A DNA stretch of 62,084 nt, taken from positions 1-62,084 of the IMG/VR virus record IMGVR_UViG_3300032267_000768; one strand, given 5' to 3'. Made by a program: the position numbers and the translations under genes. Positions 1 through 62,084 of the stretch are shown here, piece by piece; positions within the stretch are counted from its first letter, which is position 1; every line of letters starts with the position of its first letter. The notes below the pieces were generated by a model. It had not been told where the DNA came from. It saw only the letters and a program-made list of their open reading frames with translations, and made no database searches. The stretch comes from a virus. Its lineage: Duplodnaviria; Caudoviricetes.

Positions 1-24
1 ACAATTAATTCCTAATATTCTCAT
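1..24 (-). CDS. 5' end of a probable carbamoyltransferase (NodU/CmcH-like), truncated by the window edge
   Basis: ATG at 24 reads MRILGINC, resembling the MxILGI(N/S) N-terminus of this family. Only 8 codons are visible; it follows a PFIY microprotein. Confidence 0.45.
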
Positions 25-25
25 T

Positions 26-130
26 TTATTTGTAAATGAAAGGATCTTTCTTTTTTAATTCTTTTAAACGTTTACGATATTGTCGTTCTAATCGTATTTT
101 GTTTATTAAAGATTTAAGCCAACCTAACAT
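26..130 (-). CDS. 34-aa basic microprotein (not in ORF track)
   Basis: MLGWLKSLINKIRLERQYRKRLKELKKKDPFIYK*, with an AGGAGA Shine-Dalgarno at 140-135; fills the gap between neighbours exactly. Confidence 0.75.
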   Translation of the reverse strand: MLGWLKSLINKIRLERQYRKRLKELKKKDPFIYK

Positions 131-138
131 ATTATCTC

Positions 139-933
139 CTATTGTTGATTATAAAGTTTTAAAAATTTATCTTTTATTAGTCCCGCAGCATCTGCATGCG
201 CAGCGTCTAATGGATGTGTAGTACCCCGAGGATACTCGTTGAGCAACGACCATTGATTAAATCCCATCTGTCTCTCTCCAAATACTACCCATTTGTTAAA
301 GTCTATTTCATTATATAGACCATTTAGTAATGAATCACTTGCATTTAACGGTTTTAATTCGTCCCAAAATAAACTATTGTCGGCTAGAGTAAACATATAT
401 GGTATTTTTTTCTTTTCTAAAATATTTTGTAACCATATAATATTCTTCCAACTCAGATAGGCTTCGTGGTATTGATTAGCAGCATGACGATAAAGAGCAT
501 CAGCAAAAGGTCCTACTCCAGTACTTTTGGTATTTTCTCTTCGTCTTTTCCATTCTTCCAATTGAGGTTCACTGTTAGATAATGTTTTTTGAACTTCTGC
601 TTGATTATCAGAGGTATCCCATGGAGTTATAGTAGCCCATCTAGTTCCTTCTAACACATTGTGTCTAGGCATAGCCCAATCATAACGAGATAGGAAACTC
701 CACATAGCAGTAACAAAAATATCTTTGTCAGGATTTAAAGAAATATAAGAAAAAAGTTTTCTAGCTATACCAGAATTTCCTATTCCGGCTTTAGCTACAC
801 AAACGTATTCGGCGTTTGTTTCTTTAGCTAATAGAGCTGACCAAGATTTTGAAGATGGTATTTTTCCATTATCATCACTTAATTCGTGTCCAAAAGTAAA
901 GCTGCAACCCCCTGCTAATAATGTTCTATTCAT
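139..933 (-). CDS. SGNH/GDSL-like hydrolase or acyltransferase
   Basis: Block I-like GGCSFTFG, block II-like AGIGN, C-terminal THP..AH. Confidence 0.65.
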   Translation of the reverse strand: MNRTLLAGGCSFTFGHELSDDNGKIPSSKSWSALLAKETNAEYVCVAKAGIGNSGIARKLFSYISLNPDKDIFVTAMWSFLSRYDWAMPRHNVLEGTRWATITPWDTSDNQAEVQKTLSNSEPQLEEWKRRRENTKSTGVGPFADALYRHAANQYHEAYLSWKNIIWLQNILEKKKIPYMFTLADNSLFWDELKPLNASDSLLNGLYNEIDFNKWVVFGERQMGFNQWSLLNEYPRGTTHPLDAAHADAAGLIKDKFLKLYNQQ

Positions 934-2098
934 AAATTTTTAAAAAATTATTTAACTCTGGAAAAATATTAGAAAATTTTTCTTTTCTGTATTCATCTGT
1001 TCTTTTTATTCTTCTTTTTCTTTCTGTGTTTATTTTATCAGAATATCTATCCTCTATATTCATAAAATTAATTATAGATCTATATGGGGGTAAATCTTTA
1101 TATTTTTCTGTTACAATTTTTTTAAGCTCATTAGGCAATGTTTGAATATTAAAACACTCTGGAGCAAACAATGTATTAACATGAAAATATTTTGGATTGT
1201 ATTCTTTTACCCAATTTAATAATTTGTCTAAACTTAAAATGTTAAAAATGTTTATAGTTGAGCATATTTGAAAATCTATGTTACCTGTTTGTGTGGATCT
1301 TATACCAAACTCTTTTAAATTATTTTTAACAATATCCCATTTAGCAGGATGACGCTGATATTCAAATGCTGCTTCTGTATCATCAATACTAAATGCTATT
1401 TCTACATTCTTAAATTGACTCCACATCCAAAATATTTTTATAGGAGGCAGTTGAGTACCATTAGTATTATAATGTATATTTTGATTACGAGCATAACCTT
1501 GCTCCACACAATGTTCTAATATTTTAAAATGATTTTCTATCATAAATGGTTCACCACCTGTAAATTCAAAATATTCTACATCTTTTAGTACAGGTTTAAT
1601 GTCTTCAAAGAAAGCAGGATTACGTTTGGGCCATTGTCCTGAATCTAAATTCTGTTTGGCCACAGGATTAGTACCATAGTCTAATTCTTCCTGAGCCCAT
1701 TTAGAGCTGCTGTAACTGCCGCATATACGACATTTTAGATTACACACATTGCCTAGTTTAAAATCAATAAATTTTAGAGATGGTTTTGATTCAGGAGTCC
1801 ATTCATTTAAACTATTTTTCATTTTGTAATAGCTGTTCATTCTTTTGGATACTTTACCTGCATCTTCTTCTTGCCAACAACTAGTACATCCTTTAGGTCT
1901 TTCACCTCGGCGGAATTGATCTCTCAAATTGTTCATATATTCTGAATCTTGTATGACATCGAGATTATCTTTATATACTTTATAATCTCCTATTTCTCCG
2001 TTGTATAGACAGCAAGGTGATGCAGAACCATTTACATCCACTTCCAACGAAGTCCATGGCAGTACGCACATGTTAGATTTTATATATTTTTCCACCAT
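926..2098 (-). CDS. Radical SAM protein with N-terminal twitch/SPASM-like domain
   Basis: CNLKCRIC (CX3CX2C), FTGGEP, YNTNG; N-terminal CVLPW..PCC..CTSC. Confidence 0.9.
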   Translation of the reverse strand: MVEKYIKSNMCVLPWTSLEVDVNGSASPCCLYNGEIGDYKVYKDNLDVIQDSEYMNNLRDQFRRGERPKGCTSCWQEEDAGKVSKRMNSYYKMKNSLNEWTPESKPSLKFIDFKLGNVCNLKCRICGSYSSSKWAQEELDYGTNPVAKQNLDSGQWPKRNPAFFEDIKPVLKDVEYFEFTGGEPFMIENHFKILEHCVEQGYARNQNIHYNTNGTQLPPIKIFWMWSQFKNVEIAFSIDDTEAAFEYQRHPAKWDIVKNNLKEFGIRSTQTGNIDFQICSTINIFNILSLDKLLNWVKEYNPKYFHVNTLFAPECFNIQTLPNELKKIVTEKYKDLPPYRSIINFMNIEDRYSDKINTERKRRIKRTDEYRKEKFSNIFPELNNFLKIYE

Positions 2099-3384
2099 TC
2101 CAATAATCTTTCATCGGTTAATATTTTTTTAATATCTGTGCCTCGAATAGTATCAATTTGTTCACATCTAGTTTTACCACTGCGAATGCCTATTTCCGCT
2201 TTGGGATATTCTTCCCAAAATGTAGCACGAGTTTTCATATTCTCTAGAACATCTATTAAACTCTGTTGTAGAGGAGTTGCTCGTGGTCGAATATAAGCTA
2301 GATTTTCATCTATAATTTCATTTAATAGTGTTTTTGGCAGACACATTGGTGACATTATCTGCTGAGAATCAAATGCAAATGTAACTTTGGTTAAAAGTTT
2401 AGCATTCAATTGTTGAGATAGATCAAACATATTACGAATTTCTTGTAAACCAGGCATTGTAATTGTAAAGTCTAACTGCATCTGTCTTTTATTACGAGCT
2501 ACAGCTAATCCTTCTCGAAAGTTATCTAAGAATTTTTTGTAGTTTAATCCTGTTCTAATGTACTCTCCAATCTCTCCTGTACCATCAATGGAAGCACACA
2601 CTTGCCAATCGCGGAATTGTCGTAATAATTCAAAGAGTTTTTTACCTTTAAATTCCGTACGACTTAAATTGGTATTATATCTTACATAAACCCTATCGCT
2701 AAATTTTAAATCAATAATTCTAGCCATGGCATCCCAATGTATATCCCACATTAAGGGTTCTCCACCTACCCAATAAATCTCTTCCATACGTTTTTCTTCT
2801 ATAGCATTCATAAATTCCATAACCACTGTGCTGTCTTGAAAGAGAGAAATTTGTTGTCTTAGTGGTGATGCCATCCATGGTTGACGTTCTGGTGACCACA
2901 TGTCATGGTTTCTTTGTTCTGATTCCCAACTAGAGCTCAGCATATCTCCGCATTGACGACATTTAAAATTACAAAGATTATTGAAACGATAATCAAAACT
3001 TACAGTTTTCATCTCTGTATAACCTGTATCATCAGTCTTAGCAAAAGCATCATCTATCTTGTGACGGAAAAGATTGTTAAAATAATCTCTATAAACATCA
3101 GTATTGAGCAATTTATCATTGCATACTTGACATTCTGGTAGAATTTCTCCAGCCATCATTCTTTTTCGTACACTCCGCATATGCTCATTGTTCCAATGCT
3201 GTTCTAGTGTTTCAGGATTATATTCTTTTAAATCACCTTCTCTGTCGATATATTGACGAAAACTTTGAGCTGGTTCTCTAGAAGCACAACACATTCTTCT
3301 CTCTGTTTGTGGAGAGAGATAGGTATGCGTCCACGGAGCCATACAAAATGCTTGGTTGCCTTCTACAGGTTTAATTTTTTTCAT
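2080..3384 (-). CDS. Radical SAM protein with N-terminal twitch-like domain
   Basis: CNFKCRQC, VGGEP, YNTN; N-terminal CMAPW..MCC..CQVC. Confidence 0.9.
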   Translation of the reverse strand: MKKIKPVEGNQAFCMAPWTHTYLSPQTERRMCCASREPAQSFRQYIDREGDLKEYNPETLEQHWNNEHMRSVRKRMMAGEILPECQVCNDKLLNTDVYRDYFNNLFRHKIDDAFAKTDDTGYTEMKTVSFDYRFNNLCNFKCRQCGDMLSSSWESEQRNHDMWSPERQPWMASPLRQQISLFQDSTVVMEFMNAIEEKRMEEIYWVGGEPLMWDIHWDAMARIIDLKFSDRVYVRYNTNLSRTEFKGKKLFELLRQFRDWQVCASIDGTGEIGEYIRTGLNYKKFLDNFREGLAVARNKRQMQLDFTITMPGLQEIRNMFDLSQQLNAKLLTKVTFAFDSQQIMSPMCLPKTLLNEIIDENLAYIRPRATPLQQSLIDVLENMKTRATFWEEYPKAEIGIRSGKTRCEQIDTIRGTDIKKILTDERLLEWWKNI

Positions 3385-4663
3385 ATTTTTCGAATAATTC
3401 TTTTAATTCCGGAAATACTTCTAGAGTATTTTCTTGTCTAATATTGTCATATTTTCTAGTCATTTGAAAAAATTCAGGCAAATTTTTTATATTATCTTTC
3501 ATCCACATCCAATTAAGAGCACTTTCATATCCTTTAGTTGCTCGTGTTAAAGGATCTTTATCTTTAAGCCATTCTATGTGTGTTTTGTATTTCTTATCCA
3601 CTTGTTCTTTATATTCTTGTGGTAGATTGTCCATTCTTTGGGCTTTGGGCCATTGTAACAAATTAAAATTAAAATCCATGGGTTTTATTAATCCTTGATC
3701 TGCCCATGATCTATGAAAATCTACCACGTGAAGAGCATTAATCAATCCTACAGTAGCACTGATATAAAAATCTACTTTAGGACAAATTTCTATCATTCTT
3801 TTTCTATTTTCTATTATATCTTTCCACACAGTGCCTTTTCTCATGAGTTCTGCTCTTGCACCTTCTGCGTCTAAACTCGCCCCTACAGATACTGTGTCAA
3901 ATTTGTTCCATAACTCTAACACATCCATATCTTTAAAAGTTAATTTACTAAAATTAGTGTTGTACACCAATCTCACGTGATACATCTTCCTACGATCTAA
4001 TTCTTTTAATATTCTGTAATGTTCTTCCATTATTAATGGTTCCCCACCTGCAAAATAGAACTGTTCCACGTGATCAAACTGTGTCAACATCTGTTCCCAC
4101 ATATCGTCTGATGTTCTACCTACTTTTAATATTTTTGCATGAGGAGGAGGAGATCCTGTAAGTTTTTTATGATCTTCATACCAATTGGAACTGAACCACG
4201 TGCCACAACTCCTGCAGGCAAAATTACAAAGATTACTAAATCTTATATCCCAATATTTGATTACGAAATCAGCAGTGCCATCTGGTTGTGTAGCATCTGT
4301 TAATCCTATATTATGCCCGAAATGTTTGTTAGAACTTAATCTTAAACTAAAAAATCCTGCTTTTTCTTGGTCATAACATTTGCCACATTCTTTGCAAGGT
4401 TTATTCTCCAGCATGTTCAAACGCATCTGTTTCATTTTGCCACCATTGAACACATCTTCTAGAGATTCTTTGTTTAGATCTCCTACAGGATAAGCATCAA
4501 ATGCAAAACAGCAAGGATAGGCTCGGCCGTCTGGATAAGCGTGTAGATGCATCCACGGCAACATACAGAATGTATCGCTCTTTAGCAATAATTCTTTTTG
4601 ACGTTCAGTCATATTTTTAATCTTTAATTTTTCGGGCTCTTTAGCCCCATACTCATAAGCCAC
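3371..4663 (-). CDS. Radical SAM protein with N-terminal twitch-like domain
   Basis: CNFACRSC, AGGEP, YNTN; N-terminal CMLPW..PCC..CGKC. Confidence 0.9.
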   Translation of the reverse strand: MAYEYGAKEPEKLKIKNMTERQKELLLKSDTFCMLPWMHLHAYPDGRAYPCCFAFDAYPVGDLNKESLEDVFNGGKMKQMRLNMLENKPCKECGKCYDQEKAGFFSLRLSSNKHFGHNIGLTDATQPDGTADFVIKYWDIRFSNLCNFACRSCGTWFSSNWYEDHKKLTGSPPPHAKILKVGRTSDDMWEQMLTQFDHVEQFYFAGGEPLIMEEHYRILKELDRRKMYHVRLVYNTNFSKLTFKDMDVLELWNKFDTVSVGASLDAEGARAELMRKGTVWKDIIENRKRMIEICPKVDFYISATVGLINALHVVDFHRSWADQGLIKPMDFNFNLLQWPKAQRMDNLPQEYKEQVDKKYKTHIEWLKDKDPLTRATKGYESALNWMWMKDNIKNLPEFFQMTRKYDNIRQENTLEVFPELKELFEKYEKN

Positions 4664-6002
4664 GGTACCACTCTCCTATTCTTGTAAATGTTTTTGCAAA
4701 ATCTTTGCCTCGTCTCTCATCATATTGTTTATAGAAATTTTTAAAGTCAAACCTTAATCTTGGTAAATCGAATGCCTCAGAATGCGGTGTTTTAACCACA
4801 TCTAGATAATCTATCAATCTTTGCACGTGTGCTATTTCCATAAACTCGCAATGATCTATATTTTTATCCAACCATTGAGATAAGTTGTCTTTAAATTCTG
4901 TTCTTAAATAGTCTGGCAATACTAGGGGAGATTGGAAGCTGGGAAATCTCAATATGTTTAAAGTAAAGTTTACATCTACTCCATAAACTCTTTTAGCGTC
5001 TAATTTATTTCTCACAATAACATCTAGAAACTGAGGCAATGATTCTAGACATAGAGCATTTATGGTACACATGTTGTGCAATCCTGCAGGTTTTATTTGA
5101 TTAATTACATTAACAAAATTTACATACCAACGAGTATAATCTATACCATCTCGAATATAATCTGAGTGAGCATACGTTGATTCATTAGAAGTATAGATAT
5201 GTAGATTTTTTATTTTTTTACATTTATCTATAAATTTTTCAAATAATTCTGCCTTGGGTACTAGGTTAGAGTTAATAGCCAATCTCATATTAGGATTAAT
5301 TCGTTCTCCCTGTGTTTCAAACCAATCTAATAGTCTCCATAAAGATGGTGACATCATGGGTTCTCCGCCTGTAATTCGTAACTCATCTAATGTTTTATGT
5401 AAATCAGAATCCCACCATTTAAAAAATGCTTCTACATAAGGATTAGTTTCTTCTAATTTGTATAATTGAGTACCATCGTGTGAATGTGTAAAATGATTTC
5501 TACCATCTGATATTAAATTTTTATAAGGACCATGCTGTTTTATATCTTTTGCCCAAGTGGTACTAAATGCAGGGTTACAATAGGAACAAGCAAAATTACA
5601 TGTTCTATCGAAAGCAATCTCTAGAGTTTTAAGATCAACATCTTCAGTGATAGGAGTATTGAATGCCCGTTCTAGATCTGCATCCGAATAAATTTTACTT
5701 TTATAAACTCTATCACTCACAGCATCTCTGCCCATGTCTTCTATCTTCCAGCAATATTCACAACCTGCAGGTCTTTCACCAGCAATCATTTTAGCACGAT
5801 CCTGTTTCTTTTGAGGAGTGTTATGTAATAATCGAGGATTATCTTTTAATTTTTTTGCATCCACTTGATGTGCAGGTGGATGATGACAACTGGTACTCAT
5901 GCCAGAGCCTAACCATATAGTAGCATTGTACCATTTGGCTCCACAGAAACTGGGAGATAGAGAGTCTAATACTTGTTTACGATATTCTAGGTCTTTATTC
6001 AT
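4653..6002 (-). CDS. Radical SAM protein with N-terminal twitch-like domain
   Basis: CNFACSYC, TGGEP; N-terminal CGAKW..SCHHP..CEYC. Confidence 0.9.
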   Translation of the reverse strand: MNKDLEYRKQVLDSLSPSFCGAKWYNATIWLGSGMSTSCHHPPAHQVDAKKLKDNPRLLHNTPQKKQDRAKMIAGERPAGCEYCWKIEDMGRDAVSDRVYKSKIYSDADLERAFNTPITEDVDLKTLEIAFDRTCNFACSYCNPAFSTTWAKDIKQHGPYKNLISDGRNHFTHSHDGTQLYKLEETNPYVEAFFKWWDSDLHKTLDELRITGGEPMMSPSLWRLLDWFETQGERINPNMRLAINSNLVPKAELFEKFIDKCKKIKNLHIYTSNESTYAHSDYIRDGIDYTRWYVNFVNVINQIKPAGLHNMCTINALCLESLPQFLDVIVRNKLDAKRVYGVDVNFTLNILRFPSFQSPLVLPDYLRTEFKDNLSQWLDKNIDHCEFMEIAHVQRLIDYLDVVKTPHSEAFDLPRLRFDFKNFYKQYDERRGKDFAKTFTRIGEWYRGL

Positions 6003-6630
6003 TGTTTTTAATTATTGTATAAACCTTATCAGCCCAAAGTTTATTTTGTTCCTTGTTCATGTGATTGATTATACCTTTACCCCAAGGCATAGTGGCTCCT
6101 CCAGCTGGAGCGTGTTCAGTTAACGATGAAGCATATAAACTCTCATCTATGAATATACCACTCTTTAATTTTATACCAGCATCCTTGCCTGCTGTTTCAA
6201 ACGGTCTGAAACTCCACATCTGTACAATTGTTTTATTTTTTGTTTTAGATAATATGTCATGGTCAAACCATTTAACAGCATATTCATATGACAGCTCATC
6301 TTTGTCATAATTGTGTAGATGTATCCAATACTGTTCAAGAGCTTCATAAATTTTAGTATCTACTCCTTCTACTGGGTCGGTGTTAGCAGATAATATTACA
6401 GATGGATGATACAATCTATAAGGTTCTGTATAACATAAAACACAGATGTCAGGTAATTTATTTGCTTTGTTTAGTTGATTAAATTTAAAAAAAATACTCC
6501 ATATGCTTCTACCAGGTTCTCCCCAATGAGTTATTTGAGCATTCAGTTGATCGGCTAATAATACACACCAACTCTCAGGTTCTCTTCCGGCACAAAAACT
6601 ATCTCCAAAAAATCCTATAGTTTTTCTCAT
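5995..6630 (-). CDS. SGNH/GDSL-like protein
   Basis: FFGDSF block I, GEPGRS, C-terminal NH; overlaps both neighbours as in an operon. Confidence 0.6.
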   Translation of the reverse strand: MRKTIGFFGDSFCAGREPESWCVLLADQLNAQITHWGEPGRSIWSIFFKFNQLNKANKLPDICVLCYTEPYRLYHPSVILSANTDPVEGVDTKIYEALEQYWIHLHNYDKDELSYEYAVKWFDHDILSKTKNKTIVQMWSFRPFETAGKDAGIKLKSGIFIDESLYASSLTEHAPAGGATMPWGKGIINHMNKEQNKLWADKVYTIIKNNE

Positions 6631-8021
6631 AGATTTTTACACTCCTGCCAAAATTCCTGCATCTCAGGAAAGGTTTGTTCAAAACTTGTGCCACGTCTGC
6701 GATCATGTTCTGCAAAAAATGCGTAAAAATTCTTTTTTTGCGTAGTATCTTGTTCTGCGTGCTTGCGCCAGTAAGCAAGATTGCGCTGCATCTTTTGTAT
6801 CTCAAAGTCTTTAAACAATGAGAAATCCAATCTAGTTTCTGTCGCTTGTTTAGGACCAATCTGCTCTTGATGTTCCATCATCCATTTGATGTTGTCTTCA
6901 TGTATGCGCTGATATGATTCTGGCAGTAGAGTAATCTGTTGCCACAAGGGTTGACGCAACAGAGGAATATCAAACCACACTCGCTGATAGGTTTTTGAAT
7001 GTTCTGATCTTAATAAACGTATATCCTTGAGTAATCTATCCAGTGAAGTAACACTTAAATTATTATAGGTAATAATAAATGTGACAGAATTACGCACAGG
7101 TATGCTGTGTAGGAATTCATTCACGTTGTCCATAAATTGATTATAATTCAATCCGTTCCTTATGTATTCTGCTGGTGCTCCATGAGCATCTACAGATACA
7201 AATTGCATGAAATGTTCCACTTTTTCATCTAGACATATCCTTTTGACTTGATCAAAATACTTGTTTTTTAATTTAACATCTGGAGGACACATATTAGATG
7301 TAACATTCAAATGCAAATCTTTTTTAGGATGATTTATAATGTAGTCAAACACTCGATAGGTATTCACATCCATCATGGGTTCTCCACCAGTCATGCGGAA
7401 ATGTTTTAAATTTTTATATAATTCTGGCCACCAACGCCAAAATGCTTCCACATAAAGATTGGGTTCTCTGTTGAGTATGGGTTTTCTTCTGCCTGTAAAA
7501 TGTTCGGGTGCATTATGTGCTGGAGCAGTAGGGTACGCTCCATGTATTTCTATTTCTTTACCCCATGCTGTGGAGAATTGTGGTGAACAATAGCTGCATT
7601 TAAAATTACAAGCATTATTAAAGTTCACTTCCACATAACGAGGCACATGAGTTCTATCTAAAGGATTGTCTCGAATCTTTTCAAAGTCCATCATGGCCCA
7701 GGGCTCACCAGAACGATAGTGGCGATCACTCATCTCGCCTGTGTCTTCCATTTTCCAGCAATAGGAACAGCCTACAGGTCGTTCTCCTGCCAGCATTTGT
7801 TGTCTTTGTTTAATCTTTTCTTCTGTGTTGTGCAGTGCTGCTGGATTGTCTGCTAGACTATCAGCATCTATTTCGTGCAATGGAGGATGATAACAAGAAT
7901 TTGTGAGTCCTGTAGGCAGATGCAAGGATACTTGATTCCATTTAGCTAGACACATGGTAGGACTTATTCTTTCTAATTCTTTTTTTGCTTCATCTGCTGA
8001 TGCTTTATAAACACTACTCAC
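6627..8021 (-). CDS. Radical SAM protein with N-terminal twitch-like domain (paralogue of 4653-6002)
   Basis: CNFKCSYC, TGGEP; CLAKW..SCYHP..CSYC. Start revised to GTG 8021 (AGGAG upstream), giving 464 aa. Confidence 0.88.
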   Translation of the reverse strand: MSSVYKASADEAKKELERISPTMCLAKWNQVSLHLPTGLTNSCYHPPLHEIDADSLADNPAALHNTEEKIKQRQQMLAGERPVGCSYCWKMEDTGEMSDRHYRSGEPWAMMDFEKIRDNPLDRTHVPRYVEVNFNNACNFKCSYCSPQFSTAWGKEIEIHGAYPTAPAHNAPEHFTGRRKPILNREPNLYVEAFWRWWPELYKNLKHFRMTGGEPMMDVNTYRVFDYIINHPKKDLHLNVTSNMCPPDVKLKNKYFDQVKRICLDEKVEHFMQFVSVDAHGAPAEYIRNGLNYNQFMDNVNEFLHSIPVRNSVTFIITYNNLSVTSLDRLLKDIRLLRSEHSKTYQRVWFDIPLLRQPLWQQITLLPESYQRIHEDNIKWMMEHQEQIGPKQATETRLDFSLFKDFEIQKMQRNLAYWRKHAEQDTTQKKNFYAFFAEHDRRRGTSFEQTFPEMQEFWQECKNL

Positions 8022-8904
8022 GATCTTGTACTCCTTTATTTCTATGTGGTGTTTGACAGAATTTGTAAAAGCGACTCTGTTCTGCATCTAGATCTGCCAC
8101 AGGCAATCCCAATCTCTGTCTCAGACTGTTTCCATATGACTGCATGTCTGATTCTATATCCATCATCATTCTAGAAAATTTATTACTCATAAATTCTAAA
8201 TCGCTGACCAGTGTGACATCATAGTTTGAGTCTAGCGTGGCCATATAACAGCCACAACGAGCACCCAATATCGCCCATTTACCATTGTCTGCATCAGCAC
8301 CCACACTCATCCATGTGAGTAAGGTTCTTAAATTAATTGGTTGTATAGTTTGCATGAACTCTTCTGGTTTTACTTTTTTTCCTTTATCTAAACTCATTTT
8401 AACACCTTCTCTGTATCCAGCAATAAAAGCCTGCTCAGGAGTGTGATTAATCATTGTAGTGGAATAAACATTGTGTAAATTTTCATGTGGCACAGTCCAA
8501 CAAAAGTCTATTTTGGCTTGTTCATCTTCTGCATTCTCATGTGTTTTCATTTCTAGACAAGTGTTTTTTGGCCAACCTACAATACCTCCATTGCCATATA
8601 TCAATCCATTAATACTGTTCTTTGCTCTCCATCGATGCACAGCCTTAGGATTAGTTTTAGTCCAGTCTAGAGTTTGTAATAGGAAAGCAGGATCTATTCT
8701 ATTGTCTCCATCAATACTAATAAAGAAATCTGTTTCAGACTTTTCAGCAGCAGCCTTGTGTGCATTGTCAAATCCTCGAACACCATGCACTCGTTTTGCC
8801 CATGGCACTATGTTTAATAGATCAGCATAGTTCTCATCAGCATTGGGTTCGCGATAGCTAATGAAAACAAAATCTAAATCACTTATTCGGACGGTATTTG
8901 CCAT
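8014..8904 (-). CDS. GT-A fold glycosyltransferase-like protein
   Basis: FVFISYREP N-terminus, DxD motif IDGDN; start revised to ATG 8904. Confidence 0.65.
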   Translation of the reverse strand: MANTVRISDLDFVFISYREPNADENYADLLNIVPWAKRVHGVRGFDNAHKAAAEKSETDFFISIDGDNRIDPAFLLQTLDWTKTNPKAVHRWRAKNSINGLIYGNGGIVGWPKNTCLEMKTHENAEDEQAKIDFCWTVPHENLHNVYSTTMINHTPEQAFIAGYREGVKMSLDKGKKVKPEEFMQTIQPINLRTLLTWMSVGADADNGKWAILGARCGCYMATLDSNYDVTLVSDLEFMSNKFSRMMMDIESDMQSYGNSLRQRLGLPVADLDAEQSRFYKFCQTPHRNKGVQDRE

Positions 8905-9221
8905 GTGTACCCTTCTTCCACTATTCCTGTAGGCCAATAAGGATCGTTATCTTGTAGATCATATCCTCGAACAGCTTTGCCTAACATAGGAAATACTCTG
9001 TGAGTTCTTTTTTTAGGTTTCTTTTCAATAGAACCATTGTAGATAAAATTATTAATACCATTGTCTAACAAAAACTTATAATTTTCCTGTGTAATTTTTA
9101 CAGTGTTATTATTTGCTTCTCTGCACAGAGACACAATCTCTGTATTAACAACTTCTATATAGAAGTTATCGTCCGGCGGAGAAGGTTTAAAATCGTTTAA
9201 TGCTTTAAAAAATTCTGTCAT
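8883..9221 (-). CDS. Hypothetical protein
   Basis: 112-aa ORF overlapping both neighbours in the operon. Confidence 0.7.
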   Translation of the reverse strand: MTEFFKALNDFKPSPPDDNFYIEVVNTEIVSLCREANNNTVKITQENYKFLLDNGINNFIYNGSIEKKPKKRTHRVFPMLGKAVRGYDLQDNDPYWPTGIVEEGYTWQIPSE

Positions 9222-10011
9222 TTAAGATATCTATCATTTTTTTATTGTGGTAGTGCCAAATACGGTTTAGTCTACGTCCACCCACGTATATTCTATCATC
9301 TATTGATATGGGATTGAGATAATTGTATTGGTCCGCTGCATTTTCTACAGCATTTATTTCAGGTTTGCCGTGTATAAACTTAAACCATGGATAGTCTATC
9401 AGATGCAGTTGTAATGGATCCATGATTCTATAAGCTAGTGCATACACTATGTCTGTAGAAGGATACTGCTCATGACAATTTATTAACAACTCATTTTTTA
9501 CCTGTGTCCAATTCTCAGTTATATCTCTGCAAATTTTAAAAAACTGCATAGCTCTTTCGCTGTGTCTAAAATAGGTCAATCCATTATATACATCTGGTAG
9601 ATTATTTTGATAAAATAATTTTCTATAGGGTGTTTTTTTGATCACATTGTCTTGATAATTTCTACAATTTACAGCAAACACAAGATCATGCTGACCTAAA
9701 TAATTCCACCACCAATCTGTGTCAGCAGTAAACAGCATGTCTGCTTCTAATTTTATAGTATGCGTAAATGGTGATAGTTTAAATGCTTTATATTCATTAG
9801 CGAATTTTAATAATTGATTTTCGCTGTGATCCTGTTTCAAAACGATTACCGTGTCCACATGTTCACTCTGTATTTTTGTATGCTCGTCCACGACCACGCA
9901 CACAGAATTAATCTTGCAATGCGCCTTGATGGATTTGGCCAATGCGATACTCAATGCAGCATAGTCAGTGGTGTCGTTGTTCTGTGCAAACCAAAGAAAC
10001 CCTTTAGACAT
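9205..10011 (-). CDS. Glycosyltransferase-like protein (GT8-like)
   Basis: SPFTHTIKLEADML, YNGLTYF. Start revised to ATG 10011 (AAGGAG upstream). Paralogue of the next gene. Confidence 0.65.
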   Translation of the reverse strand: MSKGFLWFAQNNDTTDYAALSIALAKSIKAHCKINSVCVVVDEHTKIQSEHVDTVIVLKQDHSENQLLKFANEYKAFKLSPFTHTIKLEADMLFTADTDWWWNYLGQHDLVFAVNCRNYQDNVIKKTPYRKLFYQNNLPDVYNGLTYFRHSERAMQFFKICRDITENWTQVKNELLINCHEQYPSTDIVYALAYRIMDPLQLHLIDYPWFKFIHGKPEINAVENAADQYNYLNPISIDDRIYVGGRRLNRIWHYHNKKMIDILNDRIF

Positions 10012-10762
10012 TGAATGGTATCTCCTTGTCCAACACATGCACATCTTGATCTGATATCAAATTTACGAACTTGTCATGTTTAAATGTCAGTCCATGCTGG
10101 TCTATTTTTACAATTTGCGTGTCCACGGGCAACATGGCCATTGCAGATGGCATAAAATATTGTTTTGTAAATCCGTTTAACTGATGCAATGCTATAGCAA
10201 AAGCATAATCATTCCTAAAATTACGAAAATCTATTCTATATAGATTACAGAAATAATCATAGTGCTGTTGAATGTGTTGAATCATATCGAAAATTTTTCT
10301 TACAAACGGAGTTTTTTTAAAAATAGTCACTGTGGCCCACACTAGAGGGATCATGCTCTTTGTTTCATAACGAAAACTATCTCTATTGGTAAGATCATGC
10401 ACTCTATCATGCAATAAAAATTCACGTTCACTGTCTACATATGCCAGTAAATTATCTGTGTAAACGAAATAATCAGCATCTAAAAGTATAGTGGTATCAT
10501 AGGGAGAATGATCATAGGCCATGGCTCGCTCTAGATTGTACCATGGAATTTGTTTGTTCTTGTAATAACGTCGATTACCCTGAGCATTTTCTATAATTAC
10601 AAGTTGATCTGCTCCTTGAATATTTCTTTCTGTGTCTCTGTTGGTCACTACTGTGACAGGTAATTGTAAATTTTTTTTGATCTGCTGTATGCAAAAATTA
10701 GCAGTGTGATGATACTGCAATTGATCCGAATCGAAACAGTAGATTAACGCTCCCAATGACAT
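10004..10762 (-). CDS. Glycosyltransferase-like protein (GT8-like)
   Basis: SPYDTTILLDADY DxD motif, RNDYAFAIA. Confidence 0.7.
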   Translation of the reverse strand: MSLGALIYCFDSDQLQYHHTANFCIQQIKKNLQLPVTVVTNRDTERNIQGADQLVIIENAQGNRRYYKNKQIPWYNLERAMAYDHSPYDTTILLDADYFVYTDNLLAYVDSEREFLLHDRVHDLTNRDSFRYETKSMIPLVWATVTIFKKTPFVRKIFDMIQHIQQHYDYFCNLYRIDFRNFRNDYAFAIALHQLNGFTKQYFMPSAMAMLPVDTQIVKIDQHGLTFKHDKFVNLISDQDVHVLDKEIPFNV

Positions 10763-10764
10763 TT

Positions 10765-11079
10765 TTATATTTTTTTCTTTAATTGCTGATGCAATTGATG
10801 ATATTCGTTGAGTGTTTCTTGATTACGCTGTATTAAAATATTTAAAAATGCTGTTGGATCAGTAATTTCACATGGATTATCATTGACATCTAGTATGAAA
10901 AATTTATCATGCTGTTGTTTTAATACACTAACCACGTTGATGGTGTTAGCATCTGCACAAAAAAGATGATTGTTGTATGCCACGATCTGTCGTGATTTGG
11001 CTCGTTCCAGTGCATTCTTCTTAGCAGTGGCAATGTCAAAACTAATGTCAGATTGATTGCGTAAAGACTCAATGTCCAT
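10765..11079 (-). CDS. Hypothetical protein, first gene of the modification operon
   Basis: 104-aa ORF directly after a sigma70-like promoter. Confidence 0.75.
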   Translation of the reverse strand: MDIESLRNQSDISFDIATAKKNALERAKSRQIVAYNNHLFCADANTINVVSVLKQQHDKFFILDVNDNPCEITDPTAFLNILIQRNQETLNEYHQLHQQLKKKI

Positions 11080-11085
11080 ATCTGT

Positions 11086-11114
11086 ATTATACAGTTAATT
11101 ATGGAAAAAATCAA
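11086..11114 (-). promoter_or_regulatory. sigma70-type promoter, probably giving a leaderless mRNA
   Basis: TTGATT(11114-11109)-17 nt-TATAAT(11091-11086)-6 nt-ATG. Confidence 0.7.
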
Positions 11115-11129
11115 CCTGGTAAAAAGTTT

Positions 11130-12098
11130 TTATACTGTGGTATTTGATACTTGTGCAGTGGCACTTGGAGTGTACACCGTGGCAAGACCTTCTGCTGTGG
11201 TAGGATTCACAGTTTTCAGTATCACATTGGTGGTACCAATAAAATTAGCATACTGATCCACTGAATCTGTGTTGCCTGCTGTGTATTCACTGTCACCCGC
11301 ATCCGGATCCACTATGGAAGTCTTGATCGTTACCACTATAGCAGAACCTGCTGCTGCATCTGCCTTGGCTTCTATTTTAAAATACATAGTGGTGTATGTG
11401 CCTGAATTTTGTGTTAACTCTAAAATGGTCTGATATGACGTGGTGAGATCATAGAAACCAATAGCAGTTCCATCTGTGCTGAGTGTCTCTCCCGATCCAG
11501 ATCTGGAAGAAGTCTGTGATTTCAATTGGAAGTTACCCAATCCTGTGATTAACTCACTCACTGATGAATCTTTAGATGTGGCTGCTGTGCCAGCATTGGT
11601 GGTTCTTGTGATGTTGATCTGTATCTTGCCGCCCGCATTGAAGAAGTAGCGAGCTTGATTGGCATTGGTGAATGTGATAGAGTGTTCCACTGTGTGTGAT
11701 CCCGCATATCGAACAGATGATGTTGAAGTTTGTAGAGCTGCTGATGTGCTGAGTGCTGTGGCATTGGGACTGCCATTAGCCACTGATGATGCCAGTGTGG
11801 TCAAGTCAGCTACCAGAGCTGCTTTGACAGCGATGACATCTCCTGCTGCTTTGGCTGCTGTGGATGTTAGAGTGTCGTTGGTGTGATTGGCCACGTTGTC
11901 CATGGCTGCAAATAATGAATTCCATTGAGCTGCTGTGATATTTTCTCCTACTGCAACTGAACTTAATGCTGTCTGTCCTAATCCCCATTGTAGAGCACCT
12001 GTACCAAATGTATAATTGATACCTTTTGGAGTAGACGTGCTATTTAAAAAATTATTGTATTCTTGATCTAGTATTTTATCACCAACTGTATAACCCAT
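11130..12098 (-). CDS. Virion structural / tail-associated protein
   Basis: Thr/Ser/Ala-rich, ITAAQWNSL and ARYFFNAGG motifs; last gene of the fibre cluster. Confidence 0.65.
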   Translation of the reverse strand: MGYTVGDKILDQEYNNFLNSTSTPKGINYTFGTGALQWGLGQTALSSVAVGENITAAQWNSLFAAMDNVANHTNDTLTSTAAKAAGDVIAVKAALVADLTTLASSVANGSPNATALSTSAALQTSTSSVRYAGSHTVEHSITFTNANQARYFFNAGGKIQINITRTTNAGTAATSKDSSVSELITGLGNFQLKSQTSSRSGSGETLSTDGTAIGFYDLTTSYQTILELTQNSGTYTTMYFKIEAKADAAAGSAIVVTIKTSIVDPDAGDSEYTAGNTDSVDQYANFIGTTNVILKTVNPTTAEGLATVYTPSATAQVSNTTV

Positions 12099-12099
12099 A

Positions 12100-13716
12100 T
12101 TATTTCACTCCTACTACACACTCTGTTAATTCTAATAGTGCATTATATTTATCACTAATCAGTCTACCCAGCACGTTAAATGCTGTGCATTCATTTAGCT
12201 GTGCTACTCTAGCAACTCCGGGGATTTGACTGGATACTATGCGATCTCCTGCTGTGCCCGCCCCTATTACTTTTACTCTGGTTCTACCTTTGAGAGCGAT
12301 CATAGGATGACTGTCATCATTACCAGCATCTTTGTTCATTAAAAACGCTGGTTTTTCAGAAACCACACCAAATACTCTGTGATCTAACTCTTGTGTGGAT
12401 TTGCTTATTTCTTTTGATCCACCCAGTATCACCACATCACCTGATTCTAATGGCATGTCTGTGGCATAACGCTCTGCCAAATCCGCATACTGAGCTGCTG
12501 TGGAAGTTGCATGCACTATGTTGGCTCTGATATCTACCAATGTGGGAGAAGCAATCTCTCCTTGGTCTCTGAATGCAGTCCAAGCACCACCAGCATTACC
12601 ATAACGAGTTGTACCATCATCTGCAAATGTTTCATCCCAAACCCAAAATAGATTTTCATTTACTCCGCCAGCTGCATCACTTCTTCTAACTTTTAATCCA
12701 GAATAGTTGGGCATGGCCGCAGCACTAGAAATATTTCTATTCAACTCAATGATGTTGTCTTCTATGGACAGTGTTTGGGTTTCCACAACCACTTGTGTGC
12801 CTGTGATTGTTAATCTGCCTGCCACTGTAAGATTTGGTATAGAAACATGCCCTGTTGATCCAGTGATGGTCATTGCTGTGGTTTCGGTATCTCCACCTTT
12901 GTTTACTCTAAATAATATATTTCCGTTGCTGGTGTTGTTCTGTAACACCACATTGGATCCCCCTGTTACTCCTAATAATGCATCTGAACTTGCTCCTACT
13001 AATAGTCCGTCATCTGCAGCGATAGTGAATTGATAGTTTGTGGTTTCTGCTGCGTTGGATCTTAAGAAATCACTTGTGGCTAATCCACCAAATAATTCTG
13101 AATTGGTCGCAGTGCCTACAAATTTTGCTCCCACTATGCTGGTGGAATTCATGGTTATACCTTTGTAAATTGTAGTGAACCCTGCTAATGCAGTTAAAGG
13201 AGTAAATTGTTCTCTAGAAATTGTGGCCACAATCTGATCATCAACCACTAATTTTAATAAAGATTTATAAACACCCACGTTGTCACGAACACTGTCTGGA
13301 ATAACTTGTGTAACTCCACTACCTGACACTGTGGTTGGTCCAATCAACTGCCATGCAGTGCCTGAATACACATACAACTGACCGTTGCCTGTGTCAAACC
13401 ACATGTCTCCAGCATTGGCACTGGTGGGTCTAGCAGTGCCCACTGTGCTGCTGCCTACAGGTTTAAATTTTGATCCATTCCAAACTTTAATTTGATTTGT
13501 AAGTGTATCATACCACAGTTGTCCTTTAATTTTTTTTGCCGGTGCTGCGGTGTTGGCAAAATTTTCTAATACCTTAATAAAGTTTTCATTAAGTCTTTCA
13601 CCAAATCCTGCATATCCTTTTCCGAATAGAGCCAAATCCGTAGTGGAGATATCCACTGTGCCATCTTTTAGCACTACTAGTTTTGTTCCGTCCGTTTTGT
13701 TTATGGTATAAGACAT
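12100..13716 (-). CDS. Tail fibre protein with C-terminal intramolecular chaperone/autocleavage-like domain
   Basis: Shared N-terminus YTINKTDG..GKGYAGFGE..GQLWYD; C-terminal YADLAERY..VFGVVS..IALKGR. Confidence 0.8.
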   Translation of the reverse strand: MSYTINKTDGTKLVVLKDGTVDISTTDLALFGKGYAGFGERLNENFIKVLENFANTAAPAKKIKGQLWYDTLTNQIKVWNGSKFKPVGSSTVGTARPTSANAGDMWFDTGNGQLYVYSGTAWQLIGPTTVSGSGVTQVIPDSVRDNVGVYKSLLKLVVDDQIVATISREQFTPLTALAGFTTIYKGITMNSTSIVGAKFVGTATNSELFGGLATSDFLRSNAAETTNYQFTIAADDGLLVGASSDALLGVTGGSNVVLQNNTSNGNILFRVNKGGDTETTAMTITGSTGHVSIPNLTVAGRLTITGTQVVVETQTLSIEDNIIELNRNISSAAAMPNYSGLKVRRSDAAGGVNENLFWVWDETFADDGTTRYGNAGGAWTAFRDQGEIASPTLVDIRANIVHATSTAAQYADLAERYATDMPLESGDVVILGGSKEISKSTQELDHRVFGVVSEKPAFLMNKDAGNDDSHPMIALKGRTRVKVIGAGTAGDRIVSSQIPGVARVAQLNECTAFNVLGRLISDKYNALLELTECVVGVK

Positions 13717-13722
13717 TTATTT

Positions 13723-13902
13723 TTAGTTGCTTTCGTTATCTCTCACATGTACTAAAAAGCTAACATCTCCTAGTAACTTGATTAGGATTGCTGCTAGTTC
13801 TGGTGTCAATGCTTGATCTATTTTTACAAGATCATCAGCAGTTAAACTAGACTGATAATTTGCATTGATATAATCAGCTACTTGTTGTTTTGTTATGGCC
13901 AT
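13723..13902 (-). CDS. Small hypothetical protein (59 aa)
   Basis: Start revised to ATG 13902 (MAITKQQV), with AAGGAG upstream. Confidence 0.65.
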   Translation of the reverse strand: MAITKQQVADYINANYQSSLTADDLVKIDQALTPELAAILIKLLGDVSFLVHVRDNESN

Positions 13903-13922
13903 TTGTTGTTTCTCCTTATTAA

Positions 13923-14756
13923 TTATCCTTGTTTTGTAGAATACAGTGTCAGCCAATTGTTAAACTTTTTGGCTAAAAAAGGTTTTGCTATAGTGCCTAT
14001 AATAAAGCACATGCCTTCTCCTACTATTCTAACAAATTTACCCAGTATATCACTTTGAGCTCTTGTTCCTATTTGATATGCTATCTCATTGGTTCTAGCT
14101 TGAGCAATGATTCTAATTGTTTTTACAAATAAAGAATCAACTTTTGTTTTGTAATTTTTTTCCATATAGTGTACCAGTGGACATGCCCATATCCAATAAC
14201 CTATTTTGGTATTATCACTCAAGTATTGTACACTGAATTGGGTATCCATTGCAAGATCTTCTGGAGAAAATAGACCATTGTTTCTTAACCAGGTGCATAT
14301 AACTCTACCATTGGTATATTCTAATGCTTCTAACATTTCCACAATTTTTACCACTGCAGTATTTTTATCGTTGTTTCTTAAAGAATTTAGAATGTCTCTA
14401 ACATATCTTTCGTAATATCCTTGCCATATGATTCTATCATTTTGATGTATGCCTCTGATTTGTGTTACTATTTTTTCTGCTCTTACATAATATTCTACCA
14501 TTTTATCTTCGTTAATATATTCTCTGAATGCTTGTAATAGAGCAAAGTCAGCCTGTGCTGATGCATTATTTTCATCTGGTGTAAATGGTGTTGTTTTTGT
14601 TCTAGTGGGTAGATGATATGCTAGAATTGAATTATAAAATATGCAATTGTCTTCACGACTTAATAGGGTAGATACACAATGCTCTTCATCTCCATGCTCT
14701 TGACATTGAGCACAGGCCTGTCTATTGTGTAGATATTCTTCAACTGATATTCCCAT
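13923..14756 (-). CDS. Hypothetical protein with CFI-box-CTERM-like and VICT domains
   Basis: Start revised to ATG 14756 (TAATG overlap). LLQAFREY..VEYYVRAEKIV, then GRVICTWL..GYWIWA, similar to the upstream gene's C-terminus. Confidence 0.7.
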   Translation of the reverse strand: MGISVEEYLHNRQACAQCQEHGDEEHCVSTLLSREDNCIFYNSILAYHLPTRTKTTPFTPDENNASAQADFALLQAFREYINEDKMVEYYVRAEKIVTQIRGIHQNDRIIWQGYYERYVRDILNSLRNNDKNTAVVKIVEMLEALEYTNGRVICTWLRNNGLFSPEDLAMDTQFSVQYLSDNTKIGYWIWACPLVHYMEKNYKTKVDSLFVKTIRIIAQARTNEIAYQIGTRAQSDILGKFVRIVGEGMCFIIGTIAKPFLAKKFNNWLTLYSTKQG

Positions 14757-16258
14757 TATTTTACTCCTGCTATCATGTATAATAATCCAAACATTGCCCA
14801 CATGGCATAACCAATCGCTACATTTTTAGTAGGCTGGTTGGTATGTTTAACAAATTTTCCTACAATTCTGCTTACAGTAATACCAATATTCATTATCCAT
14901 CTGCCTGCTCGATTGTCTTCTTTTAACACTCCCATTTTGTAAGCCATATGCTGTGCCCATGGTGTAGCAATTCTTTTTGCCCATCTTACAGCCATAGCTT
15001 TTTGACGAGAATTTCTTTCGATTTTATCTTGGATCCAAAACATACATTGTGGACCTTCGTTACTCATCCAATCCACAACGACTCGTGCCCATTTAAGGTA
15101 TCCATAATACGCATCAGGATCTGTCTGTCTTAACCAATGACCAAATTTTTCGTCTGCTTGATAGATCTCATCTGATAGATAACCTAACTCATGTAATTTG
15201 GTACAGATAATAGAACATCCTCCTCCACCTCCACCTCCACCTGAAGGACCGGTACCTGGACTGCCTGAATAAGGATTACCTGTGGTGTCTCCAAACCCTG
15301 CTGTTGTTGATTGCCAATTAAATCCTGTATTAAATATAGCTTTCCATACTCCATTTACTTTTATGTAAGCAGCAGTAATATTCTTCCAAATACCGTCACG
15401 TTTGAATTTCATAGCGGTAATAGTTTTCCATGCTCCAGTTGCTTTGACTCTTGCTTCTGCACTGATTGTAAAAATTATTATTGCCTTACCGTTATTTCCG
15501 GAAGAACCTTGATTTCCTCCTGTAGCAAATCCACTGCCTGGTGATCCAGCTGGCGTTTGTCCGCTTGCTACTGTAGTTGTTCCTCCGCTTGGTACTAAAG
15601 AAGAACCTGCATATCCACCGTTTCCTCCGGCATCATTATCATTACTGTCTCCACCTATACCCCCATCTACTCCACCTCCACCAGCACCACCTCCGCCACC
15701 GTTTCCGTTGTGAGGTGTTCCATTTTCTCCCAGTGTGCCTGGCGCAGCTAATGTCGGAGCATTAGAAGTTATACCTACTCCTCCTTGACTGTCTGCTCCT
15801 CCTCCACCGCCGGCTCCTCCTCCTGCAGCTAAAGCTACGTCAACGCTATTAATTTGTATTATTGTGGCTCCACCTCCACCACCACCAGATCCTGACGATC
15901 CTGTTGATCCGGAACTACCTCCCACACCGCCTGAATATCCTGTTAAACTTCTACCATTAAATCCACCTGCAACTCCTCCACCGTTGGATCCTCCGCCACC
16001 ACCTCCACCTATTCCTAATGTTATAGTTTCTCCCACATGTGATGTAAGATCAATAGAATCGTGATAAACGTAATGTCCGCCTGTGCCTGTGCCGTTTGCT
16101 CCGGAAGTTTCTTGTGCTCCACCTCCGCCACCTCCTCCCCAAAGATAAACTTTCATAGATTGTGCGCCAGCCGGAATGATGCCAGTCCATTTATAACCAT
16201 CATATGTGAATGTATAGGTGTCGTTGGGTTTAACAGTAGTTGAAATAGTGTAAGGCAT
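14756..16258 (-). CDS. Glycine-rich tail fibre/receptor-binding protein with C-terminal GGGC-IICT domain and hydrophobic tail
   Basis: VYLWGGGGGGG Gly-rich domain, IKVNGVWK, G7-CSIICTKL, terminal VAIGYAMWAMFGLLYMIAG. Confidence 0.75.
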   Translation of the reverse strand: MPYTISTTVKPNDTYTFTYDGYKWTGIIPAGAQSMKVYLWGGGGGGGAQETSGANGTGTGGHYVYHDSIDLTSHVGETITLGIGGGGGGGSNGGGVAGGFNGRSLTGYSGGVGGSSGSTGSSGSGGGGGGATIIQINSVDVALAAGGGAGGGGGADSQGGVGITSNAPTLAAPGTLGENGTPHNGNGGGGGAGGGGVDGGIGGDSNDNDAGGNGGYAGSSLVPSGGTTTVASGQTPAGSPGSGFATGGNQGSSGNNGKAIIIFTISAEARVKATGAWKTITAMKFKRDGIWKNITAAYIKVNGVWKAIFNTGFNWQSTTAGFGDTTGNPYSGSPGTGPSGGGGGGGGCSIICTKLHELGYLSDEIYQADEKFGHWLRQTDPDAYYGYLKWARVVVDWMSNEGPQCMFWIQDKIERNSRQKAMAVRWAKRIATPWAQHMAYKMGVLKEDNRAGRWIMNIGITVSRIVGKFVKHTNQPTKNVAIGYAMWAMFGLLYMIAGVK

Positions 16259-16262
16259 GGAA

Positions 16263-17753
16263 TTAAGGCTCCCTTACAAACCAAAGATCCCCGTTACTTC
16301 CCTGTCCACTGGTTGGTGCAACAGTTTCTACATATCTAGCACCTGCTATACTATTGCCTGTTGGTGAACCTACAGTACCATCTATAGTGACATAAGAGCC
16401 ACCCCATCTTTTGATAGATTCTGCAACTTGATAAATTGTGGCTGCTTTTTGCGAGGTACTTGCTGTGGACACTGCAACGAATGCTGTGCCTATAGTAACA
16501 TCAGTTACTGTAACATTACCTGTGGATACATCTGTCTTTAAAACTGTACCTTTGTTGGCATCTCCATTAGTGCTAGCATCAGCTAATCTAATTATTTGAG
16601 AGTAAGAAGCATTGCTGCCTGCTGACCAAAAACCGTCTGACACTGACCAAAATAATCTAGCATCATCTGTTAAAGAATCTGTTTCTGCTATGATACCGGC
16701 ATCTGCTTGTGAATTTCCTGTGTTTAATTTTAACCAGTTGTCATCAATCACGTTAATATTACTTGTGGTGTTGGCATATTCTCCAGACACACTTAAATTT
16801 CCTACAATTCTAACGTCACCTGTGATTTCAAATGGCACTGTGGGTGAGCTTGTAAAAATACCCACTCTACCATTTGCTGCATCAATCTTGATTGGTGTTA
16901 TGGTTGATCCGTTGTTGTTAACTTGAATGTCAATGTCTCCATTTTCAGTCACGTTAGAAATAGTAGTATCAATGCCCGACACTGTTAATTGTAAATCATT
17001 AGCAGCACCAATTCTCATACCGCTGTCTGTAGAAATAGTTAGAACACCCGTCATGGTTTGCGCTGTGTCTTTTCTCATGATATTACCGCCAGCGATCACT
17101 GTGCCTGAAATGTTTGTGGTTCCTGAAATATTTAAATTAGCTGCTGTGGTAGTTGATCCTGCAAAGGTTGCACCTAGAGCATTGCTCATTGTGATACCAG
17201 CATATATTTCTGGGAATCCCGACGGTGCTGATGCTGGAGTAAAAGTCACAGAACTCATAATTGCAACTCTGGTGTTGCCATTATACATTGAGCTGATTAC
17301 TCTACTGCTTCCAAAGCTGTCATTAATGGTTTCTACTTTCCATCCTGACAGTGTTTGACCTTTTGAATAAACCGGTCCTACCAATTGCCATGTGCTGGAG
17401 CTGGTTCTAAAATACATTTGTTCATCGTCACTGTTGATCCATAAATCTCCTGCAGAAGCTCCTGTAGGTTCTGCTGATTGTGATTTGGCTCCACCTGTGG
17501 GCTTGAATGCTGTTCCGTCATACACTTTTAATTGATTGGTGTTGGTATCAAACCAAAGCTCACCTCTTAAAGGTGCCGATGGACTAGCTGTGGATGCAGA
17601 ATTTTCTAATAATTTTACTAAATCTTCGTTGAGATACTCTCCGTATCCTGAATAACTTTTACCAAATAGATACAGCGATGTGCTGTTATCCACTGTACCG
17701 TCTGTGATTGAGACTAATTGTGATCCGTCTGTTTTGTTTACAATGTATGCCAT
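16263..17753 (-). CDS. Tail fibre protein (paralogue)
   Basis: N-terminus YIVNKTDG..GKSYSGYGE..GELWFD; C-terminal APTSGQGSNGDLWF. Confidence 0.8.
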   Translation of the reverse strand: MAYIVNKTDGSQLVSITDGTVDNSTSLYLFGKSYSGYGEYLNEDLVKLLENSASTASPSAPLRGELWFDTNTNQLKVYDGTAFKPTGGAKSQSAEPTGASAGDLWINSDDEQMYFRTSSSTWQLVGPVYSKGQTLSGWKVETINDSFGSSRVISSMYNGNTRVAIMSSVTFTPASAPSGFPEIYAGITMSNALGATFAGSTTTAANLNISGTTNISGTVIAGGNIMRKDTAQTMTGVLTISTDSGMRIGAANDLQLTVSGIDTTISNVTENGDIDIQVNNNGSTITPIKIDAANGRVGIFTSSPTVPFEITGDVRIVGNLSVSGEYANTTSNINVIDDNWLKLNTGNSQADAGIIAETDSLTDDARLFWSVSDGFWSAGSNASYSQIIRLADASTNGDANKGTVLKTDVSTGNVTVTDVTIGTAFVAVSTASTSQKAATIYQVAESIKRWGGSYVTIDGTVGSPTGNSIAGARYVETVAPTSGQGSNGDLWFVREP

Positions 17754-17759
17754 GCTGTA

Positions 17760-17766
17760 TATTTAT
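17760..17766 (-). promoter_or_regulatory. Putative late (gp55-type) promoter
   Basis: ATAAATA 6 nt upstream of the fibre ATG; the T4 late consensus is TATAAATA. Confidence 0.55.
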
Positions 17767-17820
17767 TTCATTTTACAAATAACGTTTTAAAGGGTTTTTG
17801 GCGTAATTTAGTTAACTTGC

Positions 17821-17849
17821 TTGATATTGAGCAAATATATATGTATAAT
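17821..17849 (+). promoter_or_regulatory. sigma70-type promoter, probably giving a leaderless mRNA
   Basis: TTGATA-17 nt-TATAAT-6 nt-ATG(17856). Confidence 0.7.
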
Positions 17850-17855
17850 AGCATA

Positions 17856-18869
17856 ATGGACCAAATAGATTCAGTACATGTGGAAATTACAAGCCGTTGC
17901 AACGCAAAATGCCCAATGTGCTCGAGAACTAATAACCCAATAATACTGAATAATCAGTCAGAAATATCCTATACAGATTTCGTTAAATTTTTTCCAGAAA
18001 CTTTTATAAAACAATTAAAGAAAATTAAATTCTGTGGCAATTACGGTGATCCTGCTATCGCCCATGATCTAATACAGATTCACGAATATGTGTTGGAACA
18101 CAATCCCTCTATCATGATTACTTTAAGCACCAACGGTGGAGTACGCAACACCGATTTTTGGGAAAAGTTAGGCAACGTTTATGCCCGAACTCCTCACTCA
18201 TTTGTAGAGTGGCACATCGATGGTTTGGAAGATACCAATCATATATATAGAGTAGGAGTACAATGGAAAAAGTTGATAGACAATGCTAGAGCATTTATAA
18301 AAACAGGAGCCAATGCCAAATGGTTCTTTATACCTTTCTTTCACAATGAGCATCAGGTTGAGACAGCTGAAACAATGGCTAAAGAAATGGGATTTAAAGA
18401 TTTTGTTTTAAAAATTTCTGCTCGATTTAAAGATTTTAATAAACCGTTTATCTATCGTGATGAGAATAATACAACTAAAAAAATATATCCTCCCACAGCA
18501 GACAGATTTGATATTGATTTTATGCAGCACAAAGGATCACTAATTTGTCTACACAAACAAAGGAAAGAGATTTATGTGGATTCTTGGGGTAGATTGTTCC
18601 CTTGTTGTTGGACTGCATCTACATTTAACAAAGTAAACAACTGGGCAATATCTGAAAATAAATACTCTATATCATTGCATCAGCGTGGTGTCTTTGAAAT
18701 ATTAAATGACCCAATATTTCAAAATTGGCTGGAAACAATGTACAAAAATGACAAATCTATTTGTCATCAAAGATGTACTGGTTCACAGGTTCACGTGATT
18801 GAAGCAGATGGTATAAAAATACCACAAAAAACTTTGTGGCATTATACAGAAAAGGTTGACCATGAATAA
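17856..18869 (+). CDS. Radical SAM protein with C-terminal SPASM/twitch domain
   Basis: CNAKCPMC, CGNYGDP, STNGG; C-terminal C..FPCCW..CHQRC. Start revised to ATG 17856. Confidence 0.88.
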   Translation: MDQIDSVHVEITSRCNAKCPMCSRTNNPIILNNQSEISYTDFVKFFPETFIKQLKKIKFCGNYGDPAIAHDLIQIHEYVLEHNPSIMITLSTNGGVRNTDFWEKLGNVYARTPHSFVEWHIDGLEDTNHIYRVGVQWKKLIDNARAFIKTGANAKWFFIPFFHNEHQVETAETMAKEMGFKDFVLKISARFKDFNKPFIYRDENNTTKKIYPPTADRFDIDFMQHKGSLICLHKQRKEIYVDSWGRLFPCCWTASTFNKVNNWAISENKYSISLHQRGVFEILNDPIFQNWLETMYKNDKSICHQRCTGSQVHVIEADGIKIPQKTLWHYTEKVDHE

Positions 18870-19653
18870 GTCGTATGTTTTAGGAAAAAACAAAACACCG
18901 TTTAATCTAGACGAGTTTCCTAAAATTGCATCTGGTGAAAAAGTAGGAATTCTATTTACTGGAGATATTGAAACTACTCTAATTGCTTTAATAGCTAAAG
19001 AGTTATATGGTATAGATAATGTAGTTTTTGTATTGATTGCTTTTGAAGAATTTTTACAATTTAAAAACGATGAAGACAAATTAAATTTTTTAAAAGAATA
19101 TTTTGACCAAGCTGTAAAAAAACTAGGTGGTACTCATCAATATATTTTATCAAATACAGTTAAAGAAAATAGAAATATGACTGTTGAAGCAAAAAGATTA
19201 ATATTACAACAATATCCTCAATTGAAATTTGTATTATCCGGACACAATAAAATTCATGAACAATGTATGACTATGTTAAAAGATTCTAAATGGAGTGAAG
19301 GAAAAATTACAAATGATAGACTTAACCCATACCTTGAAACAAATAAAAACAAATATCTAGAATTGTACAATTATGTTTTTAAACAACAAGGAAAATTATT
19401 TGGAGTAAGCAAATATATCGGTTTTGAACAATACGAAATTGACTATGAAACAAACACTCGACCTTTTAAAAAACTTACACAATCAGAAATTATAGATCTA
19501 TATGATGCTCTTGGTTATACTTCACAATTGTACCAAACAAGTAGCTGCGATGTGTCTATGGGTAATTGTGGTATTTGTGAAAGTTGTGCAAGAAGAAAAA
19601 CAGTATTCAAAGACAGCACTGTGTCCGATCTTACAAATTATTCTGTTAATTAA
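18856..19653 (+). CDS. QueC-like (PP-loop fold) protein with degenerate ATP motif
   Basis: C-terminal TSSC..NCGICESCARR Zn motif; TGDIET sits where SGGxDS is expected. Confidence 0.6.
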   Translation: MTMNKSYVLGKNKTPFNLDEFPKIASGEKVGILFTGDIETTLIALIAKELYGIDNVVFVLIAFEEFLQFKNDEDKLNFLKEYFDQAVKKLGGTHQYILSNTVKENRNMTVEAKRLILQQYPQLKFVLSGHNKIHEQCMTMLKDSKWSEGKITNDRLNPYLETNKNKYLELYNYVFKQQGKLFGVSKYIGFEQYEIDYETNTRPFKKLTQSEIIDLYDALGYTSQLYQTSSCDVSMGNCGICESCARRKTVFKDSTVSDLTNYSVN

Positions 19654-19682
19654 AGATAAAAAATTATATAATATCTAGTACA

Positions 19683-20252
19683 ATGTATGAAATAAAAAAA
19701 TATACTAATGACCTCGATCTGTCTTTCTTTTACCAGCGATGCCAAGAAAAAGGATTTTTAAACAATGCTTCACAAAAAAGACTGATTGATTCTTTTAGTA
19801 AACAAAAATATTTTAATTTGTGGATCTTATTTTATGATAATTTACCTGTTGGTTCAACTGCTGTTCACGACTTCGATGAAGTAATGGGAGAAAATAGTTA
19901 TAGAATTTGTGTGAGAACTTGTGCGTTGACTGAACTATTACCTATTAAACATATGAGAGCTAAAGACGGTATTACAAAACATCAAAATATTTGTTCTCAA
20001 ATTTTTATCCCGGTTACATTAGATGCTCTTCCCAAAGACAGCAAATATTATATTACATCATCCAATAAAGATGAGGCTAGTATGCAAAAGGTAAATGGTA
20101 TATGGGCCAAGCTATTGTCAAAACAAGGTGTAATAAAAAAAGTTAAAGATGTTTTTTACAGAGGTACCAATCAAACTGTGTGGCAATTGAACACTGAAGA
20201 ATTTATGAAACAAATCGATCGACACACAAAATGGGAGTATCAAACTGTATGA
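19683..20252 (+). CDS. Hypothetical protein, possible GNAT-like fold
   Basis: 189-aa ORF; LWILFYDNLPVGSTAVH..YRICVRTC pattern. Fold call is weak. Confidence 0.5.
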   Translation: MYEIKKYTNDLDLSFFYQRCQEKGFLNNASQKRLIDSFSKQKYFNLWILFYDNLPVGSTAVHDFDEVMGENSYRICVRTCALTELLPIKHMRAKDGITKHQNICSQIFIPVTLDALPKDSKYYITSSNKDEASMQKVNGIWAKLLSKQGVIKKVKDVFYRGTNQTVWQLNTEEFMKQIDRHTKWEYQTV

Positions 20253-20929
20253 TTAATATAATGTGTGTCAAATGGGGTGACAAATACTCCGCAGAATTTG
20301 TGAATAAACTATTTAATATGGTTGAAAAAAACATTTGCGGCACCCCATTCACGTTTTATTGCTATACCGATAATGGCAAAGACATTAACCCGTCTGTTAA
20401 AATTATTCCCATGCAGACTGATCTAACACAGTATTGGCCCAAATTAGAATTATTCAAACTGTTTAGACAAGGCACTAACATATTTTTTGATCTCGACGTG
20501 GTGATCTTACAACCTATGGAAAGATTGTTATCTGTAAAAACAAGAACAGTGTCTATTCTATACTCACAATGGAAAGAAGGTTTCTTATTACCTCATAAAA
20601 AAGCCAAGCCAGAAAACAAATATCCTACACAATATAACTCATCCATAATGAAATGGCAAGACAATCAAGGTGATGAAATATACAATTATTTTCAAAAAAA
20701 TAAAGACATGATATTGTTTAAGTATCGAGGTATAGATCGTTATCTATATCATGAACCTGTACAAATAGATTTGTTACCTACAGGTATTGCTTATTCTTAT
20801 TGGAAAGGTGCCAAGTATGGCAAAGACACCACACCTGAAAAATTAAGATTAGACTACGAGGTATGTATTTTAAACAACGGACCTAAACAAAATGAAGTAA
20901 ATTCTTGGGTCAACGATTATTGGCTATGA
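20249..20929 (+). CDS. Glycosyltransferase-like protein
   Basis: MCVKWGDKYS, WPKLELF, FFDLDVVI, YNSSIMKW. Probable start MINIMCVK by ATGA overlap. Confidence 0.75.
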   Translation: MINIMCVKWGDKYSAEFVNKLFNMVEKNICGTPFTFYCYTDNGKDINPSVKIIPMQTDLTQYWPKLELFKLFRQGTNIFFDLDVVILQPMERLLSVKTRTVSILYSQWKEGFLLPHKKAKPENKYPTQYNSSIMKWQDNQGDEIYNYFQKNKDMILFKYRGIDRYLYHEPVQIDLLPTGIAYSYWKGAKYGKDTTPEKLRLDYEVCILNNGPKQNEVNSWVNDYWL

Positions 20930-21624
20930 CAAAAATAATTGCTGTTAGAATAGGCACGAGATATGGTCCTGAATATGAGACCTATCTAGAATCTAAATTA
21001 CCTGAATATGAATTCAATTGGATTAGAGAACCTATAGCCGACAACATAAAACTGCAATGGAATAAAATGTATGGTATGGCTCTCGCACAAGACGAGCCTA
21101 TCTGTGTAATGGATATTGATGTCTTACTCATCAATGATTATAAAAAAATATTTGAATATCCTATTAAACCTGGACAATTTCTTGCTGCTCCGGGTTGGTG
21201 GAGAGATAAAACAGGAGAAAAAAATAGATTTAATATAAATGGAGGTTTTTACAAATATTATCCACGTGATTGCTATTACATTTATGAAAAATTCATGAGC
21301 AATCCTGAACATTGGCAGAAAAAATATATAGAAGAAGGATTCACTAGTGGTCCTGTTAATGGAGAACAACATTTCATTGAAGACAGTGCAAAAGAAAGAT
21401 TAGAATTAATTACACTACCAGATGCTTGGTTTTGTAGGATGGAAGCTAGACCCAAACCTTTTTCTAGACACACATTGGCTAATCTTAATAAAAAATATAA
21501 TGAAGTTACAGGAAATCCTTACATGTTTTTAGGCAATGAGTTCTATCCCGACATCAAGTTCGTACATTTTACTCATATGAGTAATCAACCACATCAGTGG
21601 GAAAAATACAATCTATTCGTATAA
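20926..21624 (+). CDS. Glycosyltransferase-like protein
   Basis: WNKMY, MDIDVLL, INGGFYK, GEQHF, FVHFT. Probable start MTKII by ATGA overlap. Confidence 0.7.
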   Translation: MTKIIAVRIGTRYGPEYETYLESKLPEYEFNWIREPIADNIKLQWNKMYGMALAQDEPICVMDIDVLLINDYKKIFEYPIKPGQFLAAPGWWRDKTGEKNRFNINGGFYKYYPRDCYYIYEKFMSNPEHWQKKYIEEGFTSGPVNGEQHFIEDSAKERLELITLPDAWFCRMEARPKPFSRHTLANLNKKYNEVTGNPYMFLGNEFYPDIKFVHFTHMSNQPHQWEKYNLFV

Positions 21625-22101
21625 AAATTTACCTGCTATATACAGAGATTCTAGAGGAGTTTTTGCTTCGCGAAGTTTTTTCTTCAATTCAGTATTGTTA
21701 GATTGTGTTACTTCCGGGAGATCAAATATTTTTAATTTTAAATTAAACAATAAATCTGTACCTACATCTCCTGCAAGTGGATTAAACAGATTATCAACTG
21801 TTAACTTTTCTTGTGGATTATGTATCAGGGGATCATAAACTAATCCGTATTTTAAAGCAATATCCTTCACATAAATCTCAAACGTTTGACTGTTTAATTT
21901 TCTTTTTTGGTCTGTCATTTGATAAATTTCGTCAGGAGTAAAAGTTTCTAATAATTTTTTATAAAGTTTGTTATCGAGATCTGTTTTAATTGCAATCTCT
22001 TTGTGCTTCTTAGTATTTTCGCTGTACCATGTAGCAAAAATTAAATTCTGTTTGCTACTGGCATACACAGCATGAGTAAATCTACCGTTGTCTAAAATCA
22101 T
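21613..22101 (-). CDS. Hypothetical protein
   Basis: 162-aa ORF downstream of 22105-23082 on the same strand. Confidence 0.7.
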   Translation of the reverse strand: MILDNGRFTHAVYASSKQNLIFATWYSENTKKHKEIAIKTDLDNKLYKKLLETFTPDEIYQMTDQKRKLNSQTFEIYVKDIALKYGLVYDPLIHNPQEKLTVDNLFNPLAGDVGTDLLFNLKLKIFDLPEVTQSNNTELKKKLREAKTPLESLYIAGKFLYE

Positions 22102-22104
22102 TAA

Positions 22105-23082
22105 TTATATTTGATTAACTTTTAATTCGTATGTGCTTATAATTGTGCTGGATCCATCTGGAAATTCTTGGGCTCTATAATCATCACCACCTGCTCCAAG
22201 CGTTTGATAAACACCAGCGCCGCCTTCCAATCGAGTGTCTGTCATCGCAGTGCCACAGGTAGAGCCACTACCATTGATGGAATAACGTAATCTATATCCT
22301 TCTACATTAGCTGCCATATAACGTATAATCGATTGAAACACAGTGTTCCAAGTTTCTGTGCTTGGAGTAATAATATTTCCTGTTGATGTTAATCTAGCCG
22401 GTGCTTGATAAGCAGGTGTAACATAATTTTTTTTGTGTAGATAATAATTTTGTATTTCTTGTGTGGTTGTGGAGTCTTCGGTTTCTGGAATTTCAGCTGC
22501 GTTATAGCCTGCAGGGTTAGCTCTAGTGTCTAAAAAAAATGGAGTTTCGTCGCCACTAACTTCTGTATATCCTGCTTCTGTTGTACTGGTTGACACTGTA
22601 TATACAGCACCTCCCACAGAAAGATCATTTGTAACAACAGCTTCTGCAAAAGTATCGTACATATCCTGCAGAGTCATTGATTTTAATATCGGTTGTGAAG
22701 CACCATCAGTGTAGTAATAGATTGGATATTCAATATTACTAGCATTGGTTGGCTGAGTCACTGATTCAATTGTTTGATTTAATCTATCATACTCTACTGT
22801 TTGTATTTGCGGTTCCTGTGTTGTTTCTTCGTTTGGAAAAGTAGTGGGATCGGTAGAATAAGCACCCGCTACCAATCTAGTATTTGTCATTGCACTATTG
22901 TCAGGCAATCTCATATTACCACCACCGGAAGGAATAACATTTAATCTCACGGATGGAGATTGAAAATACAATTGTTTAAAAGCATTTTTGACTGCAGTAA
23001 TTTGACCTGCGGACATCTGTTTTAAAATAGGCGTAGAAGCAGATGATGTATCATCATGATATAGGGGTGTTCTAACTGCCAT
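22105..23082 (-). CDS. Putative virion structural protein
   Basis: MAVRTPLY N-terminus, internal repeats (PILKQMS/PILKSMT; MTNTRL/DTR/MTDTRL), DDYRAQEFP C-terminus. Confidence 0.6.
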   Translation of the reverse strand: MAVRTPLYHDDTSSASTPILKQMSAGQITAVKNAFKQLYFQSPSVRLNVIPSGGGNMRLPDNSAMTNTRLVAGAYSTDPTTFPNEETTQEPQIQTVEYDRLNQTIESVTQPTNASNIEYPIYYYTDGASQPILKSMTLQDMYDTFAEAVVTNDLSVGGAVYTVSTSTTEAGYTEVSGDETPFFLDTRANPAGYNAAEIPETEDSTTTQEIQNYYLHKKNYVTPAYQAPARLTSTGNIITPSTETWNTVFQSIIRYMAANVEGYRLRYSINGSGSTCGTAMTDTRLEGGAGVYQTLGAGGDDYRAQEFPDGSSTIISTYELKVNQI

Positions 23083-23102
23083 AAAAATTCCTGCTGTAAA
23101 CT

Positions 23103-23131
23103 ATAGTAAACAAATAATAAGACATTGTCAA
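23103..23131 (-). promoter_or_regulatory. sigma70-type promoter
   Basis: TTGACA(23131-23126)-17 nt-TACTAT(23108-23103); the -35 lies in the inverted repeat ACATTG-t-CAATGT (23122-23134). Confidence 0.65.
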
Positions 23132-23144
23132 TGTTAATAAAATA

Positions 23145-24368
23145 TTAAGTGTTAGAGCCTGGAGCATACATTGTGGTTAGCGTTGCACCGCTTGAATCTA
23201 AAATACTTAAAGTAATTTTGCTTTTGAACATGTTACCACTGATCGAAGCATTACCGTTGGTATCACCGGTAGTAACCACTGACCCTGATCGATCAGGCAG
23301 AGTGATTGTGTTGGTTCCTGTGGGTTCGGCTACTGTTAGAACAGTTGAATTACTGTCATCGATAGTTCCATTAAATGCTATAGTTCCGCCATCATTAACT
23401 TCAATGCCTGTGGTTGTAACTGCTCCTGTTATTGGTCCTGTAAAAGCTGTGGCATTCACTGTGCCACTAACATCTAGTGTTGAAGAAGGAGTAATTGTGC
23501 CAATACCTATTCTCGAAGTGGCTCCATCAATGGTCATTACTGTGGTTACTGCACCACCGTCTTTAATTGTAAAAGTGATATCTGCATTATTGGTATTGTT
23601 AATTATAGAAACATTGCCGTTTGATTCAACTGTAATTCTAAAATCATCATCAGCACCTATCTGTAGTCCTTCATCATTTTTAATATTAACTTTTCCTGTA
23701 AGGTTTCCACCTGTTTTTAAATAAAAATTGTCGGGATCTACACCAGCTAAACTGCTGGCACTTGATGCTGTACCAGCAAATGCTACTCCTACTATATCTT
23801 CTGTAAGGGTTATTCCTTTTTTAATTGTAGGAAATCCAGGAATAGAAATTTTAGGAATAAATTGTTCTTCGCTGATAATTGCTATAAGCACATTGTTATT
23901 TTTTAAATAGGTTATATTTTTTAATTGATCAATTGATGAAAGAATTGTATCAAAACTAAAACCACTGTCTGTAGTTGCTGCTGGACCAACTAAAACATCG
24001 TCAGTACCATTATTAAAATATAGTTGTTGAGTTGTAGAATTAACCCATAAATCTCCAGCATTTAATCCAACCGGAGCAGTATTTTGATAGTTTGCTCCTC
24101 CTACTGGTTGAAATGAGGTACCTGTAAATATTTTTAATTTTTGTGTGCTAGAATCATACCATAACTGTCCTTTGATAGGTTTACTCGGTGCATTTGAATT
24201 GCTAAAATTTTCTAAAAGATGTAAGAAATTTTCTGCTACAATTTCTCCATAACCGGCATATCCTTTTCCTATTAAAGAAATATTTGTTTGAGTATTTAAA
24301 ACAGAATCTTGTACTGTGTATTGATTGGGTGATTCTGTTGAGTCTGTTTTATTTACTGTATAAGGCAT
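23145..24368 (-). CDS. Tail fibre protein (paralogue)
   Basis: YTVNKTD..GKGYAGYGE..GQLWYD; RIGIGTITPSSTLDVSG. Confidence 0.8.
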   Translation of the reverse strand: MPYTVNKTDSTESPNQYTVQDSVLNTQTNISLIGKGYAGYGEIVAENFLHLLENFSNSNAPSKPIKGQLWYDSSTQKLKIFTGTSFQPVGGANYQNTAPVGLNAGDLWVNSTTQQLYFNNGTDDVLVGPAATTDSGFSFDTILSSIDQLKNITYLKNNNVLIAIISEEQFIPKISIPGFPTIKKGITLTEDIVGVAFAGTASSASSLAGVDPDNFYLKTGGNLTGKVNIKNDEGLQIGADDDFRITVESNGNVSIINNTNNADITFTIKDGGAVTTVMTIDGATSRIGIGTITPSSTLDVSGTVNATAFTGPITGAVTTTGIEVNDGGTIAFNGTIDDSNSTVLTVAEPTGTNTITLPDRSGSVVTTGDTNGNASISGNMFKSKITLSILDSSGATLTTMYAPGSNT

Positions 24369-24373
24369 CTAAA

Positions 24374-25039
24374 TTATTCCGTAAATGTTGTTAATGATTG
24401 TATCCTCAACGTATAATCTATCTGTATTAATCTATTCAAACTTTTTTGTACAGGGTGAAATATTACGTGTGTCAATAATTTATTAGTGCTTCCATTTTCT
24501 GTGCCTTCCCAAGATTTTAATCCTAGTTCATCAAACACATAAGTGTCATTAAAATCTGTTGTATTATCAAATGCTGACTGTCCAGCCGGTTCACCGTAGT
24601 CCAATGTACAAGTTACAATGATGTCTGTATATTTGTTTCCTGTAGTATGTCTCACTTCCATTTTATTTCTTGTGGTATCTTTGTTAGATGATGAATTATT
24701 GTCTACTACTTTATAATATGTTTGATTGTATAGAGTAGCATTGCTACCTGATGTGTTAGGAGTTAGATATGTTATAATTCCTGTAGGATCGACAGTAGTT
24801 CCACCATTTCCAAATGCCATCTCATGAACGAATCCTGTGGTCTTATGTGCCAAACTATTAGCAAGTGCTATACTCATGTTTTCATAATGAATAGCATTTC
24901 TTTTGTCCACTATTACTTCACCGGTGGTCGGATCCCATATTTTAATATGACCTTCTACTTTAATTCCTGAATTATCTTTTGGTTTGGATTCTTTCATTTG
25001 TTTTTCATTGGTTAATTCTTGTTTAGCATGCTCTGTCAT
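24374..25039 (-). CDS. Baseplate / fibre-attachment structural protein
   Basis: GHIKIWD, MAFGNGG, FDELGL, LLTHVIFHPVQKS. Start revised to 25039 (ATAAATA 7 nt upstream). Confidence 0.65.
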   Translation of the reverse strand: MTEHAKQELTNEKQMKESKPKDNSGIKVEGHIKIWDPTTGEVIVDKRNAIHYENMSIALANSLAHKTTGFVHEMAFGNGGTTVDPTGIITYLTPNTSGSNATLYNQTYYKVVDNNSSSNKDTTRNKMEVRHTTGNKYTDIIVTCTLDYGEPAGQSAFDNTTDFNDTYVFDELGLKSWEGTENGSTNKLLTHVIFHPVQKSLNRLIQIDYTLRIQSLTTFTE

Positions 25040-25049
25040 TTCGTTATAT

Positions 25050-28000
25050 TTATTCAGGTACATTTGTTGGTTCTCCCGCTATGAATTTGGCCTGTGCTGT
25101 GTTGGATTTACCCAATCCTTTACCATCAGCAGCAGTTGTTTCTCCCCTATTATACCATATTTGTCCACGTTTTTGTATAATTTTTACTTCTGTACCAGCA
25201 GCAGGTTGCTCGCTTAATATAATATTGGCTGAGCTACCATCCCATGTGTTTACTGTGTAATTGGCACTGCTGTCTTCATTAAGATATGGTAATCGTCTTC
25301 CTCCCACAAAAACATCAACCTCATGAGGAGAATTCAACGATTGTGATGAAATAAATGCTGTGGTTGATCCATCAGCAATGTGTTTTTTAGTATATATTGT
25401 GTCAGCATATGGAACAGTTTGTTGACCAGATGCATCAACTACTGATGCTCCAGAAATATGATTTTTAATTGCTGTTCCTAGAGTACCTCTTCTGATATTA
25501 GATAGTGTATTACCATCTTTATAAAGATATTCTATTCTTTCATTGTCAATAAAGATTACTCCTGGTAACAATGTACTACCATCCACAGATTTCAACACAC
25601 TGCCATCGGTTACTGTGATTGTTTTGTCATCAATTGATAAATTTGTTGTCAGTGTTGTTGTGTTTGTTTGACTGATTCTCTTATAGAATGTTCTATTGAG
25701 CATGTCTTTAAATATTCTAAAGCCAGTAGAAAAATTGTTACCTTCGGTAACAAAATACATTATATCAATTCTGTCATTAGATGTTAATAATCTCGTGATT
25801 GTGATCTTATTATCTGTTATTATCCAATCAAACCCCTGTACTAGATTTTCTCCATTTGCCCAAACAAATACATAATCGTTATTCAACGGAGTTTGAAACA
25901 GATAATATTCTCCAGAGTCGTTACCTTTAAACTTTTCTCTGCGTTGATTCATGCCCACAGCATTATTAAATGTTGTTGCTGTAATAATATCTCCTTCAGC
26001 AAGAGTGATACCATCTAGAGTCATGTTGTCTGGTTGTAAAACTATTTGATCATTTTTATCAAAGTAATGCGTTCCTACCTGTGTGGATATAGCAATTAAA
26101 TCCAAATTTGCTGGTGCATCATTAAATATAATTGATTTCGTATCAATATTAACAGCGTAATCACTAAATCGATCTTTCTTAATACCATTTAGGTATACTC
26201 TGACCTTGCTGGGATCAATTATTGTTCCTCCTGGATTACGCAATAATCCAAATCTATAAACACTAACAACAGTGCCTGAACCTGATGTTGAACTTGCGTT
26301 GAACGATATTGTACTTCCAGATATTGAACTACTAAATGATAATTGATCTGATCCTTTGGTGCTTAGGTGCGGTGCGGTGTTAGTATATATTTGTGAAGAA
26401 CTTGCCACTAATGTCACTTCCGATATCGATGCTGCTCCTTCACTTGCATTGTACGCTGTCACAATATAATGAGCTCCGATATAATCAGAAATTTGAAAAG
26501 TGTCTATTTGGGTTTCACCGCTTGAGATTACAGTGTTTCCAACAACATTACTTCCATCATTAGTGTCTCCATCACTCAGCAATATTCTATAAGCTCTAAC
26601 TCTACAATCACCCACATTAGATGACATTAATAATCTCACTTTACCTGCGGCTATATCACTCGAAATTGTGACCATATCCGATGCTCCTGTGTTCACTATG
26701 TTGTACGAGGTAACATATGCGTTTGTCCCATCATGCACTAGTAATGCTTCTATATTGCTTTTTTTTACAGGACCAGTGATGGTCTCTACTGATATAAAAT
26801 ATTTGGCTCCTCTACTAGTGTTTTTATCCCAACCCGGCGTTTCTAATGATACCGTGGCAGAATCTAACAAAGGTAGGTTAATTGTTACAGACGTTCCTAT
26901 AGTATCTACTGTGTTATCACCTAGGCCTATTCTATACCAAGAAACAGAATTTAATGTAGAACTACCCGTACCCGTCAATGACACCAAACCCGAACCTATT
27001 GAACCATCTGTGGTGATATGTTCAGCTATTCCGGTTGAAGTGATAGATGAAGAGCTTACAAAAACATTTGTGTTATCATGAACTAAAGAATATTTAGCAG
27101 TGGCTAATTCTCCTGAAACTTCGTCTCTTGTGATGGCCATATACCAAGCACTGTCGTATTCTGTTTGTAACCACGAGTCTATTGCCGTGGGGTCATTAAG
27201 GATTCCAGTTTTTTCACCAGATTTTACGTCCACATATCCTGTGGATGTGCTGTCATCTTCTGTGGATCCTGCATAGTCAACAAATGAAAAAGCATTGCTG
27301 GATCCATCACCTAGATAGTAAGTGTTGTCGGGTCCTCTTAAAATTTTTCCTTGATGCTCCAGTATGGTTAAACTTGAATAGGGTTCTATTGAACCAGGAG
27401 GATATGACAATGTGTAAGTGTCTGTGCTGCCATCATACACAATCTGTTGTGATCGAATCTCAGAGTATGCTCTTCCGTTGCCTGCAGGTTGATTGAAAGA
27501 TGCGACCTGTACGCTGGTGCCTGCGGCTGGAGGATTTGCTGTGGATCCATCTCCTGTGTGTAAACTTATGGTTATATCTCTATTGTTTACTGTATAAGTG
27601 TAATCTGTAGTAGGAACACCATCTACAGTAACAAATAATTGACTCATCGAGCTGTCTAATTGATAAGTTTCTCTACTCTTAGTTGCAAAAGAATATGTGG
27701 ATCCATCTCCAACGAATGTATCGAGAACCATATAGTTGCTGCCAGATATAGCAAAACTTTTTATAGAAATTTTACTGCTAACTGCTGGTGCTGATGCAAA
27801 TGTAATTGTTTTGTTTTGAATATCTACTGTGTATTCAGAATTTAATGTCTGTGTTACTCCGTCTAAAGAAACTACCACAGATGATTGTGTACCTGCTAGT
27901 TGTCCTATTGAGAATAAGGTAGTTGATGCATCTCCGATATAATTTTTATGTATAATAAAAGGCACACCCGATGTTGGAGCAGTGTAAACTCGAATATCTA

Positions 28001-31000
28001 CAGTATCAAAAATGCTACCAGGTAAATTTTCTTCTGGAGCATAGCTGGTTTCTGGTGTAATAAAAGCATCTCCTTCCACAATAATATCACTAGGCGATAC
28101 TCCTAATGCTGATTTAAATAATCCTCCTGTGATTAGAGTATCCAAAGTCTTATCATCGGTGGGTGTTAAAACTCCATCATCATCAAACGGTATCAATTCA
28201 ATAACTGTATTTGCAGGAGTAGGATTACCATCGTCACCTAAGATGGTAAAAGTCTTAGTTGTGCCATCTCCTCTTAACACTTGTGTTCTCTGTCTGACTC
28301 TATTAACATTTGCCATAGCAGCGGGGTATTGTACTGATGAATCACTGATATCAGTAAAATAAACTGTGTATACGTCTGTTGGTTGAGGAGCGTAATCAAA
28401 AGTAAAGCTGGTTGTAGTACCGTCTCCGTAGAATATTTTGACTCTACTTAAACCAAAACTATCCCATGGCAAGTCATACCATGGAGATCTATCCCAACCC
28501 TGACCGTTATCAAAAGCTAATCCTGTAACCATAACTCCACCGTAGTCTACTCCTGTCATCACTTGAGATAATTCATTACCTGGCATACCAGCATCTGGAG
28601 CATACAATCCAAGCGTTCTTTCTGCTGCTGTAATGTATGGTTCGTCTCCTCTTAATCTTGTAAGATTTGTTAATCCTTCATCAAAAGTTTCTGTACTGGT
28701 GTATGTTGCAATAACTTTATAAAGTTTATTGTCATGCCTAATTAAATCATTATAAGCATAGGTAGTATTGCTAGTCCATTGTAACACTGTGGCTGTGGAT
28801 TGTACTCTGTCAAATTTGATTGTAGTACTGATATCTCTTACAATATCATTTCTAAGATTTGCATATGCTCTTGCCGAATTTACAGGAGTATTGCCATTAG
28901 CACCACCTCCTGTTATAATAACTCTAGGTATTGAAGTATATTTTGTTCCAGCAGTTAATACAACTATTCTAACCACTGCTCCTTCTTTGATCACTGCTCT
29001 AGCTGTGGCTTGTGTCACATCAGACAATGTGTAAATTTCATAACTTTCAGGTCTGTCTGTAATAGCAATGTTTTGTCCTGTAGTAGGCATGTAAAAATCA
29101 ACACTAGAAAACTCATTAAATTTAAATAACTCACTCGTTCCTGCTCCGCCTGCTTGTGAGTCAGCAAGGTCAGCATCTACTTTGGCTGTATATAATGGAT
29201 AAAAATATCCATATTGGCCGGAAGAAGCACCTTGTGTACTGGTTCCTAACACTGTAAATGGTCCAACTGTTTTTATGGTTCCTCCGACTAGTGTAACTGT
29301 GGGAGCAGTGATATAGCCGCTACCACCATCTATCACTGTGATAGAGTCTACATATTTTTTATAATTGTCTCTCCAAAAACGATAAGGATATGTGCTTAAT
29401 ATTGCCGCATCATTGGATATGTTAACATTTCTAATAGTATCTCCATCATAGAAAGCAGGCAAATCAAAATCTGTATAGATACCGTCCTCAGTATCTAATC
29501 CAGTATAACCTAATTTATATTCTCTAATTTTGGTATGATATGGTTTTATTTCGTTAATATACTCTTCAACATAATCTTCTGTGGTAACTCTATAACTTTT
29601 TCTTTGATCTAATTCTCTTAAAACATTAGATACATTAATAAATGATGTTTTTATTAACCAATCTACATATTTTTGTTGTTCTAAAACTTTTCTTAAACCT
29701 ATAAAGAAAATATTATTATATTCTACTTTTAAATCTCCTATGAATAAATCATCTCTTATAGCTGTTAATATTTTTCTTAACTCTAATTTAGGTTCGGAGT
29801 CAAAGAAATTAACATCAAATGCATCTTGACCATCAAACCCTGTGTTATCGATTGAATAATCATACAGTGACGTTTTTAATTGAATAGTACCATTCTGTGT
29901 AGCAATGTTCTTGAATCCTTCTGCGGTGCTTTCAAATATTTTCCAACCACCAGTATCGGCTGTTAAAACTTTAACATATTTGCCATTGTCTAGAGATAAT
30001 GCATCTAATTCATACTGATAATTTAATTGTTTCTCAATAATAGCATTAGAATCAAATGATTCATCATACCAATCAACACGATCATAATAAGCACTGGTCT
30101 TGTAGGTTTGTAATTTAGTTCTAACCCATTCAGCGCCATTCCAATTATAGATAGCCCAAAAACCTTTACTAAAAGTTTGATCATTTTTTACTAATATATT
30201 TGTTGTACCGCTGATATCTCTAGTATCAATATATGTTAAATCATCATAGGTTTCTACTGTGTCATCCCATTCCCTAGATATAGCATTTGGTTCAGCTTCT
30301 GCTGAATTTAAATTATCATATCTAATATTATCTGCCAATTGATTTTTTGCTAATACCGAATTAACATAATCTATAATTTCTTTTAGTGCATTAAATCTAT
30401 CCACATACCAGCTCTGTCTTGGTCTAACTTTATTACCATATTTTTGATTTAACGGCAATGCAATATCTGGAACTTCGTTGCCTGCTTCGTCTGAACCAAT
30501 CAAACTATCCCACCACTTCTTTTCAATCTGTGTATTAGGTGCGTCGTCTTTGTCTCCTTCTTTAATCAGTTTCCAAACATAATGAGAATCACCTTCTTTA
30601 ATTGTATCTTTATAGGTAATATTCAAAACAGTGTTGTCATTAATGATATCGTTTTTAATATTAAATGCAATTAACTTGTTTGTTCCTGACACTGCAAAAT
30701 ATCTAATTCCTGCTGCTTTTGGATTGTTTATTATATTGGCTATGTAACCGGTGGTATTTTTTCTAGTAACAACACTTTTTGCAATGTTGGGTAAGAATAC
30801 ATTATTTTTTACCCAATAATAATAATAATTTATAAATCCATCTGAACGAGAATCATATTTTTGTCTCAACGTAAACACAGTGTTATCTGGATATAACGGT
30901 TTTCCTGATACTTTCTGACTTAATCCTACAGCAGTATCTGCTAATTGATTCCACTCCGATGGCAATAGTGTAGTTTCTACCCATTCATAAATGTCAATTT

Positions 31001-34000
31001 CACTACCTGGAAAAAGTTTGCCCCAATTCTTTGTTTTGTACTCTTGATTTCCTTGTTCATACCATATCCATCGAACTTTGCTCAAATCCCACCAAACTTC
31101 TCCTACGTGTTCTTCAGCCCAAGACATGGTTGGTTTAACATTAACCGCTTCTGTGCCTAAATTGTAAACTGCTGGATCCCATTCAGTTTTATAATTAATT
31201 TCTCTGTCTGCTATACCTAATATTCTACCTTTAATGGGATCATAATAATCAATATATGATTTAATTTTTTGTTCTGCTCGATCAAAAATAAAAGCAGAAT
31301 CTATTTGTCGATCATCAATTAATGTTTCCTCTTCTTCTACCGCGTTCCAACTATATGATCCGGGTGTTGCTAAATCAAACACAGCAACCATACCATCATT
31401 TTCACGAGTAGAATTATCAGAAAATTTTGTATCATCACCTGGAGCACCTACAAATACACTGTTATTAATTACAAAAACAGATCTACCAAAATCATCATTG
31501 GCTGACACGTTAGAAGTTATTAACTTGCCATCTAAAACAAAATTGTCATTGTATTTGGTTGCTGTAAAAACTCCCCCAGATCCTATATTAAGATCTACTA
31601 TTTGTGTGTCTTGTAAATCAAATGTAGTCAATCCACTATCAAATTTTACTGTTCGACTGTTTGCAAATTTTTCTGCTCCTATAACTAATCTATCAGCATC
31701 ATGATTAAGATGCACTGTAGATCCAAATTGCATGTTAGTTGCAGTTTCTGGAGAATAAATTGTTTGTTGTAAAGTATATGTGTTGGTTGATCCGTCTGCG
31801 TTCCATTTATAAATGTAAACAGCACCTGCATCTGCTTGTGATAAGTTGTCTCTACCTGGAGCAGAAATAATCAAAGTTGCTCCGTCCTTACTCATAGATA
31901 GACTCTCTCCAAACGCTGTGTTTAATGTGCTGTCATCTGCTGATACACCTTTGAGTGTTTGCACATGAGAGAATCCTAAAACACTGCTGTCATCGTTGCT
32001 TGGACTGTTTCTAACAAAAATTTCTACCATACCAGCATCATCTGGACTTACTGAAGATACTGCTAATATATCACCATTATCATTTATAGCCATTCTATGA
32101 CCAAATCTTTTATTACTGCCTGATTGGCTGCTGACAACACTATTATCCTGTGTCCATGCTGCAAATGTACTATCTTCAACCGGAGTATATGTGTATAGAT
32201 ACACTATTCCTGTATCATTAGCATAACCTGGAGCTCCAACCAAAAGATATTTTTGTCTAGTATATTTGTTGCTGTCTATAGTTGGTTCTGCCATAGCATG
32301 CGACCAACCAAAATTTATATTTGCCGATGAGCTGTCGTCTGCAGGTTTTATAGTTGTAAATTCATTATATGCTTTTGTCACGGAATCCCATATGAATAAT
32401 TTTACTAAACCACTGTTGTTGCGTCTTGTGCTGCCGTCTATTGTTAAAATATTAGCATATGGTGCTCCTGCTACAACAAAATTTTCATCAGTACTCATTG
32501 ATAAACTATGTCCCAGTCGACCGGTGCCAGTGGTGCTGTCCGACATTACAGCAGTGTTTGCGAGTGAAAATGCTACTCCAGGATTATTTTCTCCTCTGCT
32601 AAAGAAATATAAAGCTCCTTGAGACGTTGCTCCTCGACTGCCAGGCGCAGAAATTATAACAAATCTTCCATCAGATCTAGCAATTGTTTTATAACCAAAC
32701 TCTTGATTATTATCTGTATCCGGAGATCCTATTCTAAAAGTTTTGTAAGGATCGATCTTTTCATAAATTTTCCAATTGGCTCCTGCATTGTCTACAAAGA
32801 TTTTATCCCCAGGCAATCGATTAACAGCATCTGCTGCTTGATATTCGTTATAAGGTAAAACAGTATTAACAGTGTCCAACGAAGATAATCTCACACTTAC
32901 AAAACGATATAGATTACCATATGTTGTTATTGTGGATGCATCTGTTGATATGAAAGATCTGCTAATTGTAGAAGCATTTGAAAAATTAACTAAAATAGAA
33001 GTTGCATCTATAATCTGTGTAATTTGGTATACGATATTTAATGTAGGAAATTGACTATTGTTTATCGCTATATATTGATTCACTATTAAATTGTGTACTC
33101 CGTTAAATCCTAATATAACCTGAGTATTATTGTTTATTGGTTTTATTGTGATAAGATTAAGTCCTGTATACGTGATCCTCTGTACGTCCCAATCGCTGTT
33201 GGGTTTTTTTGCTATCCATATCAAATCTTTATTATTAATCTCATTAACATTTAAATTTAATAAGTCTTTTTCATCAAATGCAGTGTGTTGTGCATCTGTT
33301 ATTCTCACATATCCTGCAGTTTTATATTTTTGAACAAAATCTCTATCATATCCCTGTTGAGTATAATCATATCTAGAGAACGTAGTTGAAGCTGTATACT
33401 CTAGAGGTTTAGAATAAAACTTATCGCTAGTTACTGACAACGATCTTGTATAATCTTCAGTATCATTATCATCATTCAATAATTCAATACTTTGAGCATT
33501 GCTTGTAAAATTATTGTCTGATAAGGTAAGTTGTATCGACTTGCTGCCGTCAAGATTTCCAAATTCTCCTACTTTTATCATCCACTCTGGATACACTGTT
33601 AAATTGATATTTTCTCCATAAAATTTGGCTTTAACTAATCGGTCTATGGCATTCTGTGTGCCTTTTTCTCTAATAAAGCCTTGATAGAATTTATATTGAG
33701 AAACGTCATTTAAGAAAAGATTTTCTAAATATGACCTAGATTGATACCCTGTTAAATGCTGTGCTAATTTTTGTTGTGTTTCATCAAAATTGTTAGTTTC
33801 TAAATTATAAAAATCGTTGAATTGTGAAATTTTATAATCAAAGTTAGGTATTAATTGAGCCGATGGTTTAGATTTTTTCTTAGTCCATTTTTCAAAATCG
33901 AATTCTGTGCCAGAATTATGATTTTTTTTAGACACATAGAACCCATTGGCATACTCTACTGTGTTTCCTATTTGATAGTCTGTATTTGCAATCCATCTGT

Positions 34001-37000
34001 CTACTTTAGCTTCATCAAATATAAATCCTGGAGAATAATAATCCCCATTCCAATCACCTGTTTTCCATCCTACTAATTTTAATCTCTGCTGACGAAATCC
34101 TGTAACCAATTCAAATATTATGTCAGAAAACACTGTGATATTATCAAAAAGTATAATTTGTTCTTTTTGCACAGCATTCATTGAAATGTTATAGATGCCT
34201 GCTTCGGTATTTTTTACAGCAATAGAAAATTTATTACCAACACGTTTGGTTGAAATATATTGAGTTTCTATAGCACGACCAGCAGAATCTAAAACTGAAT
34301 ATTGTCCTAATGAATTTTGAAATTTACTGATAACACTATTATCAGTAGCTAAAACAAATCCTGCAGCGCCTGGACTCAATGTTATTGCTGAGCCTAGAGC
34401 CCATCCTTGTCTAGTCCAATATAAGAATTCTTTAGCACTGGTTTCCCAATTGTTTATTTCTTTTATTTCGTTGCTAAATTTATCAAATATAAATCCTTGA
34501 AGTTCTAAATATTTTCCATAACCAATTAAAAAATTAATCACTTGTTGAACAGTTTTAAACACAGCACCATAAGGAACAACAGTTTCGTTTTCACTCCAGT
34601 CGTTATAAATGATTGCACTGCTGTTTCCGATAGTGATCGAATGAGCATTTTTATTTTCTACAGGATTTAAAACTCTAAAATAAGGTTTGATTGTGTTATA
34701 TCCAATAACTTTGTACCCACCTTCAAGTGTGCTGCCATCACCAGTAACATTAGAATTTAATTCAACCAACACTCCCGAATAATCATAATCTCTAACAGGA
34801 TTACTGATTCTAAATAAAACTTTATAGTTTTCATTAGGTATAAATTGAGACCCTGCTGTAGATCCTGGGCTTATGCTGTCTGTTAAAACTTTTAAATTTT
34901 CTTTATCAGTAAATCCTCCCAATTTATATGCTAATTGTACATTGAGATTTTTTAATTTGTCATAGAAAAAGGGAGCTGGATCTAATCCGTTCTTAATTAG
35001 ATAGTTAACTATAAAAGGTTGATATCCAGCAGTGATTCCTGTTGTAGATCCGCCGGTTGTTTCTAAATAATATTTGGTAGATTTAAGTGTTGATGCTACT
35101 TCTGTTTCACTGTTAATATAATTTCCTGCTACATTCTTTTTTAATCTACTATTGTCTAAAAAATATCCAAAGAATTTAGCTGGCTTAGTTAATGCTAATA
35201 ATTTCATTATACTGAAAGGATATTGACTGCTTCTACGCCACGCCGTTTCACTTGGTCCTTGGTCTCCAAATTTCCATTTTTCATTAATTCCAAGATTTTG
35301 ATACTGATCTATTAATCCGATAGCCATAGGTGATTTTAAATTGCCAGAGTTATCCACAGGAATATAATCTAATAAGCCGGGTCTTTTGTATTTGTTTACA
35401 GTTTCTTCTAGCCCTGTGTTATAGCCTGCCGTTAGATCATTCCATAGTAATTCGTTACCTGAAGTATAAGGTGCTGGTCCATAAGTGTCTATCCACCAAG
35501 ACGGTTGTTCGCTGTGCCCCAACATTTCCCATGGATGAGTGTGTGGTCGATCTGTATCATAGAAATATTTGTATATGCCTCTCCAATACCCTGGAAGAGT
35601 TTCACCATTTATAATATTTTTATTTTTACTGTAATTGAAAGTAAAATAATCATTCTCATCATAGTTTGTATTGTTTTGATATTCTATACCATTTTGTCCT
35701 GCCCAGTTATAAAAATCTAAACTTAATATACTGTTAATTTCACTGTTATTATATTCGGAGGTCCTAAATACTCCAGGTCTTATATCATCTTCTGATAATA
35801 ATTCTGAATTAAATACTGTTTTGCAATTGTTATAAATTCTTTTTTCTAATTCTAGTAAAAGATCATCACGATAGTCTCCAAAAGCAATAGTTCTGCTACC
35901 ATCGTGCCCTACGATAACTTCCACAGGTGTTCTATACGTGTTATCAATAATTTTTTCTGGTTTAAATTTTGGATACATTCCTAGTTTTGTTGGTGTTGGC
36001 GGTACAAAACTTCCTGCAGTATTTTCATAATCTTTAATTGTAATTTTATCTCCGGTGTTTAAGGCTTTTGTTATGGTTACACCATCTGATTCTGTGTTAA
36101 AAATATAGTCATACCCTAGAATTAATATTTGGTCATTAAGATATACATATACTGCTCTAGTACTCGGAACAGTAGTATCAAACTGTGAATCAATAGCATA
36201 TTCTAGTTCTTCGGGATCTTGTACTGTATAATTTCTCACAGTAAGTTTTTCTCCATGCCCTATCATGTCATCATAATAAAAAGGAAAACTTGCATTCTTA
36301 TTATTAGAAGTATTTTTAATTATTTCGTTAACTCTGTCTGAAATTAATCCTTCGTGTGCTGTTCCTTGTGTATTAACTAAAAACGTTTCTTTAAACCTTT
36401 GGTATTCATTATTACAATATTCTATCGATTTAATAGCATTCGCATTTTGATCTATTAATAAAAATATAGCCTGAGGTAAAGCAGAACCGTGTTGAATTAT
36501 AGAACCACCTTCTAATCTCACATTGCCTATGTCCCTTAAATTGCTGCTGCCAGGAGTATCACCAACCATTTCAACATTTTTTTCATTGATGTCGTGTAAA
36601 TGATTTAATATTTGTCCGTATGTAAAATCAGACAGTTGTGCATTGAACGGATTTACTGATATGTTTTCGGGTATTTCGTATATGCCTTTGCTTGCAATTT
36701 TTTTTGCTGAACTGTAACAATTTAACTCAACTAAATCGTTTACATTTAAATCTTTAGCAAATTTTACATATTTGTAGGTCAATCCATCTACCAGTGTGTA
36801 ATCTGTTCCTAAATTTTGAGTTATGTGATTAACATCTACAGTTACAGATAAATCAGATAACGATTTACTGTTTTCAAAAACATCCACCGGAAATAATTTT
36901 AATTCATCTCTGGTTACTGTAAATAACCTTTTAACTCTCTGTCTGCTCTCTTCTTTTCTTTCAATCCAACCGCATCTGCTGACATGATTATCTTTAGAAA

Positions 37001-38990
37001 GAATCTGATGTGCATGTCCTGTATTAAAATTCTTTGTGTAAGATTGTTCATTAACGTTATATTCAAAAGATCCTGTAGCAAAATCAGAAGTAAAAACAAT
37101 ATCACCTACATTTTTTATTGTATTGTACTTTATTTGTAATCCTAACACAGGATCTTTTGCAGCCATTGAACTAATTTTGTATTCAAAAAGTTTAGATCCT
37201 GTGAAAGTGGAATTTGGATACACATCATTGTCATCAAATGCTTTGTGATTTTTATCAAACAATGAGAACAGTGGTGGTTGATTAATATCTAATTTAGATT
37301 GTCCTTCTATCCATGCTCTTTCAACGGTGCTGTAATAAAAAGTTTTTGATTGATTAATTGCTCCTAGCTCAACCGATACAGCGTCCCCGTCTAATGGTAG
37401 AGCATCTGAATCTTCAGTTAATCTCAGCGTGGTTACTTCTGCTCCTGCCACACTAACAAAGTTAACCACATATATTCTATTATTAATTAAAGGATCTGTG
37501 TCTGCAGTAATTAACAATCTCATGCCGTCTCTCAAAGGCACGCCATCCACAATATATCCTGTTTGGTTGACCATTTTTGAAAAAACATCTTTGGTCACGT
37601 TATCAACCAACGCTACTGATTTTTTAGCAGTGGTTCCATGATTGAATAAAGACAATCCAGAATCAAATTCTATAATGGGTCTTTTGGCTCTGTCTGTTTC
37701 TAGTAGTACTGGTGTATAGCCATTTGCTACAGCAGTAGCTTCTATCACTGCTTTGTGAAACCATCTATTGTATTTGCTCCAAGCATTGCCATCGATACTG
37801 TCTCTTTTAATAGTGATATAATCTGGTGTTACTGGTCTATAAAAACTAACCGAATATGGTCTGTCTGCATAGGGCACACCATCATATGGTTCTGTAGATT
37901 CTTCAGTGTATGATCCTGTTACAATTAAATTTGCTGTGTCTGTTAATGTAATTGATGCTCCTACGCCTTCAACATAAAATTCTTTTCTAGCGTAAGTAGA
38001 ACTAGCGACATTATCTTCAAATCGCACTTTCATACCATTTGATAATTTGGTACCTGATTTTAAAGTATAATTTTTTGTTCCTATGATCTCGTGTTCGACA
38101 TCTATTTTTGTTGTCTCACTTATGGTTCTTATTGTGAATATGCCCTGCATGCTTGCATGATTACCACATTGATAATATAAAACAGCAGGAGCACTTGTGG
38201 GTACAGTAAAAGTTAATGTGCCTTTGTCTGTGCCATTGCCTGACACTCCTGTACTGTATATTACCGAAGTGCTGCCATCTTCTGCTATACCGGTTTTGAA
38301 TGGTTCAGTCATTATGTAGAAAGGATGTCCCTGTGTATCTAAAATAAACTTATAAGTGTTACCTCTGTATAGAGTAATTGACGGATTATCTAGGCCTGGA
38401 TATATTCCAAAATTATAAGCAGATTGTCCAGTGTGTGTTACTTCAATTTCAGAAACTGTATTGGTTCCGTTGTTGGCTATCAGAATAGGATTAGGTCCTT
38501 CTGGCATCCAGTAATATTCTCTGTAATTGATTAACTTGTCAAAATCTATAGATGGATCCCATGAATAAACTTTTTCTTTATTAAGTCTATCATGATTAGT
38601 AATATTGCCTCCAAAGAATTTTATTTGATTAATATAATCATCATAGGTAGCAGTAAATTTTATTTGATCTTCTGGATTAATCGAAGAAGTATCTTTGTCT
38701 GTGTATGTTACTGTGGGTTCTAATTGATAATTGTCTCTGTCTTCAATACCAGATTCAATATACTTGTCTGTGGATAATCTAGTATAAGAATCTTTTCTAC
38801 CAACATATCCATCTAATCTAATTAAACTACCTGGTTGGATCAATTGATCTAGTGTGGTGTTTAAAAATCTTTCGTTAACATCGGTTCTATAAAAAGCAGG
38901 TAAATGTGCAATTGATCTACGAAGCGTTACTCCTTTTTCATCAGTAACGACGTCATAGTTTGATTGACTATCTAAAGGTTTGTCTACCAT
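25050..38990 (-). CDS. Giant (4646 aa) baseplate wedge/fibre-platform protein
   Basis: Follows the gp6 homologue. Contains EIKPYHTKIR, GGSGY..APTV repeats, 7 FG-GAP-like repeats, GDGST repeats and C-terminal RRGTLGT. Confidence 0.8.
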   Translation of the reverse strand: MVDKPLDSQSNYDVVTDEKGVTLRRSIAHLPAFYRTDVNERFLNTTLDQLIQPGSLIRLDGYVGRKDSYTRLSTDKYIESGIEDRDNYQLEPTVTYTDKDTSSINPEDQIKFTATYDDYINQIKFFGGNITNHDRLNKEKVYSWDPSIDFDKLINYREYYWMPEGPNPILIANNGTNTVSEIEVTHTGQSAYNFGIYPGLDNPSITLYRGNTYKFILDTQGHPFYIMTEPFKTGIAEDGSTSVIYSTGVSGNGTDKGTLTFTVPTSAPAVLYYQCGNHASMQGIFTIRTISETTKIDVEHEIIGTKNYTLKSGTKLSNGMKVRFEDNVASSTYARKEFYVEGVGASITLTDTANLIVTGSYTEESTEPYDGVPYADRPYSVSFYRPVTPDYITIKRDSIDGNAWSKYNRWFHKAVIEATAVANGYTPVLLETDRAKRPIIEFDSGLSLFNHGTTAKKSVALVDNVTKDVFSKMVNQTGYIVDGVPLRDGMRLLITADTDPLINNRIYVVNFVSVAGAEVTTLRLTEDSDALPLDGDAVSVELGAINQSKTFYYSTVERAWIEGQSKLDINQPPLFSLFDKNHKAFDDNDVYPNSTFTGSKLFEYKISSMAAKDPVLGLQIKYNTIKNVGDIVFTSDFATGSFEYNVNEQSYTKNFNTGHAHQILSKDNHVSRCGWIERKEESRQRVKRLFTVTRDELKLFPVDVFENSKSLSDLSVTVDVNHITQNLGTDYTLVDGLTYKYVKFAKDLNVNDLVELNCYSSAKKIASKGIYEIPENISVNPFNAQLSDFTYGQILNHLHDINEKNVEMVGDTPGSSNLRDIGNVRLEGGSIIQHGSALPQAIFLLIDQNANAIKSIEYCNNEYQRFKETFLVNTQGTAHEGLISDRVNEIIKNTSNNKNASFPFYYDDMIGHGEKLTVRNYTVQDPEELEYAIDSQFDTTVPSTRAVYVYLNDQILILGYDYIFNTESDGVTITKALNTGDKITIKDYENTAGSFVPPTPTKLGMYPKFKPEKIIDNTYRTPVEVIVGHDGSRTIAFGDYRDDLLLELEKRIYNNCKTVFNSELLSEDDIRPGVFRTSEYNNSEINSILSLDFYNWAGQNGIEYQNNTNYDENDYFTFNYSKNKNIINGETLPGYWRGIYKYFYDTDRPHTHPWEMLGHSEQPSWWIDTYGPAPYTSGNELLWNDLTAGYNTGLEETVNKYKRPGLLDYIPVDNSGNLKSPMAIGLIDQYQNLGINEKWKFGDQGPSETAWRRSSQYPFSIMKLLALTKPAKFFGYFLDNSRLKKNVAGNYINSETEVASTLKSTKYYLETTGGSTTGITAGYQPFIVNYLIKNGLDPAPFFYDKLKNLNVQLAYKLGGFTDKENLKVLTDSISPGSTAGSQFIPNENYKVLFRISNPVRDYDYSGVLVELNSNVTGDGSTLEGGYKVIGYNTIKPYFRVLNPVENKNAHSITIGNSSAIIYNDWSENETVVPYGAVFKTVQQVINFLIGYGKYLELQGFIFDKFSNEIKEINNWETSAKEFLYWTRQGWALGSAITLSPGAAGFVLATDNSVISKFQNSLGQYSVLDSAGRAIETQYISTKRVGNKFSIAVKNTEAGIYNISMNAVQKEQIILFDNITVFSDIIFELVTGFRQQRLKLVGWKTGDWNGDYYSPGFIFDEAKVDRWIANTDYQIGNTVEYANGFYVSKKNHNSGTEFDFEKWTKKKSKPSAQLIPNFDYKISQFNDFYNLETNNFDETQQKLAQHLTGYQSRSYLENLFLNDVSQYKFYQGFIREKGTQNAIDRLVKAKFYGENINLTVYPEWMIKVGEFGNLDGSKSIQLTLSDNNFTSNAQSIELLNDDNDTEDYTRSLSVTSDKFYSKPLEYTASTTFSRYDYTQQGYDRDFVQKYKTAGYVRITDAQHTAFDEKDLLNLNVNEINNKDLIWIAKKPNSDWDVQRITYTGLNLITIKPINNNTQVILGFNGVHNLIVNQYIAINNSQFPTLNIVYQITQIIDATSILVNFSNASTISRSFISTDASTITTYGNLYRFVSVRLSSLDTVNTVLPYNEYQAADAVNRLPGDKIFVDNAGANWKIYEKIDPYKTFRIGSPDTDNNQEFGYKTIARSDGRFVIISAPGSRGATSQGALYFFSRGENNPGVAFSLANTAVMSDSTTGTGRLGHSLSMSTDENFVVAGAPYANILTIDGSTRRNNSGLVKLFIWDSVTKAYNEFTTIKPADDSSSANINFGWSHAMAEPTIDSNKYTRQKYLLVGAPGYANDTGIVYLYTYTPVEDSTFAAWTQDNSVVSSQSGSNKRFGHRMAINDNGDILAVSSVSPDDAGMVEIFVRNSPSNDDSSVLGFSHVQTLKGVSADDSTLNTAFGESLSMSKDGATLIISAPGRDNLSQADAGAVYIYKWNADGSTNTYTLQQTIYSPETATNMQFGSTVHLNHDADRLVIGAEKFANSRTVKFDSGLTTFDLQDTQIVDLNIGSGGVFTATKYNDNFVLDGKLITSNVSANDDFGRSVFVINNSVFVGAPGDDTKFSDNSTRENDGMVAVFDLATPGSYSWNAVEEEETLIDDRQIDSAFIFDRAEQKIKSYIDYYDPIKGRILGIADREINYKTEWDPAVYNLGTEAVNVKPTMSWAEEHVGEVWWDLSKVRWIWYEQGNQEYKTKNWGKLFPGSEIDIYEWVETTLLPSEWNQLADTAVGLSQKVSGKPLYPDNTVFTLRQKYDSRSDGFINYYYYWVKNNVFLPNIAKSVVTRKNTTGYIANIINNPKAAGIRYFAVSGTNKLIAFNIKNDIINDNTVLNITYKDTIKEGDSHYVWKLIKEGDKDDAPNTQIEKKWWDSLIGSDEAGNEVPDIALPLNQKYGNKVRPRQSWYVDRFNALKEIIDYVNSVLAKNQLADNIRYDNLNSAEAEPNAISREWDDTVETYDDLTYIDTRDISGTTNILVKNDQTFSKGFWAIYNWNGAEWVRTKLQTYKTSAYYDRVDWYDESFDSNAIIEKQLNYQYELDALSLDNGKYVKVLTADTGGWKIFESTAEGFKNIATQNGTIQLKTSLYDYSIDNTGFDGQDAFDVNFFDSEPKLELRKILTAIRDDLFIGDLKVEYNNIFFIGLRKVLEQQKYVDWLIKTSFINVSNVLRELDQRKSYRVTTEDYVEEYINEIKPYHTKIREYKLGYTGLDTEDGIYTDFDLPAFYDGDTIRNVNISNDAAILSTYPYRFWRDNYKKYVDSITVIDGGSGYITAPTVTLVGGTIKTVGPFTVLGTSTQGASSGQYGYFYPLYTAKVDADLADSQAGGAGTSELFKFNEFSSVDFYMPTTGQNIAITDRPESYEIYTLSDVTQATARAVIKEGAVVRIVVLTAGTKYTSIPRVIITGGGANGNTPVNSARAYANLRNDIVRDISTTIKFDRVQSTATVLQWTSNTTYAYNDLIRHDNKLYKVIATYTSTETFDEGLTNLTRLRGDEPYITAAERTLGLYAPDAGMPGNELSQVMTGVDYGGVMVTGLAFDNGQGWDRSPWYDLPWDSFGLSRVKIFYGDGTTTSFTFDYAPQPTDVYTVYFTDISDSSVQYPAAMANVNRVRQRTQVLRGDGTTKTFTILGDDGNPTPANTVIELIPFDDDGVLTPTDDKTLDTLITGGLFKSALGVSPSDIIVEGDAFITPETSYAPEENLPGSIFDTVDIRVYTAPTSGVPFIIHKNYIGDASTTLFSIGQLAGTQSSVVVSLDGVTQTLNSEYTVDIQNKTITFASAPAVSSKISIKSFAISGSNYMVLDTFVGDGSTYSFATKSRETYQLDSSMSQLFVTVDGVPTTDYTYTVNNRDITISLHTGDGSTANPPAAGTSVQVASFNQPAGNGRAYSEIRSQQIVYDGSTDTYTLSYPPGSIEPYSSLTILEHQGKILRGPDNTYYLGDGSSNAFSFVDYAGSTEDDSTSTGYVDVKSGEKTGILNDPTAIDSWLQTEYDSAWYMAITRDEVSGELATAKYSLVHDNTNVFVSSSSITSTGIAEHITTDGSIGSGLVSLTGTGSSTLNSVSWYRIGLGDNTVDTIGTSVTINLPLLDSATVSLETPGWDKNTSRGAKYFISVETITGPVKKSNIEALLVHDGTNAYVTSYNIVNTGASDMVTISSDIAAGKVRLLMSSNVGDCRVRAYRILLSDGDTNDGSNVVGNTVISSGETQIDTFQISDYIGAHYIVTAYNASEGAASISEVTLVASSSQIYTNTAPHLSTKGSDQLSFSSSISGSTISFNASSTSGSGTVVSVYRFGLLRNPGGTIIDPSKVRVYLNGIKKDRFSDYAVNIDTKSIIFNDAPANLDLIAISTQVGTHYFDKNDQIVLQPDNMTLDGITLAEGDIITATTFNNAVGMNQRREKFKGNDSGEYYLFQTPLNNDYVFVWANGENLVQGFDWIITDNKITITRLLTSNDRIDIMYFVTEGNNFSTGFRIFKDMLNRTFYKRISQTNTTTLTTNLSIDDKTITVTDGSVLKSVDGSTLLPGVIFIDNERIEYLYKDGNTLSNIRRGTLGTAIKNHISGASVVDASGQQTVPYADTIYTKKHIADGSTTAFISSQSLNSPHEVDVFVGGRRLPYLNEDSSANYTVNTWDGSSANIILSEQPAAGTEVKIIQKRGQIWYNRGETTAADGKGLGKSNTAQAKFIAGEPTNVPE

Positions 38991-38992
38991 TA

Positions 38993-41900
38993 TTAGTACC
39001 CTGTTCCACTACTGCCAGTATTAGATCCAGAACCTAATTTAGATATTGTTACAGATGATACTGCAGAAGTTGCACGTGTGTTAGTGGTTAGTCCAGTAGT
39101 ATTTGTTACTACATTTCCGCTGGCTAATAACTGATTAGCACCGATAGCATCAATAATTGATATATCATCAACTGTTGCTCCATTAACAAAAATTTCATCT
39201 GCTGCCCCGCTGATTTGGAACAGTGAACCAAACCCCTGTCCTTCTTGATTTGGTACTATAACCACTGTTAGTAGATCGGGAGCAAGTTGAGTATGAATAT
39301 AAGCTGCAAGCTCTGTAAAATAAAAAGTGTCTCCGAAATCAAAATTATCCAAAGCAAAAAATTCGTTAATTGCTTGAATTGCTCGAGTTTTAATTACTGC
39401 ATTAGTAACATTGGTTGCTGAATTCTTAACCACTTTAAATGTAGCTTGAAATTGTTCTTCTGCGTTAGTTCCAAATAATATTTTGTATTTCACTGGATGG
39501 TATACAATTTGATCTGATAATGCTTTAATAGGATTTAGTGTGTTAGCATAGCTAATTCTCAACTGGTCTGATGTAGATGGAGTGGGTTCTTCTCCTCCTT
39601 GACTTAACCAAGTTCTAAATAATTGATCATAGGTACGTTCTAAAATATAAAGATCTATTATGTTGGTTTGTGCAGGGTCTATTCTTGTGTTTTGACTAGC
39701 AGTGTGTTTGTATAAAAATTCTATATTACTTCTACCTTTTCTTGCAATATAATCTGTAGTAGTTTCTAAAGTTATAGATTCAGCATTAAATTTTTTAATA
39801 ACATCTTCGTCTACATCATAAAAATAAAATAATTGTCCATCCTCATACGTTTCAGATAATACAATAGAAGATTCGTATTGTGTTACAATAAAATTAGTAG
39901 CATCGTAGGGTCTATATCTTTCGATATCATTGTACCCTAAATATTTTTCAAAAAATACAAATTTTGTGCTGACATTAGTATTAGGTTCTACAATAATATC
40001 AAAGATATCAGGATTATCCACTACTCCGTCGTCATCATTATCATAAAATCCTACTTTAACTTTTCTATTATCTTGATATCCATCTGCTTCTTCTACAGTG
40101 TCCACAATCTGCCAATTAATTGGATAACCTATTCCCAATCCTGTGCTGGGCACAGTATTACTTTTTAGTACTTTTACAATGTCTTTAACTGAAGTTCCTG
40201 TGATATAATCATAAACTCTATCAGTTTTATCAAAATAAAATTTATTATCTTTTTTACTTTCAAAAATATAATTTAATGCTCTATAATTTACTGTGTATAC
40301 ACTTCCGTCTGTTGTAAATTTAAACCACCAGCTAGCATCTAAGTTATTTTGTGATATGTCACCGGTGTAATCTAAAGAAAAATCACTATGATTACTTAGA
40401 TTAACTGCTGTAATAACTTTCCATGCTGATTCTTCCTCATCATATCTTAGACCAAATTCTTCATATGATTCTATTCTATCTATAATATCTGTTTTCAATT
40501 CAGTGTCAAATATATTTGTAAATGTAGGATACACAGCACTAGCTACTGCATTCTCTGGTATAACATCGTTTAGTGTAACCGGTCCTTGTCCGTTCTCTAA
40601 ATTGCCTTCTCCCTGATTGGCACCATCTAATACCACTGCTGATATTTTTGCCCAAGCTCTATCTGCTGCTAGATCTGTGCCTAATGTTACTAATTTTCCG
40701 TTTAAAAATTCTCTAGTGTCTGGCGATGTAAATTTAATTAATGCTCCAACTTTGGCATATTTTAAATTGCTGGTTGAATAATCTCCCAGTGTTAGTGGTC
40801 CGGCAGCATTAAAATATCCAGTGTTGGTATTGGTTCCTACAGTAGTACTGCTCCAACTAGCTGATAAAGCACTTAAATCTTTAGTTCCATATTTTAAATA
40901 GAAAAACTGTCTTGCGTATGCTTCTTTTAATTTTACTTCTACTAATCTATTGATAATATCTAGTATTTCATTTCTAGTTGTAAATGTAAAAGTAAATTGT
41001 GGTATAGTTTCTTCTCTGTATAATATTCCGTCATCTGCAAAAACAGAAACATTACTATAAGCACCTGTTGGATCAATAATTTCTCTTGATCTACTAACTC
41101 CACTTGCTGTTCTATTAGTCGATTTAATTTTAATAATTTCTTGTGATGATGCTAATGGTACTACATTGTAATCTTCAGCAGTGATCATTCTGTTTTGAGC
41201 ATAATATACCTGAGACGCTTTGGTCTTAATACTTTCGTTTGATTCTGCTGCTGCTGAATTATAAACTGACTGTTGTAGAGCACAAGTTACAGTGAGTGAT
41301 TGTTCTCCTCCGCTCTTGTCTTTGTAAGGTACTACAAAAGTTATACCTTGCATATCTGCTGATTGTATAGAATATTTGGCATTGTCACTGGTTCTGTAAT
41401 ATAATCTAAAACTTCCTAAAGGAATATTAGAAAAGTTTCCATCTCCAAAAACTAAATCTACAGCATCATTATTTTTAGTTACAACATTGTAAATGTCTCT
41501 CACATCGGCTGCCAAACTGTTATAGATCACGTTACTGCCAGAAAGCTCTGGTACCTTGGTCCATAATTTTTCTAACTGATTAAAATCATCTAATTTATAT
41601 AACCAAACGTCGGTATTGTTAATGTTATTAATAGTGATCGGTTGAACATAATTTGTAGTTGGTTGAGTTATTGAAAATTCTGTGCTGCCTAAAGAACCTT
41701 GTTTAAACAAAATAAAAAATCCTGTATTTGGACTGGTGTCACCTGCTCCGTCTGTTCTATATAGATATGTGAATCCCGTTCCAGGAATTGGATCTTGTTC
41801 ATATATCGATTCTGAATTAGAAATAGTAGCTGGTACTATTTCAAACTGTCTAGATATTCCGCTAACTGATCTATTAAAAACAAATATCGGCACATCGGTG

Positions 41901-42478
41901 TTGGTTGAATCTAATGTATAAACCTCTGTCGGTATGCCTCCAATATCATCACTTTCTTTTGGTTTTCCAAATTTCTGTCCGTCAACGTTGGCCGCATTTA
42001 ATAAATTAATAAATTGTTCTCTATAATTTGTATTCGATGGATCATTCCAAACAATTGTAGAATTTATTAAACTATTGCCGCTGCTGTCTCTAATGTCTTG
42101 TGTGGTAGATATCGAAGTTATTTTTAAAAGACCAGTAGCTGTTAAATTTCTTTTGGCATTGTAATTAATTAATCTTGCTAATCTTAAAATGCTATTTCTT
42201 CTAGAAGCAGTTTCTAAGAAATTTTCTCGAGCATTTAAGTCTACTCTAAAACTTAAACTTTGAGAAATATAAGCAATAAGATCTATCAGTGCGATATACT
42301 CTGAACTCTCAACAAAATCATTAAAATCATCTGGATAATTTTCTCTAAGGTAAGCCACCATGGTTCTTCTTAGAGTTTCGAAATCGTAAGATTTGAAATC
42401 TGCTTGTTGGAAAGCAGTATAAATTTTGCGCCAATCTTCGGCTACAAGCAATCGATTTTGTCTGTCAATGGTGGCCAT
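38993..42478 (-). CDS. gp6: Baseplate wedge subunit, T4 gp6-like
   Basis: YDFETLR, NDFVESS, ENFLETA, FGDG, ESNESIK, QNRMITAEDY. Confidence 0.88.
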   Translation of the reverse strand: MATIDRQNRLLVAEDWRKIYTAFQQADFKSYDFETLRRTMVAYLRENYPDDFNDFVESSEYIALIDLIAYISQSLSFRVDLNARENFLETASRRNSILRLARLINYNAKRNLTATGLLKITSISTTQDIRDSSGNSLINSTIVWNDPSNTNYREQFINLLNAANVDGQKFGKPKESDDIGGIPTEVYTLDSTNTDVPIFVFNRSVSGISRQFEIVPATISNSESIYEQDPIPGTGFTYLYRTDGAGDTSPNTGFFILFKQGSLGSTEFSITQPTTNYVQPITINNINNTDVWLYKLDDFNQLEKLWTKVPELSGSNVIYNSLAADVRDIYNVVTKNNDAVDLVFGDGNFSNIPLGSFRLYYRTSDNAKYSIQSADMQGITFVVPYKDKSGGEQSLTVTCALQQSVYNSAAAESNESIKTKASQVYYAQNRMITAEDYNVVPLASSQEIIKIKSTNRTASGVSRSREIIDPTGAYSNVSVFADDGILYREETIPQFTFTFTTRNEILDIINRLVEVKLKEAYARQFFYLKYGTKDLSALSASWSSTTVGTNTNTGYFNAAGPLTLGDYSTSNLKYAKVGALIKFTSPDTREFLNGKLVTLGTDLAADRAWAKISAVVLDGANQGEGNLENGQGPVTLNDVIPENAVASAVYPTFTNIFDTELKTDIIDRIESYEEFGLRYDEEESAWKVITAVNLSNHSDFSLDYTGDISQNNLDASWWFKFTTDGSVYTVNYRALNYIFESKKDNKFYFDKTDRVYDYITGTSVKDIVKVLKSNTVPSTGLGIGYPINWQIVDTVEEADGYQDNRKVKVGFYDNDDDGVVDNPDIFDIIVEPNTNVSTKFVFFEKYLGYNDIERYRPYDATNFIVTQYESSIVLSETYEDGQLFYFYDVDEDVIKKFNAESITLETTTDYIARKGRSNIEFLYKHTASQNTRIDPAQTNIIDLYILERTYDQLFRTWLSQGGEEPTPSTSDQLRISYANTLNPIKALSDQIVYHPVKYKILFGTNAEEQFQATFKVVKNSATNVTNAVIKTRAIQAINEFFALDNFDFGDTFYFTELAAYIHTQLAPDLLTVVIVPNQEGQGFGSLFQISGAADEIFVNGATVDDISIIDAIGANQLLASGNVVTNTTGLTTNTRATSAVSSVTISKLGSGSNTGSSGTGY

Positions 42479-42521
42479 AGTTTAAACTATGGATATTTAT
42501 TGTTTTTATTATATGCGTAGA

Positions 42522-42932
42522 TTAAGAAAGGCGCAAAGCAGCGTTTTCGTCGAAACTAAAGGTAAGTTTTTCAGTTATATTGTATGGTATATAGGTAATA
42601 GTGGCTTGCACTGATATTCCATGCTCTGTTTCACTTACTAATATCTCTTTAGTGCTTATTCTAGGGTCAGCATTGAGATTTTGTGCAATATCATCTGCTA
42701 CTGCTTGTTTGGTTGCATCAGTTAATGGTTCAAATAGTATATCATAGATAATAGTACCAAAATCAGGATTTTCTACTCTTTCTCCTTTTCTCACACTCAA
42801 TCGATTGATAAGATCCTGTTTAATTAATTCAAAGTCATACAATTTATAATTGTTTCTATCAGCTCGCGAGCTGAACCCCTTAAAGGTCTGCTGACCATTT
42901 GCTATAAAATTATTTTTTTCTTTTTCACTCAT
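42522..42932 (-). CDS. gp25: Baseplate wedge subunit gp25-like
   Basis: LIKQDLIN..RKGERVENPDFGTIIYDILFEP..DPRI. Confidence 0.9.
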   Translation of the reverse strand: MSEKEKNNFIANGQQTFKGFSSRADRNNYKLYDFELIKQDLINRLSVRKGERVENPDFGTIIYDILFEPLTDATKQAVADDIAQNLNADPRISTKEILVSETEHGISVQATITYIPYNITEKLTFSFDENAALRLS

Positions 42933-42934
42933 TT

Positions 42935-45364
42935 TTAAAATCCAAAAATCTTACCTATACTTCTACCCACTGTGGCTATGGTTGACCCTATTTGATTGCC
43001 CACCATTCCCACCACACTTCTAACCTGTGTCACTGCTGTTATACTAGACCCCATCACAGATTTATAAACGTTATTTACAATATTTACAGATCCTAATGCA
43101 CTGTTTAATTGGTTCACCCCTGGTATTTTATTTTGTACCGCATTCAAAGCATTGTTTCCTAGTTGGCCTAGGGCATTGTTTCCTATTTGTGTGAGATTTC
43201 CTAAAGAGTTTACTCCCAGTTGGCTGAGATTTCCTATGCCGGAGCCAACCCGATTCGCAAGTATGTTGCCTGCGCCGGTGCCGCCTAATATTTTGCTTGC
43301 CTGGTTCAGAACATTGCCTGCACCTAGTTGGCCCAACACGCTGTTGGCCTGGTTCAATATATTGCCTGCCCCTGTGCCACCAAGTACATTGCCTGCTGTA
43401 GTGAATACTCCTTTTCCTGAACTTAGATCGTTTATTACTCCTTGCACTGATCCTGTCAACGCCTGTCCTAAATTGCCCGCACTGTACAAAACTCCTCCTT
43501 GATTGACAAATACTTGATCTTTTAATAAGTTGATTGATGATCCAGTAACAGATTCAATAGTTTGTTTAATAGTAGAACTTACTCCTTCTGCTATTGGAGA
43601 TATCGAAAAAGGTCCATTGTCTGTTAAATTATATCTTTTATTGTAATTTTTAGTAAAATCTTCTGCTACTGATTGTAATTTTTTTACATCTGTCACAGCA
43701 ATATCTTGTTTGCCCATATAGGTTGCTAAGTATGCTTGGAACTGTCCGATCCTGCAGGTTGGATTATCACTGTCTCTGTTTAATTGTGCGAGGAATCCCA
43801 CCGTGCCTGGCACGTTGCAGTCTGTGTCATCTTCTGTGCCCGCAAATGACACGATATCATCCCAGTGTCCAGGGAATGGCTCGTGTGTGGGCATACGTAA
43901 ACCTGACATGGAAACATTTCCATTGGAAACATTTCCATCCGTGGGAATTAATCCAGAACCTGATGTGGGATCATTTCCTTCTTGTGTCCACTCGAGTGGT
44001 GCGCTTAATCCTTTTTTTGTTAGATCTACATCGGGTTTGGTTTCTCTCAATGTTCCCGTTCCGCTGTCGTCATAGAACACTGTTCTTTCATATGAGGCTA
44101 TCATGTCTGGACTGCCCGGAATACTGTTGAAATGTATTTGTTTGCCTGTTAAATGATGCTGATCGGTTGCCATATGCAATTGCGTCATACCAGCCGAGGT
44201 TATGATTGATCCTGTTAATGCTTTGTTAGTAAATGATCCTCCGGATTGAATTTGTGTGTCAGTATCAGAATACGTTTGAATCATTCCTCCATCAAGCACT
44301 AGTTTATTCATCGCACTTAATTTAATCTGTCCTTTGGCAAACATGTTGATATTGTTATCGCTGTGTAGATCAATATCGCCCACTGCTCGCAATGCTACAG
44401 TGTGTCCTGAATAGATATCAATAGCACCGTTGGCACTAAACTCCATCCAAACATTGCCTGATGCATTGGCAAGATACACAACACCTTTGGTATCATGCAT
44501 TAATAATTGATGACCACTGCTGGTTCGTAGTCTAATTAATTCATTATTGCCTGCTGCATCTCCGTCATCCATCACGAACGTGTGCCCTGCTTCTCTCACC
44601 ACTGAGGTTTCGGGGTTTGCATCTGTGGGTCCTAATTTAAATTTTTTCTTGCTCTTTTTGTCTAATCTTCCCGGAGTACTGATTCCAAACACTGCACTGG
44701 GGCTTTCTCTCCTAGCAGAACTAGTGGTTGTTCCTCTCACAGTATCTTTTATTAATCCTTGTTTACGTAATGTGTCAGCAAAAGGATGAATGGGTTTCTT
44801 AAGTTTATCAAGACCTTCAACATTACTTGCTGCGGTCCATGTGGTTCTATTAACTTCTGAAACTGGTACTTCTTTGGTTCCGTAGACCATTTCTACGGTT
44901 CTGGTCGATTCGAATCCTTCATCTGATGACATAGCAGTATGAGGGCTGGCAGCAATACCTGGCACCATGTGATTGGTGTAAGGGTCTTGCACACAGCCAA
45001 ACCAAAATCCTTGAGATATTTTTCCTTCTACAAATATCACTAAAACTCTTGTGTCAATGTCCGGTGGTACCATCCACATTCCATAACTATGAGGACTATC
45101 ATCAAAATCATAAGGACTGGTTTTGGTTGTTGCACTAGGACTTTTTGCACCGTAAAAGGGTGTTGAGTATTTTACATCATATAACATACTGGAAGGACCT
45201 TCATCTGTGCCTGATAGACTGGGAATCATAACTCTTAGTCCGCCCATTCTAGTTTCATCAACATTATCTTTAACAATGCCGATGTATGGGCCTGGATCAA
45301 TTTCAGTATAGGTTGTGCTCCTAAACTGTTTTTCTGGTGTTGATGCGTCTCCGTATATGGTCAT
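42935..45364 (-). CDS. gp5: Baseplate central spike, gp5/VgrG-like
   Basis: OB-fold region GIVKDNVDETRMGGLRV, YGMWMVPPD, GHTFVMDD, IRLRTSSGHQ, beta-helix, PTHEP. Start revised to 45364. Confidence 0.8.
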   Translation of the reverse strand: MTIYGDASTPEKQFRSTTYTEIDPGPYIGIVKDNVDETRMGGLRVMIPSLSGTDEGPSSMLYDVKYSTPFYGAKSPSATTKTSPYDFDDSPHSYGMWMVPPDIDTRVLVIFVEGKISQGFWFGCVQDPYTNHMVPGIAASPHTAMSSDEGFESTRTVEMVYGTKEVPVSEVNRTTWTAASNVEGLDKLKKPIHPFADTLRKQGLIKDTVRGTTTSSARRESPSAVFGISTPGRLDKKSKKKFKLGPTDANPETSVVREAGHTFVMDDGDAAGNNELIRLRTSSGHQLLMHDTKGVVYLANASGNVWMEFSANGAIDIYSGHTVALRAVGDIDLHSDNNINMFAKGQIKLSAMNKLVLDGGMIQTYSDTDTQIQSGGSFTNKALTGSIITSAGMTQLHMATDQHHLTGKQIHFNSIPGSPDMIASYERTVFYDDSGTGTLRETKPDVDLTKKGLSAPLEWTQEGNDPTSGSGLIPTDGNVSNGNVSMSGLRMPTHEPFPGHWDDIVSFAGTEDDTDCNVPGTVGFLAQLNRDSDNPTCRIGQFQAYLATYMGKQDIAVTDVKKLQSVAEDFTKNYNKRYNLTDNGPFSISPIAEGVSSTIKQTIESVTGSSINLLKDQVFVNQGGVLYSAGNLGQALTGSVQGVINDLSSGKGVFTTAGNVLGGTGAGNILNQANSVLGQLGAGNVLNQASKILGGTGAGNILANRVGSGIGNLSQLGVNSLGNLTQIGNNALGQLGNNALNAVQNKIPGVNQLNSALGSVNIVNNVYKSVMGSSITAVTQVRSVVGMVGNQIGSTIATVGRSIGKIFGF
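43140..43410 (-). repeat. Imperfect coding repeats in the gp5-like C-terminus
   Basis: (V/I)LG(GT/QL)GAGN(I/V)L three times, plus LG(N/Q)L..GNN units. Confidence 0.7.
43909..43938. repeat. Perfect 15-bp tandem duplication
   Basis: TGGAAACATTTCCAT twice, in frame (GNVSN/GNVSM). Confidence 0.9.
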
Positions 45365-45371
45365 ATGTTTT

Positions 45372-47516
45372 TTAATTAGTAAATCCTTCAGTGTCAGTAA
45401 TATTTGGACTACTGTTTCCTGTAGCTTTAGCTGTAGCTTCTGCTTTCTTTTTTTCAATTATTTTTTGCATTTCACTAAGTGATGCAACTGATGTCATTTC
45501 TTTGCCTTGATTGTTAAATCTAACCAAATCTAACACTTGAGTAAATTTTCCTCCATCAAAAATACTGTCTACTGATACTACTTTATATAATCCGCTAAAC
45601 ACAATATTTTCTAAGTTTTTAAAATTCATTACACTTCTTTTTTCATCAATATCTGTAGGGAATCTAAAGTCTAGTGTAACAAACGGTTCTGCTTGATCAA
45701 AATTAAAACAACCTAAATCTTTATCCCATGCTTTGCCACTAAATGAAGAAAAATCAGATGACGTGTTTGAACTTTTATTTTCATAAGGCAAAGCAAAATC
45801 TTGTCCTATAAATGCAGGATCACCCAGTATGGTCATTTGTACATTGACCATATCTCCCATAGGTGATGTTAGATATTCATAAAATTCATCCACTTGCGTT
45901 TTACTAGCACCAGCACCACTAGATGGATCAGCTGATTTTGAATATGACGGATATCTACGTAAAGGTAGTGTTCCTTCTGGTTGATCTTTCACATAAGATC
46001 TATATGTTTGAACTAACTCTTGTAGGCTAAGGTCTTTGACTTGTTTTTTTGTAGTTGCATCGGCTCCTGTGCCATCGACTAATGCTGCTTGAAAGTATCC
46101 AAATTTATAATTTATTTTTAAATCCAATATATCATTGTTGGCACCAGTATAGATATAGTTGTATCTTTTTTTGACTGTCTTGCCCCATAATGGAGAAGCA
46201 CTTAGACCTGGTAGAGTAAAATTCATTACATGAACAGCATAAGGAATGATTGTATATGTAATTTTTTTTGGATGCATTCCTAAAATTGAATCAAATCGAG
46301 CTGTGTCTGTTTCAACGTTGGTTACTACTTTAAACCACGGTACATATGGTTCTTTGCCTGAAGATGGAGAATCTGCTTGAGCTTCCGTTTGATTATATTT
46401 GGACTCTTGTTCTTCTCCTACCTCCTGCCAATATTTTTTAACTATTTCTCCAATGTTTCTAAAACCGTCTGCTTGTTGTACACAATCGGTGATTACTTTA
46501 GCAATACTTTCGTTGGGTCTCACACTGATTTGAAATTTTGAGCCTAATGATCCTAAATTCCAGTTACCACTTCCGGTGTTCTTTACAGGTACATTTACAA
46601 TGTTTATTGCATAGGTGTCTTTTAATTCTCTCATTTTTCTTTCTATTTCTACATCTTGCATCTTGTTGAGAGTGTCGGCTAATCTATTCATTGCTTCAAC
46701 TAGTGTTTCTCCTGTTTTGGTATTAAAAGGAGTTTTCCAATTTGTGGATCCAGAACCTCGTATGTATAAAAACCTATCTGTCATTGCAAACTCTGTCCAA
46801 GGCACTGCACTCATTGTATAAATCGTTCCTCCCGCATTAATGTCCATCTCTGCATTGACGATTTTAATTGGCAATACTCTTTTTGTAACCACTGTTTTTG
46901 GATTTCCTAAATTATCATACCCACGAAATTCTAGTGTTAATAGATAGGGTGCATCTATATGATCCATAAATTTATTATTAAAGGCTGCAGCTTTTAATTT
47001 TTCAAATAATGTAACACCGTATGGTTCATGCAATACCATTTCTATTTTTGTAAAATTCATCATTTTTCTCTGCTCATTGGGTCTATGTATTCCGTTTATT
47101 TCTACTTTTTCAAAAAATATATCGTGTCCTCTTTTTAAAATTTCATTAGACGATGCTCTTGCCCTAATAATAGAATCTGTATGTTTATAATCAGTGTACA
47201 CCGTACCAGTATCTTCGGTATCTACTACTGTTTTGGCTCCTTTTACTGATCCACTTGCATTAAAAGAACTAAAATTGCCTTCTGTGCCAATACCAGAACT
47301 TTTGGCAATAATATCTCGTGGTTTATTTTTTGCTATCGATTGAGGTTTTTTTAAATCTTCTTGTGACAGTGCTGATAATGTCCAAACATAATTGTAAGAA
47401 GCATATTCATGCAACACATTTTTTTCTGCTGAGTCTTGATTATTCGAAGAAGTGTTGTTAACTGTCGCTCCTGTCATTGCAGGTCTTATGTCATATGTAA
47501 TTTCTTCGGAAGCCAT
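45372..47516 (-). CDS. Baseplate hub protein (gp27-like by position)
   Basis: NVLHEYASYNY, EPYG, ILGDP, FSGLYKV..F..GKFTQVL; lies between gp53-like and gp5-like genes. Confidence 0.65.
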   Translation of the reverse strand: MASEEITYDIRPAMTGATVNNTSSNNQDSAEKNVLHEYASYNYVWTLSALSQEDLKKPQSIAKNKPRDIIAKSSGIGTEGNFSSFNASGSVKGAKTVVDTEDTGTVYTDYKHTDSIIRARASSNEILKRGHDIFFEKVEINGIHRPNEQRKMMNFTKIEMVLHEPYGVTLFEKLKAAAFNNKFMDHIDAPYLLTLEFRGYDNLGNPKTVVTKRVLPIKIVNAEMDINAGGTIYTMSAVPWTEFAMTDRFLYIRGSGSTNWKTPFNTKTGETLVEAMNRLADTLNKMQDVEIERKMRELKDTYAINIVNVPVKNTGSGNWNLGSLGSKFQISVRPNESIAKVITDCVQQADGFRNIGEIVKKYWQEVGEEQESKYNQTEAQADSPSSGKEPYVPWFKVVTNVETDTARFDSILGMHPKKITYTIIPYAVHVMNFTLPGLSASPLWGKTVKKRYNYIYTGANNDILDLKINYKFGYFQAALVDGTGADATTKKQVKDLSLQELVQTYRSYVKDQPEGTLPLRRYPSYSKSADPSSGAGASKTQVDEFYEYLTSPMGDMVNVQMTILGDPAFIGQDFALPYENKSSNTSSDFSSFSGKAWDKDLGCFNFDQAEPFVTLDFRFPTDIDEKRSVMNFKNLENIVFSGLYKVVSVDSIFDGGKFTQVLDLVRFNNQGKEMTSVASLSEMQKIIEKKKAEATAKATGNSSPNITDTEGFTN

Positions 47517-47520
47517 GATC

Positions 47521-47820
47521 TTATATTCCTAGATCATTTTTAAGATTACTCAATTTAGGTAATTGAATAGTTCTTCCGGGAGCAAAATCATAAATTGGGT
47601 CTTCAATTACATCTGGATTTCTTTGAGCAAATACCCACCATAGTCTTGGGGTTCCATACAAGTCAAATGCTAGCAAGTCTGGCCTATATGCATATGTTCT
47701 TGTGATGGTATATGTGACATCGTCTGGTTCTGCCGTAATTGTGCGAGGCACTAAAAAATCTAAACTGATATTATTTTCGCTGGTATTAAAATATGGAGAG
47801 GTATTACTATATTTGGCCAT
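47521..47820 (-). CDS. gp53: Baseplate wedge gp53-like (LysM-like)
   Basis: YRPDLLAFDLYGTPRLWWVFAQRN. Confidence 0.85.
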   Translation of the reverse strand: MAKYSNTSPYFNTSENNISLDFLVPRTITAEPDDVTYTITRTYAYRPDLLAFDLYGTPRLWWVFAQRNPDVIEDPIYDFAPGRTIQLPKLSNLKNDLGI

Positions 47821-48701
47821 TAAATGTATCCTATTCCGTTTTTATCATTTAATCCACCACTAATAAAATCACGCATATTAAATTTTTTAACTGATTCTCT
47901 AGAATAGATTGGTTGTAATTGTACTGTAACCTGACTCATTGTTGGAGCCCAAGAAGTATTTTTATCACTTAATAATGCTTGTGGTCCAATAAATGATTGT
48001 CTAACGTTTGTGCTCTGTGTTGTACAAATATAATCAACATCTGCTCTTAAATCCACGCTAAAATTTGTAACCAGTACTGGCACTTTATTAAACACATATG
48101 CTCCATACCCAGAAAGACTTAATATAGGGGGTGGGTTTCCTTTTAATGCATTATCGTCTCCCCCAAAAAACATTTTGGTTACTGATCTAAAGAAATGCAA
48201 CATAGCAATCCAATAGCGTGCATCTTCTTGATTCTGTACAGGAAATTCTCCTACCACTGTAAAACTAGGTATTTCACTGTGTGAGTAAGCATATGAAGGA
48301 TAGTTATTGTGAGTAAGATTCATAGCATTATAAGATGCCGAATGATTAATTATGATCGAGGGTGTTATTGGAAATGTAACTCCGCCTGTATCTGCTAATG
48401 GTCCTAGTATGTTATTTCTTAAAACTCCGCCGTCGTCGTCTCTGCCTGATTCAAAGAATATCGATTGTAAATCACTGTCTGTGGGTAAAACTACTTTTAC
48501 TCTAAAATCTTGTTTTTCGCTGCGTACAGTCCACTGTGCAGATCCACGCAGCTTCGTGCTGGCTTCGGCGCCTTTGTTTAATCCATTACCGAATAGCCTA
48601 CCTAGTGTACGATTAAAAATATTACCACCCGCATTGGATAGTACGTTGCCCAACGTGTTTGAATTAGAATTTTCTTCGTCAATATTAGGTTGTAAAGTCA
48701 T
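47820..48701 (-). CDS. Baseplate / tail-tube initiator-like protein
   Basis: GVTFPITPSI, HFFRSVTKMFFG, GNPPPILSLSGYG, VPVLVTNFS; first gene of the baseplate operon. Confidence 0.65.
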   Translation of the reverse strand: MTLQPNIDEENSNSNTLGNVLSNAGGNIFNRTLGRLFGNGLNKGAEASTKLRGSAQWTVRSEKQDFRVKVVLPTDSDLQSIFFESGRDDDGGVLRNNILGPLADTGGVTFPITPSIIINHSASYNAMNLTHNNYPSYAYSHSEIPSFTVVGEFPVQNQEDARYWIAMLHFFRSVTKMFFGGDDNALKGNPPPILSLSGYGAYVFNKVPVLVTNFSVDLRADVDYICTTQSTNVRQSFIGPQALLSDKNTSWAPTMSQVTVQLQPIYSRESVKKFNMRDFISGGLNDKNGIGYI

Positions 48702-48726
48702 AAAAAATTTATTATAATAACAATTG

Positions 48727-48734
48727 TATTTATA
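48727..48734 (-). promoter_or_regulatory. Late promoter TATAAATA
   Basis: Perfect T4 late consensus upstream of the baseplate operon. Confidence 0.75.
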
Positions 48735-48803
48735 GGCATTATTTTAGGCGTACTTTATAGCTCAAAAACACCCAAAATGTTCAACAATTAAAGGATTTAA
48801 AAA

Positions 48804-49730
48804 ATGAAAAAAGTAAACTATCTAAACAATCGAGACTTATTGTCCGAAATTCACAAAAGTAAAAATACATATTGCTCATACGTTGCTCCCGAACACTGTC
48901 AATATGACATGATAGTTAATGATATTAAAAAAATTAACAATGCAAATATAGGCAAAGCAAGAAAAATACATGCAAAAAGACTCACTGCCCATGCATGGGA
49001 AATAGCCAAAAAGACAGGCAATAAAAGACTCAAAATGAGTGATTATGAGGTGTCTCCTAGGAAGATCAAAAAAACAGATCTAGTGTTTCGAGTAATGACA
49101 TTTGATCATATCACTACAGATAATGAAAGGAAAAAAAATCCTAAAACTCGAGCTGATCATCATACCAAAGTTAATTTTCCTCCTTTCCAACATTATAGGA
49201 TAGATGACAAAGGACAATTAATTTGTATAGGCAAATCACATTGGGTGGGTGGTATGAGCAACGGACATTTTTCTAATGATCACGGCAAGATAACTCCTAC
49301 TCTGGCAAATATGTTTTTAAAATTGGCAGAGAGATACAGTCAGCGTAGCAACTGGAGAGGATACACCTATGTGGACGAGATGCGTTCACAAGCATTGGTA
49401 CAATTAAGCCAAATTGGTTTACAGTTTGATGAATCTAAATCTGAAAATCCTTTTGCTTATTACACAGCAGCTATCACAAACTCATTCACAAGAATTCTAA
49501 ACATTGAAAAGAAGAATCAAAATATTCGTGATGACATATTAGAAATGAATGAGATGATGCCAAGCTATACTCGACAAGCAAAAAATGAGAGTGAGACTGT
49601 GTCAGCAAAGAGAAGAATGGCCACTCAAAATGGTGAGGTTAAAGTTTACAGCAAAGCCGCTCTAAAGGAATTAAACAAAGAATATAAAGCATCTGGAAAA
49701 TTAACAGTTGCAGAGTCTAAAAAAAAATAG
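48804..49730 (+). CDS. gp55: Late-transcription sigma factor, T4 gp55-like
   Basis: NYLNNRDLL, NWRGYTYVDEM, FDESKSENPFAYYT; adjacent to gp47/gp46. Confidence 0.88.
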   Translation: MKKVNYLNNRDLLSEIHKSKNTYCSYVAPEHCQYDMIVNDIKKINNANIGKARKIHAKRLTAHAWEIAKKTGNKRLKMSDYEVSPRKIKKTDLVFRVMTFDHITTDNERKKNPKTRADHHTKVNFPPFQHYRIDDKGQLICIGKSHWVGGMSNGHFSNDHGKITPTLANMFLKLAERYSQRSNWRGYTYVDEMRSQALVQLSQIGLQFDESKSENPFAYYTAAITNSFTRILNIEKKNQNIRDDILEMNEMMPSYTRQAKNESETVSAKRRMATQNGEVKVYSKAALKELNKEYKASGKLTVAESKKK

Positions 49731-49742
49731 TAAACTCAAATT

Positions 49743-50765
49743 ATGGCATTTTTTAAAAAAGCTGCTTGTTTCACTGATATACATTTTGGATTAAAAGGCA
49801 ACAGCCGAGTTCACAATGATGACGGAGAAGCATTCTGTCATTGGTTCATTGAGCAGGCCAAAGCACACGGTTGTGAAACCTGCATATTCCTAGGAGATTG
49901 GCATCATCACAGGAGTGCCACCAATGTCAGCACCATGAACTACACTGTCAGCAACATGGAGAGACTGGGCCGAGCGTTTGAAAAGGTCTATGTGATCATG
50001 GGCAATCACGATCTATTCTACAGAGACAAGAGAGAGATCAACAGCATGGAATACTGCAGGAACATTCCCAACATCGAGATCGTGAATGAGTGGTTACTGG
50101 CTGATGATGTAGCTATTATACCATGGATCGTGCATGACGAGTGGAGGAAGATACAGGATCTAAAACAGAGATATATTTTTGGACATTTTGAATTGCCTTA
50201 TTTTAAAATGAATGCCATGGTAGACATGCCAGATGTGGGCACTATCAAAGCAGAACACTTTGTGAATCAAGAGTATGTGTTCACAGGACACTTCCACAAG
50301 AGACAGATTAGAAACAATATACACTACATCGGCAATGCATTTCCTCACAACTATGCCGATGCTGGAGATGATGAGCGTGGCATGATGGTGTTGGAATATG
50401 GTGGACAGCCCAAATATATCAACTATCCCAACATGCCCAAGTATAGAAATGTAAAAATATCACAGTTACTATCTGATGCTGACAGCATATTGGCACCACG
50501 AATGTATGTGCGTGTGGGATTGGATATTAAAATTTCCTATGAGGAAGCCAACTTCATCAGAGAAACATTTATGGAAAAATATCAGTTGAGAGAATTACAA
50601 TTAATTCCAGAACAACTGGATCAAGCAGATCAGCCCATGGTCACTGTGGAAAAATTTGACTCGGTGGATCAGATTGTGATCAAACAGTTGGAAGCAGTGG
50701 ACTCACAGACCTATGATAAAAAAGTATTAATGGCAATTTACAATAATTTAGATGTTAACAATTAA
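49743..50765 (+). CDS. gp47: Recombination endonuclease subunit (Mre11/SbcD-like)
   Basis: DIHFG, LGDW, GNHD, GHFE, GHFH metallophosphoesterase motifs. Confidence 0.92.
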   Translation: MAFFKKAACFTDIHFGLKGNSRVHNDDGEAFCHWFIEQAKAHGCETCIFLGDWHHHRSATNVSTMNYTVSNMERLGRAFEKVYVIMGNHDLFYRDKREINSMEYCRNIPNIEIVNEWLLADDVAIIPWIVHDEWRKIQDLKQRYIFGHFELPYFKMNAMVDMPDVGTIKAEHFVNQEYVFTGHFHKRQIRNNIHYIGNAFPHNYADAGDDERGMMVLEYGGQPKYINYPNMPKYRNVKISQLLSDADSILAPRMYVRVGLDIKISYEEANFIRETFMEKYQLRELQLIPEQLDQADQPMVTVEKFDSVDQIVIKQLEAVDSQTYDKKVLMAIYNNLDVNN

Positions 50766-52545
50766 AGATCTCACAGTAAAAAACTTCATGAGCGTGGGCA
50801 ATCATACCCAAGCAGTAAACTTCGCTGGTAAAAATCTAGTGCTGGTTATCGGTGAGAACATGGATTTAGGAGGAGATGATGCTGGTGCTCGAAACGGCAC
50901 AGGCAAGACCACTATTATAAATGCCATCAGTTATGTGTTCTTTGGTGAAGCACTGACCCAGATACGAAGAGACAATCTAGTGAATAAAACCAATGCTAAA
51001 GACATGTTGGTCACTGTAAATTTTGAGAAGAACGGTGTACACTACAAAATTGAAAGAGGTAGAAAACCACAGGTACTGAAATTCTTTATCAATGAAGTGG
51101 AACAAAATTCCGGAGCAGATGGTACTGAAGATAACAATGAAGCACAGGGGGAGAATAAAGAAACACAAGAAGAGATTAATAAGTTAATTGGCATGACTCA
51201 TGCTATGTTTAAAAACATTATTGCTCTTAACACTTATACATTGCCATTCTTAGCAACCAAACAAGCCGAGCAGAGAGAAATTATAGAACAACTGTTGGGT
51301 ATAACTCTATTGAGTGAGAAAGCAGAACTGTTAAAAGAACAAATGCGAGTGGCTAAACTGGAGTTAGCAGAAGAAAAAATGCGATTAGATGCTATTCTAG
51401 TTAGTAATAAAAAAGTAGAAGAGTCTATTAAAACATTTGAATTAAGGAGTGCTGCGTGGCAGACGCAAAAGAATCAAGATATTGCAAAATTTGAATCCGC
51501 CATAGAAGAATTAGAACGAGTAGATATTAAAACAGAATTAGAATCCCATAAACGATTAGCCAAACATACAGATGATTCTAAAACGTTAAGAAACTTAGAA
51601 AAAGAGAAAAGTTATCATGAAGATTCATTAACCAAGGCTACTAAACAAAAAGAACAAACCGTAAAAGATTTAGAATATGCCGAAAAAGCCACGTGTCCTA
51701 CTTGTGAACAAGACTTACATGGAGAGAAACATGAACATCTTGTGGATGAACTTAAAAAAGATCTTGAGGAACAAACTCAATATGAACAAACATTATCTGC
51801 AAAATTAAAAGAAATACAAAGCAGCATAATATCTATTGGAGATTTGGGTTCTATACCAGACACATATTATGATTCTATCGATGAAGCATACAACCACAAA
51901 GGGTCTGTGGAAGATTTAAAACGACAATTGGAACAAACTAGCACAAAAGAAAATCCATACCAAGAACAGATCGATGAGTTAACAAAGAGTGCTGTACAAA
52001 AAGTAGATTATGTTAAAGCCAACGAAATGGAAGACTTATATAGACATCAAGAATTCTTGTATAAACTGTTGACTGCTAAGGATTCGTTTATAAGAACTAG
52101 GATTATAGAACAAAACTTAACGTATCTTAATCAAAGATTAGCATTCTATCTAACACAGGTTAAATTACCACACACAGTGGTATTCTTATCTGACTTGAAT
52201 GTAAGAATTGAAGAGCTAGGTCGAGAGTTAGACTTTGATAATTTAAGTCGAGGAGAAAGAAACAGATTAATTTTAAGTTTGAGCTGGGCATTCCGTGATG
52301 TGTGGGAAGGTCTTTACCAACAAATTAACCTATTATTCATTGACGAATTAATTGATGCAGGTATGGATATCTCTGGTGTAGAAAGCTCTATGGCAGTTTT
52401 AAAAGAGATGAGCCGAACCCAATCAAAAAACATATTCTTGATATCACACAAAGATGAGTTGATATCTAGAGTTAACTCTGTGTTAAAAGTGGTAAAAGAA
52501 AATGGTTTTACCAGTTATGCTAATGATGTTGACATTATAATTTAA
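50752..52545 (+). CDS. gp46: Recombination ATPase subunit (Rad50/SbcC-like)
   Basis: Walker A NGTGKTT, zinc hook CPTC, signature LSRGE, Walker B FIDE, ISHK. Confidence 0.93.
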   Translation: MLTIKDLTVKNFMSVGNHTQAVNFAGKNLVLVIGENMDLGGDDAGARNGTGKTTIINAISYVFFGEALTQIRRDNLVNKTNAKDMLVTVNFEKNGVHYKIERGRKPQVLKFFINEVEQNSGADGTEDNNEAQGENKETQEEINKLIGMTHAMFKNIIALNTYTLPFLATKQAEQREIIEQLLGITLLSEKAELLKEQMRVAKLELAEEKMRLDAILVSNKKVEESIKTFELRSAAWQTQKNQDIAKFESAIEELERVDIKTELESHKRLAKHTDDSKTLRNLEKEKSYHEDSLTKATKQKEQTVKDLEYAEKATCPTCEQDLHGEKHEHLVDELKKDLEEQTQYEQTLSAKLKEIQSSIISIGDLGSIPDTYYDSIDEAYNHKGSVEDLKRQLEQTSTKENPYQEQIDELTKSAVQKVDYVKANEMEDLYRHQEFLYKLLTAKDSFIRTRIIEQNLTYLNQRLAFYLTQVKLPHTVVFLSDLNVRIEELGRELDFDNLSRGERNRLILSLSWAFRDVWEGLYQQINLLFIDELIDAGMDISGVESSMAVLKEMSRTQSKNIFLISHKDELISRVNSVLKVVKENGFTSYANDVDIII

Positions 52546-52548
52546 TTG

Positions 52549-52577
52549 TTGACTATCGCTTTTTTACAGCTTACAAT
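52549..52577 (+). promoter_or_regulatory. sigma70-type promoter
   Basis: TTGACT-17 nt-TACAAT, followed by AAGGAG before ATG 52614. Confidence 0.75.
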
Positions 52578-52613
52578 ACAGATGTATTAATTAATACAAC
52601 AAAAGGAGAATAC

Positions 52614-52805
52614 ATGTCAAATACACATGAGTCGATTATGGCCGCTATTCAGACTTATTCTGAAGAGAACCAAAGGTTCACTGAAAAAGGCGTTAAAGCT
52701 TCAGGAACTAGAGCCAGAAAAGCTCTTGCTGAATTAGGAAAACTAGTTAAAGCAAGAAGAAAAGAAATCCAAGAAACTAAAAACGCTGAAAAAACTGCAG
52801 CCTAA
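52614..52805 (+). CDS. Histone H1-like (Hc1 family) small basic protein
   Basis: EKGVKASGTRARKALAELGKLVKARRKEI; has its own promoter, SD and terminator. Confidence 0.75.
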   Translation: MSNTHESIMAAIQTYSEENQRFTEKGVKASGTRARKALAELGKLVKARRKEIQETKNAEKTAA

Positions 52806-52822
52806 TTAGTAAGAAGGAATTT

Positions 52823-52858
52823 AAAAAGCCTGTGCATGCAAGTGTGCAGGCTTTTTTT
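52823..52858 (+). terminator. Rho-independent terminator, possibly bidirectional
   Basis: AAAAA-GCCTGTGCAT-GCAA-GTGTGCAGGC-TTTTTTT between convergent genes. Confidence 0.85.
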
Positions 52859-53117
52859 ATGACCCAAACCATCGCCGTGCTATAGGCGTTGAATGTTTTA
52901 AACACCACATGGTCCATTCTCTATCAGTAAATTTGGCTCGTACCACTATTTTATCTGGTTCAAAAGCAATGTCACATAGATTCTTTAGATATAACTCTTG
53001 CACATGCGGGAAACGTGCTAACCAACCCTCAAACCATATCTGAGCTTGGAAAGCATCATCATACTTTCCAACGATTTTTAACTCTCCTATGACCCTAAGT
53101 GTTCCATGTCGCTTCAT
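52857..53117 (-). CDS. Hypothetical protein
   Basis: 86-aa ORF with ATGA overlap to the GIY-YIG gene. Confidence 0.65.
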   Translation of the reverse strand: MKRHGTLRVIGELKIVGKYDDAFQAQIWFEGWLARFPHVQELYLKNLCDIAFEPDKIVVRAKFTDREWTMWCLKHSTPIARRWFGS

Positions 53118-53545
53118 AGGTCTTTATCAATAATGAGTGACCCATGCACTCGCACACGTATGTGTCCATTGTAGTACTGGTCCGATTCTAAAACTTTCCT
53201 AGCAAACTGCTCTCGAGCTTCTACGTAGTTTAATTCTGCTTTGCTCTTGCAATAATAAAGTATCTCTCTACGAAATCGGTCTCGACCTAAAGATTCTATA
53301 TCTCTAGTTAACTGGTCACTGCTGCCATAGTAGTCCATCCAGTCACTTGCCACAGCGCCTCTTATTTTTTTGCGTATTTTTTTTCCGTTTTTTTGTGTGT
53401 GCATTTTATATCGCGTAGTTTTGAATCTAGATAATTTTTTTCCCACATACATGCGCCCATTCTCAGTGTTGGTAATAAGATACACAAATCCCACACACTC
53501 GTTTGGTAATTCTATTACCGGTTCATTTCTGTAAATCCACTGCAT
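53114..53545 (-). CDS. Minimal GIY-YIG endonuclease-like protein
   Basis: GFVYLITN..MYVGKK..YYGSS..REIL..E..YYN. Start revised to 53545 (TTAAATA 5 nt upstream). Confidence 0.8.
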   Translation of the reverse strand: MQWIYRNEPVIELPNECVGFVYLITNTENGRMYVGKKLSRFKTTRYKMHTQKNGKKIRKKIRGAVASDWMDYYGSSDQLTRDIESLGRDRFRREILYYCKSKAELNYVEAREQFARKVLESDQYYNGHIRVRVHGSLIIDKDL

Positions 53546-53599
53546 GTCAGTATTTAAACTCAAGAACCTGCCAATCATAATATACGCACATTATATACA

Positions 53600-54045
53600 T
53601 GTGAAAAAGGCACATTAAAAATAATCACAATTTCTATTAGGCTCTATAGCGTCTTTGGTAAAACAGTGAACTACTCCTATTCAGTTAGGCGGCGAATCAC
53701 TTGACGCAACAGGCAAAAATGACGGAGCTCTGGGAAACAGATCCAACTCCAGGTTCATATGATATTATCATACAAAGATCATGTGAATTCGCGTTGCAAT
53801 GAATGAGCTAACGGGTACAGCGCAACCGCCCGGCGACAGCAGCGATGTATGATGACTGCGAACTCAGCACATATGCAGAGTAGGTCTATTCGGCTAGCAA
53901 TAGCCGAATCATGACTGCTCATCTAGCACATAAGGCGCACGATGCTATCGCATCGCGCTTAACAATTGTTGTATCAAGATGTAAAAGGAAACGAGCGCAA
54001 GCGAAGTTTCAGATGTGCGTAGCACATCTTGTTAGGATTGCAACT
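53600..54045 (+). ncRNA. Putative large structured non-coding RNA (or structured ssDNA/origin element); boundaries approximate
   Basis: No ORF, GC-richer than flanks, at least 7 hairpins, GCAA tetraloops, G-U pairs favouring the + strand, potential 10-bp pseudoknot. Confidence 0.65.
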
Positions 54046-54046
54046 G

Positions 54047-54286
54047 TTAAAAGAATGGCTGTCCAGTTTTTTTAGTAACGTCTAGATTGTCTTTAACTAT
54101 ACGAGAAACAATATCGCGATCCGAAGGACTCAGTGCCAATGCTTCTTGATAGGTAACTCCACCTCGCATGTACCAACAGATTTTAAACAGCTCGTGCTTG
54201 ATGCTTTTACCTTCATTTTCAAGATCTTTTAGATATTTTATAAGGTCAGATTCCGAGAGCGATAATAGTTTTATACGAAAAAATTT
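54047..54286 (-). CDS. -1 frame extension of the gp26-like gene (gp51/GT-like); not in ORF track
   Basis: Open frame KFFRIKLLSLSESDLIKYLKDLENEGKSIKHELFKICWYMRGG...GQPFF* begins at the slippery A AAT TTT TTC. The first ATG is only at 54169. Confidence 0.7.
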   Translation of the reverse strand, partial: KFFRIKLLSLSESDLIKYLKDLENEGKSIKHELFKICWYMRGGVTYQEALALSPSDRDIVSRIVKDNLDVTKKTGQPFF

Positions 54287-55128
54287 GCGTTATCAAATGT
54301 GATCGGCACTTCGTAGGTTGCTGGAGCGCCGGCTTTAATCTGTTCTTCTGTGGCTTTGACTTTGACAGGTTTGATAGAACCCTGTTGACGAATATCACCC
54401 AATTTGTTTTCTAACTCTTTGATTGTTCTAGCGTCTGCGTTTTTGATAAAATCTAAAATGGCTGTTTTATCAGTCACTGTTTCTCCTGTGGGCAGTTGAA
54501 TACGTTCGATATTGTTGATCAACAAGCTCACGTTGAGGTCGCTCAGCACTCGGAAGCTCTCAGTGAAACGTTTGGTTTTTTCTTCGGCGCTGAGATTGCT
54601 CTGAGCCACTTGTGCGTAAATTCTCTGTTGTTCAAATGTTTTTAACTGTGCATCTGTGATCTGTTTGTAGGTCAGTGGAGCAATGTGCAGGGTCAGCCCA
54701 TCCTGCAGCACACAGCGGTCTGTGATTTTTTCCTGTCTAATAGTTTCCAACATCTGCGGTAGATTCACCACGTGTGTTTGTGTTTCATTGGTTCCTGGAA
54801 CCCCTGCTGTGATTTCCATGGTCTCTCCATAGCTGGCAATTCTAATAGCAATCAACACAGTATCAATGTCATGATTGACCAGTTGCCATGGATCCTGTAT
54901 GGTAGGAATACAACTTTTAATCACATCCACAGTGGCCTGTCCATTCATCATGCTGTCAGGGGTGCGGAAACTCAATTCATCCATGGCAGTCATGGGCAAC
55001 ACAGGGTGTTCTCCCGTAGTGGTCTTTTGCACCACCGACTCGGCATAGTATTTTTCACCAGAGGGCAAACGTATGCTGATCTGCGGCTGTCTATAATAGC
55101 GTTTTAACGGGTTTGTATTTTCTACCAT
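54271..55128 (-). CDS. gp26: Baseplate hub / tail assembly chaperone, T4 gp26-like
   Basis: YYRQP..IRLPSG, PMTAMDE, IKSCIP, DIDTVLIAIRIASYGE, terminal NFF. Confidence 0.75.
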   Translation of the reverse strand: MVENTNPLKRYYRQPQISIRLPSGEKYYAESVVQKTTTGEHPVLPMTAMDELSFRTPDSMMNGQATVDVIKSCIPTIQDPWQLVNHDIDTVLIAIRIASYGETMEITAGVPGTNETQTHVVNLPQMLETIRQEKITDRCVLQDGLTLHIAPLTYKQITDAQLKTFEQQRIYAQVAQSNLSAEEKTKRFTESFRVLSDLNVSLLINNIERIQLPTGETVTDKTAILDFIKNADARTIKELENKLGDIRQQGSIKPVKVKATEEQIKAGAPATYEVPITFDNANFFV

Positions 55129-55138
55129 TTTTGTATTC

Positions 55139-55179
55139 TATAAATATACATTATATTAATGTGCTTGTCACTATTTATG
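55139..55179. promoter_or_regulatory. Pair of face-to-face late promoters
   Basis: TATAAATA (+, 55139-46) for the tape measure gene; CATAAATA (-, 55179-72) for the gp26-like gene. Confidence 0.65.
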
Positions 55180-55206
55180 TGAGCATATTTTAGGGGTTTT
55201 TAAAGC

Positions 55207-57426
55207 ATGGACGAACAGGAACTAGCAAAGATATTGGCTAAAGCCAACCAAGATCAAGCCAAGGAAATTACCAGACTCATCAGCGATCTTAGGAAAGCTC
55301 CCATACTCAGCTCATCCCAAATCAAGAGAGTCAGTGATTCTTTAACAAGTTTAACCAAAAACATCAAACTAGGGGAAAAAGAGAATAAGGCCCTGCAGGA
55401 AATTATAAGCCAAGTCATAGAAATCAAAGAAAAAGAGATCAAGGCCACCAAAACTTTAAACGAAAGATTTTATACCCTATTTAGAGCGTTCGGCAAAAAT
55501 GAACTAGCCGCACAATCTTCCGCAGACGCATTCACGGGTGCAGCCACAACAACCGTTGCTCTAGGCAAGGCAGCCTACAAGGGGGCAGGCGATATATCAA
55601 ACTTCACCGATGCCTTCAAAGATAGACTGGGTCTCATAGGCACCGGTTTACAAAATTTTGGCAGTTTCGCCGACACCTCGCTAGAGGCATTCCGCACACT
55701 GTCCAATGTGGGTGCCAACTTCGGACAAAATTTATTCACACTGAGAGAAACTGCTGCCAGTGCAGCTCTGCCACTGCAAGACTTTGTCAAATTGATCTCT
55801 GCCAACAGCGAAAGTCTAGCAGCCCTGTATGGTAGTAGCACGCTGGGAGCAAAAAGATTTTCTCAACTCAGCGAACAATTTAGAAGAACCACTATTGAGC
55901 GTTTAGGACCTTTAGGATTTACAGTAGACGAGTTAAATGATGTTTTACTAACCACATTAAATTTAGAAAGAAGAACAGGCACTTTTGTTGCTGGGGCAAC
56001 TCAAGATCAAATCGCATCAGCCGAAGGATTTGCAACAGAACTAGACAAACTGTCCAAACTCACAGGACAACAGAGAACTGTACTGGCCAAACAGATAGAA
56101 TCTCAACTAGCTAACGAACGTTTCACAGCATTCCTAGGAGGAGCAAGCAAAGAGGCTCAGCAAAGACTGAGTGCATTTTCAGCTTCTATCGGTGAATTGG
56201 CTCCAGGATTAAAAGAAGGTTTCCAAGATTTAATTGCCAACTCAGGTACTCCGGTTACCGAAGCAGCAAGGATGCTGGTACAGAACATACCAGAAGCCAG
56301 CGGCATTATTCAACAGTTGACTGCAGGAACTTTAGACTCTGCACAGGCCATGATAATGTTGAGAGATGCTGCTCAACGATCTAATAAAGCTCTAGCAGGT
56401 GTTGCAGTAACAGGGAAGGTGCCTTTTGCAAGATTATATAGTGAAGTTAGTAAACTTGCATCAGCTGAACTTGATCTAAAAGAAGTTACTGAAGAACAGA
56501 AAGCAGCACAAGACAAAGCGACCAAATCTCTTGCACTATTTCAAGATTCTACCAAAAGACTGAGTTCAAGTTTTCAAAGCATCGAAACAGGATTCTACAC
56601 AGTATTGGGTGGATTTATAGGAACCACAGGCAATCAACTTAACAACGGTGTAAAAGATATAGCAGACGGTATTAATAAAATGAACAACGGTACCAAAGCT
56701 CTGTTGTTCATGAGTAAAACCATTGGGGGATTCTTTTTAGACAAAGGAGGACAAATAGCCATACAAGCTGCAGGTACTGCTGCCGGTATTCGAATGGCTG
56801 GTGGAGGCATGGGTGGAGGAAGCGGAGTAGGAGATTTATTAGGAGGCAAAGTCGGCAAAGGATTAAAAATTGGTGCAGGCATAGGATCGGCTGCAGGAGT
56901 GGCCGGAGGTACTGCTATGGCATATCAAGCAGACACAGGATATGGCAAGGCAGCCGGCATAGGAACTTCTGCGCTGTCAGGTGCTGCACTGGGTGCTACT
57001 ATCGGTTCAGTAATTCCCGGACTTGGCACTTTAGCAGGAGCAATTATAGGTGGTGTTGGCGGATTAGTATCAGGCGGAATAGGAGCAGGACTAGGAGCAG
57101 ACATCAAAAGATCCACAGGCACATTCGGTGAAACAGGATTACCATTTGAACCCAAAACCAGTCTATTGCATGTGGAAGCTGGTGAACGAGTATTGAATAG
57201 ACAAGAAGCACAAGACTATAATGCCGAAGGCTCTGGAGGAAATGCACAATATACACAACTAAATGCCCAAATGACACAATATAATATGACCGCTAAAGAA
57301 ACATTAGAGCTGCAAAAAGCCAATTACAAAGCATTAAATACGTTGGTTAACATTAATATGGCCACAGAGAAGAATACCAAAAAAACTTCTAAAGTGGTTG
57401 ATAAAGTAGGGCCTTCTATTGTATAA
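55207..57426 (+). CDS. Tape measure protein-like
   Basis: Ala/Leu-rich helical body, LDKLSKLTG, Gly-zipper hydrophobic segments, C-terminal LHVEAGERVLN. Confidence 0.75.
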   Translation: MDEQELAKILAKANQDQAKEITRLISDLRKAPILSSSQIKRVSDSLTSLTKNIKLGEKENKALQEIISQVIEIKEKEIKATKTLNERFYTLFRAFGKNELAAQSSADAFTGAATTTVALGKAAYKGAGDISNFTDAFKDRLGLIGTGLQNFGSFADTSLEAFRTLSNVGANFGQNLFTLRETAASAALPLQDFVKLISANSESLAALYGSSTLGAKRFSQLSEQFRRTTIERLGPLGFTVDELNDVLLTTLNLERRTGTFVAGATQDQIASAEGFATELDKLSKLTGQQRTVLAKQIESQLANERFTAFLGGASKEAQQRLSAFSASIGELAPGLKEGFQDLIANSGTPVTEAARMLVQNIPEASGIIQQLTAGTLDSAQAMIMLRDAAQRSNKALAGVAVTGKVPFARLYSEVSKLASAELDLKEVTEEQKAAQDKATKSLALFQDSTKRLSSSFQSIETGFYTVLGGFIGTTGNQLNNGVKDIADGINKMNNGTKALLFMSKTIGGFFLDKGGQIAIQAAGTAAGIRMAGGGMGGGSGVGDLLGGKVGKGLKIGAGIGSAAGVAGGTAMAYQADTGYGKAAGIGTSALSGAALGATIGSVIPGLGTLAGAIIGGVGGLVSGGIGAGLGADIKRSTGTFGETGLPFEPKTSLLHVEAGERVLNRQEAQDYNAEGSGGNAQYTQLNAQMTQYNMTAKETLELQKANYKALNTLVNINMATEKNTKKTSKVVDKVGPSIV

Positions 57427-57439
57427 TGATAGATAATAT

Positions 57440-59158
57440 ATGAGCTGGAAAAAATATTTTAAAGAACCCAATCTAAGTCCAATCAGTGGAGACAAAACTC
57501 CCAATTTCGCCAAAAGAAATTATTCATCTTATCTGCCTGATGTGTACACAGGACATCCAAATAGAATACAGAGATATTTTCAATATGATCAAATGGACAA
57601 CGACTCGGAGATCAATGCAGCTCTAGATATTCTTGCAGAATTTTGCACACAGAGCAACAACGAAAACGAAACACCGTTTGATTTAGTATTCAAAGACGAT
57701 ATCACAGAAACTGAAGTTAAGTTATTAAAAAAAGCACTGCAACAGTGGACTAAGTCTAACAGATTCGCTAGAAGAATATTCCGTATTTTTAGAAACTGTT
57801 TAAAATACGGTGATTGTTTCTTTGTGAGAGATACAGAAACTGACAAGTTGTTGTATATGGATCCTGCAAAAATTGATAGAATCATTGTAAATGAATCTGA
57901 TGGAAAGGTTCCTGAACAATATATCATAAGAGACATCAATCCTAATTTACAAAAATTATCTGCCACACAGATCACACCAAATCAATTGTATGGTGGTACT
58001 ACTGGTGGACCATATCAACAAAACTATATGGGCACAGGACAAGGCATGGGCACAAGTCCAACAGGAGCAGGAGCATCCGGCGGAAGATTCTACAGAACCA
58101 TGAATCAATATGCTATCAATGCTGAGCACGTGGTACACATGAGTCTATCAGATGGTATGGACAATCTATTTCCATTTGGTCAATCAGTGTTGGAACAAGT
58201 GTTCAAGGTTTACAAACAAAAAGAATTATTAGAAGATGCAATCATCATTTATCGAGTACAAAGAGCACCAGAACGAAGAGTATTCTATATCGATGTGGGT
58301 AACATGCCCACACACTTGGCTATGCAATTCGTTGAGCGAGTTAAAAACGAGATTAATCAGAGAAGAATTCCTAGTACATCAGGCGGAATGAGTTATATCG
58401 ACGCCACATACAATCCAATGAGTATCAATGAAGATTACTTCTTTCCACAAACAGCAGAGGGCAGAGGATCTAAAGTGGACACATTGCCAGGAGGAACTAA
58501 CCTAGGAGAGATTGACGATTTAAGATATTTCACTAACAAATTGTACAGAGGTTTAAGAATTCCAAGCTCATACTTGCCTACAGGTGCTGACGACGGAGCG
58601 CAACAATACAACGATGGTAGAGTGGGCACAGCATACATTCAAGAATTAAGATTTAACAAATATTGCGAAAGATTACAGAGTTTAATTGCTCCAGTGTTTG
58701 ATGAAGAGTTTAAATTATGGATCAAACACAAAGGTTACACCATTGACAACAGCACATTTGAAATTAAATTTAATCCGCCACAAAACTTTGCACAATACAG
58801 ACAAACAGAAATGGACCAAAGCCGAGTGGGTACATTTGTACAGGTGGCAGAGTTACCTTACATGAGCAAACGTTTTGCATTGAATAGATTTTTAGGATTA
58901 TCGGAAGAAGAAATGGCAAAAAATAGCACACTGTGGGCCGAAGAGAACGCAGTAGCACAAAAAAAACAAACCAAAACTACTCAATTAAGATCAGCAGGGA
59001 TCAGTCAAGCAGGAGTACAATCAGATTTAGATCAGTTTGAAAACCCAACTCCAGAAGAAGGAGCACCAACACCAGGCACACCAACACCAGGTACAACTAG
59101 CACACCGTCTACAGGCGGAACACCGGGTACCACTCCGGGTGGTGGAGCGACCGTCTAA
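57440..59158 (+). CDS. gp20: Portal protein, T4 gp20-like
   Basis: LLEDAIIIYRVQRAPERRVFYIDVGNMP, EDYFFP, TLPGG.NLGEIDD, LRIPSS. Confidence 0.95.
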   Translation: MSWKKYFKEPNLSPISGDKTPNFAKRNYSSYLPDVYTGHPNRIQRYFQYDQMDNDSEINAALDILAEFCTQSNNENETPFDLVFKDDITETEVKLLKKALQQWTKSNRFARRIFRIFRNCLKYGDCFFVRDTETDKLLYMDPAKIDRIIVNESDGKVPEQYIIRDINPNLQKLSATQITPNQLYGGTTGGPYQQNYMGTGQGMGTSPTGAGASGGRFYRTMNQYAINAEHVVHMSLSDGMDNLFPFGQSVLEQVFKVYKQKELLEDAIIIYRVQRAPERRVFYIDVGNMPTHLAMQFVERVKNEINQRRIPSTSGGMSYIDATYNPMSINEDYFFPQTAEGRGSKVDTLPGGTNLGEIDDLRYFTNKLYRGLRIPSSYLPTGADDGAQQYNDGRVGTAYIQELRFNKYCERLQSLIAPVFDEEFKLWIKHKGYTIDNSTFEIKFNPPQNFAQYRQTEMDQSRVGTFVQVAELPYMSKRFALNRFLGLSEEEMAKNSTLWAEENAVAQKKQTKTTQLRSAGISQAGVQSDLDQFENPTPEEGAPTPGTPTPGTTSTPSTGGTPGTTPGGGATV

Positions 59159-59173
59159 GGCTTAAATAGCATT

Positions 59174-59416
59174 ATGTATTTGAAAGAGATGTGGTCATAT
59201 ACTCCGCAAGGATTTGAACAGAACAAAGGGTACAATGCAGAAGATGATATTTCTGTATTAGACGCTGATGATACACGTAAAACTCGTTTAAAATTACGAG
59301 ATATACATAAAATGCGTTTGGCTAGCGAAGCACACGATCAAGATCAAAGAGAACAAGCAGAATTTGTACAAAAGATGTACGGACAACAGCCAGCAGCCGA
59401 CGATCTATCACTTTAA
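59174..59416 (+). CDS. Small conserved head-module protein, hypothetical
   Basis: DTRKTRLKL..VQKMYG; TTAAATA 5 nt upstream. Confidence 0.7.
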   Translation: MYLKEMWSYTPQGFEQNKGYNAEDDISVLDADDTRKTRLKLRDIHKMRLASEAHDQDQREQAEFVQKMYGQQPAADDLSL

Positions 59417-59422
59417 TATAAC

Positions 59423-60049
59423 ATGTCTAACGTAGCATTCGTATTGGGCAACGGCGAATCACGTAGGGGTATCCGAATAGCAGATTTAAAACAACACGGC
59501 ACTGTGTTTGCCTGTAATGCTGTGTACAGAACCGAAGAACCCGACTATCTCATAGCAGTGGATCCCAAAATGATACTGGAAATTGCTGAAACTGATTATC
59601 CCAAAACACACGAAGTATGGACCAATTACAATCATCAGTACTCAAAAAATGAAAATGCTAAGAATCATATCAAATGGTTTCAACCCAGCCTAGGATGGAG
59701 TTCGGGACCTACTGCTTTAAAAATGGCTGCTGATAAAAAATTTACCATGATTTATATACTGGGGTTTGATTATCAAGGACACGTTAAGGATGCAAAAAAC
59801 AAAAGATTTGGTTTTAATAACGTATTCAAAGACACTAGAAACTATAAAAAAAGCTCAGACGAAGCTACATATCATGGAAATTGGTTAAATCAAACCAAAA
59901 GAGTGGTTGCAGATTATCCTCAGATTGAGTTCCGCAGAGTAATACGCAAAGATACATTTAAACCGCACGATTTAGAGTTTAGTACCAACATTAAACACCT
60001 AGATATTGATGAATTTCTAAAGATACATAATATACAAGTCCAACCATAG
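59423..60049 (+). CDS. Maf/DUF115 / sialyltransferase-like fold protein
   Basis: AFVLGNGESR, ACNAVY, IAVD, SSGPTAL, IYILGFD. Confidence 0.6.
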   Translation: MSNVAFVLGNGESRRGIRIADLKQHGTVFACNAVYRTEEPDYLIAVDPKMILEIAETDYPKTHEVWTNYNHQYSKNENAKNHIKWFQPSLGWSSGPTALKMAADKKFTMIYILGFDYQGHVKDAKNKRFGFNNVFKDTRNYKKSSDEATYHGNWLNQTKRVVADYPQIEFRRVIRKDTFKPHDLEFSTNIKHLDIDEFLKIHNIQVQP

Positions 60050-60156
60050 CCAAAAACCACCGTTTTTCGCCTAAAAGTACCGCTTTATTTCTCCGGTCGC
60101 GTAAATACAACACTTTATAAAGTATAAATCAAACTTGCCAAAAGGAGCACGTGCAA

Positions 60157-61053
60157 ATGACACAATCTACAAACAAATTCGAGCAATTGCTGGAATTATT
60201 AATCAACGAAGAAAACGATAAAGCCCAAGCGCTATTTCACGAAATCGTTGTGGAAAAATCTAGAGACATCTACGAAGGTTTAGCAGAAGCTGAAACTAAA
60301 GAAGACTCTAAAGAAGAAGTTAAAGAAACTGAACAAGCTGAAGTAAAAGCAGAAACAGTTAAAGAAACAGAAAAAACAGATTCAAAAGACGAATCAGTTG
60401 ACGAAACTGTTGAAATCGAAGAAGAATCAATTGAAGAAGTTGGTGGCGATGCTACTGATGATTTAATCGGTGACATTTCAGCTGACGAAAAAGGCGATGC
60501 AGAACACGGTGATGATGCAAATGGTGAAGAACCTGCTGCTGATGACCAAGCTGACGCTGGAATCGAAAATAAAATCGTTGACTTAGAAGATGCTTTAGAA
60601 GAATTAAAAGCAGAATTCGAAAAAATGATGAATGGTGACAACGGCGAAGATTCAGAAGAGAAATCAGAAGAATCAGTAGCAATTGCTCAACCAGCTCAAG
60701 ATGCTCAGGCTCAAGTTGCAGTAGCTCAAGAAGCTAAAGAAGAAATGAAGAAGGAAACTGTAAAAGAATACAAGATCCAGAAATCAGCTGACAACAAAGA
60801 TGCTTCAGACAAATCAGCAAAATCACCAGTAGTTGACGCAGGAACTAAAATGGGACAAGGTGCTAAAAATATAGCACAAGGTAGCAAAGAAGAAAAAGGT
60901 GCTACTGCCCCAACTGCTAAAAAAATCGAAACTAGTTTCGAAAACACTGGCGGAAAAGACAAATCAACTTCTTTCAAAAAAGAAGTAAAAGCCGACAATA
61001 AAGACGGTTCAGATAAGTCTGCTAAATCTCCAATCGTTGCTGCTAAGAAGTAA
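60157..61053 (+). CDS. Acidic prohead core / scaffold-associated protein
   Basis: Extremely Glu/Asp-rich, ALFHEIVVEKSRDIYE; lies between portal and protease; AAGGAG upstream of ATG 60157. Confidence 0.7.
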   Translation: MTQSTNKFEQLLELLINEENDKAQALFHEIVVEKSRDIYEGLAEAETKEDSKEEVKETEQAEVKAETVKETEKTDSKDESVDETVEIEEESIEEVGGDATDDLIGDISADEKGDAEHGDDANGEEPAADDQADAGIENKIVDLEDALEELKAEFEKMMNGDNGEDSEEKSEESVAIAQPAQDAQAQVAVAQEAKEEMKKETVKEYKIQKSADNKDASDKSAKSPVVDAGTKMGQGAKNIAQGSKEEKGATAPTAKKIETSFENTGGKDKSTSFKKEVKADNKDGSDKSAKSPIVAAKK

Positions 61054-61081
61054 GCAATAGAATAGAGAACAGGGAGCAAAG

Positions 61082-61711
61082 ATGGGACTATACCTAAGAG
61101 AGCATTTAACCTACGATCAGGCCAGGATGGAAGTCTTGCACGAAGGCAAGGAAGGCAAGGACCTTTATATGAAAGGAATTTGTATCCAAGGCGGCATTAA
61201 AAATGCCAATCAGAGAGTTTACCCAGTGAATGAAATTCAAAAAGCGGTAAAAACACTCAATGATCAGATCACATCAGGTTATTCTGTTCTAGGAGAAGTA
61301 GACCATCCCGATGATCTAAAAATTAATTTGGACCGTGTTAGCCACATGATTACTGATATGTGGATGGACGGTCCGAATGGATACGGCAAGATGAAAATCC
61401 TGCCAACACCAATGGGCCAACTAGTGAAAACTATGTTAGAGTCTGGAGTTAAACTAGGCGTGTCAAGCCGCGGTTCTGGAAACGTTTCAGAATACGGTGG
61501 AGGACAAGTTAGTGATTTCGAGATTATAACAGTGGACGTAGTGGCACAACCTTCAGCACCGGGTGCTTACCCAACTGCAATTTACGAACATTTGTTGAAT
61601 ACAAAGGGCGGAAATAAAGCAATGGGTCTGGCTGCTGAGATTAGAGATGATAAAAAAGCACAGAAGTACCTTAAAGAGGCACTAACCAACATAATAAAGG
61701 ACCTAAAATAA
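61082..61711 (+). CDS. gp21: Prohead protease, T4 gp21-like
   Basis: NANQRVYP, GEVDHP, RVSH, PTPMG, LGVSSRGSG, DVVAQPSAP. Confidence 0.95.
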   Translation: MGLYLREHLTYDQARMEVLHEGKEGKDLYMKGICIQGGIKNANQRVYPVNEIQKAVKTLNDQITSGYSVLGEVDHPDDLKINLDRVSHMITDMWMDGPNGYGKMKILPTPMGQLVKTMLESGVKLGVSSRGSGNVSEYGGGQVSDFEIITVDVVAQPSAPGAYPTAIYEHLLNTKGGNKAMGLAAEIRDDKKAQKYLKEALTNIIKDLK

Positions 61712-62084
61712 TGTTCGACGCAATATCAAAACTGGTTGAATCAGGCGTTATTGGAGAAGAAACTCAAAAGACTATCCAAGAAGCATGGGAAAACAAAGTT
61801 AAAGAAAACAAAGAGCAAGCTGCTGCTGAACTTAGAGAAGAATTCGCTAAGAGATACGAGCACGACAAAAACAACATGGTAGAAGCCATCGACAAAATGA
61901 TGACTGACAAGTTGAGTGAAGAAATTACCAAGTTCGTTGAAGACAGAAAAGCACTTGCAATGGAAAAAACAACATACAAAGAAAACGTAGGCGCACACTC
62001 TGCAAAATTAGAATCATTTGTAATGAACAAATTAGCAGAAGAGCTGAACGAGCTTAATGTTGACAGAAAGAGTGTACACGAAAA
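61711..62084 (+). CDS. gp22: Prohead scaffolding protein gp22-like (partial, runs off the window)
   Basis: TAATG overlap with gp21; MFDAISKLVESG..IQEAWE..ELREEFAKRYEHDK coiled-coil, open to the end. Confidence 0.75.
   Translation, partial: MFDAISKLVESGVIGEETQKTIQEAWENKVKENKEQAAAELREEFAKRYEHDKNNMVEAIDKMMTDKLSEEITKFVEDRKALAMEKTTYKENVGAHSAKLESFVMNKLAEELNELNVDRKSVHE

Follow-up and report, generated by a model that had tools for sequence, protein, structure and literature searches.

The window, meaning the whole 62,084-nucleotide stretch of DNA analysed here, comes from an uncultured, T4-like phage from water. The minus strand of its positions 1–11114 carries 14 overlapping or abutting genes (Table 1), transcribed in the order p104, GT252, GT279, p112, GT307, rSAM5, SGNH_B, rSAM4, rSAM3, rSAM2, rSAM1, SGNH_A, micro34, and carbamoyltransferase. 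This cassette thus comprises two glycogenin-like GT-A paralogues and a third GT-A enzyme, the small proteins p104 and p112, five radical SAM enzymes (rSAMs), two SGNH-fold proteins and, in its 3′ part, a 34-residue ORF followed by the start of a carbamoyltransferase. Two fibre genes lie directly upstream, and a 4646-residue protein is encoded at positions 25050–38990 of the window. A preliminary description had listed at least 14 abutting or overlapping genes 3′ of tail-fibre genes, with five rSAM, three glycosyltransferase-like, and two SGNH-like genes, a microprotein, and a carbamoyltransferase start, and had called for HMM and structure searches and a synteny survey. The ORF listing, which includes the microprotein, and PHROG tail-fibre matches agree with this layout. 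As the non-rSAM ORFs of the window have no direct match in Pfam or NCBIfam, and single-sequence searches of HMM libraries gave nothing, glycosyltransferase and SGNH calls were made by structure prediction and profile comparison.

Table 1. Features of the cassette and its upstream flank (window coordinates).
Feature	Position	Strand	Description
carbamoyltransferase start	1..29	-	first 9 codons (MRILGINC...), at contig end; ATG overlaps micro34 stop (ATGA)
micro34	26..130	-	basic 34-residue ORF, C-terminus DPFIYK
SGNH_A	139..933	-	SGNH/GDSL fold; invariant S11 in GGCSFTFG, G50, N53, and H246 closing DAAH (alignment A4)
rSAM1	926..2098	-	NF033640, 355.3 bits; Pfam SPASM (residues 11-75) followed by Radical_SAM (115-218)
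rSAM2	2080..3384	-	NF033640, 307.1 bits
rSAM3	3371..4663	-	NF033640, 407.2 bits, best family-model match; Pfam SPASM 48.8 bits, residues 33-96
rSAM4	4653..6002	-	NF033640, 292.1 bits; subtype with ...SCHHPP... (alignment A6)
SGNH_B	5995..6630	-	SGNH fold, GDSF at residues 9-12; variable insert between rSAM5 and rSAM4
rSAM5	6627..8087	-	NF033640, 319.1 bits
GT307	8014..8937	-	GT-A (nucleotide-diphospho-sugar transferase) fold at about 13-180, invariant D76-G-D78, helical C-terminal half
p112	8883..9221	-	small conserved protein; orthologues in 35 loci
GT279	9205..10044	-	retaining-type GT-A, glycogenin (GT8)-like; E100-A-D102 instead of DxD
GT252	10004..10762	-	GT279 paralogue, invariant D95-A-D97
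p104	10765..11079	-	first cassette gene; seen in viruses only
sigma-70-type promoter-like site	11086..11114	-	TTGATT-17-TATAAT, 7 nt upstream of p104 ATG
fib322	11130..12098	-	Ser/Thr/Ala-rich fibre-module protein, directly upstream of cassette (alignment A8)
late-promoter-like ATAAATA	12146..12152	-	47 nt upstream of fib322
fib538	12100..13716	-	tail-fibre protein (PHROG tail-fibre families); C-terminal intramolecular-chaperone-like region

All five rSAMs match NCBIfam model NF033640 (N_Twi_rSAM, twitch domain-containing radical SAM protein) from end to end, at 292–407 bits against a cut-off of 170 bits, so that the HMM searches uphold the count of five. Each has a four-Cys twitch domain N-terminal to the CX3CX2C core; in alignment A6, C33 and C96 are invariant and C52 and C93 nearly so, in addition to C146, C150, and C153. 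The best matches of the cores outside the family in NCBIfam (viperin, AhbD, NirJ, and MoaA) are weak and confined to the core. The five enzymes fall into five separate clades, each of which also has bacterial members, and we propose that they are anciently diverged and non-redundant. Our literature search found no paper naming the large NF033640 family and no tested member of it, and the family is a catalogue entry only; the window phage differs in carrying five old paralogues as a fixed set. Since no reaction is known for any N-twitch rSAM, the idea that they act on sugars is drawn from gene neighbourhood only. BtrN is a twitch/SPASM radical SAM enzyme acting on a sugar, and such enzymes are reportedly touched on in a 2015 review by Grell et al. 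The likeness to BtrN drawn in the preliminary description holds for the twitch domain: both have a radical SAM core with one fully Cys-ligated auxiliary-cluster domain, and a carbohydrate substrate is plausible here. However, this domain is C-terminal in BtrN and N-terminal in the window rSAMs, and no BtrN-specific similarity was seen in NCBIfam.

Structure and profile searches assign the glycosyltransferases to GT-A folds, GT307 (GT2-like) and GT279 by predicted fold and GT252 by profile homology to GT279 (hhalign of A2 versus A3: 99.1%, E 1e-18, 245 columns). Translation of GT307 probably begins at the ATG near position 8904. GT307 resembles viral GT-A enzymes, among them a glycosyltransferase of mycobacteriophage Che8 and PBCV-1 A64R, whose PDB title names it as a glycosyltransferase of major-capsid glycosylation (2p6w/2p72/2p73). 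The match is at the level of fold only, with 10–13% identity, and the PBCV-1 and Che8-type virion glycosylation systems, unlike the window cassette, have no radical SAM enzymes. The predicted GT279 model (pLDDT 92.7) is matched by Foldseek to glycogenin-1 and -2 (E 1e-8, probability 1.0, TM 0.50–0.55, about 270–280 columns), and its profile detects glycogenin in the PDB at E 0.008. GT279 is thus alike to glycogenin/GT8 in fold and profile, although identity is 10–14% and ExD replaces DxD; no member of A2 or A3 matches the Pfam GT8 models. No family was detected for p112 or p104 in Pfam, NCBIfam, or PHROG, and the Atlas matches of p104 are viral hypothetical clusters only; its nearest named family there is DUF4376 (score 0.90), which we note as a lead only.

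SGNH_A has no direct Pfam match, and the two SGNH calls were borne out indirectly: hhalign pairs A4 with A5 at 99.7% (E 1e-25), and Lipase_GDSL_2 is matched by 9 of the 23 A5 members (DUF6071 by 12 of 23). The SGNH_B orthologue cluster covers 11 related loci. The best-conserved gene of the block is micro34, with DPFIYK invariant in 23/23 aligned sequences and neighbouring proteins 35–60% identical. An ORF ending in DPF[IVL]Y[KR] and a stop occurs in 59 of 76 viral loci; in 54 of these 59 the gap to the preceding SGNH_A is no more than 60 nt, and in 7/55 the carbamoyltransferase follows within the same distance. As for the truncated carbamoyltransferase, its first eight residues are identical to the start of carbamoyltransferases, confirmed by Pfam, that occupy the equivalent position in relatives. 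For example, orthologues in loci L010 and L003 also begin MRILGINC, and L028:15253–16734 matches Carbam_trans_N (8e-43) and Carbam_trans_C (8e-54).

The synteny survey revealed that the cassette recurs in many related IMG/VR contigs, with shared gene order and shared orthologues of the five rSAMs, so the arrangement is not accidental. Of 55 loci taken to span the array, 51 have all five (the other four are truncated or mislabelled), arranged in one of two fixed orders, found in 32 and 19 loci. Beyond the point at which the window's contig ends, relatives carry genes for the carbamoyltransferase, a cupin, an NAD-dependent epimerase/dehydratase, a DegT aminotransferase, and an FkbM methyltransferase, as well as another gene resembling GT307; some also carry a B12-rSAM. 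The island itself is already in print (Zaragoza-Solas et al. 2020, PMC7029224), under the name host recognition cluster (HRC), for pelagimyophages and cyanomyophages; the 4646-residue protein of the window counts among the points in common. In the portions of that account drawn on here, HRC glycosyltransferases are read as O-chain modifiers, and there is no dissection of the rSAM cassette, its family, the fixed five-gene set, the promoter, or the bacterial relatives.

The cassette is tightly linked to fibre genes. The fib322 profile detects 80 loci, and among the 61 with at least 4 kb downstream, GT307 follows in 61/61 and rSAM5 in 60/61; this linkage holds down to 28–30% fibre identity, in contigs of about 30 to 354 kb. 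A fib538 orthologue matches Pfam Peptidase_G2 just under the cut-off of 25 (24.9 bits, 1.6e-5). Among 39 distinct regions upstream of orthologues, 28 carry a sigma-70-type site with at least 10/12 consensus positions, versus 29 of 780 random windows. ATAAATA motifs number eight in the window, six of them at most 150 nt ahead of the start of a structural gene and none in 1–11100. In addition, 11 of the 39 relatives have a strong hairpin between fibre gene and cassette, terminator-like with a T-run after it by eye. The block had been placed directly downstream of the fibre genes; adjacency stands, but because p104 is preceded by a conserved sigma-70-type promoter belonging to the cassette, the latter is not simply the tail of a late fibre operon.

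Bacterial relatives of the rSAMs provide the functional context. A scan of bacterial N-twitch rSAM neighbours up to two genes away, covering cluster representatives and singletons, found GT2, GT4, GT9, Wzm/Wzt, UDP-glucose dehydrogenase, epimerase/dehydratase, DegT, SGNH/GDSL, and carbamoyltransferase. At least one glycan-type neighbour is present in 30 of the 52 bacterial loci with at least four other ORFs and none in 22 (a raw count without background control). Tandem N-twitch rSAMs (two or more) occur in 35 of 65 loci. Polysaccharide loci of Bacteroidota, Bdellovibrionota, and others resemble the phage cassette in combining rSAMs with SGNH, carbamoyltransferase, epimerase/dehydratase, DegT, and glycosyltransferases, whereas they differ in having UbiA, Wzm/Wzt, and PMT_2 membrane or export components, and GT2/GT4 in place of the phage glycosyltransferases. 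With the phage GT307, GT279, GT252, SGNH_A, p104, p112, and fibre proteins as queries, blastp (E ≤1e-3) detected no homologue in these loci, and Pfam scans of the neighbours found no fibre protein beside bacterial rSAMs. In the same survey, an endosialidase-chaperone (Peptidase_S74) domain appeared in one cluster, in two loci.

We give a probability of roughly three in four to the cassette being a glycan-tailoring pathway in which the rSAM substrates are sugars. This reading is well supported because of the relatives' sugar genes and the bacterial polysaccharide-locus context; against it count the lack of direct family matches, the ExD motif of GT279, and the sugar-nucleotide genes, which are absent from the window. 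Most likely, the product is a heavily edited, unusual sugar chain. The heavily modified glycan of the preliminary description thus gains from the GT-A folds, the relatives' epimerase/dehydratase, DegT, and carbamoyltransferase, and the bacterial context, while the substrate, as that description rightly held, is not legible in sequence. The block would act as a self-contained, soluble cytoplasmic pathway in which a short glycan is first built and then heavily edited. The three GT-A enzymes (two glycogenin-like and retaining, plus GT307) would join sugars from nucleotide-sugar donors, some of which, in relatives, may be supplied by the epimerase/dehydratase-family enzyme and DegT aminotransferase, presumably including an amino-deoxy sugar. 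For rSAM chemistry, we infer that in each enzyme a 5′-deoxyadenosyl radical would abstract hydrogen from a carbon of the sugar, with the four-Cys auxiliary cluster serving in electron transfer, so that five rSAMs could perform five different oxygen-independent edits, e.g., oxidation, epimerisation, deoxygenation, or C–C bond formation. The SGNH-fold proteins might put on or take off O-acyl groups, and the carbamoyltransferase, which forms one module with the 34-residue peptide, would O-carbamoylate the product. Transcription would start at the sigma-70-type promoter, with read-through from the late fibre promoter also possible in the window phage.

As acceptor we tentatively favour, at somewhat less than even odds, the phage's own fibres: fib322, a candidate acceptor, and fib538 would be the glycosylated proteins of a virion-decoration module. 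The fibre–cassette linkage fits a portable module carrying its own acceptor (it could also be inherited synteny), and the viral GT-A resemblance of GT307 fits a virion target; the early-type promoter, the hairpin, and the lack of fibre homologues in bacterial rSAM loci count against one. A precedent comes from mycobacteriophages, in which the part of the literature drawn on here places glycans at the C-termini of capsid and tail-tube subunits (PMC12619734).

The host envelope is a rather unlikely acceptor, if the strongest competitor. The pathway would then work from the cytoplasmic side on the host's lipid-linked precursors for LPS core, O-unit, or capsule, altering the infected cell's surface so that superinfection is blocked or released virions are kept from re-adsorbing. 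GT8-type enzymes include LPS-core transferases, an early-type promoter fits host takeover, and the bacterial relatives lie in Wzm/Wzt, GT4, and UbiA loci for exported polysaccharides. Conversion is also the reading in print for pelagimyophage HRC glycosyltransferases, in the portions of PMC7029224 used here. However, the cassette lacks genes for a flippase, a polymerase, a transporter, or any membrane protein, and none of its proteins has a membrane-span-like segment (highest 19-residue hydropathy, 1.32). It is also nearly unchanged across phages with about 30% identical fibres, from T4-like ones to 354 kb contigs; as their hosts presumably differ, those hosts would have to share an acceptor.

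Other products are less probable than either surface. An unattached aminoglycoside-like or nucleoside-like pseudo-oligosaccharide, acting on competitors or host metabolism, seems improbable. The combination of rSAMs, DegT, carbamoyltransferase, and methyltransferase (with B12-rSAM in some relatives) resembles aminoglycoside clusters. Natural-product glycosyltransferases are usually GT-B, however, while those of the cassette are GT-A (GT8-like and GT2-like), and the scanned cluster representatives of relatives include no cyclitol synthase or exporter. In favour of this reading, a similar cyanophage group of glycosyltransferase, DegT, rSAM, and amidinotransferase genes is read as 'antibiotic synthesis genes' in the part of PMC12801897 consulted.

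The chance that the rSAMs modify peptides, with micro34 as a RiPP-like precursor or fibre residues as substrate and the glycosyltransferases as accessories, is slim. Many SPASM/twitch enzymes are peptide maturases, to which the rSAM cores have weak NCBIfam matches, and the conservation of micro34 would suit a precursor. Yet micro34 lies between SGNH_A and the carbamoyltransferase rather than adjoining an rSAM, searches of Pfam, NCBIfam, and the relatives revealed no RRE/PqqD-like domain or protein, and bacterial rSAM neighbourhoods are glycan-type, with no short DPF[IVL]Y-ending ORF in 65 loci (one 72-residue ORF, in L106, ends in DPFIYR).

Least probable of all, and very much so, is decoration of a modified phage base by the glycosyltransferases and tailoring enzymes for restriction escape: the early-type promoter would suit it and phage glycosyltransferases are said, by Pyle et al. 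in 2024, to place diverse glycans on DNA, but a PF00303 (thymidylate-synthase/dCMP-hydroxymethylase-family) gene occurs in one of five related records (a weak count, because the other four are only 29–55% complete), the cassette sits in the structural/fibre region and not among nucleotide-metabolism genes, and the bacterial homologues lie in polysaccharide loci.

The window is an entire assembly (62,084 bases, G+C 31-42%) and, judging from its PHROG matches, a fragment of a T4-type myophage: besides a VrlC-like virion protein, it matches baseplate wedge and hub, a late sigma factor (gp55-like), SbcCD-like nucleases, portal and prohead protease. Fourteen minus-strand genes, abutting or overlapping, run from 11079 down to position 1. 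Their transcription order is p104 (small, unassigned), the glycosyltransferase-like genes GT252 and GT279, p112 (small, unassigned), a third such gene (GT307), rSAM5, SGNH_B (SGNH fold), rSAM4, rSAM3, rSAM2, rSAM1, SGNH_A (SGNH fold), micro34 (34 residues) and a start reading MRILGINC at the contig end, rSAM1-5 being radical SAM genes with an N-terminal twitch (N-twitch). This ORF listing agrees with the gene count and positions in the preliminary description. The longest-ORF starts of GT307 and GT279 are probably too far upstream, as alignments suggest an ATG near 8904 for GT307 (MANTVRISDLDF) and near 10008 for GT279 (MSKGFLWF); with these later starts, the apparent overlaps of both genes shrink to a few bases. 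In the phage collection, a DNA search with positions 1-11200 gave zero matches and tblastn of rSAM3 returned four records only, each below 25% identity.

Coordinates of features in the window
Feature	Position	Strand	Remarks
VrlC-like virion protein	25050-38990		4646 residues; phrog_10938 (PHROG)
Divergent gene group	17817-21624	+	begins 64 nt from fib496
Sixth radical SAM gene	in 17817-21624	+	without twitch; 350 aa; PF04055, 32.4 bits; phrog_21308
QueC-like PP-loop protein	in 17817-21624	+	weak match, E = 4.5e-5
Glycosyltransferase	20231-20929	+	phrog_1962; in divergent group, beside three unknowns
ATAAATA near fib496	17760		T4-type late motif
500-residue protein	14756-16258	-	among fibre genes
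292-residue protein	13923-14801	-	among fibre genes; no assigned family
fib538	12100-13716		fibre module; tail-fibre PHROG matches
ATAAATA near fib322	12146		T4-type late motif
fib322	11130-12098		directly upstream of cassette; fibre module
Sigma-70-type site	11114-11086	-	TTGATT-17-TATAAT; 7 bases upstream of p104
GT279	9205-10044	-	longest ORF
GT307	8014-8937	-	longest ORF
micro34	26-130	-	34-codon ORF; stop overlaps next start (ATGA)

Two further proteins encoded among the fibre genes are conserved in a minority of relatives only; the larger contains extended stretches of Gly, and its C-terminal segment is hydrophobic (hydropathy maximum of 1.67 at residue 480). The divergent plus-strand group may belong to the same system as the cassette, since homologues of its 350-residue radical SAM protein occur within the rSAM array of distant relatives.

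All five rSAMs match NCBIfam NF033640 ("twitch domain-containing radical SAM protein") from end to end (profile positions about 1-398), with 355.3, 307.1, 407.2, 292.1 and 319.1 bits for rSAM1 to rSAM5, respectively, the curated cut-off being 170 bits. The general Pfam model PF04055 (cut-off 29.5 bits) is passed by two of the five (31.0 and 31.6 bits; 27.2, 27.0 and 19.1 for the remainder). The usual twitch/SPASM order is reversed in these proteins, as the Cys-rich domain is N-terminal to the core; in rSAM1-3, for example, Pfam SPASM at residues 11-96 precedes Radical_SAM, which extends from residue 115 onward. An alignment of 40 diverse family members shows an invariant CX3CX2C motif (C146, C150 and C153), to which radical SAM enzymes bind their SAM-cleaving [4Fe-4S] cluster. 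Outside the radical SAM core, only four Cys are conserved, two of them invariant (C33 and C96) and two at 90% or more (C52 and C93), which would fit one fully Cys-ligated auxiliary cluster, as in twitch domains, versus two in SPASM domains.

The rSAMs are old paralogues (18-26% identity to rSAM3). In a midpoint-rooted FastTree tree of 170 sequences, a biased set because its bacterial members were fished with rSAM3-type motifs, they form five distinct clades, in each of which phage sequences occur together with bacterial ones; support ranges from 1.0 (rSAM2 and rSAM4) through 0.92 (rSAM1) and 0.68 (rSAM5) to only 0.04 (the large rSAM3 clade). When 1.84 billion cluster representatives were searched with a profile, 9,433 proteins were recovered at E ≤1e-30 (50%-identity clusters), many of which are tandem fusions of two units. 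Fusions of at least two N-twitch units, 560-1400 residues long, were seen in P0002-P0032 and in six loci (L110, L112, L113, L126, L132 and L138) of one Elusimicrobia metagenome bin, in which more than 10 contigs carry fused N-twitch genes. Our literature searches found no paper naming the NF033640 family, and no relevant one linking it with O-antigen, carbamoyltransferase or polysaccharide biosynthesis.

None of the nine non-rSAM ORFs of the cassette has a match of its own in Pfam or NCBIfam, and PHROGs gave nothing useful for them. The GT and SGNH labels were therefore tested by structure and profile comparison. The AlphaFold model of GT279 (pLDDT 92.7) aligns in Foldseek with glycogenin-1/2 of family GT8 (E 1e-8, TM 0.50-0.55 over about 270-280 columns), followed in rank by GT6 ABO transferases, and its sequence profile has a weak glycogenin match (E 0.008). 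The Pfam GT8 model (Glyco_transf_8) is matched by none of the 41 aligned members of the GT279 family and by none of the 39 of the GT252 family. GT252 and GT279 are paralogues by profile comparison (hhalign 99.1%, E 1e-18); the former has an invariant DAD motif, and the latter has E100-A-D102. GT307 has a GT-A (nucleotide-diphospho-sugar transferase) fold with a DxD motif and shows no relation to GT279 at the profile level. SGNH_A and the SGNH_B family are homologous (hhalign 99.7%). The SGNH/GDSL superfamily is marked by a Ser in the GDS-like block I, an Asn in block III and DxxH in block V, and residues of these catalytic blocks are kept here: SGNH_B carries GDSF, and S11, G50, N53 and H246 (within DAAH) are invariant in SGNH_A. 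Relatives of SGNH_B match Lipase_GDSL_2 (9 of 23), Lipase_GDSL (6 of 23) and DUF6071 (12 of 23); the tie of both proteins to Pfam GDSL models is thus transitive, as neither window protein has a Pfam score of its own. When PDB sequences were searched with profiles from alignment A1 and from those of GT252 and SGNH_A, nothing meaningful came up. The profile and structure searches that the preliminary description had proposed thus returned NF033640 for five of five rSAMs and a glycogenin-like fold for GT279, and its GT-like and SGNH-like labels are upheld by predicted folds, hhalign and the Pfam matches of relatives. No family was found for p104 or p112; the Atlas shows only viral hypothetical clusters for the former and nothing for the latter. 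p104 might be a fibre-assembly chaperone instead of a cassette gene.

A synteny survey, also proposed there, recovered the same gene order in relatives: 76 IMG/VR loci were found in a scan with rSAM3. From the fibre end, the common order is fib538, fib322, p104, GT252, GT279, p112 (or a 122-residue counterpart) and GT307, followed by rSAM5, SGNH_B (in some loci), rSAM4, rSAM3, rSAM2-rSAM1 or rSAM1-rSAM2, SGNH_A and micro34. Orthologues of all five rSAMs are present in 51 (93%) of the 55 loci that span the array by our own criterion, the four misses being truncated or mislabelled loci; the rSAM order is 5-4-3-2-1 in 32 loci and 5-4-3-1-2 in 19. Past the point where the window's contig ends, relatives encode a carbamoyltransferase (Pfam N and C domains, E 8e-43 and 8e-54), an NAD-dependent epimerase/dehydratase, often a cupin, a DegT aminotransferase (E 2.5e-96), an FkbM methyltransferase and a longer GT307-like protein. 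A more distant group (L065-L070) combines four N-twitch rSAMs with a fused GT307 homologue, a B12-binding rSAM and one further rSAM.

The edge of the window retains nine codons of a putative carbamoyltransferase, beginning with MRILGINC. The carbamoyltransferases of two relatives (L010 and L003) start identically, and syntenic orthologues with this N-terminus have both Carbam_trans_N and Carbam_trans_C. The best-conserved gene of the block is micro34: E15, Y18, R19 and the terminal DPFIYK are invariant in 23 aligned sequences, and the neighbouring proteins are 35-60% identical. A micro34-type ORF occurs in 59 of the 76 viral loci, within 60 nt 3' of SGNH_A in 54 of the 59 but directly 5' of the carbamoyltransferase in only 7 of 55, as variable genes are inserted in between. 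By adjacency, then, micro34 is linked to SGNH_A no less strongly than to the carbamoyltransferase. A longer form of micro34 is found on a 14-kb contig binned as Gammaproteobacteria, possibly phage DNA: this acidic ORF of 72 residues (L106:5602-5820) ends in ...IRKSDPFIYR, its stop overlaps a carbamoyltransferase start, and it is preceded by three N-twitch rSAMs and a DUF6071/SGNH-like gene.

Bacterial relatives were sought in one genome per species with an rSAM3-type alignment, a broader one being too diverse; of 339 confirmed stretches the best 80 were kept (74 loci), a set thus biased to rSAM3-like genes. Nine loci (L077-L085), 47-75% identical to rSAM3, resemble phage DNA inside metagenome bins. 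The other 65 (L086-L150) share 35-46% identity with it and are located, in part, on contigs (0.1-4.3 Mb) of Bdellovibrionota, Bacteroidota, Elusimicrobia, Acidobacteriota, Gemmatimonadota and others; at least two N-twitch rSAM ORFs are present in 35 (54%) of the 65. Neighbouring genes, annotated through cluster representatives and singletons within two genes, encode GT2, GT4, GT9, Wzm/Wzt ABC-transporter parts, UDP-glucose dehydrogenase, epimerase/dehydratase, DegT, nucleotidyltransferase, phosphomannomutase, PIG-L and polysaccharide deacetylases, UDP-GlcNAc 2-epimerase, SGNH/GDSL proteins, PhyH-type dioxygenases, methyltransferases and B12-rSAMs, with carbamoyltransferases in five loci. At least one glycan-type neighbour occurs in 30 of the 52 loci with at least four other ORFs and in none of the remaining 22, a count made with no background control. 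A recurrent Bacteroidota module (L114, L125, L129, L140, L148, L150, L116 and L121) combines an N-twitch rSAM with an SGNH-like protein, a UbiA-family prenyltransferase, GT4, an epimerase/dehydratase, an unknown 345-aa protein and UDP-glucose dehydrogenase, often near Wzm/Wzt and numerous paralogues of PhyH-type dioxygenases; L121 encodes a single protein of 1080 residues in which UbiA, GT4 and GDSL domains are joined. The bacterial loci have no blastp homologue (E ≤1e-3) of the phage GTs, SGNH_A, p104, p112 or fibre proteins. Pfam scans of the neighbours revealed no fibre-like protein; one cluster in two loci (L143 and L149) has a Peptidase_S74 (endosialidase-chaperone) domain.

We assign a probability of about 75% to a pathway of soluble enzymes assembling and editing a glycan. 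In its favour are the three GT-A proteins, the sugar-nucleotide enzymes of relatives, the tailoring functions (SGNH and carbamoyl) and the polysaccharide-locus neighbourhoods in bacteria. Within such a pathway, the five rSAMs, which are retained together and are not redundant, most likely each catalyse a different radical reaction on sugar carbons.

As the acceptor of this glycan, the fibre proteins of the phage itself (fib322/fib538) are our tentative preference. The cassette travels with these two genes across very different phages: a fib322-profile search of IMG/VR gave 565 candidates, the best 80 of which correspond to 80 loci (some on contigs shared with the rSAM3 scan), and among the 61 with at least 4 kb downstream, a GT307 homologue is present in all 61 and an rSAM5 orthologue in 60, the sole miss ending too early. 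This linkage persists down to 28-30% fibre identity and on contigs of up to 354 kb. Moreover, the cassette has no membrane or export component, as no membrane-span-like segment was detected in any of its proteins. Finally, its GT-A enzymes are similar to GTs of viruses, among them PBCV-1 A64R, which we take from its PDB title to be tied to major-capsid glycosylation.

Transcription signals speak against a simple fibre operon. Of eight copies of the T4-type late motif ATAAATA in the window, six lie within 150 nt upstream of structural-gene starts, and none is found in 1-11100. The cassette is instead preceded by a sigma-70-type site, which is conserved: a TTGACA-N16-18-TATAAT match at 10 or more of 12 positions occurs in 28 of 39 distinct orthologous upstream regions versus 29 of 780 random windows from the same loci, and one at 11 or more in 15 of 39 versus 1 of 780. 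In the T4 paradigm, promoters with the sigma-70 consensus are early promoters. By analogy, the site points to a cassette that is a transcription unit of its own, probably expressed early. Eleven of the 39 regions, each belonging to the distant group, have the -10 box within a strong hairpin (fold z ≤-2), in its loop; such cases, seen in the 90 nt upstream of the p104 orthologue, include L040, L042, L047, L050, L055, L059 and L062. The hairpin arms differ between phages and, because a T-run follows (by eye), the structure looks like a terminator of the fibre transcript combined with a promoter. The window's group has only a short AT-rich palindrome across the -10 box (CTGTAT-A-ATACAG), so that late read-through is possible there. 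Contigs from lake-water RNA libraries (four libraries, four studies) are 90-99% alike to fibre genes and parts of the cassette (window 1-18000), and no piece among the matches listed bridges the fib322/p104 junction. Starts, strand and level are not readable from these contigs, and DNA may be present in the libraries; at most they show that these libraries contain close relatives, which points to such phages in fresh water.

The early-type promoter and, in relatives, the terminator-like hairpin leave room for conversion of the host envelope, which is also how the GTs of this island are read in the accessible part of PMC7029224. We consider this target rather unlikely, and the missing membrane and export components speak for fibres. 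Release of the product as a free metabolite seems improbable, and modification of a peptide more so. DNA modification is the least credible reading of all; PF00303 has no match in four relatives, although these are all fragmentary and its absence is not thereby shown. Glycans on phage DNA are reportedly the subject of work by Pyle in 2024.

Phage-encoded glycosylation is known to us for DNA, O-antigen conversion and a few virions, and we know of no case with radical SAM chemistry. For virions, mycobacteriophages provide an example (Freeman 2023, as cited in the portion of PMC12619734 at hand). The island itself corresponds to the host recognition cluster (HRC) of pelagimyophages/cyanomyophages, defined in the available text of PMC7029224 as a variable island downstream of VrlC with fibre genes, GTs and rSAM cassettes; in the window, fibre genes and cassette lie downstream of the 4646-residue protein, and the gp14 end is outside the contig. 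Excerpts of Nishimura et al. 2017 mention T4-like genomes from the environment in which as many as 12 rSAM genes occur, and those of a 2025 cyanophage paper (PMC12801897) interpret a GT/DegT/rSAM/amidinotransferase group as cell-wall and "antibiotic" genes. The accessible parts of these three papers contain no analysis of the N-twitch family, the fixed five-gene set, the promoter or the bacterial counterparts. The cassette is a real and strongly conserved feature, described in print only in part, and in kind would be a phage-encoded glycan pathway.

That the five N-twitch rSAMs make five different radical edits on a glycan attached to the phage's own tail fibres is possible, if doubtful. If true, this would be the first radical-SAM-tailored virion glycan. 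The cassette would then be a mobile module for host recognition or shielding that T4-like and jumbo phages of aquatic habitats have in common, with kinship to the pathways by which predatory and other bacteria make surface glycans; a family of about 9,400 sequence clusters without known reaction would also be opened up. The fixed five-enzyme set is conserved in aquatic phages that differ widely, and it recurs in polysaccharide loci of bacteria. Solving a single reaction would probably bring to light new sugar chemistry that is independent of oxygen, and give thousands of genes an annotation. Knowledge of the target would tell whether the abundant myophages of fresh water and the sea modify their own fibres or the surface of their hosts, which matters for the host range and superinfection of major lineages of plankton.

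A bench test is feasible because a smaller version of the cassette is carried by two cultured phages, Vibrio phage K566 (OZ196521.1) and its sister K567, which has the same match. In the 255-kb K566, four ORFs match the rSAM-alignment profile (E 4e-55 to 2e-37), corresponding to four candidate N-twitch rSAM genes at 155829-174743 (L231). They are interleaved with ORFs resembling, by eye, nucleotide-sugar transferases, and a PagP-annotated gene lies nearby.

Follow-up and report, generated by a model that had tools for sequence, protein, structure and literature searches.

A conserved stand-alone GIY-YIG nuclease gene beside a large structured RNA in an uncultured T4-like lake phage: possibly an RNA-independent DNA endonuclease

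Compact nuclease genes that adjoin large structured RNAs are known from the OMEGA systems (TnpB and IscB), whose nucleases have a RuvC/HNH fold, and which have transposon ends and a guide segment. Among GIY-YIG nucleases, I-TevI is intron-encoded, and a long linker joins its catalytic domain (PDB 1ln0) to a DNA-binding domain at the C-terminus; T4 endonuclease II (DenA, 2wsh) consists of the GIY-YIG domain only. SegE-type GIY-YIG proteins (PF19835/phrog_447) of cultured T4-like phages occur as one copy per genome; in two of these phages, Syn9 (gp202) and Melnitz (gp43), the gene lies after nrdA/nrdB and has no RNA beside it. Finally, the part of Weinberg et al. (2010, PMC2864571) that concerns the RNA motif Polynucleobacter-1 presents it as a likely cis-regulator, with 16 sequences from Burkholderiales and fresh water/estuary.

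Here, we analysed 62,084 nucleotides of viral DNA (the window) along with homologous loci, which include those of the window's own clade and a sister clade. As in OMEGA systems, a compact nuclease gene adjoins a large structured RNA, and in the sister clade the two abut. However, the nuclease is of the GIY-YIG or, at some loci, the PD-(D/E)XK type, gene and RNA are each also found apart, and no transposon ends or guide segment were noticed at the locus. With the I-TevI catalytic domain the nuclease has in common the GIY...YIG strands and conserved Arg, Glu and Asn, but it has no arm, is largely vertically inherited and carries a 27-residue basic insertion, predicted to be a beta-hairpin, that 1ln0 lacks. 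It is similar in size to DenA, with no detectable sequence similarity, and the genomic module of its gene in the window's clade differs from that of T4 denA. It is of the same family and length class as Syn9 gp202 and Melnitz gp43, but in the window's clade its gene lies beside gp46/Hc1 and the large RNA. The Rfam model of Polynucleobacter-1 (RF01718), for its part, is without the ~380-nt body of this RNA, and here the motif follows a gene in contigs of T4-like phages.

The explanation that we favour, although we hold it only tentatively, is that the protein is an RNA-independent phage DNA endonuclease, probably branch-resolving, whose gene lies beside a separate RNA gene in an uncultured T4-like lake phage.

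Family and fold of the nuclease

53114-53578, minus strand: nuclease ORF, a stand-alone SegE-type GIY-YIG catalytic domain with a PF19835 match
53348-53428, minus strand: basic insertion, residues 51-77 (about 50-77), predicted to form a long two-stranded beta-hairpin arm

Counted from its first ATG, the nuclease ORF has 154 aa. Judging from the sequence, the start codon is more likely TTG 53563 (149 aa) or ATG 53545 (143 aa); the TTG would yield an MSLNT.MQW N-terminus, as in relatives. In a Pfam profile search, PF19835 (SegE_GIY-YIG) matched in one stretch, residues 14-140 on profile positions 1-123 of 123, at 111.6 bits (cut-off 25), and the 148-position profile phrog_447 matched at 2.5e-37 over its positions 4-139. 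Further phrog matches include the homing-enzyme profiles phrog_7363 and phrog_314. The NCBIfam profile TIGR01453 (group I intron endonuclease) aligned only at positions 2-86 of 215, with 29 bits, below its cut-off of 56. Because PF19835 fills one stretch and the TIGR01453 match is partial, we conclude that the nuclease has no C-terminal DNA-binding arm; neither a C-terminal DNA-binding domain nor a linker was found with Pfam and NCBIfam, and the protein ends 14 residues past the GIY-YIG domain. This agrees with the original prediction for this DNA, which had described a 143-aa protein made up of the catalytic domain only.

The GIY...YIG strands are GFVY (residues 30-33) and YVGKK (44-48), and R104, E120, E123 and N137 are invariant across 20 aligned nuclease sequences. 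The catalytic residues are presumably among these four, given the roles assigned in the I-TevI active site. With blastn, window positions 52500-55200 matched none of 50,697 phage records, and the closest cultured relative of the protein, in Melnitz, has 48% identity. The nuclease is thus by its profile matches a member of a known and widely conserved phage family. The label 'NAD synthetase', common on SegE-type relatives, has no support in any of the Pfam, PHROG or NCBIfam searches.

An AF2 model of the nuclease has a mean pLDDT of 85.2, and its top six VIA-align matches, among all PDB representatives, are all GIY-YIG nucleases. First among them comes the catalytic domain of I-TevI (1ln0_A; Z 8.6, rmsd 2.6 A, 24% identity over the 82 aligned residues). 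PD-T4-3 and UvrC also rank above EndoII (2wsh_A; rank 4, Z 4.9, 82 aligned), and the match to Slx1 is weak (Z 3.1). Foldseek against the PDB reported nothing at E<=0.001, with a probability of 0.94 for 1ln0, and phmmer against PDB sequences found no match at E<=10, 2wsh included.

The original prediction had also called attention to a very basic insertion, and this proves to be a family trait: it is kept in 20 of 20 aligned relatives, in four of them 6 aa shorter. In the model the insertion consists of two strands (51-61 and 67-77), with block pLDDT of 91-92. This Lys/Arg-rich insertion may offer the whole family a protein-borne candidate for a DNA-binding arm.

Genomic context and exchange of the nuclease gene

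52614-52805, plus strand: Hc1 (histone H1-like) gene (PF07432, 46.4 bits), last of the gp46 unit
52829-52857: terminator-like hairpin plus U run, after the Hc1 gene
52857-53117, minus strand: ORF of 86 aa, sharing 4 nt (ATGA) with the stop-codon end of the nuclease ORF
53551-53558, minus strand: TTTAAATA, late-promoter-like motif, 5 nt ahead of ATG 53545
54047-54169, minus strand: conserved 40-aa small ORF (p40), which ends the baseplate-hub unit and is convergent with the RNA

The Hc1 gene bounds the nuclease slot on the side away from the RNA. Homologues of the 86-aa ORF are restricted to the window's clade, and this ORF has no Pfam, PHROG or NCBIfam match; p40 has homologues next to the hub gene in the window's clade and the sister clade alike. 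ARAGORN detected no tRNA or tmRNA in the window. The late-type promoter suggested for the nuclease comes down to a candidate motif. The motif TTTAAATA is conserved in an alignment of upstream regions of group A, i.e., the window's clade, and at locus L023 it also precedes an inserted 372-aa ORF. However, it is one base off the T4 late-promoter consensus, and motifs of its class are no more frequent in the window than expected (13 vs 20.4).

The slot is not always filled by the same type of nuclease. Across loci, it contains only a GIY-YIG gene in 139 cases, only a PDDEXK_15 gene in 8 and both in none. In searches whose positive controls worked, none of 5 PDDEXK contigs, among them ones of 192 kb and 83 kb, had PF19835, and none of 4 GIY genomes had PF24608. 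The PDDEXK_15 protein matches phrog_244, whose label, 'RusA-like Holliday junction resolvase', is annotation only. Endonuclease VII (PF02945) was absent from the four GIY genomes searched, namely Melnitz, Syn9 and two contigs (252 kb and 345 kb). As far as the relevant part of Petrov (2010, PMC2993671) goes, gp49 is essential in T4, and other nucleases replace it in RB16 and phage 65.

It is the combination of these two observations, i.e., a resolvase-like PD-(D/E)XK nuclease in the same slot and four GIY genomes without a Pfam endonuclease VII match, that suggests a branch-clearing role and makes the GIY-YIG nuclease a candidate for the branch-resolving activity of those genomes. Under the explanation that we favour, a stand-alone SegE-type endonuclease would serve phage DNA metabolism without help from the neighbouring RNA, as the last gene of the recombination-nuclease (gp46) module. 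The Lys/Arg-rich beta-hairpin, probably along with self-association, would substitute for the missing DNA-binding domain, and the enzyme might clear branches in a structure-selective manner during recombination-dependent replication and packaging. Against a branch-resolving enzyme stands the fact that the nearest fold is the domain of a homing endonuclease, I-TevI, and not Slx1. If the favoured explanation is true, a family with members in hundreds of genomes of cultured cyanophages and related phages, and labelled 'NAD synthetase' or 'homing endonuclease', would be a conserved single-copy nuclease.

The position of the gene after nrdA/nrdB in Melnitz and Syn9 hints at a different role, that of EndoII. 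The nuclease would then nick host DNA early in order to supply nucleotide pools, as T4 DenA does, and the RNA would be irrelevant. T4 denA itself lies downstream of nrdA/nrdB, and EndoII is likewise a domain-only GIY-YIG protein that is among the fold matches. Moreover, marine cyanophages are without a recognised denA, according to the section of Petrov (2010, PMC2993671) that deals with them. However, sequence searches do not connect the nuclease to 2wsh, three other GIY-YIG enzymes score above EndoII in the fold comparison, the window's clade has the gene with gp46 rather than with nrd genes, and the protein that alternates with it in the slot is resolvase-like. We therefore consider a role like that of EndoII unlikely.

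The history of the gene bears on a second alternative. The nuclease is single-copy in all five genomes or records searched, and among 568 cultured-phage records the family occupies one place per record. It is under strong purifying selection (pN/pS 0.085-0.27 in 9 pairs), and its mean p-distance of 0.30 is lower than those of gp46 (0.41) and the hub protein (0.58). Nuclease identity tracks that of the neighbouring genes across clades, with a Mantel r of 0.71 with gp46 (n=45) and 0.68 with the hub protein (n=41). These data indicate that the nuclease is inherited largely vertically, co-diverging with gp46. Nonetheless, the value for gp46 vs the hub protein is 0.91, so some lateral exchange of the nuclease is possible. 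The distribution of the gene is not the sporadic one of a mobile element: 139 loci bear it, compared to one nuclease-less locus in the same context. At that locus, L112, the RNA has its usual hub-p40 neighbourhood and no nuclease gene lies within 2.8 kb; it is the only empty-looking site among 69 informative loci.

Conceivably, the gene nevertheless encodes a selfish, free-standing Seg-type homing endonuclease whose DNA-binding domain was lost and whose target is the highly conserved RNA gene or sequence next to it; the PD-(D/E)XK gene would then be another homing gene that competes for one landing site. Its nearest relatives by fold and profile are homing enzymes (I-TevI, phrog_7363, phrog_314 and TIGR01453), a single intergenic site next to invariant sequence is occupied by one or the other of two unrelated nucleases, L112 could be an empty site, and the Mantel r is only 0.7. 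However, a single-copy gene that has no DNA-binding domain, is more conserved than gp46 and the hub protein, has a pN/pS of about 0.1, tracks its neighbours in identity and has almost no empty-like sites makes a poor candidate, and we regard homing as improbable.

The structured RNA and its linkage to the nuclease gene

53568-53597, plus strand: sigma-70-like promoter candidate for the RNA (CTGCCA, 18 nt, TATATA)
53649-54029, plus strand: structured RNA of ~380 nt, with 13 helices including a pseudoknot, and covariation
53788-53940, plus strand: central domain, the most conserved part, with the pseudoknot region and two repeated GUGACUGC...CCACA modules
54011-54029, plus strand: terminal hairpin at the 3' end of the RNA

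The element next to the nuclease gene is a genuine covarying structured RNA. In an alignment of 35 distinct sequences, its 72 pairs are paired in 98.2% of cells and 36 of them vary at both positions. No shuffle out of 500 did as well, and slid controls were only 34-37% paired. The GUGACUGC...CCACA modules of the central domain form a direct repeat, D1. Our covariance model (R1) was made from a mixed alignment of groups A and B, in which only 10 base pairs were kept, and is mainly a sequence profile; it hits the window once, in the central domain (136.3 bits, E 5.5e-29).

We assigned the RNA to the plus strand because G-U exceeds A-C in covarying pairs when that strand is read: 97:30 vs 37:41 for the other strand in group A, and 339:82 vs 68:125 in group B. 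These counts, from 35 plus 77 sequences, led us to reject the minus strand, which invariant G-U pairs in RNAalifold (A1) had suggested. The orientation of RF01718 in relatives agrees with the plus strand. RNA and nuclease are thus divergent, and the back-to-back layout noted in the original prediction is correct. The promoter candidate at 53568-53597 may drive transcription of the RNA; its counterpart in relatives, from an alignment of 24 upstream regions, reads TTGACC, 17 nt and TATATA. In the window's clade, then, the RNA would be a separate gene, transcribed divergently from its own sigma-70-like promoter.

Two other identities were considered for the RNA. An Rfam scan found no family at E<=10, and a group I intron was rejected on this ground and for its lack of exon context; on its own strand, the RNA is flanked by the nuclease region and by antisense p40, each of which ends at its own stop codon. 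A small coding gene (54-aa ORF, 53911-54075) was rejected because paired positions show compensatory changes and because of indels with lengths not divisible by three.

In the sister clade, RF01718 corresponds to the 5' domain of the homologous RNA, 141 nt on the same strand. It was matched in nine loci at 87-120 bits (gathering score 37 bits), and no match to it at E<=10 was obtained in the RNA of the window. At these nine loci RF01718 begins 1-13 nt past the stop codon of the nuclease, with which it is co-directional, e.g., in the order GIY, RF01718, RNA core in G002. The leader motif of the RNA, AUAGGCAAAC, sits inside the last codons of the nuclease ORF, and we found no sigma-70-like promoter in the last 160 nt of that ORF in 8 of 8 loci. 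The sister-clade RNA would thus follow the nuclease co-directionally and be extended at its 5' end by Polynucleobacter-1. If this is true, an orphan motif would be the 5' domain of a far larger pseudoknotted RNA of freshwater T4-like phages. A loose Polynucleobacter-1 pattern occurs at at least 120 loci across genome contigs; among the matches listed, none was real by nhmmer.

The nuclease gene and the RNA are adjacent in nearly all close relatives. By nhmmer, the RNA lies beside the GIY gene in 70 of 75 informative gene-side loci, and the covariance model detects it at two more, clearly in L060 and weakly in L041; L033, which has the nuclease gene and a 1.5-kb gap, has no RNA by either method. 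Of 69 informative RNA-side loci, 56 have the GIY nuclease and 63 have some nuclease, always on the RNA's 5' side. The RNA accompanies a PD-(D/E)XK nuclease in seven loci, and its core is without any nuclease neighbour in five. Gaps of <=300 nt separate RNA and nuclease in 109 of 133 cases, and RNA and p40 in 36 of 99. It is important to note that the contigs are mostly fragmentary and many of the loci share ancestry, so few independent events underlie these counts. Moreover, the linkage is not obligatory, as the PD-(D/E)XK loci illustrate, and as do the complete genomes of Melnitz and Syn9, which have the nuclease, packed between ORFs with gaps under 150 nt, and no match to the RNA model or RF01718.

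These observations bear on the proposal that the nuclease obtains its specificity from the RNA. In its more general form, the RNA would guide, scaffold or control whichever nuclease fills the 5' slot. A functional pair would fit the tight junction and the position of AUAGGCAAAC in the last nuclease codons, and the sister-clade layout, with RF01718 directly past the stop and no promoter found, resembles that of TnpB with its RNA. However, one RNA would need to serve two unrelated nuclease folds, the family is found in hundreds of cultured-phage records and both complete genomes tested have no RNA, the RNA core occurs alone, and the orientation of the nuclease relative to the RNA flips between clades. 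In alignment A2, the variable RNA stretches that we examined consist of covarying helices or of hairpins that are optional, rather than of a free guide, and no RNA-guided GIY-YIG enzyme appeared among the literature matches listed. A functional RNA-nuclease module is therefore decidedly improbable. Were a ribonucleoprotein real, it would be the first RNA-dependent GIY-YIG nuclease and would provide a function for the orphan Polynucleobacter-1, but that the RNA, of ~380-500 nt, and an exchangeable 5'-slot nuclease (GIY-YIG or PD-(D/E)XK) form such a particle, in which the RNA guides, scaffolds or gates cleavage, is very doubtful.

With co-occurrence not obligatory, an insertion that already offers an arm, flipping orientation and an RNA that also accompanies an unrelated PD-(D/E)XK nuclease, the evidence does not favour specificity given by the RNA. 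It points instead to a nuclease and an RNA that are long-kept neighbours. The original prediction is on the whole partly supported: its anatomy and linkage were right, and its mechanism is without support.

In lake metatranscriptome contigs, which cannot show strand or ends, the 86-aa ORF was covered in none of the runs and the GIY ORF in one only, at depth 2; we base nothing on these gaps. Parts of the RNA were present in three of the four runs.

The nuclease and its locus

The 62-kb fragment comes from an uncultured virus and has T4-type gene content. Around the nuclease gene, the window contains the following features:

50752-52545, + strand: gp46/SbcC-like gene (profile matches)
52614-52805, + strand: Hc1 histone-like gene, after gp46 (profile match)
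53114-53578, - strand: nuclease ORF (154 aa if translated from its first ATG, 143 aa if from the one at 53545)
53568-53597, + strand: candidate sigma-70-like promoter of the RNA (CTGCCA, 18 nt, TATATA)
53649-54029 at least, + strand: structured RNA
54271-55128, - strand: baseplate-hub gene (profile matches)

The original prediction of a GIY-YIG protein reduced to its catalytic domain is borne out by profile searches. Residues 14-140 form a single uninterrupted match to Pfam's PF19835 (SegE_GIY-YIG; 111.6 bits), the 148-position profile phrog_447 matches at 2.5e-37, and NCBIfam TIGR01453 aligns, below cut-off, over the first 86 of its 215 positions. By these match extents, the protein is a catalytic domain and nothing else. 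An alignment of 20 relatives (53-83% identity) has GFVY...YIGKK in common, and R104, E120, E123 and N137 are invariant. The basic insertion that had been noticed is present in all 20, although 6 aa shorter in four of them, and an AlphaFold2 model (mean pLDDT 85.2) renders it as a long beta-hairpin whose strands span residues 51-61 and 67-77. The insertion is therefore a trait of the nuclease family, and would be a ready candidate for DNA contact.

Foldseek searches with the model gave weak matches. Among 48,161 chains compared using VIA-align, ranks 1-6 were all GIY-YIG nucleases; scores were Z 8.6 for the I-TevI catalytic domain (rmsd 2.6, 82 aligned), 7.3 for PD-T4-3, 5.3 for the UvrC N-terminal domain, 4.9 for T4 EndoII, 3.9 for HIGLE, 3.8 for R.Eco29kI and 3.1 for Slx1 (rank 12). 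Homologues in phage records are annotated as 'NAD synthetase', 'homing endonuclease' or hypothetical, and a passage of one paper handles the family as an auxiliary metabolic gene (PMC7238727). None of the profile searches backs the widespread 'NAD synthetase' label (phrog_447 family, e.g., NC_008296.2 gp202); all profile and fold results indicate a GIY-YIG nuclease.

An IMG/VR scan found 436 stretches encoding the nuclease, and 80 loci (60-94% identity) were retained. Homologues occur in 568 cultured-phage records, at one place per record; 339 of these are Synechococcus phages, and the best homologue is in Methylophilales phage Melnitz (48%). A distant homologue (~40% identity) in one relative's contig, L132:2309-2737, has one in-frame stop codon and is possibly a decaying copy. 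The gene was single-copy in all five genomes or records searched, its pN/pS against nine relatives is 0.085-0.27, and both gp46 (mean p-distance 0.41) and the hub protein (0.58) diverge more than it does (0.30). As to the co-phylogeny raised in the original prediction, nuclease distances do follow those of gp46 (Mantel r 0.71, n=45) and the hub (0.68, n=41), but more loosely than gp46 and hub follow each other (0.91, n=25). Given the single copy, low pN/pS, p-distances and Mantel correlations, the gene behaves as a retained, largely vertically inherited one, unlike a sporadic selfish gene.

The structured RNA

The 468-nt gap adjoining the nuclease gene shows DNA-level conservation among relatives, with many compensatory changes. 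In the window's clade the RNA is divergent from the nuclease gene, and in a sister clade it is co-directional. For each clade, we counted G-U and A-C combinations in covarying pairs only, using distinct full-length copies.

G-U:A-C counts in covarying pairs, by strand
Strand; window's clade (35 copies); sister clade (77 copies)
Hub strand; 37:41; 68:125
Opposite the hub; 97:30; 339:82

Because G-U outnumbers A-C on the strand opposite the hub in both clades, the RNA lies on the window's + strand, and these counts rule out the minus strand. The suspected structured element back-to-back with the nuclease is thus a covarying RNA, divergent from the gene. Its 35-sequence alignment supports 13 helices and one pseudoknot, with 72 pairs, 98.2% of cells paired and 36 pairs changed on both sides; none of 500 shuffles equalled this pairing, and slid controls were 34-37% paired. 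Upstream, a sigma-70-like motif is conserved (TTGACC, 17 nt, TATATA in relatives) and is the RNA's putative promoter. Lake metatranscriptome contigs, which show neither strand nor ends, overlap parts of the RNA in three of four runs (X2, 53592-53773, depth ~100; X8 and X10, 53687-53871, depth ~3); only a single run reaches the nuclease ORF, at depth 2.

The RNA holds two copies, 76% alike, of a 25-nt module (53849-53873 and 53908-53932; GUGACUGC...CCACA on the RNA strand), and either could pair with an invariant GAAUGAGC segment, a hint of alternative pairings. In the window's clade, the RNA is immediately preceded by a leader motif, (A)UAGGCA(A)AC (window ~53636-53645). Most of eight sister-clade loci viewed (L051, L053, L061, L064, L072, L079, L069 and L050) carry it within the final codons (~30 nt) of the nuclease ORF, and there the RNA gene may overlap the ORF's 3' end.

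An Rfam 15 search of the window gave no match at E≤10. RF01718 (Polynucleobacter-1 RNA) matches nine sister-clade loci (87-120 bits), always on the nuclease strand and starting 1-13 nt past the stop codon; it gave no match in seven other sister-clade loci, two PDDEXK loci and two window's-clade loci. On one 345-kb contig, the nuclease gene, RF01718 and the RNA core follow in this order on a single strand. The motif is thus part of the phage RNA in the sister clade. A passage of Weinberg 2010 (PMC2864571) describes it from 16 sequences as a likely cis-regulator of unknown function, and a full-text literature search for its name found that paper only.

Linkage of RNA and nucleases

We sought the RNA by nhmmer at 80 nuclease loci and found it in 70, with the gene always on its 5' side (36 same strand, 34 opposite; median gap 84-96 nt). 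Five of the others have flanks too short to judge, and five lacked the RNA by nhmmer. Of these last five (L033, L041, L042, L043 and L060), three were put to a covariance model of the core (R1): it detected the RNA clearly in L060 and, with a weak score (E 1.2e-3), in L041, and L033 had none by either method. The RNA-side search gave at least 80 pattern matches with 3-kb flanks; among the 80 listed, 72 were real RNAs and 8 chance matches. Of these 72, 56 accompany the GIY-YIG gene, 7 are preceded on their 5' side by a PD-(D/E)XK gene of the same orientation, 6 lack a nuclease although the flank leaves 1.5 kb or more for one, and 3 are uninformative. Of the six loci lacking a nuclease, five (L105, L112, L121, L152, L160) have a complete core according to R1; the sixth, L124, is cut by the contig end. 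Neighbours on the 5' side are a GNAT/ATE_C-like protein, a tail-fibre protein, a redoxin with WYL_2 and a Clp protease, and those in L105 have no Pfam match. Because the core occurs in such other phage contexts, the RNA family is wider than the nuclease-slot locus type.

The RNA-nuclease gap is at most 300 nt in 109/133 loci, and that between the RNA and a convergent 40-aa ORF in 36/99, but these loci are non-independent. More generally, the analysis draws mostly on fragmentary contigs, and its counts are inflated by related loci. In Melnitz and Syn9, the nuclease gene is downstream of nrdA/nrdB, tightly between ORFs (gaps <150 nt), and the complete genomes match neither the RNA model nor RF01718 at E≤1; as a positive control, the RNA model gives exactly one match in each of three contigs. 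Co-occurrence therefore holds for most nuclease loci of close relatives, but is not obligatory, as each partner also occurs alone.

At RNA loci without the GIY-YIG gene, its place between gp46/Hc1 and the RNA is taken by a 168-176-aa protein matching PF24608 (PDDEXK_15) and phrog_244, whose label, 'RusA-like Holliday junction resolvase', is annotation only (L137:2278-2790, L093:4224-4739, L126:2279-2785; also L156, L117, L128, L094, L097). Among all loci listed, the occupant is GIY-YIG only in 139, PDDEXK only in 8, and both in none. None of five PDDEXK contigs, two of which measure 192 kb and 83 kb, has a PF19835 match; in four of four GIY-YIG genomes neither PF24608, with working positive controls, nor PF02945 (endonuclease VII) was found. 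In 77 cultured large myoviruses, each genome has one PDDEXK_15 homologue, in most cases annotated as a resolvase. Passages of Petrov 2010 (PMC2993671) describe T4 gp49 as essential, other nucleases as having taken its place in RB16 and phage 65, and marine cyanophages as without denA.

Possible roles of the nuclease

The most economical account, which we favor tentatively, is that the phage retains a DNA nuclease that works without the neighboring RNA and would clear DNA branches. The RNA would be an independent gene with a conserved junction to whichever nuclease ends the gp46 unit. A resolvase-like enzyme alternates with the nuclease in its slot, the four GIY-YIG genomes gave no endonuclease VII, and gp46 is nearby, which together suggest the branch-clearing role. 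EndoII-like nicking of host DNA is the main alternative, although an unlikely one, because of the nrd neighborhood in Melnitz and Syn9 and because T4 has a domain-only GIY-YIG enzyme. Less probable still is a selfish homing gene: the nearest fold relatives and the alternating slot occupants would agree with this, but it poorly fits the nuclease's conservation and single copy, and empty sites are nearly absent. About as improbable is a true functional partnership with the RNA, which the unusually well-kept junction and the leader motif AUAGGCAAAC in the last nuclease codons of most sister-clade loci viewed would favor, but which must fit two unrelated nuclease folds, an orientation flipped between clades, and solitary occurrences of both partners.

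The locus has some additional features. No other part of the stretch is covered as deeply by the lake metatranscriptome contigs as the Hc1 (chlamydial histone H1-like) gene, whose summed depth is 80-250 in two runs. An 86-aa ORF (52857-53117, - strand) overlaps the nuclease stop codon (ATGA); it had no family match in profile searches, is kept in the window's clade only (identity 30-87%) and is missing wherever RNA and nuclease gene run in the same direction. In two relatives' loci (L019:2153-3268 and L023:1884-3002), a 371-372-aa ORF separates the nuclease gene from the putative RNA promoter; that in L023 opens with the MSLNT leader (TTTAAATA motif), which elsewhere is the head of the nuclease gene.

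What the first reader, a model, noticed from the sequence alone, without database searches (positions are those of the whole stretch)
53600..54045. Ornate ~450-nt structured non-coding element with a probable pseudoknot
Seen: this ORF-free gap in a gene-dense genome is packed with helices. They are AGTGA/TCACT (53665/53697); GGAG/CTCC enclosing TCTG-GGAAA-CAGA (53724-50); a 12-bp stem GGTTCATATGAT/ATCATGTGAATT (53752-89); CGGGT/GCCCG; ATTCGGCTA-GCAA-TAGCCGAAT (53888-909) extended by GAGTAGgTC/GACTGCTC; CGATGC-tatc-GCATCG; GAAAC..GC-GCAA-GC..GTTTC; and AGATGTGC-GTA-GCACATCT. The loop of the 12-bp stem (TTATCATACA, 53765-74) is complementary to TGTATGATGA (53846-55), and GTTGCAAT (53793) could pair long-range with ATTGCAAC (54037). 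GNRA loops and G-U pairs work on the + strand only. I could not match it to RNase P, tmRNA, tRNA or a group I intron core. Inference: an undescribed large phage ncRNA or ribozyme-like RNA.
Basis: partly seen in the sequence, partly recalled or inferred. Interest (0 to 1): 0.88.

Follow-up and report, generated by a model that had tools for sequence, protein, structure and literature searches.

The report
New large pseudoknotted phage RNA family
The gene-free gap encodes a roughly 380-430-nucleotide, intricately folded non-coding RNA with at least two pseudoknots; it belongs to a family, found in none of the catalogues and papers searched, that is conserved in many uncultivated lake and marine T4-like phages and whose job is still unknown.

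Summary
Window 53649-54029 (+ strand) folds into about 13 helices. 88 homologues were aligned; more than 190 IMG/VR loci carry the element. On 69 sequences, 96.9% of pair cells are canonical against 33-39% when partners are slid. 40 of 74 pairs show compensatory double changes.

It is confirmed: 53767-74 with 53846-53, 6 of 8 pairs compensatory.
- **New pairings.** I found a second pseudoknot (53793-97 with 53822-26) and a closing helix P0 (53649-53 with 53703-07).
- **Strand.** Invariant G-U pairs fix the + strand.
- **Not coding.** All six frames carry all three stop codons, and variability has no 3-nt periodicity.
- **No known relative.** Rfam 15 gives no hit even at E<=10. blastn finds nothing in 50,697 deposited phage records. 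The 120 listed prokaryote-genome pattern hits are chance.
- **Expression.** Lake metatranscriptome contigs cover the RNA, which is weak evidence.
- **Neighbours.** In most relatives, but not in this window, an aminoacyl-tRNA-transferase-like gene starts just after the RNA. A GIY-YIG nuclease gene usually lies upstream.

Best reading: a stand-alone functional RNA of a new class, with its mechanism only inferred.

The parts
53649..54029 (+). Structured core of the RNA (P0 to P11), conserved across the family
   Evidence: nhmmer and CM homologues; pair counts
53600..53648 (+). Putative 5' leader with two AGGC(A) boxes (53608-14, 53639-42); transcription start not mapped
   Evidence: Boxes conserved upstream of P0 in relatives. 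The AGGCAMA motif elsewhere in the window lies mostly inside genes. An X9 metatranscriptome contig starts at 53660.
53649..53707 (+). P0: 53649-53 (GCGUC) pairs with 53703-07 (GACGC); encloses P1 and P2
   Evidence: A4, 52 sequences: 95.4% paired, 3 of 5 pairs compensatory
53665..53701 (+). P1: 53665-69 with 53697-701, enclosing the variable hairpin P2 (53673-93)
   Evidence: 4 of 5 pairs compensatory. The P2 register differs between clades.
53724..53750 (+). P3: 53724-27 with 53747-50, plus an inner extension (two possible registers)
53752..53789 (+). P4: 53752-62 with 53779-89, plus 53765-66 with 53775-76. The 8-nt loop 53767-74 is the 5' strand of PK1.
   Evidence: 13 pairs, 11 compensatory, 97% paired
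53846..53853 (+). PK1 3' strand; pairs with loop 53767-74
   Evidence: 8 pairs, 99.1% paired, 6 compensatory; MI top ranks. Also visible with different letters in distant variants, by eye.
53791..53797 (+). Invariant GCGUUGY joiner. 53793-97 forms PK2 with 53822-26. 53791-94 can pair with 53935-38 (P_A).
   Evidence: PK2: G-C/A-U/U-A at 53796:53823 on A6 (86 distinct sequences, 93.3% paired). P_A: 99.3% paired but invariant.
53805..53845 (+). P5 (53807-08:53842-43, with tandem G-A/A-G at 53805-06:53844-45), P6 (53812-16:53828-32, with an invariant 11-nt loop) and P7 (53833-34:53839-40, with tetraloop)
53854..53872 (+). Direct repeat copy 1 (GACUGC...CUC-AGCACA)
   Evidence: Its variable core is identical to copy 2 in every clade
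53883..53916 (+). P8: 53883-86 with 53913-16, and 53887-96 with 53901-10; GNRA loop
   Evidence: 14 pairs, 96.4% paired, 4 compensatory
53913..53931 (+). Direct repeat copy 2 (GACUGC...UCU-AGCACA)
53935..53958 (+). P9: clade-specific peripheral hairpin
   Evidence: Replaced or absent in other clades. Its counterpart in L100 scores as terminator-like.
53988..54029 (+). P10 (53988-92:54006-10 and 53995-96:54001-02, GNRA loop) and P11 (54011-17:54023-29)
54037..54044 (+). 3' tail AUUGCAAC. It copies the P6-loop RCAAC and could compete for 53793-97 (window clade only).
53114..53578 (-). Divergent neighbour: stand-alone GIY-YIG nuclease-domain protein (154 aa)
   Evidence: PF19835 E 3.6e-32; phrog_447. 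Adjacent to the RNA in 78 of 100 assessable loci.
54047..54268 (-). Convergent neighbour: conserved small ORF after gp26 (54271-55128)
   Evidence: gp26

Best explanation
The gap holds a gene for a large stand-alone structured RNA of a family not found described. It is transcribed left to right from about 53600-53650 to at least 54029.

The RNA folds into a compact core. P0 closes a 5' domain. The P4 loop reaches over to 53846-53 (PK1). The invariant joiner GCGUUGY pairs with the invariant P6 loop (PK2). P8 is flanked by two co-evolving direct repeats. P10 and P11 form a conserved 3' domain.

I read it as a trans-acting functional RNA, either an RNP component or a catalytic or ligand-binding RNA, rather than only an mRNA leader. 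My most likely partner in most phages of the group is the aminoacyl-tRNA-dependent-transferase-like protein encoded right next to it.

Shown here: the RNA family, its fold, its strand, its non-coding nature, its distribution and its gene neighbourhood. Inferred: trans action, partnership with the transferase-like protein, and any chemistry.
For: Fold:
- 74 pairs on 69 sequences are 96.9% canonical, against 33-39% when slid.
- 40 pairs show double changes; 564 double-change cells against 146 in shuffles; 0 of 500 shuffles reach this.
- P0 is supported.
- With distant variants (86 distinct sequences), 96.7% of cells pair and 25 of 33 pairs are compensatory. PK2 is not part of the model, so that test is unbiased.

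Non-coding:
- All six frames carry TAA, TAG and TGA.
- Variability by position mod 3 is 0.169/0.177/0.172.
- Lengths mod 3 are spread 22/28/19.
- No consistent ORF appears in 53 homologues.

Selection:
- The core is 72-79% identical in DNA where gp26 protein is only 52-56% identical.
- About 90 columns are invariant.

Stand-alone rather than a leader:
- The RNA, including P10 and P11, is kept in 27 of 86 assessable loci that lack the downstream transferase-like gene, among them the window.
- In 3 loci that gene is divergent upstream instead of downstream.
- In 6 of 78 loci, 0.7-2.1 kb is inserted between the two.

Link to the transferase-like gene:
- It is adjacent downstream in 54 of 86 assessable loci.
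- In reverse, 76 of 78 assessable loci of that gene have the RNA upstream on the same strand, 70 of them directly adjacent.
- The protein is aa-tRNA-transferase-like. One homologue hits Pfam ATE_C at 31.9 bits (cut-off 25). Foldseek top hits are ATE1, the MprF C-domain, FemX and aa-tRNA-dependent peptide synthases.

Expression:
- Contigs of 3 of the 4 lake or freshwater RNA-labelled runs laid (X3, X7, X9) cover 53660-53929; X1's contigs start at 53907.
- In X7 depth reaches 50-110 over the RNA, against 2-19 on the flanks.
Against: - No experiment supports any of this.
- The metatranscriptome evidence comes from assembled contigs. These show neither strand, ends nor true level, and may include DNA.
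- Neighbourhood conservation among related phages may be plain synteny.
- The transferase-like gene is absent from the window and from four window-clade contigs. These are only 7-18% complete, so this is inconclusive.
- 2 of 78 loci have the gene without the RNA.
- The protein model is only moderate (pLDDT 70.6, TM 0.3-0.43). 8 of 9 members miss Pfam ATE_C.
- The promoter is weakly defined. The strict sigma-70 scan finds none in L100. A TTGAC-N16-18-TATAAACA pattern matches 1 of 395 loci.
- No terminator follows P11.
Confidence: 0.6

Rival explanations
1. Cis-acting leader, riboswitch-like or attenuator-like, that controls the aa-tRNA-transferase-like gene downstream. The window's copy would be a leftover or re-used element after loss of that gene.
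For: - The ORF starts 1-20 nt after the 3' end of the RNA profile match in most loci, about 25-35 nt after P11, on the same strand and with no terminator between.
- In L100 the variable hairpin P9 plus a U-rich tail scores as terminator-like.
- Its 5' strand ACGC could instead pair with GCGU of the joiner (P_A), which competes with PK2. That would be a possible switch.
- Phage Mu keeps its tRNA-dependent GNAT enzyme Mom, a precedent for such phage enzymes (abstract of PMC13219725). Its tight translational control is recalled, not read here.
Against: - 27 of 86 assessable loci keep the whole RNA without the gene.
- About 10 of 69 sequences lack P9 altogether yet several keep the gene.
- 3 loci have the gene on the other side and other strand.
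- 6 loci have 0.7-2.1 kb inserted between the two.
- Size and the number of invariant positions exceed known riboswitch aptamers (recalled).
Confidence: 0.2
2. A ribozyme: a self-cleaving, self-processing or otherwise catalytic RNA. The double-pseudoknot core and invariant loop nucleotides would form an active site. The two identical repeats flanking P8 would be two processing or substrate sites.
For: - Two pseudoknots and a tandem G-A motif surround about 20 invariant unpaired nucleotides, including ACAGC of the P6 loop.
- The repeats co-vary as identical sequences: AGCACA, ACCACA, AGUACA, GCCACA and, in distant variants, AGAUGAUGA.
Against: - No known ribozyme family matches.
- No joints or shared contig ends at the repeats appear in the laid contigs (tables 5 and 6 empty).
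- There is no biochemical test.
Confidence: 0.12
3. A DNA-level element: a homing target of the neighbouring GIY-YIG nuclease, a recombination site or an origin. The direct repeats and hairpins would act in DNA, not RNA.
For: - A GIY-YIG gene lies within the fetched upstream flank in 92 of 100 assessable loci.
- 18-nt direct repeats flank a hairpin.
- Free-standing Seg endonucleases of T4 sit beside conserved genes they target (recalled).
Against: - Strand-specific G-U pairs and compensatory changes preserve pairing, not sequence.
- The GIY-YIG family is a widely conserved phage gene. It occurs in 568 phage records, and in Melnitz it has no such element beside it.
- It is about 60% identical across loci where gp26 is about 53%. 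That is unlike a sporadic selfish gene.
Confidence: 0.04
4. A decayed or recoded protein gene.
For: Open stretches of 36-111 aa occur in some homologues.
Against: - They differ in strand and frame.
- All six frames hold all three stop codons, so no single stop reassignment opens one.
- There is no codon periodicity.
Confidence: 0.01

Closest known systems
GOLLD and ROOL (large 'ornate' RNAs, often phage- or prophage-borne; Rfam families)
   Same: Several hundred nucleotides long, many helices with pseudoknots, carried by phages, no known biochemical function when found. Recent cryo-EM shows such RNAs can act as RNA-only assemblies (abstract of 10.1101/2024.12.08.627333 seen in the listing).
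   Different: - No match to either covariance model, even at E<=10.
- No tRNA genes nearby: 0 in the window and 0 in 33 related loci. GOLLD and ROOL are typically next to tRNAs (recalled).
- Different hosts and habitats (aquatic T4-like phages).
- It has its own neighbours, a GIY-YIG gene and an aa-tRNA-transferase-like gene.
Group I intron with GIY-YIG homing endonuclease (e.g. T4 td / I-TevI)
   Same: Size of 300-450 nt, pseudoknotted core, GNRA loops, and a GIY-YIG gene beside it.
   Different: - No Rfam group I hit.
- No split host gene. The flanks are complete genes on the other strand.
- The nuclease gene is outside the RNA and divergent.
- The pseudoknot topology (hairpin loop to a distant strand, joiner to a hairpin loop) is not the P3-P7 arrangement (my reading, not a formal test).
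T-box leaders and other riboswitches upstream of aminoacyl-tRNA-related genes
   Same: A structured RNA directly upstream of a gene whose product should use aminoacyl-tRNA. Possible competing pairings exist (P_A, PK2, P9).
   Different: - No T-box or riboswitch model matches.
- The RNA is retained without the gene in 27 of 86 loci.
- It is much larger.
- No specifier or NCCA-pairing motif was identified.
Phage Mu Mom (tRNA-dependent GNAT that modifies DNA)
   Same: A precedent that phages encode GNAT-fold enzymes using charged tRNA (abstract, PMC13219725). The 256-aa neighbour of this RNA is of the same broad kind by fold.
   Different: No sequence relation was tested. Mom's regulatory RNA element is a short hairpin (recalled), not a 400-nt RNA.

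Membership tests
Any Rfam 15 family (4227 models, incl. RNase P, tmRNA, group I/II introns, GOLLD, ROOL, HEARO, OLE, raiA, T-box, riboswitches) | Covariance-model match at or near the family's gathering score | tested here: not met
   0 hits in the whole window at gathering. 0 hits at E<=10 in 53400-54300 on both strands. 0 hits at gathering in 11 loci with distant variants.
tRNA / tmRNA | Cloverleaf or tRNA-like domain with tag ORF | tested here: not met
   ARAGORN finds 0 genes in the window
Group I intron | Interrupts a host gene whose exons flank it | tested here: not met
   The flanks are a complete GIY-YIG gene and a complete small ORF, both on the opposite strand. In relatives the downstream gene is a complete 256-aa ORF.
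Group I intron | Conserved P3-P7 core with guanosine-binding site | not testable with these tools
   Only the Rfam model could be run, and it gave no hit. No subgroup-specific models were at hand.
GOLLD / ROOL | Frequent adjacency to tRNA genes (recalled feature) | tested here: not met
   0 tRNA genes in the window and in 33 related loci
Cis-regulatory leader (riboswitch or attenuator) | Constant position upstream of the regulated gene on the same strand | tested here: inconclusive
   Of 86 assessable loci, 54 have the gene adjacent downstream, 27 have none in the flank, 3 have it divergent upstream and 2 are otherwise arranged
This new RNA family (model R1) | Full-length match to the 146-position core model with P3-P7 | tested here: met
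   The window scores 162.1 bits, E 2e-41. 100 of 100 viral pattern loci match, 98 of them full length. 0 of 120 prokaryote-genome pattern loci match beyond the 19-29-nt pattern.
Aminoacyl-tRNA-dependent transferases of the ATE / FemABX / MprF GNAT kind (for the 256-aa neighbour in relatives) | Sequence or fold match to the family | tested here: inconclusive
   1 of 9 members passes Pfam ATE_C (31.9 bits, cut-off 25). NCBIfam arginyltransferase hits lie far below cut-off. Foldseek top hits are ATE1 (E 6.7e-6), MprF C-domain and FemX, but TM is only 0.3-0.43 and pLDDT 70.6. A profile against PDB sequences gives nothing.
SegE-type GIY-YIG domain (PF19835) for the upstream neighbour | Pfam match above cut-off | tested here: met
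   111.6 bits against cut-off 25. No BLASTP similarity to T4 DenA (E 3.9).

The most novel reading that the evidence does not exclude
The RNA is the working partner of a phage aminoacyl-tRNA-dependent transferase. It could be a dedicated tRNA-independent aminoacyl carrier, a guide, or a scaffold that aims the enzyme at its target. Alternatively it is itself a new class of natural ribozyme. In either case the two co-evolving identical repeats beside P8 would be paired recognition sites for a trans target or for processing.
Probability: 0.17. Interest if true: 0.95.

Novelty: categorically new. Interest (0 to 1): 0.83.

Why it matters
Large RNAs with this many conserved helices and two covarying pseudoknots are rare. 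Most known ones are ribozymes, RNP cores or, as found recently, RNA-only assemblies.

This one is widespread in uncultivated aquatic phages. All 100 viral contigs tested from one capped pattern scan carry it. It is more conserved than the structural proteins around it. It is visible in lake metatranscriptome assemblies.

It sits beside a phage gene of the aminoacyl-tRNA-transferase kind. That class was only recently shown, for Mu Mom, to act in phage-host conflict.

The finding gives RNA biologists a concrete, well-aligned target for probing, cryo-EM and activity tests. It also gives phage biologists a new conserved non-coding gene. The identical-letter co-evolution of two repeats is an unusual signal and points to a testable recognition mechanism.

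Tried and rejected
- **Single-sequence folding.** The energy z-scores do not separate the strands, so I did not use them as evidence.
- **Prokaryote pattern hits.** The 19-nt pattern gave 120 listed prokaryote-genome hits. All are chance in GC-rich DNA: nhmmer finds 0 of 120, and the CM matches only the pattern itself at E 0.04-0.9.
- **Deposited phage records.** blastn with four queries (window, L100, L130, L089) gave no match. The CM found nothing in the Melnitz or T4 stretches.
- **AGGCAMA as a general phage promoter motif.** Rejected. There are 32 sites against 19 expected, but most lie inside coding sequence.
- **A clean sigma-70 promoter.** A TTGACY box and a TATA-rich box are conserved upstream, by eye. 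However, the spacing is about 15 nt in one type, the strict scan finds none in L100, and my spaced pattern hit 1 of 395 loci. In the window the scan gives TTTAAA-17-CATAAT at 53553-81, 9 of 12.
- **A cis partner for the two direct repeats.** None found.
- **Helix 53703-07 with 53791-95.** No compensatory change, and 4 sequences break it. P0 explains 53703-07 better.
- **Helix 53705-08 with 53857-60 or 53916-19.** Not compensated in variant clades.
- **P8 extension 53878-81 with 53917-20.** 46% paired.
- **GIY-YIG as T4 DenA orthologue.** In Melnitz it holds the same position after nrdAB, but there is no pairwise similarity.
- **The transferase-like gene elsewhere.** Not found in the window or in window-clade contigs, but these are fragments.
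- **Uncovered stretches in the laid contigs.** These are no finding.

Full report
**What is there**

The window is a 62,084-base IMG/VR virus record, estimated 18% complete. It carries T4-type genes:
- gp47/gp46-like nuclease subunits at 49743-52545 (+);
- a GIY-YIG protein at 53114-53578 (-);
- a gp26-type baseplate hub at 54271-55128 (-);
- a gp20 portal at 57440-59158 (+).

The hub protein is at most 32% identical to any deposited phage. The best hits are PA5oct, Atu_ph07 and other jumbo myoviruses; all 94 matching records are below 60%. The phage therefore belongs to an uncultivated group.

Between 53579 and 54046 there is no ORF of 60 aa or more. GC rises to 48-50%, against 35-40% around it.

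**Is it more than chance**

Single-sequence folding does not decide. The + strand has z -1.93 and the - strand z -2.68.

Relatives do decide. I used the hub protein to fetch 73 related viral loci. The gap sequence was found in 53 of them, always on the strand opposite to the hub gene. A profile of the first alignment found the element in 143 of 192 viral loci and in 0 of 120 prokaryote-genome stretches that share the pattern.

I built a covariance model of the 146-nt core. Its results:
- It matched 100 of 100 tested viral pattern loci, 98 of them over full length, including about 38 distant variants at 26-47 bits.
- In the 120 prokaryote stretches it matched only the 19-29-nt pattern, at E 0.04-0.9.

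The core is 72-79% identical in DNA where the hub protein is only 52-56% identical.

**Not coding**

- Homologues have no shared open frame. The longest open stretches are 36-111 aa on varying strands and frames.
- In the window all six frames contain TAA, TAG and TGA, so no single stop reassignment helps.
- Column variability shows no period of three (0.169/0.177/0.172).
- Lengths are spread over all residues mod 3 (22/28/19).

**The fold**

RNAalifold on 43 sequences predicted 48 pairs, 23 of them with compensatory changes.

I then counted a hand-built structure of 74 pairs in 13 helices on alignment A3 (69 sequences):

| Measure | Observed | Control |
|---|---|---|
| Pair cells canonical | 96.9% | 33-39% with the 3' partners slid by 1-3 columns |
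| Pairs with double changes | 40 of 74 | - |
| Cells with double changes | 564 | 146 in shuffles |
| Shuffles reaching the observed values | 0 of 500 | - |

Helices, in window coordinates:
- **P1:** 53665-69 with 53697-701.
- **P3:** 53724-27 with 53747-50.
- **P4:** 53752-62 with 53779-89, plus 53765-66 with 53775-76.
- **PK1:** 53767-74 with 53846-53. 8 pairs, 99.1% paired, 6 compensatory.
- **P5:** 53807-08 with 53842-43, next to a tandem G-A/A-G.
- **P6:** 53812-16 with 53828-32.
- **P7:** 53833-34 with 53839-40, capped by GNRA or UNCG loops.
- **P8:** 53883-86 with 53913-16, and 53887-96 with 53901-10.
- **P10:** 53988-92 with 54006-10, and 53995-96 with 54001-02.
- **P11:** 54011-17 with 54023-29.

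- **P0.** 53649-53 pairs with 53703-07. It is 95.4% paired with 3 of 5 pairs compensatory on 52 sequences. This moves the 5' border of the fold to 53649 or earlier.
- **PK2.** The joiner 53793-97 pairs with 53822-26 in the invariant P6 loop. On the model-derived alignment, which does not include this pairing, the pair 53796:53823 reads G-C 77, A-U 4, U-A 2, G-U 1 and other 2.
- **P_A.** 53791-94 with 53935-38 is always possible (99.3% paired) but is invariant in the main family. It overlaps PK2 by two nucleotides. Both may stack, or they may alternate.

G-U pairs that would be A-C on the other strand fix the + strand. For example, U-G at 53816:53828 occurs in 69 of 69 sequences.

**An unexplained feature**

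P8 is flanked by two direct repeats, 53854-72 and 53913-31. Their variable core is the same in both copies of any one RNA but differs between clades:
- AGCACA in the window;
- ACCACA in most sequences;
- AGUACA and GCCACA in others;
- AGAUGAUGA and AGAUGAUAA in distant variants.

Four adjacent column pairs covary as identical letters, as strongly as Watson-Crick pairs do. I found no complementary partner in cis. Possible explanations are a shared trans target, one sequence-specific protein or RNase acting at two sites, or alternative pairing.

**Expression**

A search of public runs listed 13 RNA-labelled lake or freshwater runs holding part of the stretch. I laid four of them. Contigs of X3, X7 and X9 cover 53660-53929, while X1's contigs begin at 53907. 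In X7 depth is 50-110 there, against 2-19 on the flanks. X3 covers only 53682-53870. An X9 contig starts at 53660.

These are assembled contigs. They show presence in RNA libraries, not strand, ends or level.

Upstream of P0, relatives share two AGGCA boxes and, further up, a TTGACY box and a TATA-rich box. The promoter is not cleanly defined.

**Neighbourhood**

I classified the flanks of the 111 distinct element sequences.

| Neighbour | Position relative to the RNA | Loci |
|---|---|---|
| GIY-YIG (PF19835) | Directly upstream, divergent | 71 |
| GIY-YIG | Upstream, same strand | 7 |
| GIY-YIG | Elsewhere in the flank | 14 |
| GIY-YIG | Absent | 8 |
| GIY-YIG | Flank too short to assess | 11 |
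| 256-aa ORF | Adjacent downstream, same strand | 54 |
| 256-aa ORF | Divergent upstream | 3 |
| 256-aa ORF | Otherwise placed | 2 |
| 256-aa ORF | Absent, including the window clade | 27 |
| 256-aa ORF | Flank too short to assess | 25 |

The GIY-YIG family is widespread. It occurs in 568 phage records, 339 of them Synechococcus phages, and is often labelled 'NAD synthetase'. Its closest cultured relative is Methylophilales phage Melnitz, at 48% identity. There it follows nrdA/nrdB and has no such RNA beside it. I therefore read its adjacency mainly as synteny.

In the reverse test, I took the 80 best of 240 relatives of the 256-aa ORF. Of these, 78 were assessable, 70 had the RNA directly upstream and 6 had it further upstream on the same strand; only 2 lacked it.

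The 256-aa protein has no Pfam or PHROG hit itself. The other evidence on its family is:
- A 29%-identical family member passes Pfam ATE_C.
- An AlphaFold model (pLDDT 70.6) finds human ATE1, the MprF/LysPGS C-domain, FemX and aa-tRNA-dependent peptide synthases as top PDB matches.
- Phage Mu Mom is a published example of a phage GNAT enzyme that uses charged tRNA (abstract, PMC13219725).

**Comparison with what is known**

- Rfam 15 gives no match in the window at gathering score or at E<=10, nor in distant variants at gathering.
- ARAGORN finds nothing.
- No tRNA genes lie nearby in 33 related loci.

On the literature, I ran four full-text searches and opened four papers:
- PMC10690425 (passages);
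- two 2026 preprints (passages);
- PMC13219725 (outline and abstract).

None gave a description of this RNA. PMC10690425 lists 8,495 candidate viral RNAs averaging 67 nt. Its supplements were closed, so fragments of this RNA may be listed there.

**Verdict**

This is a real, strongly conserved, large structured RNA of a family I did not find described. It has at least two pseudoknots and is carried by a broad group of uncultivated aquatic T4-like phages.

I think it most likely acts as a stand-alone functional RNA whose role is tied to the neighbouring aminoacyl-tRNA-transferase-like protein in most of these phages. That mechanism is inferred, not shown.

Noticed in passing
L046:5862-6635 (-) and homologues; absent from the window: A 256-aa ORF right after the RNA in most relatives looks like an aminoacyl-tRNA-dependent transferase. 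One member hits Pfam ATE_C. Foldseek top hits are ATE1, MprF, FemX and tRNA-dependent peptide synthases. It has no tblastn match in 50,697 deposited phage records.
   Followed up: partly
window 53854-53872 and 53913-53931: Two direct repeats flanking P8 evolve in concert. The variable core is identical in both copies in every clade, and no complementary partner was found.
   Followed up: partly
window 53114-53578 (-): The GIY-YIG domain protein (PF19835) has homologues in 568 phage records, many annotated 'NAD synthetase', which looks like a propagated misannotation. In phage Melnitz it follows nrdA/nrdB, the place denA has in T4, but it shows no BLASTP similarity to T4 DenA.
   Followed up: partly
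window 54047-54268 (-): The small ORF after gp26 is intact and conserved (73 aa in relatives). The ORF list shows only 40 aa from the first ATG, so it probably starts at a non-listed start codon or is coupled to gp26.
   Followed up: partly
window 52857-53117 (-): An 86-aa ORF overlaps the GIY-YIG stop codon by 4 nt. It has no family hit. Relatives of the window clade also have it (L002, L007).
   Followed up: no
window 53608-53614 and 53639-53642; relatives in A4: Two AGGC(A) boxes about 30 nt apart are conserved upstream of P0, and a third AGGCAAA lies at 53711. Their role is unknown: protein site, leader structure or promoter element.
   Followed up: partly
L100:7587-7602 and the equivalent in many marine relatives: The variable hairpin P9 (GACGCAU...AUGCGUC) followed by a U-rich stretch scores as terminator-like inside the RNA. 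About 10 of 69 sequences lack P9 entirely.
   Followed up: no
L046:7525-8397 (+): A radical SAM protein gene follows the GIY-YIG gene in marine relatives.
   Followed up: no
L024, L164, L088, L025, L017, L048, L055, L336, L343, L349, L375, L376, L387: Insertions of 0.7-2.7 kb separate the RNA from the GIY-YIG gene or from the 256-aa ORF in some contigs. Their content was not examined.
   Followed up: no
L087, L092, L103, L110, L118, L132, L149 and about 30 more loci: A set of distant RNA variants (36-47 bits with the core model) was missed by nhmmer. Their full structure and gene context were not analysed.
   Followed up: no
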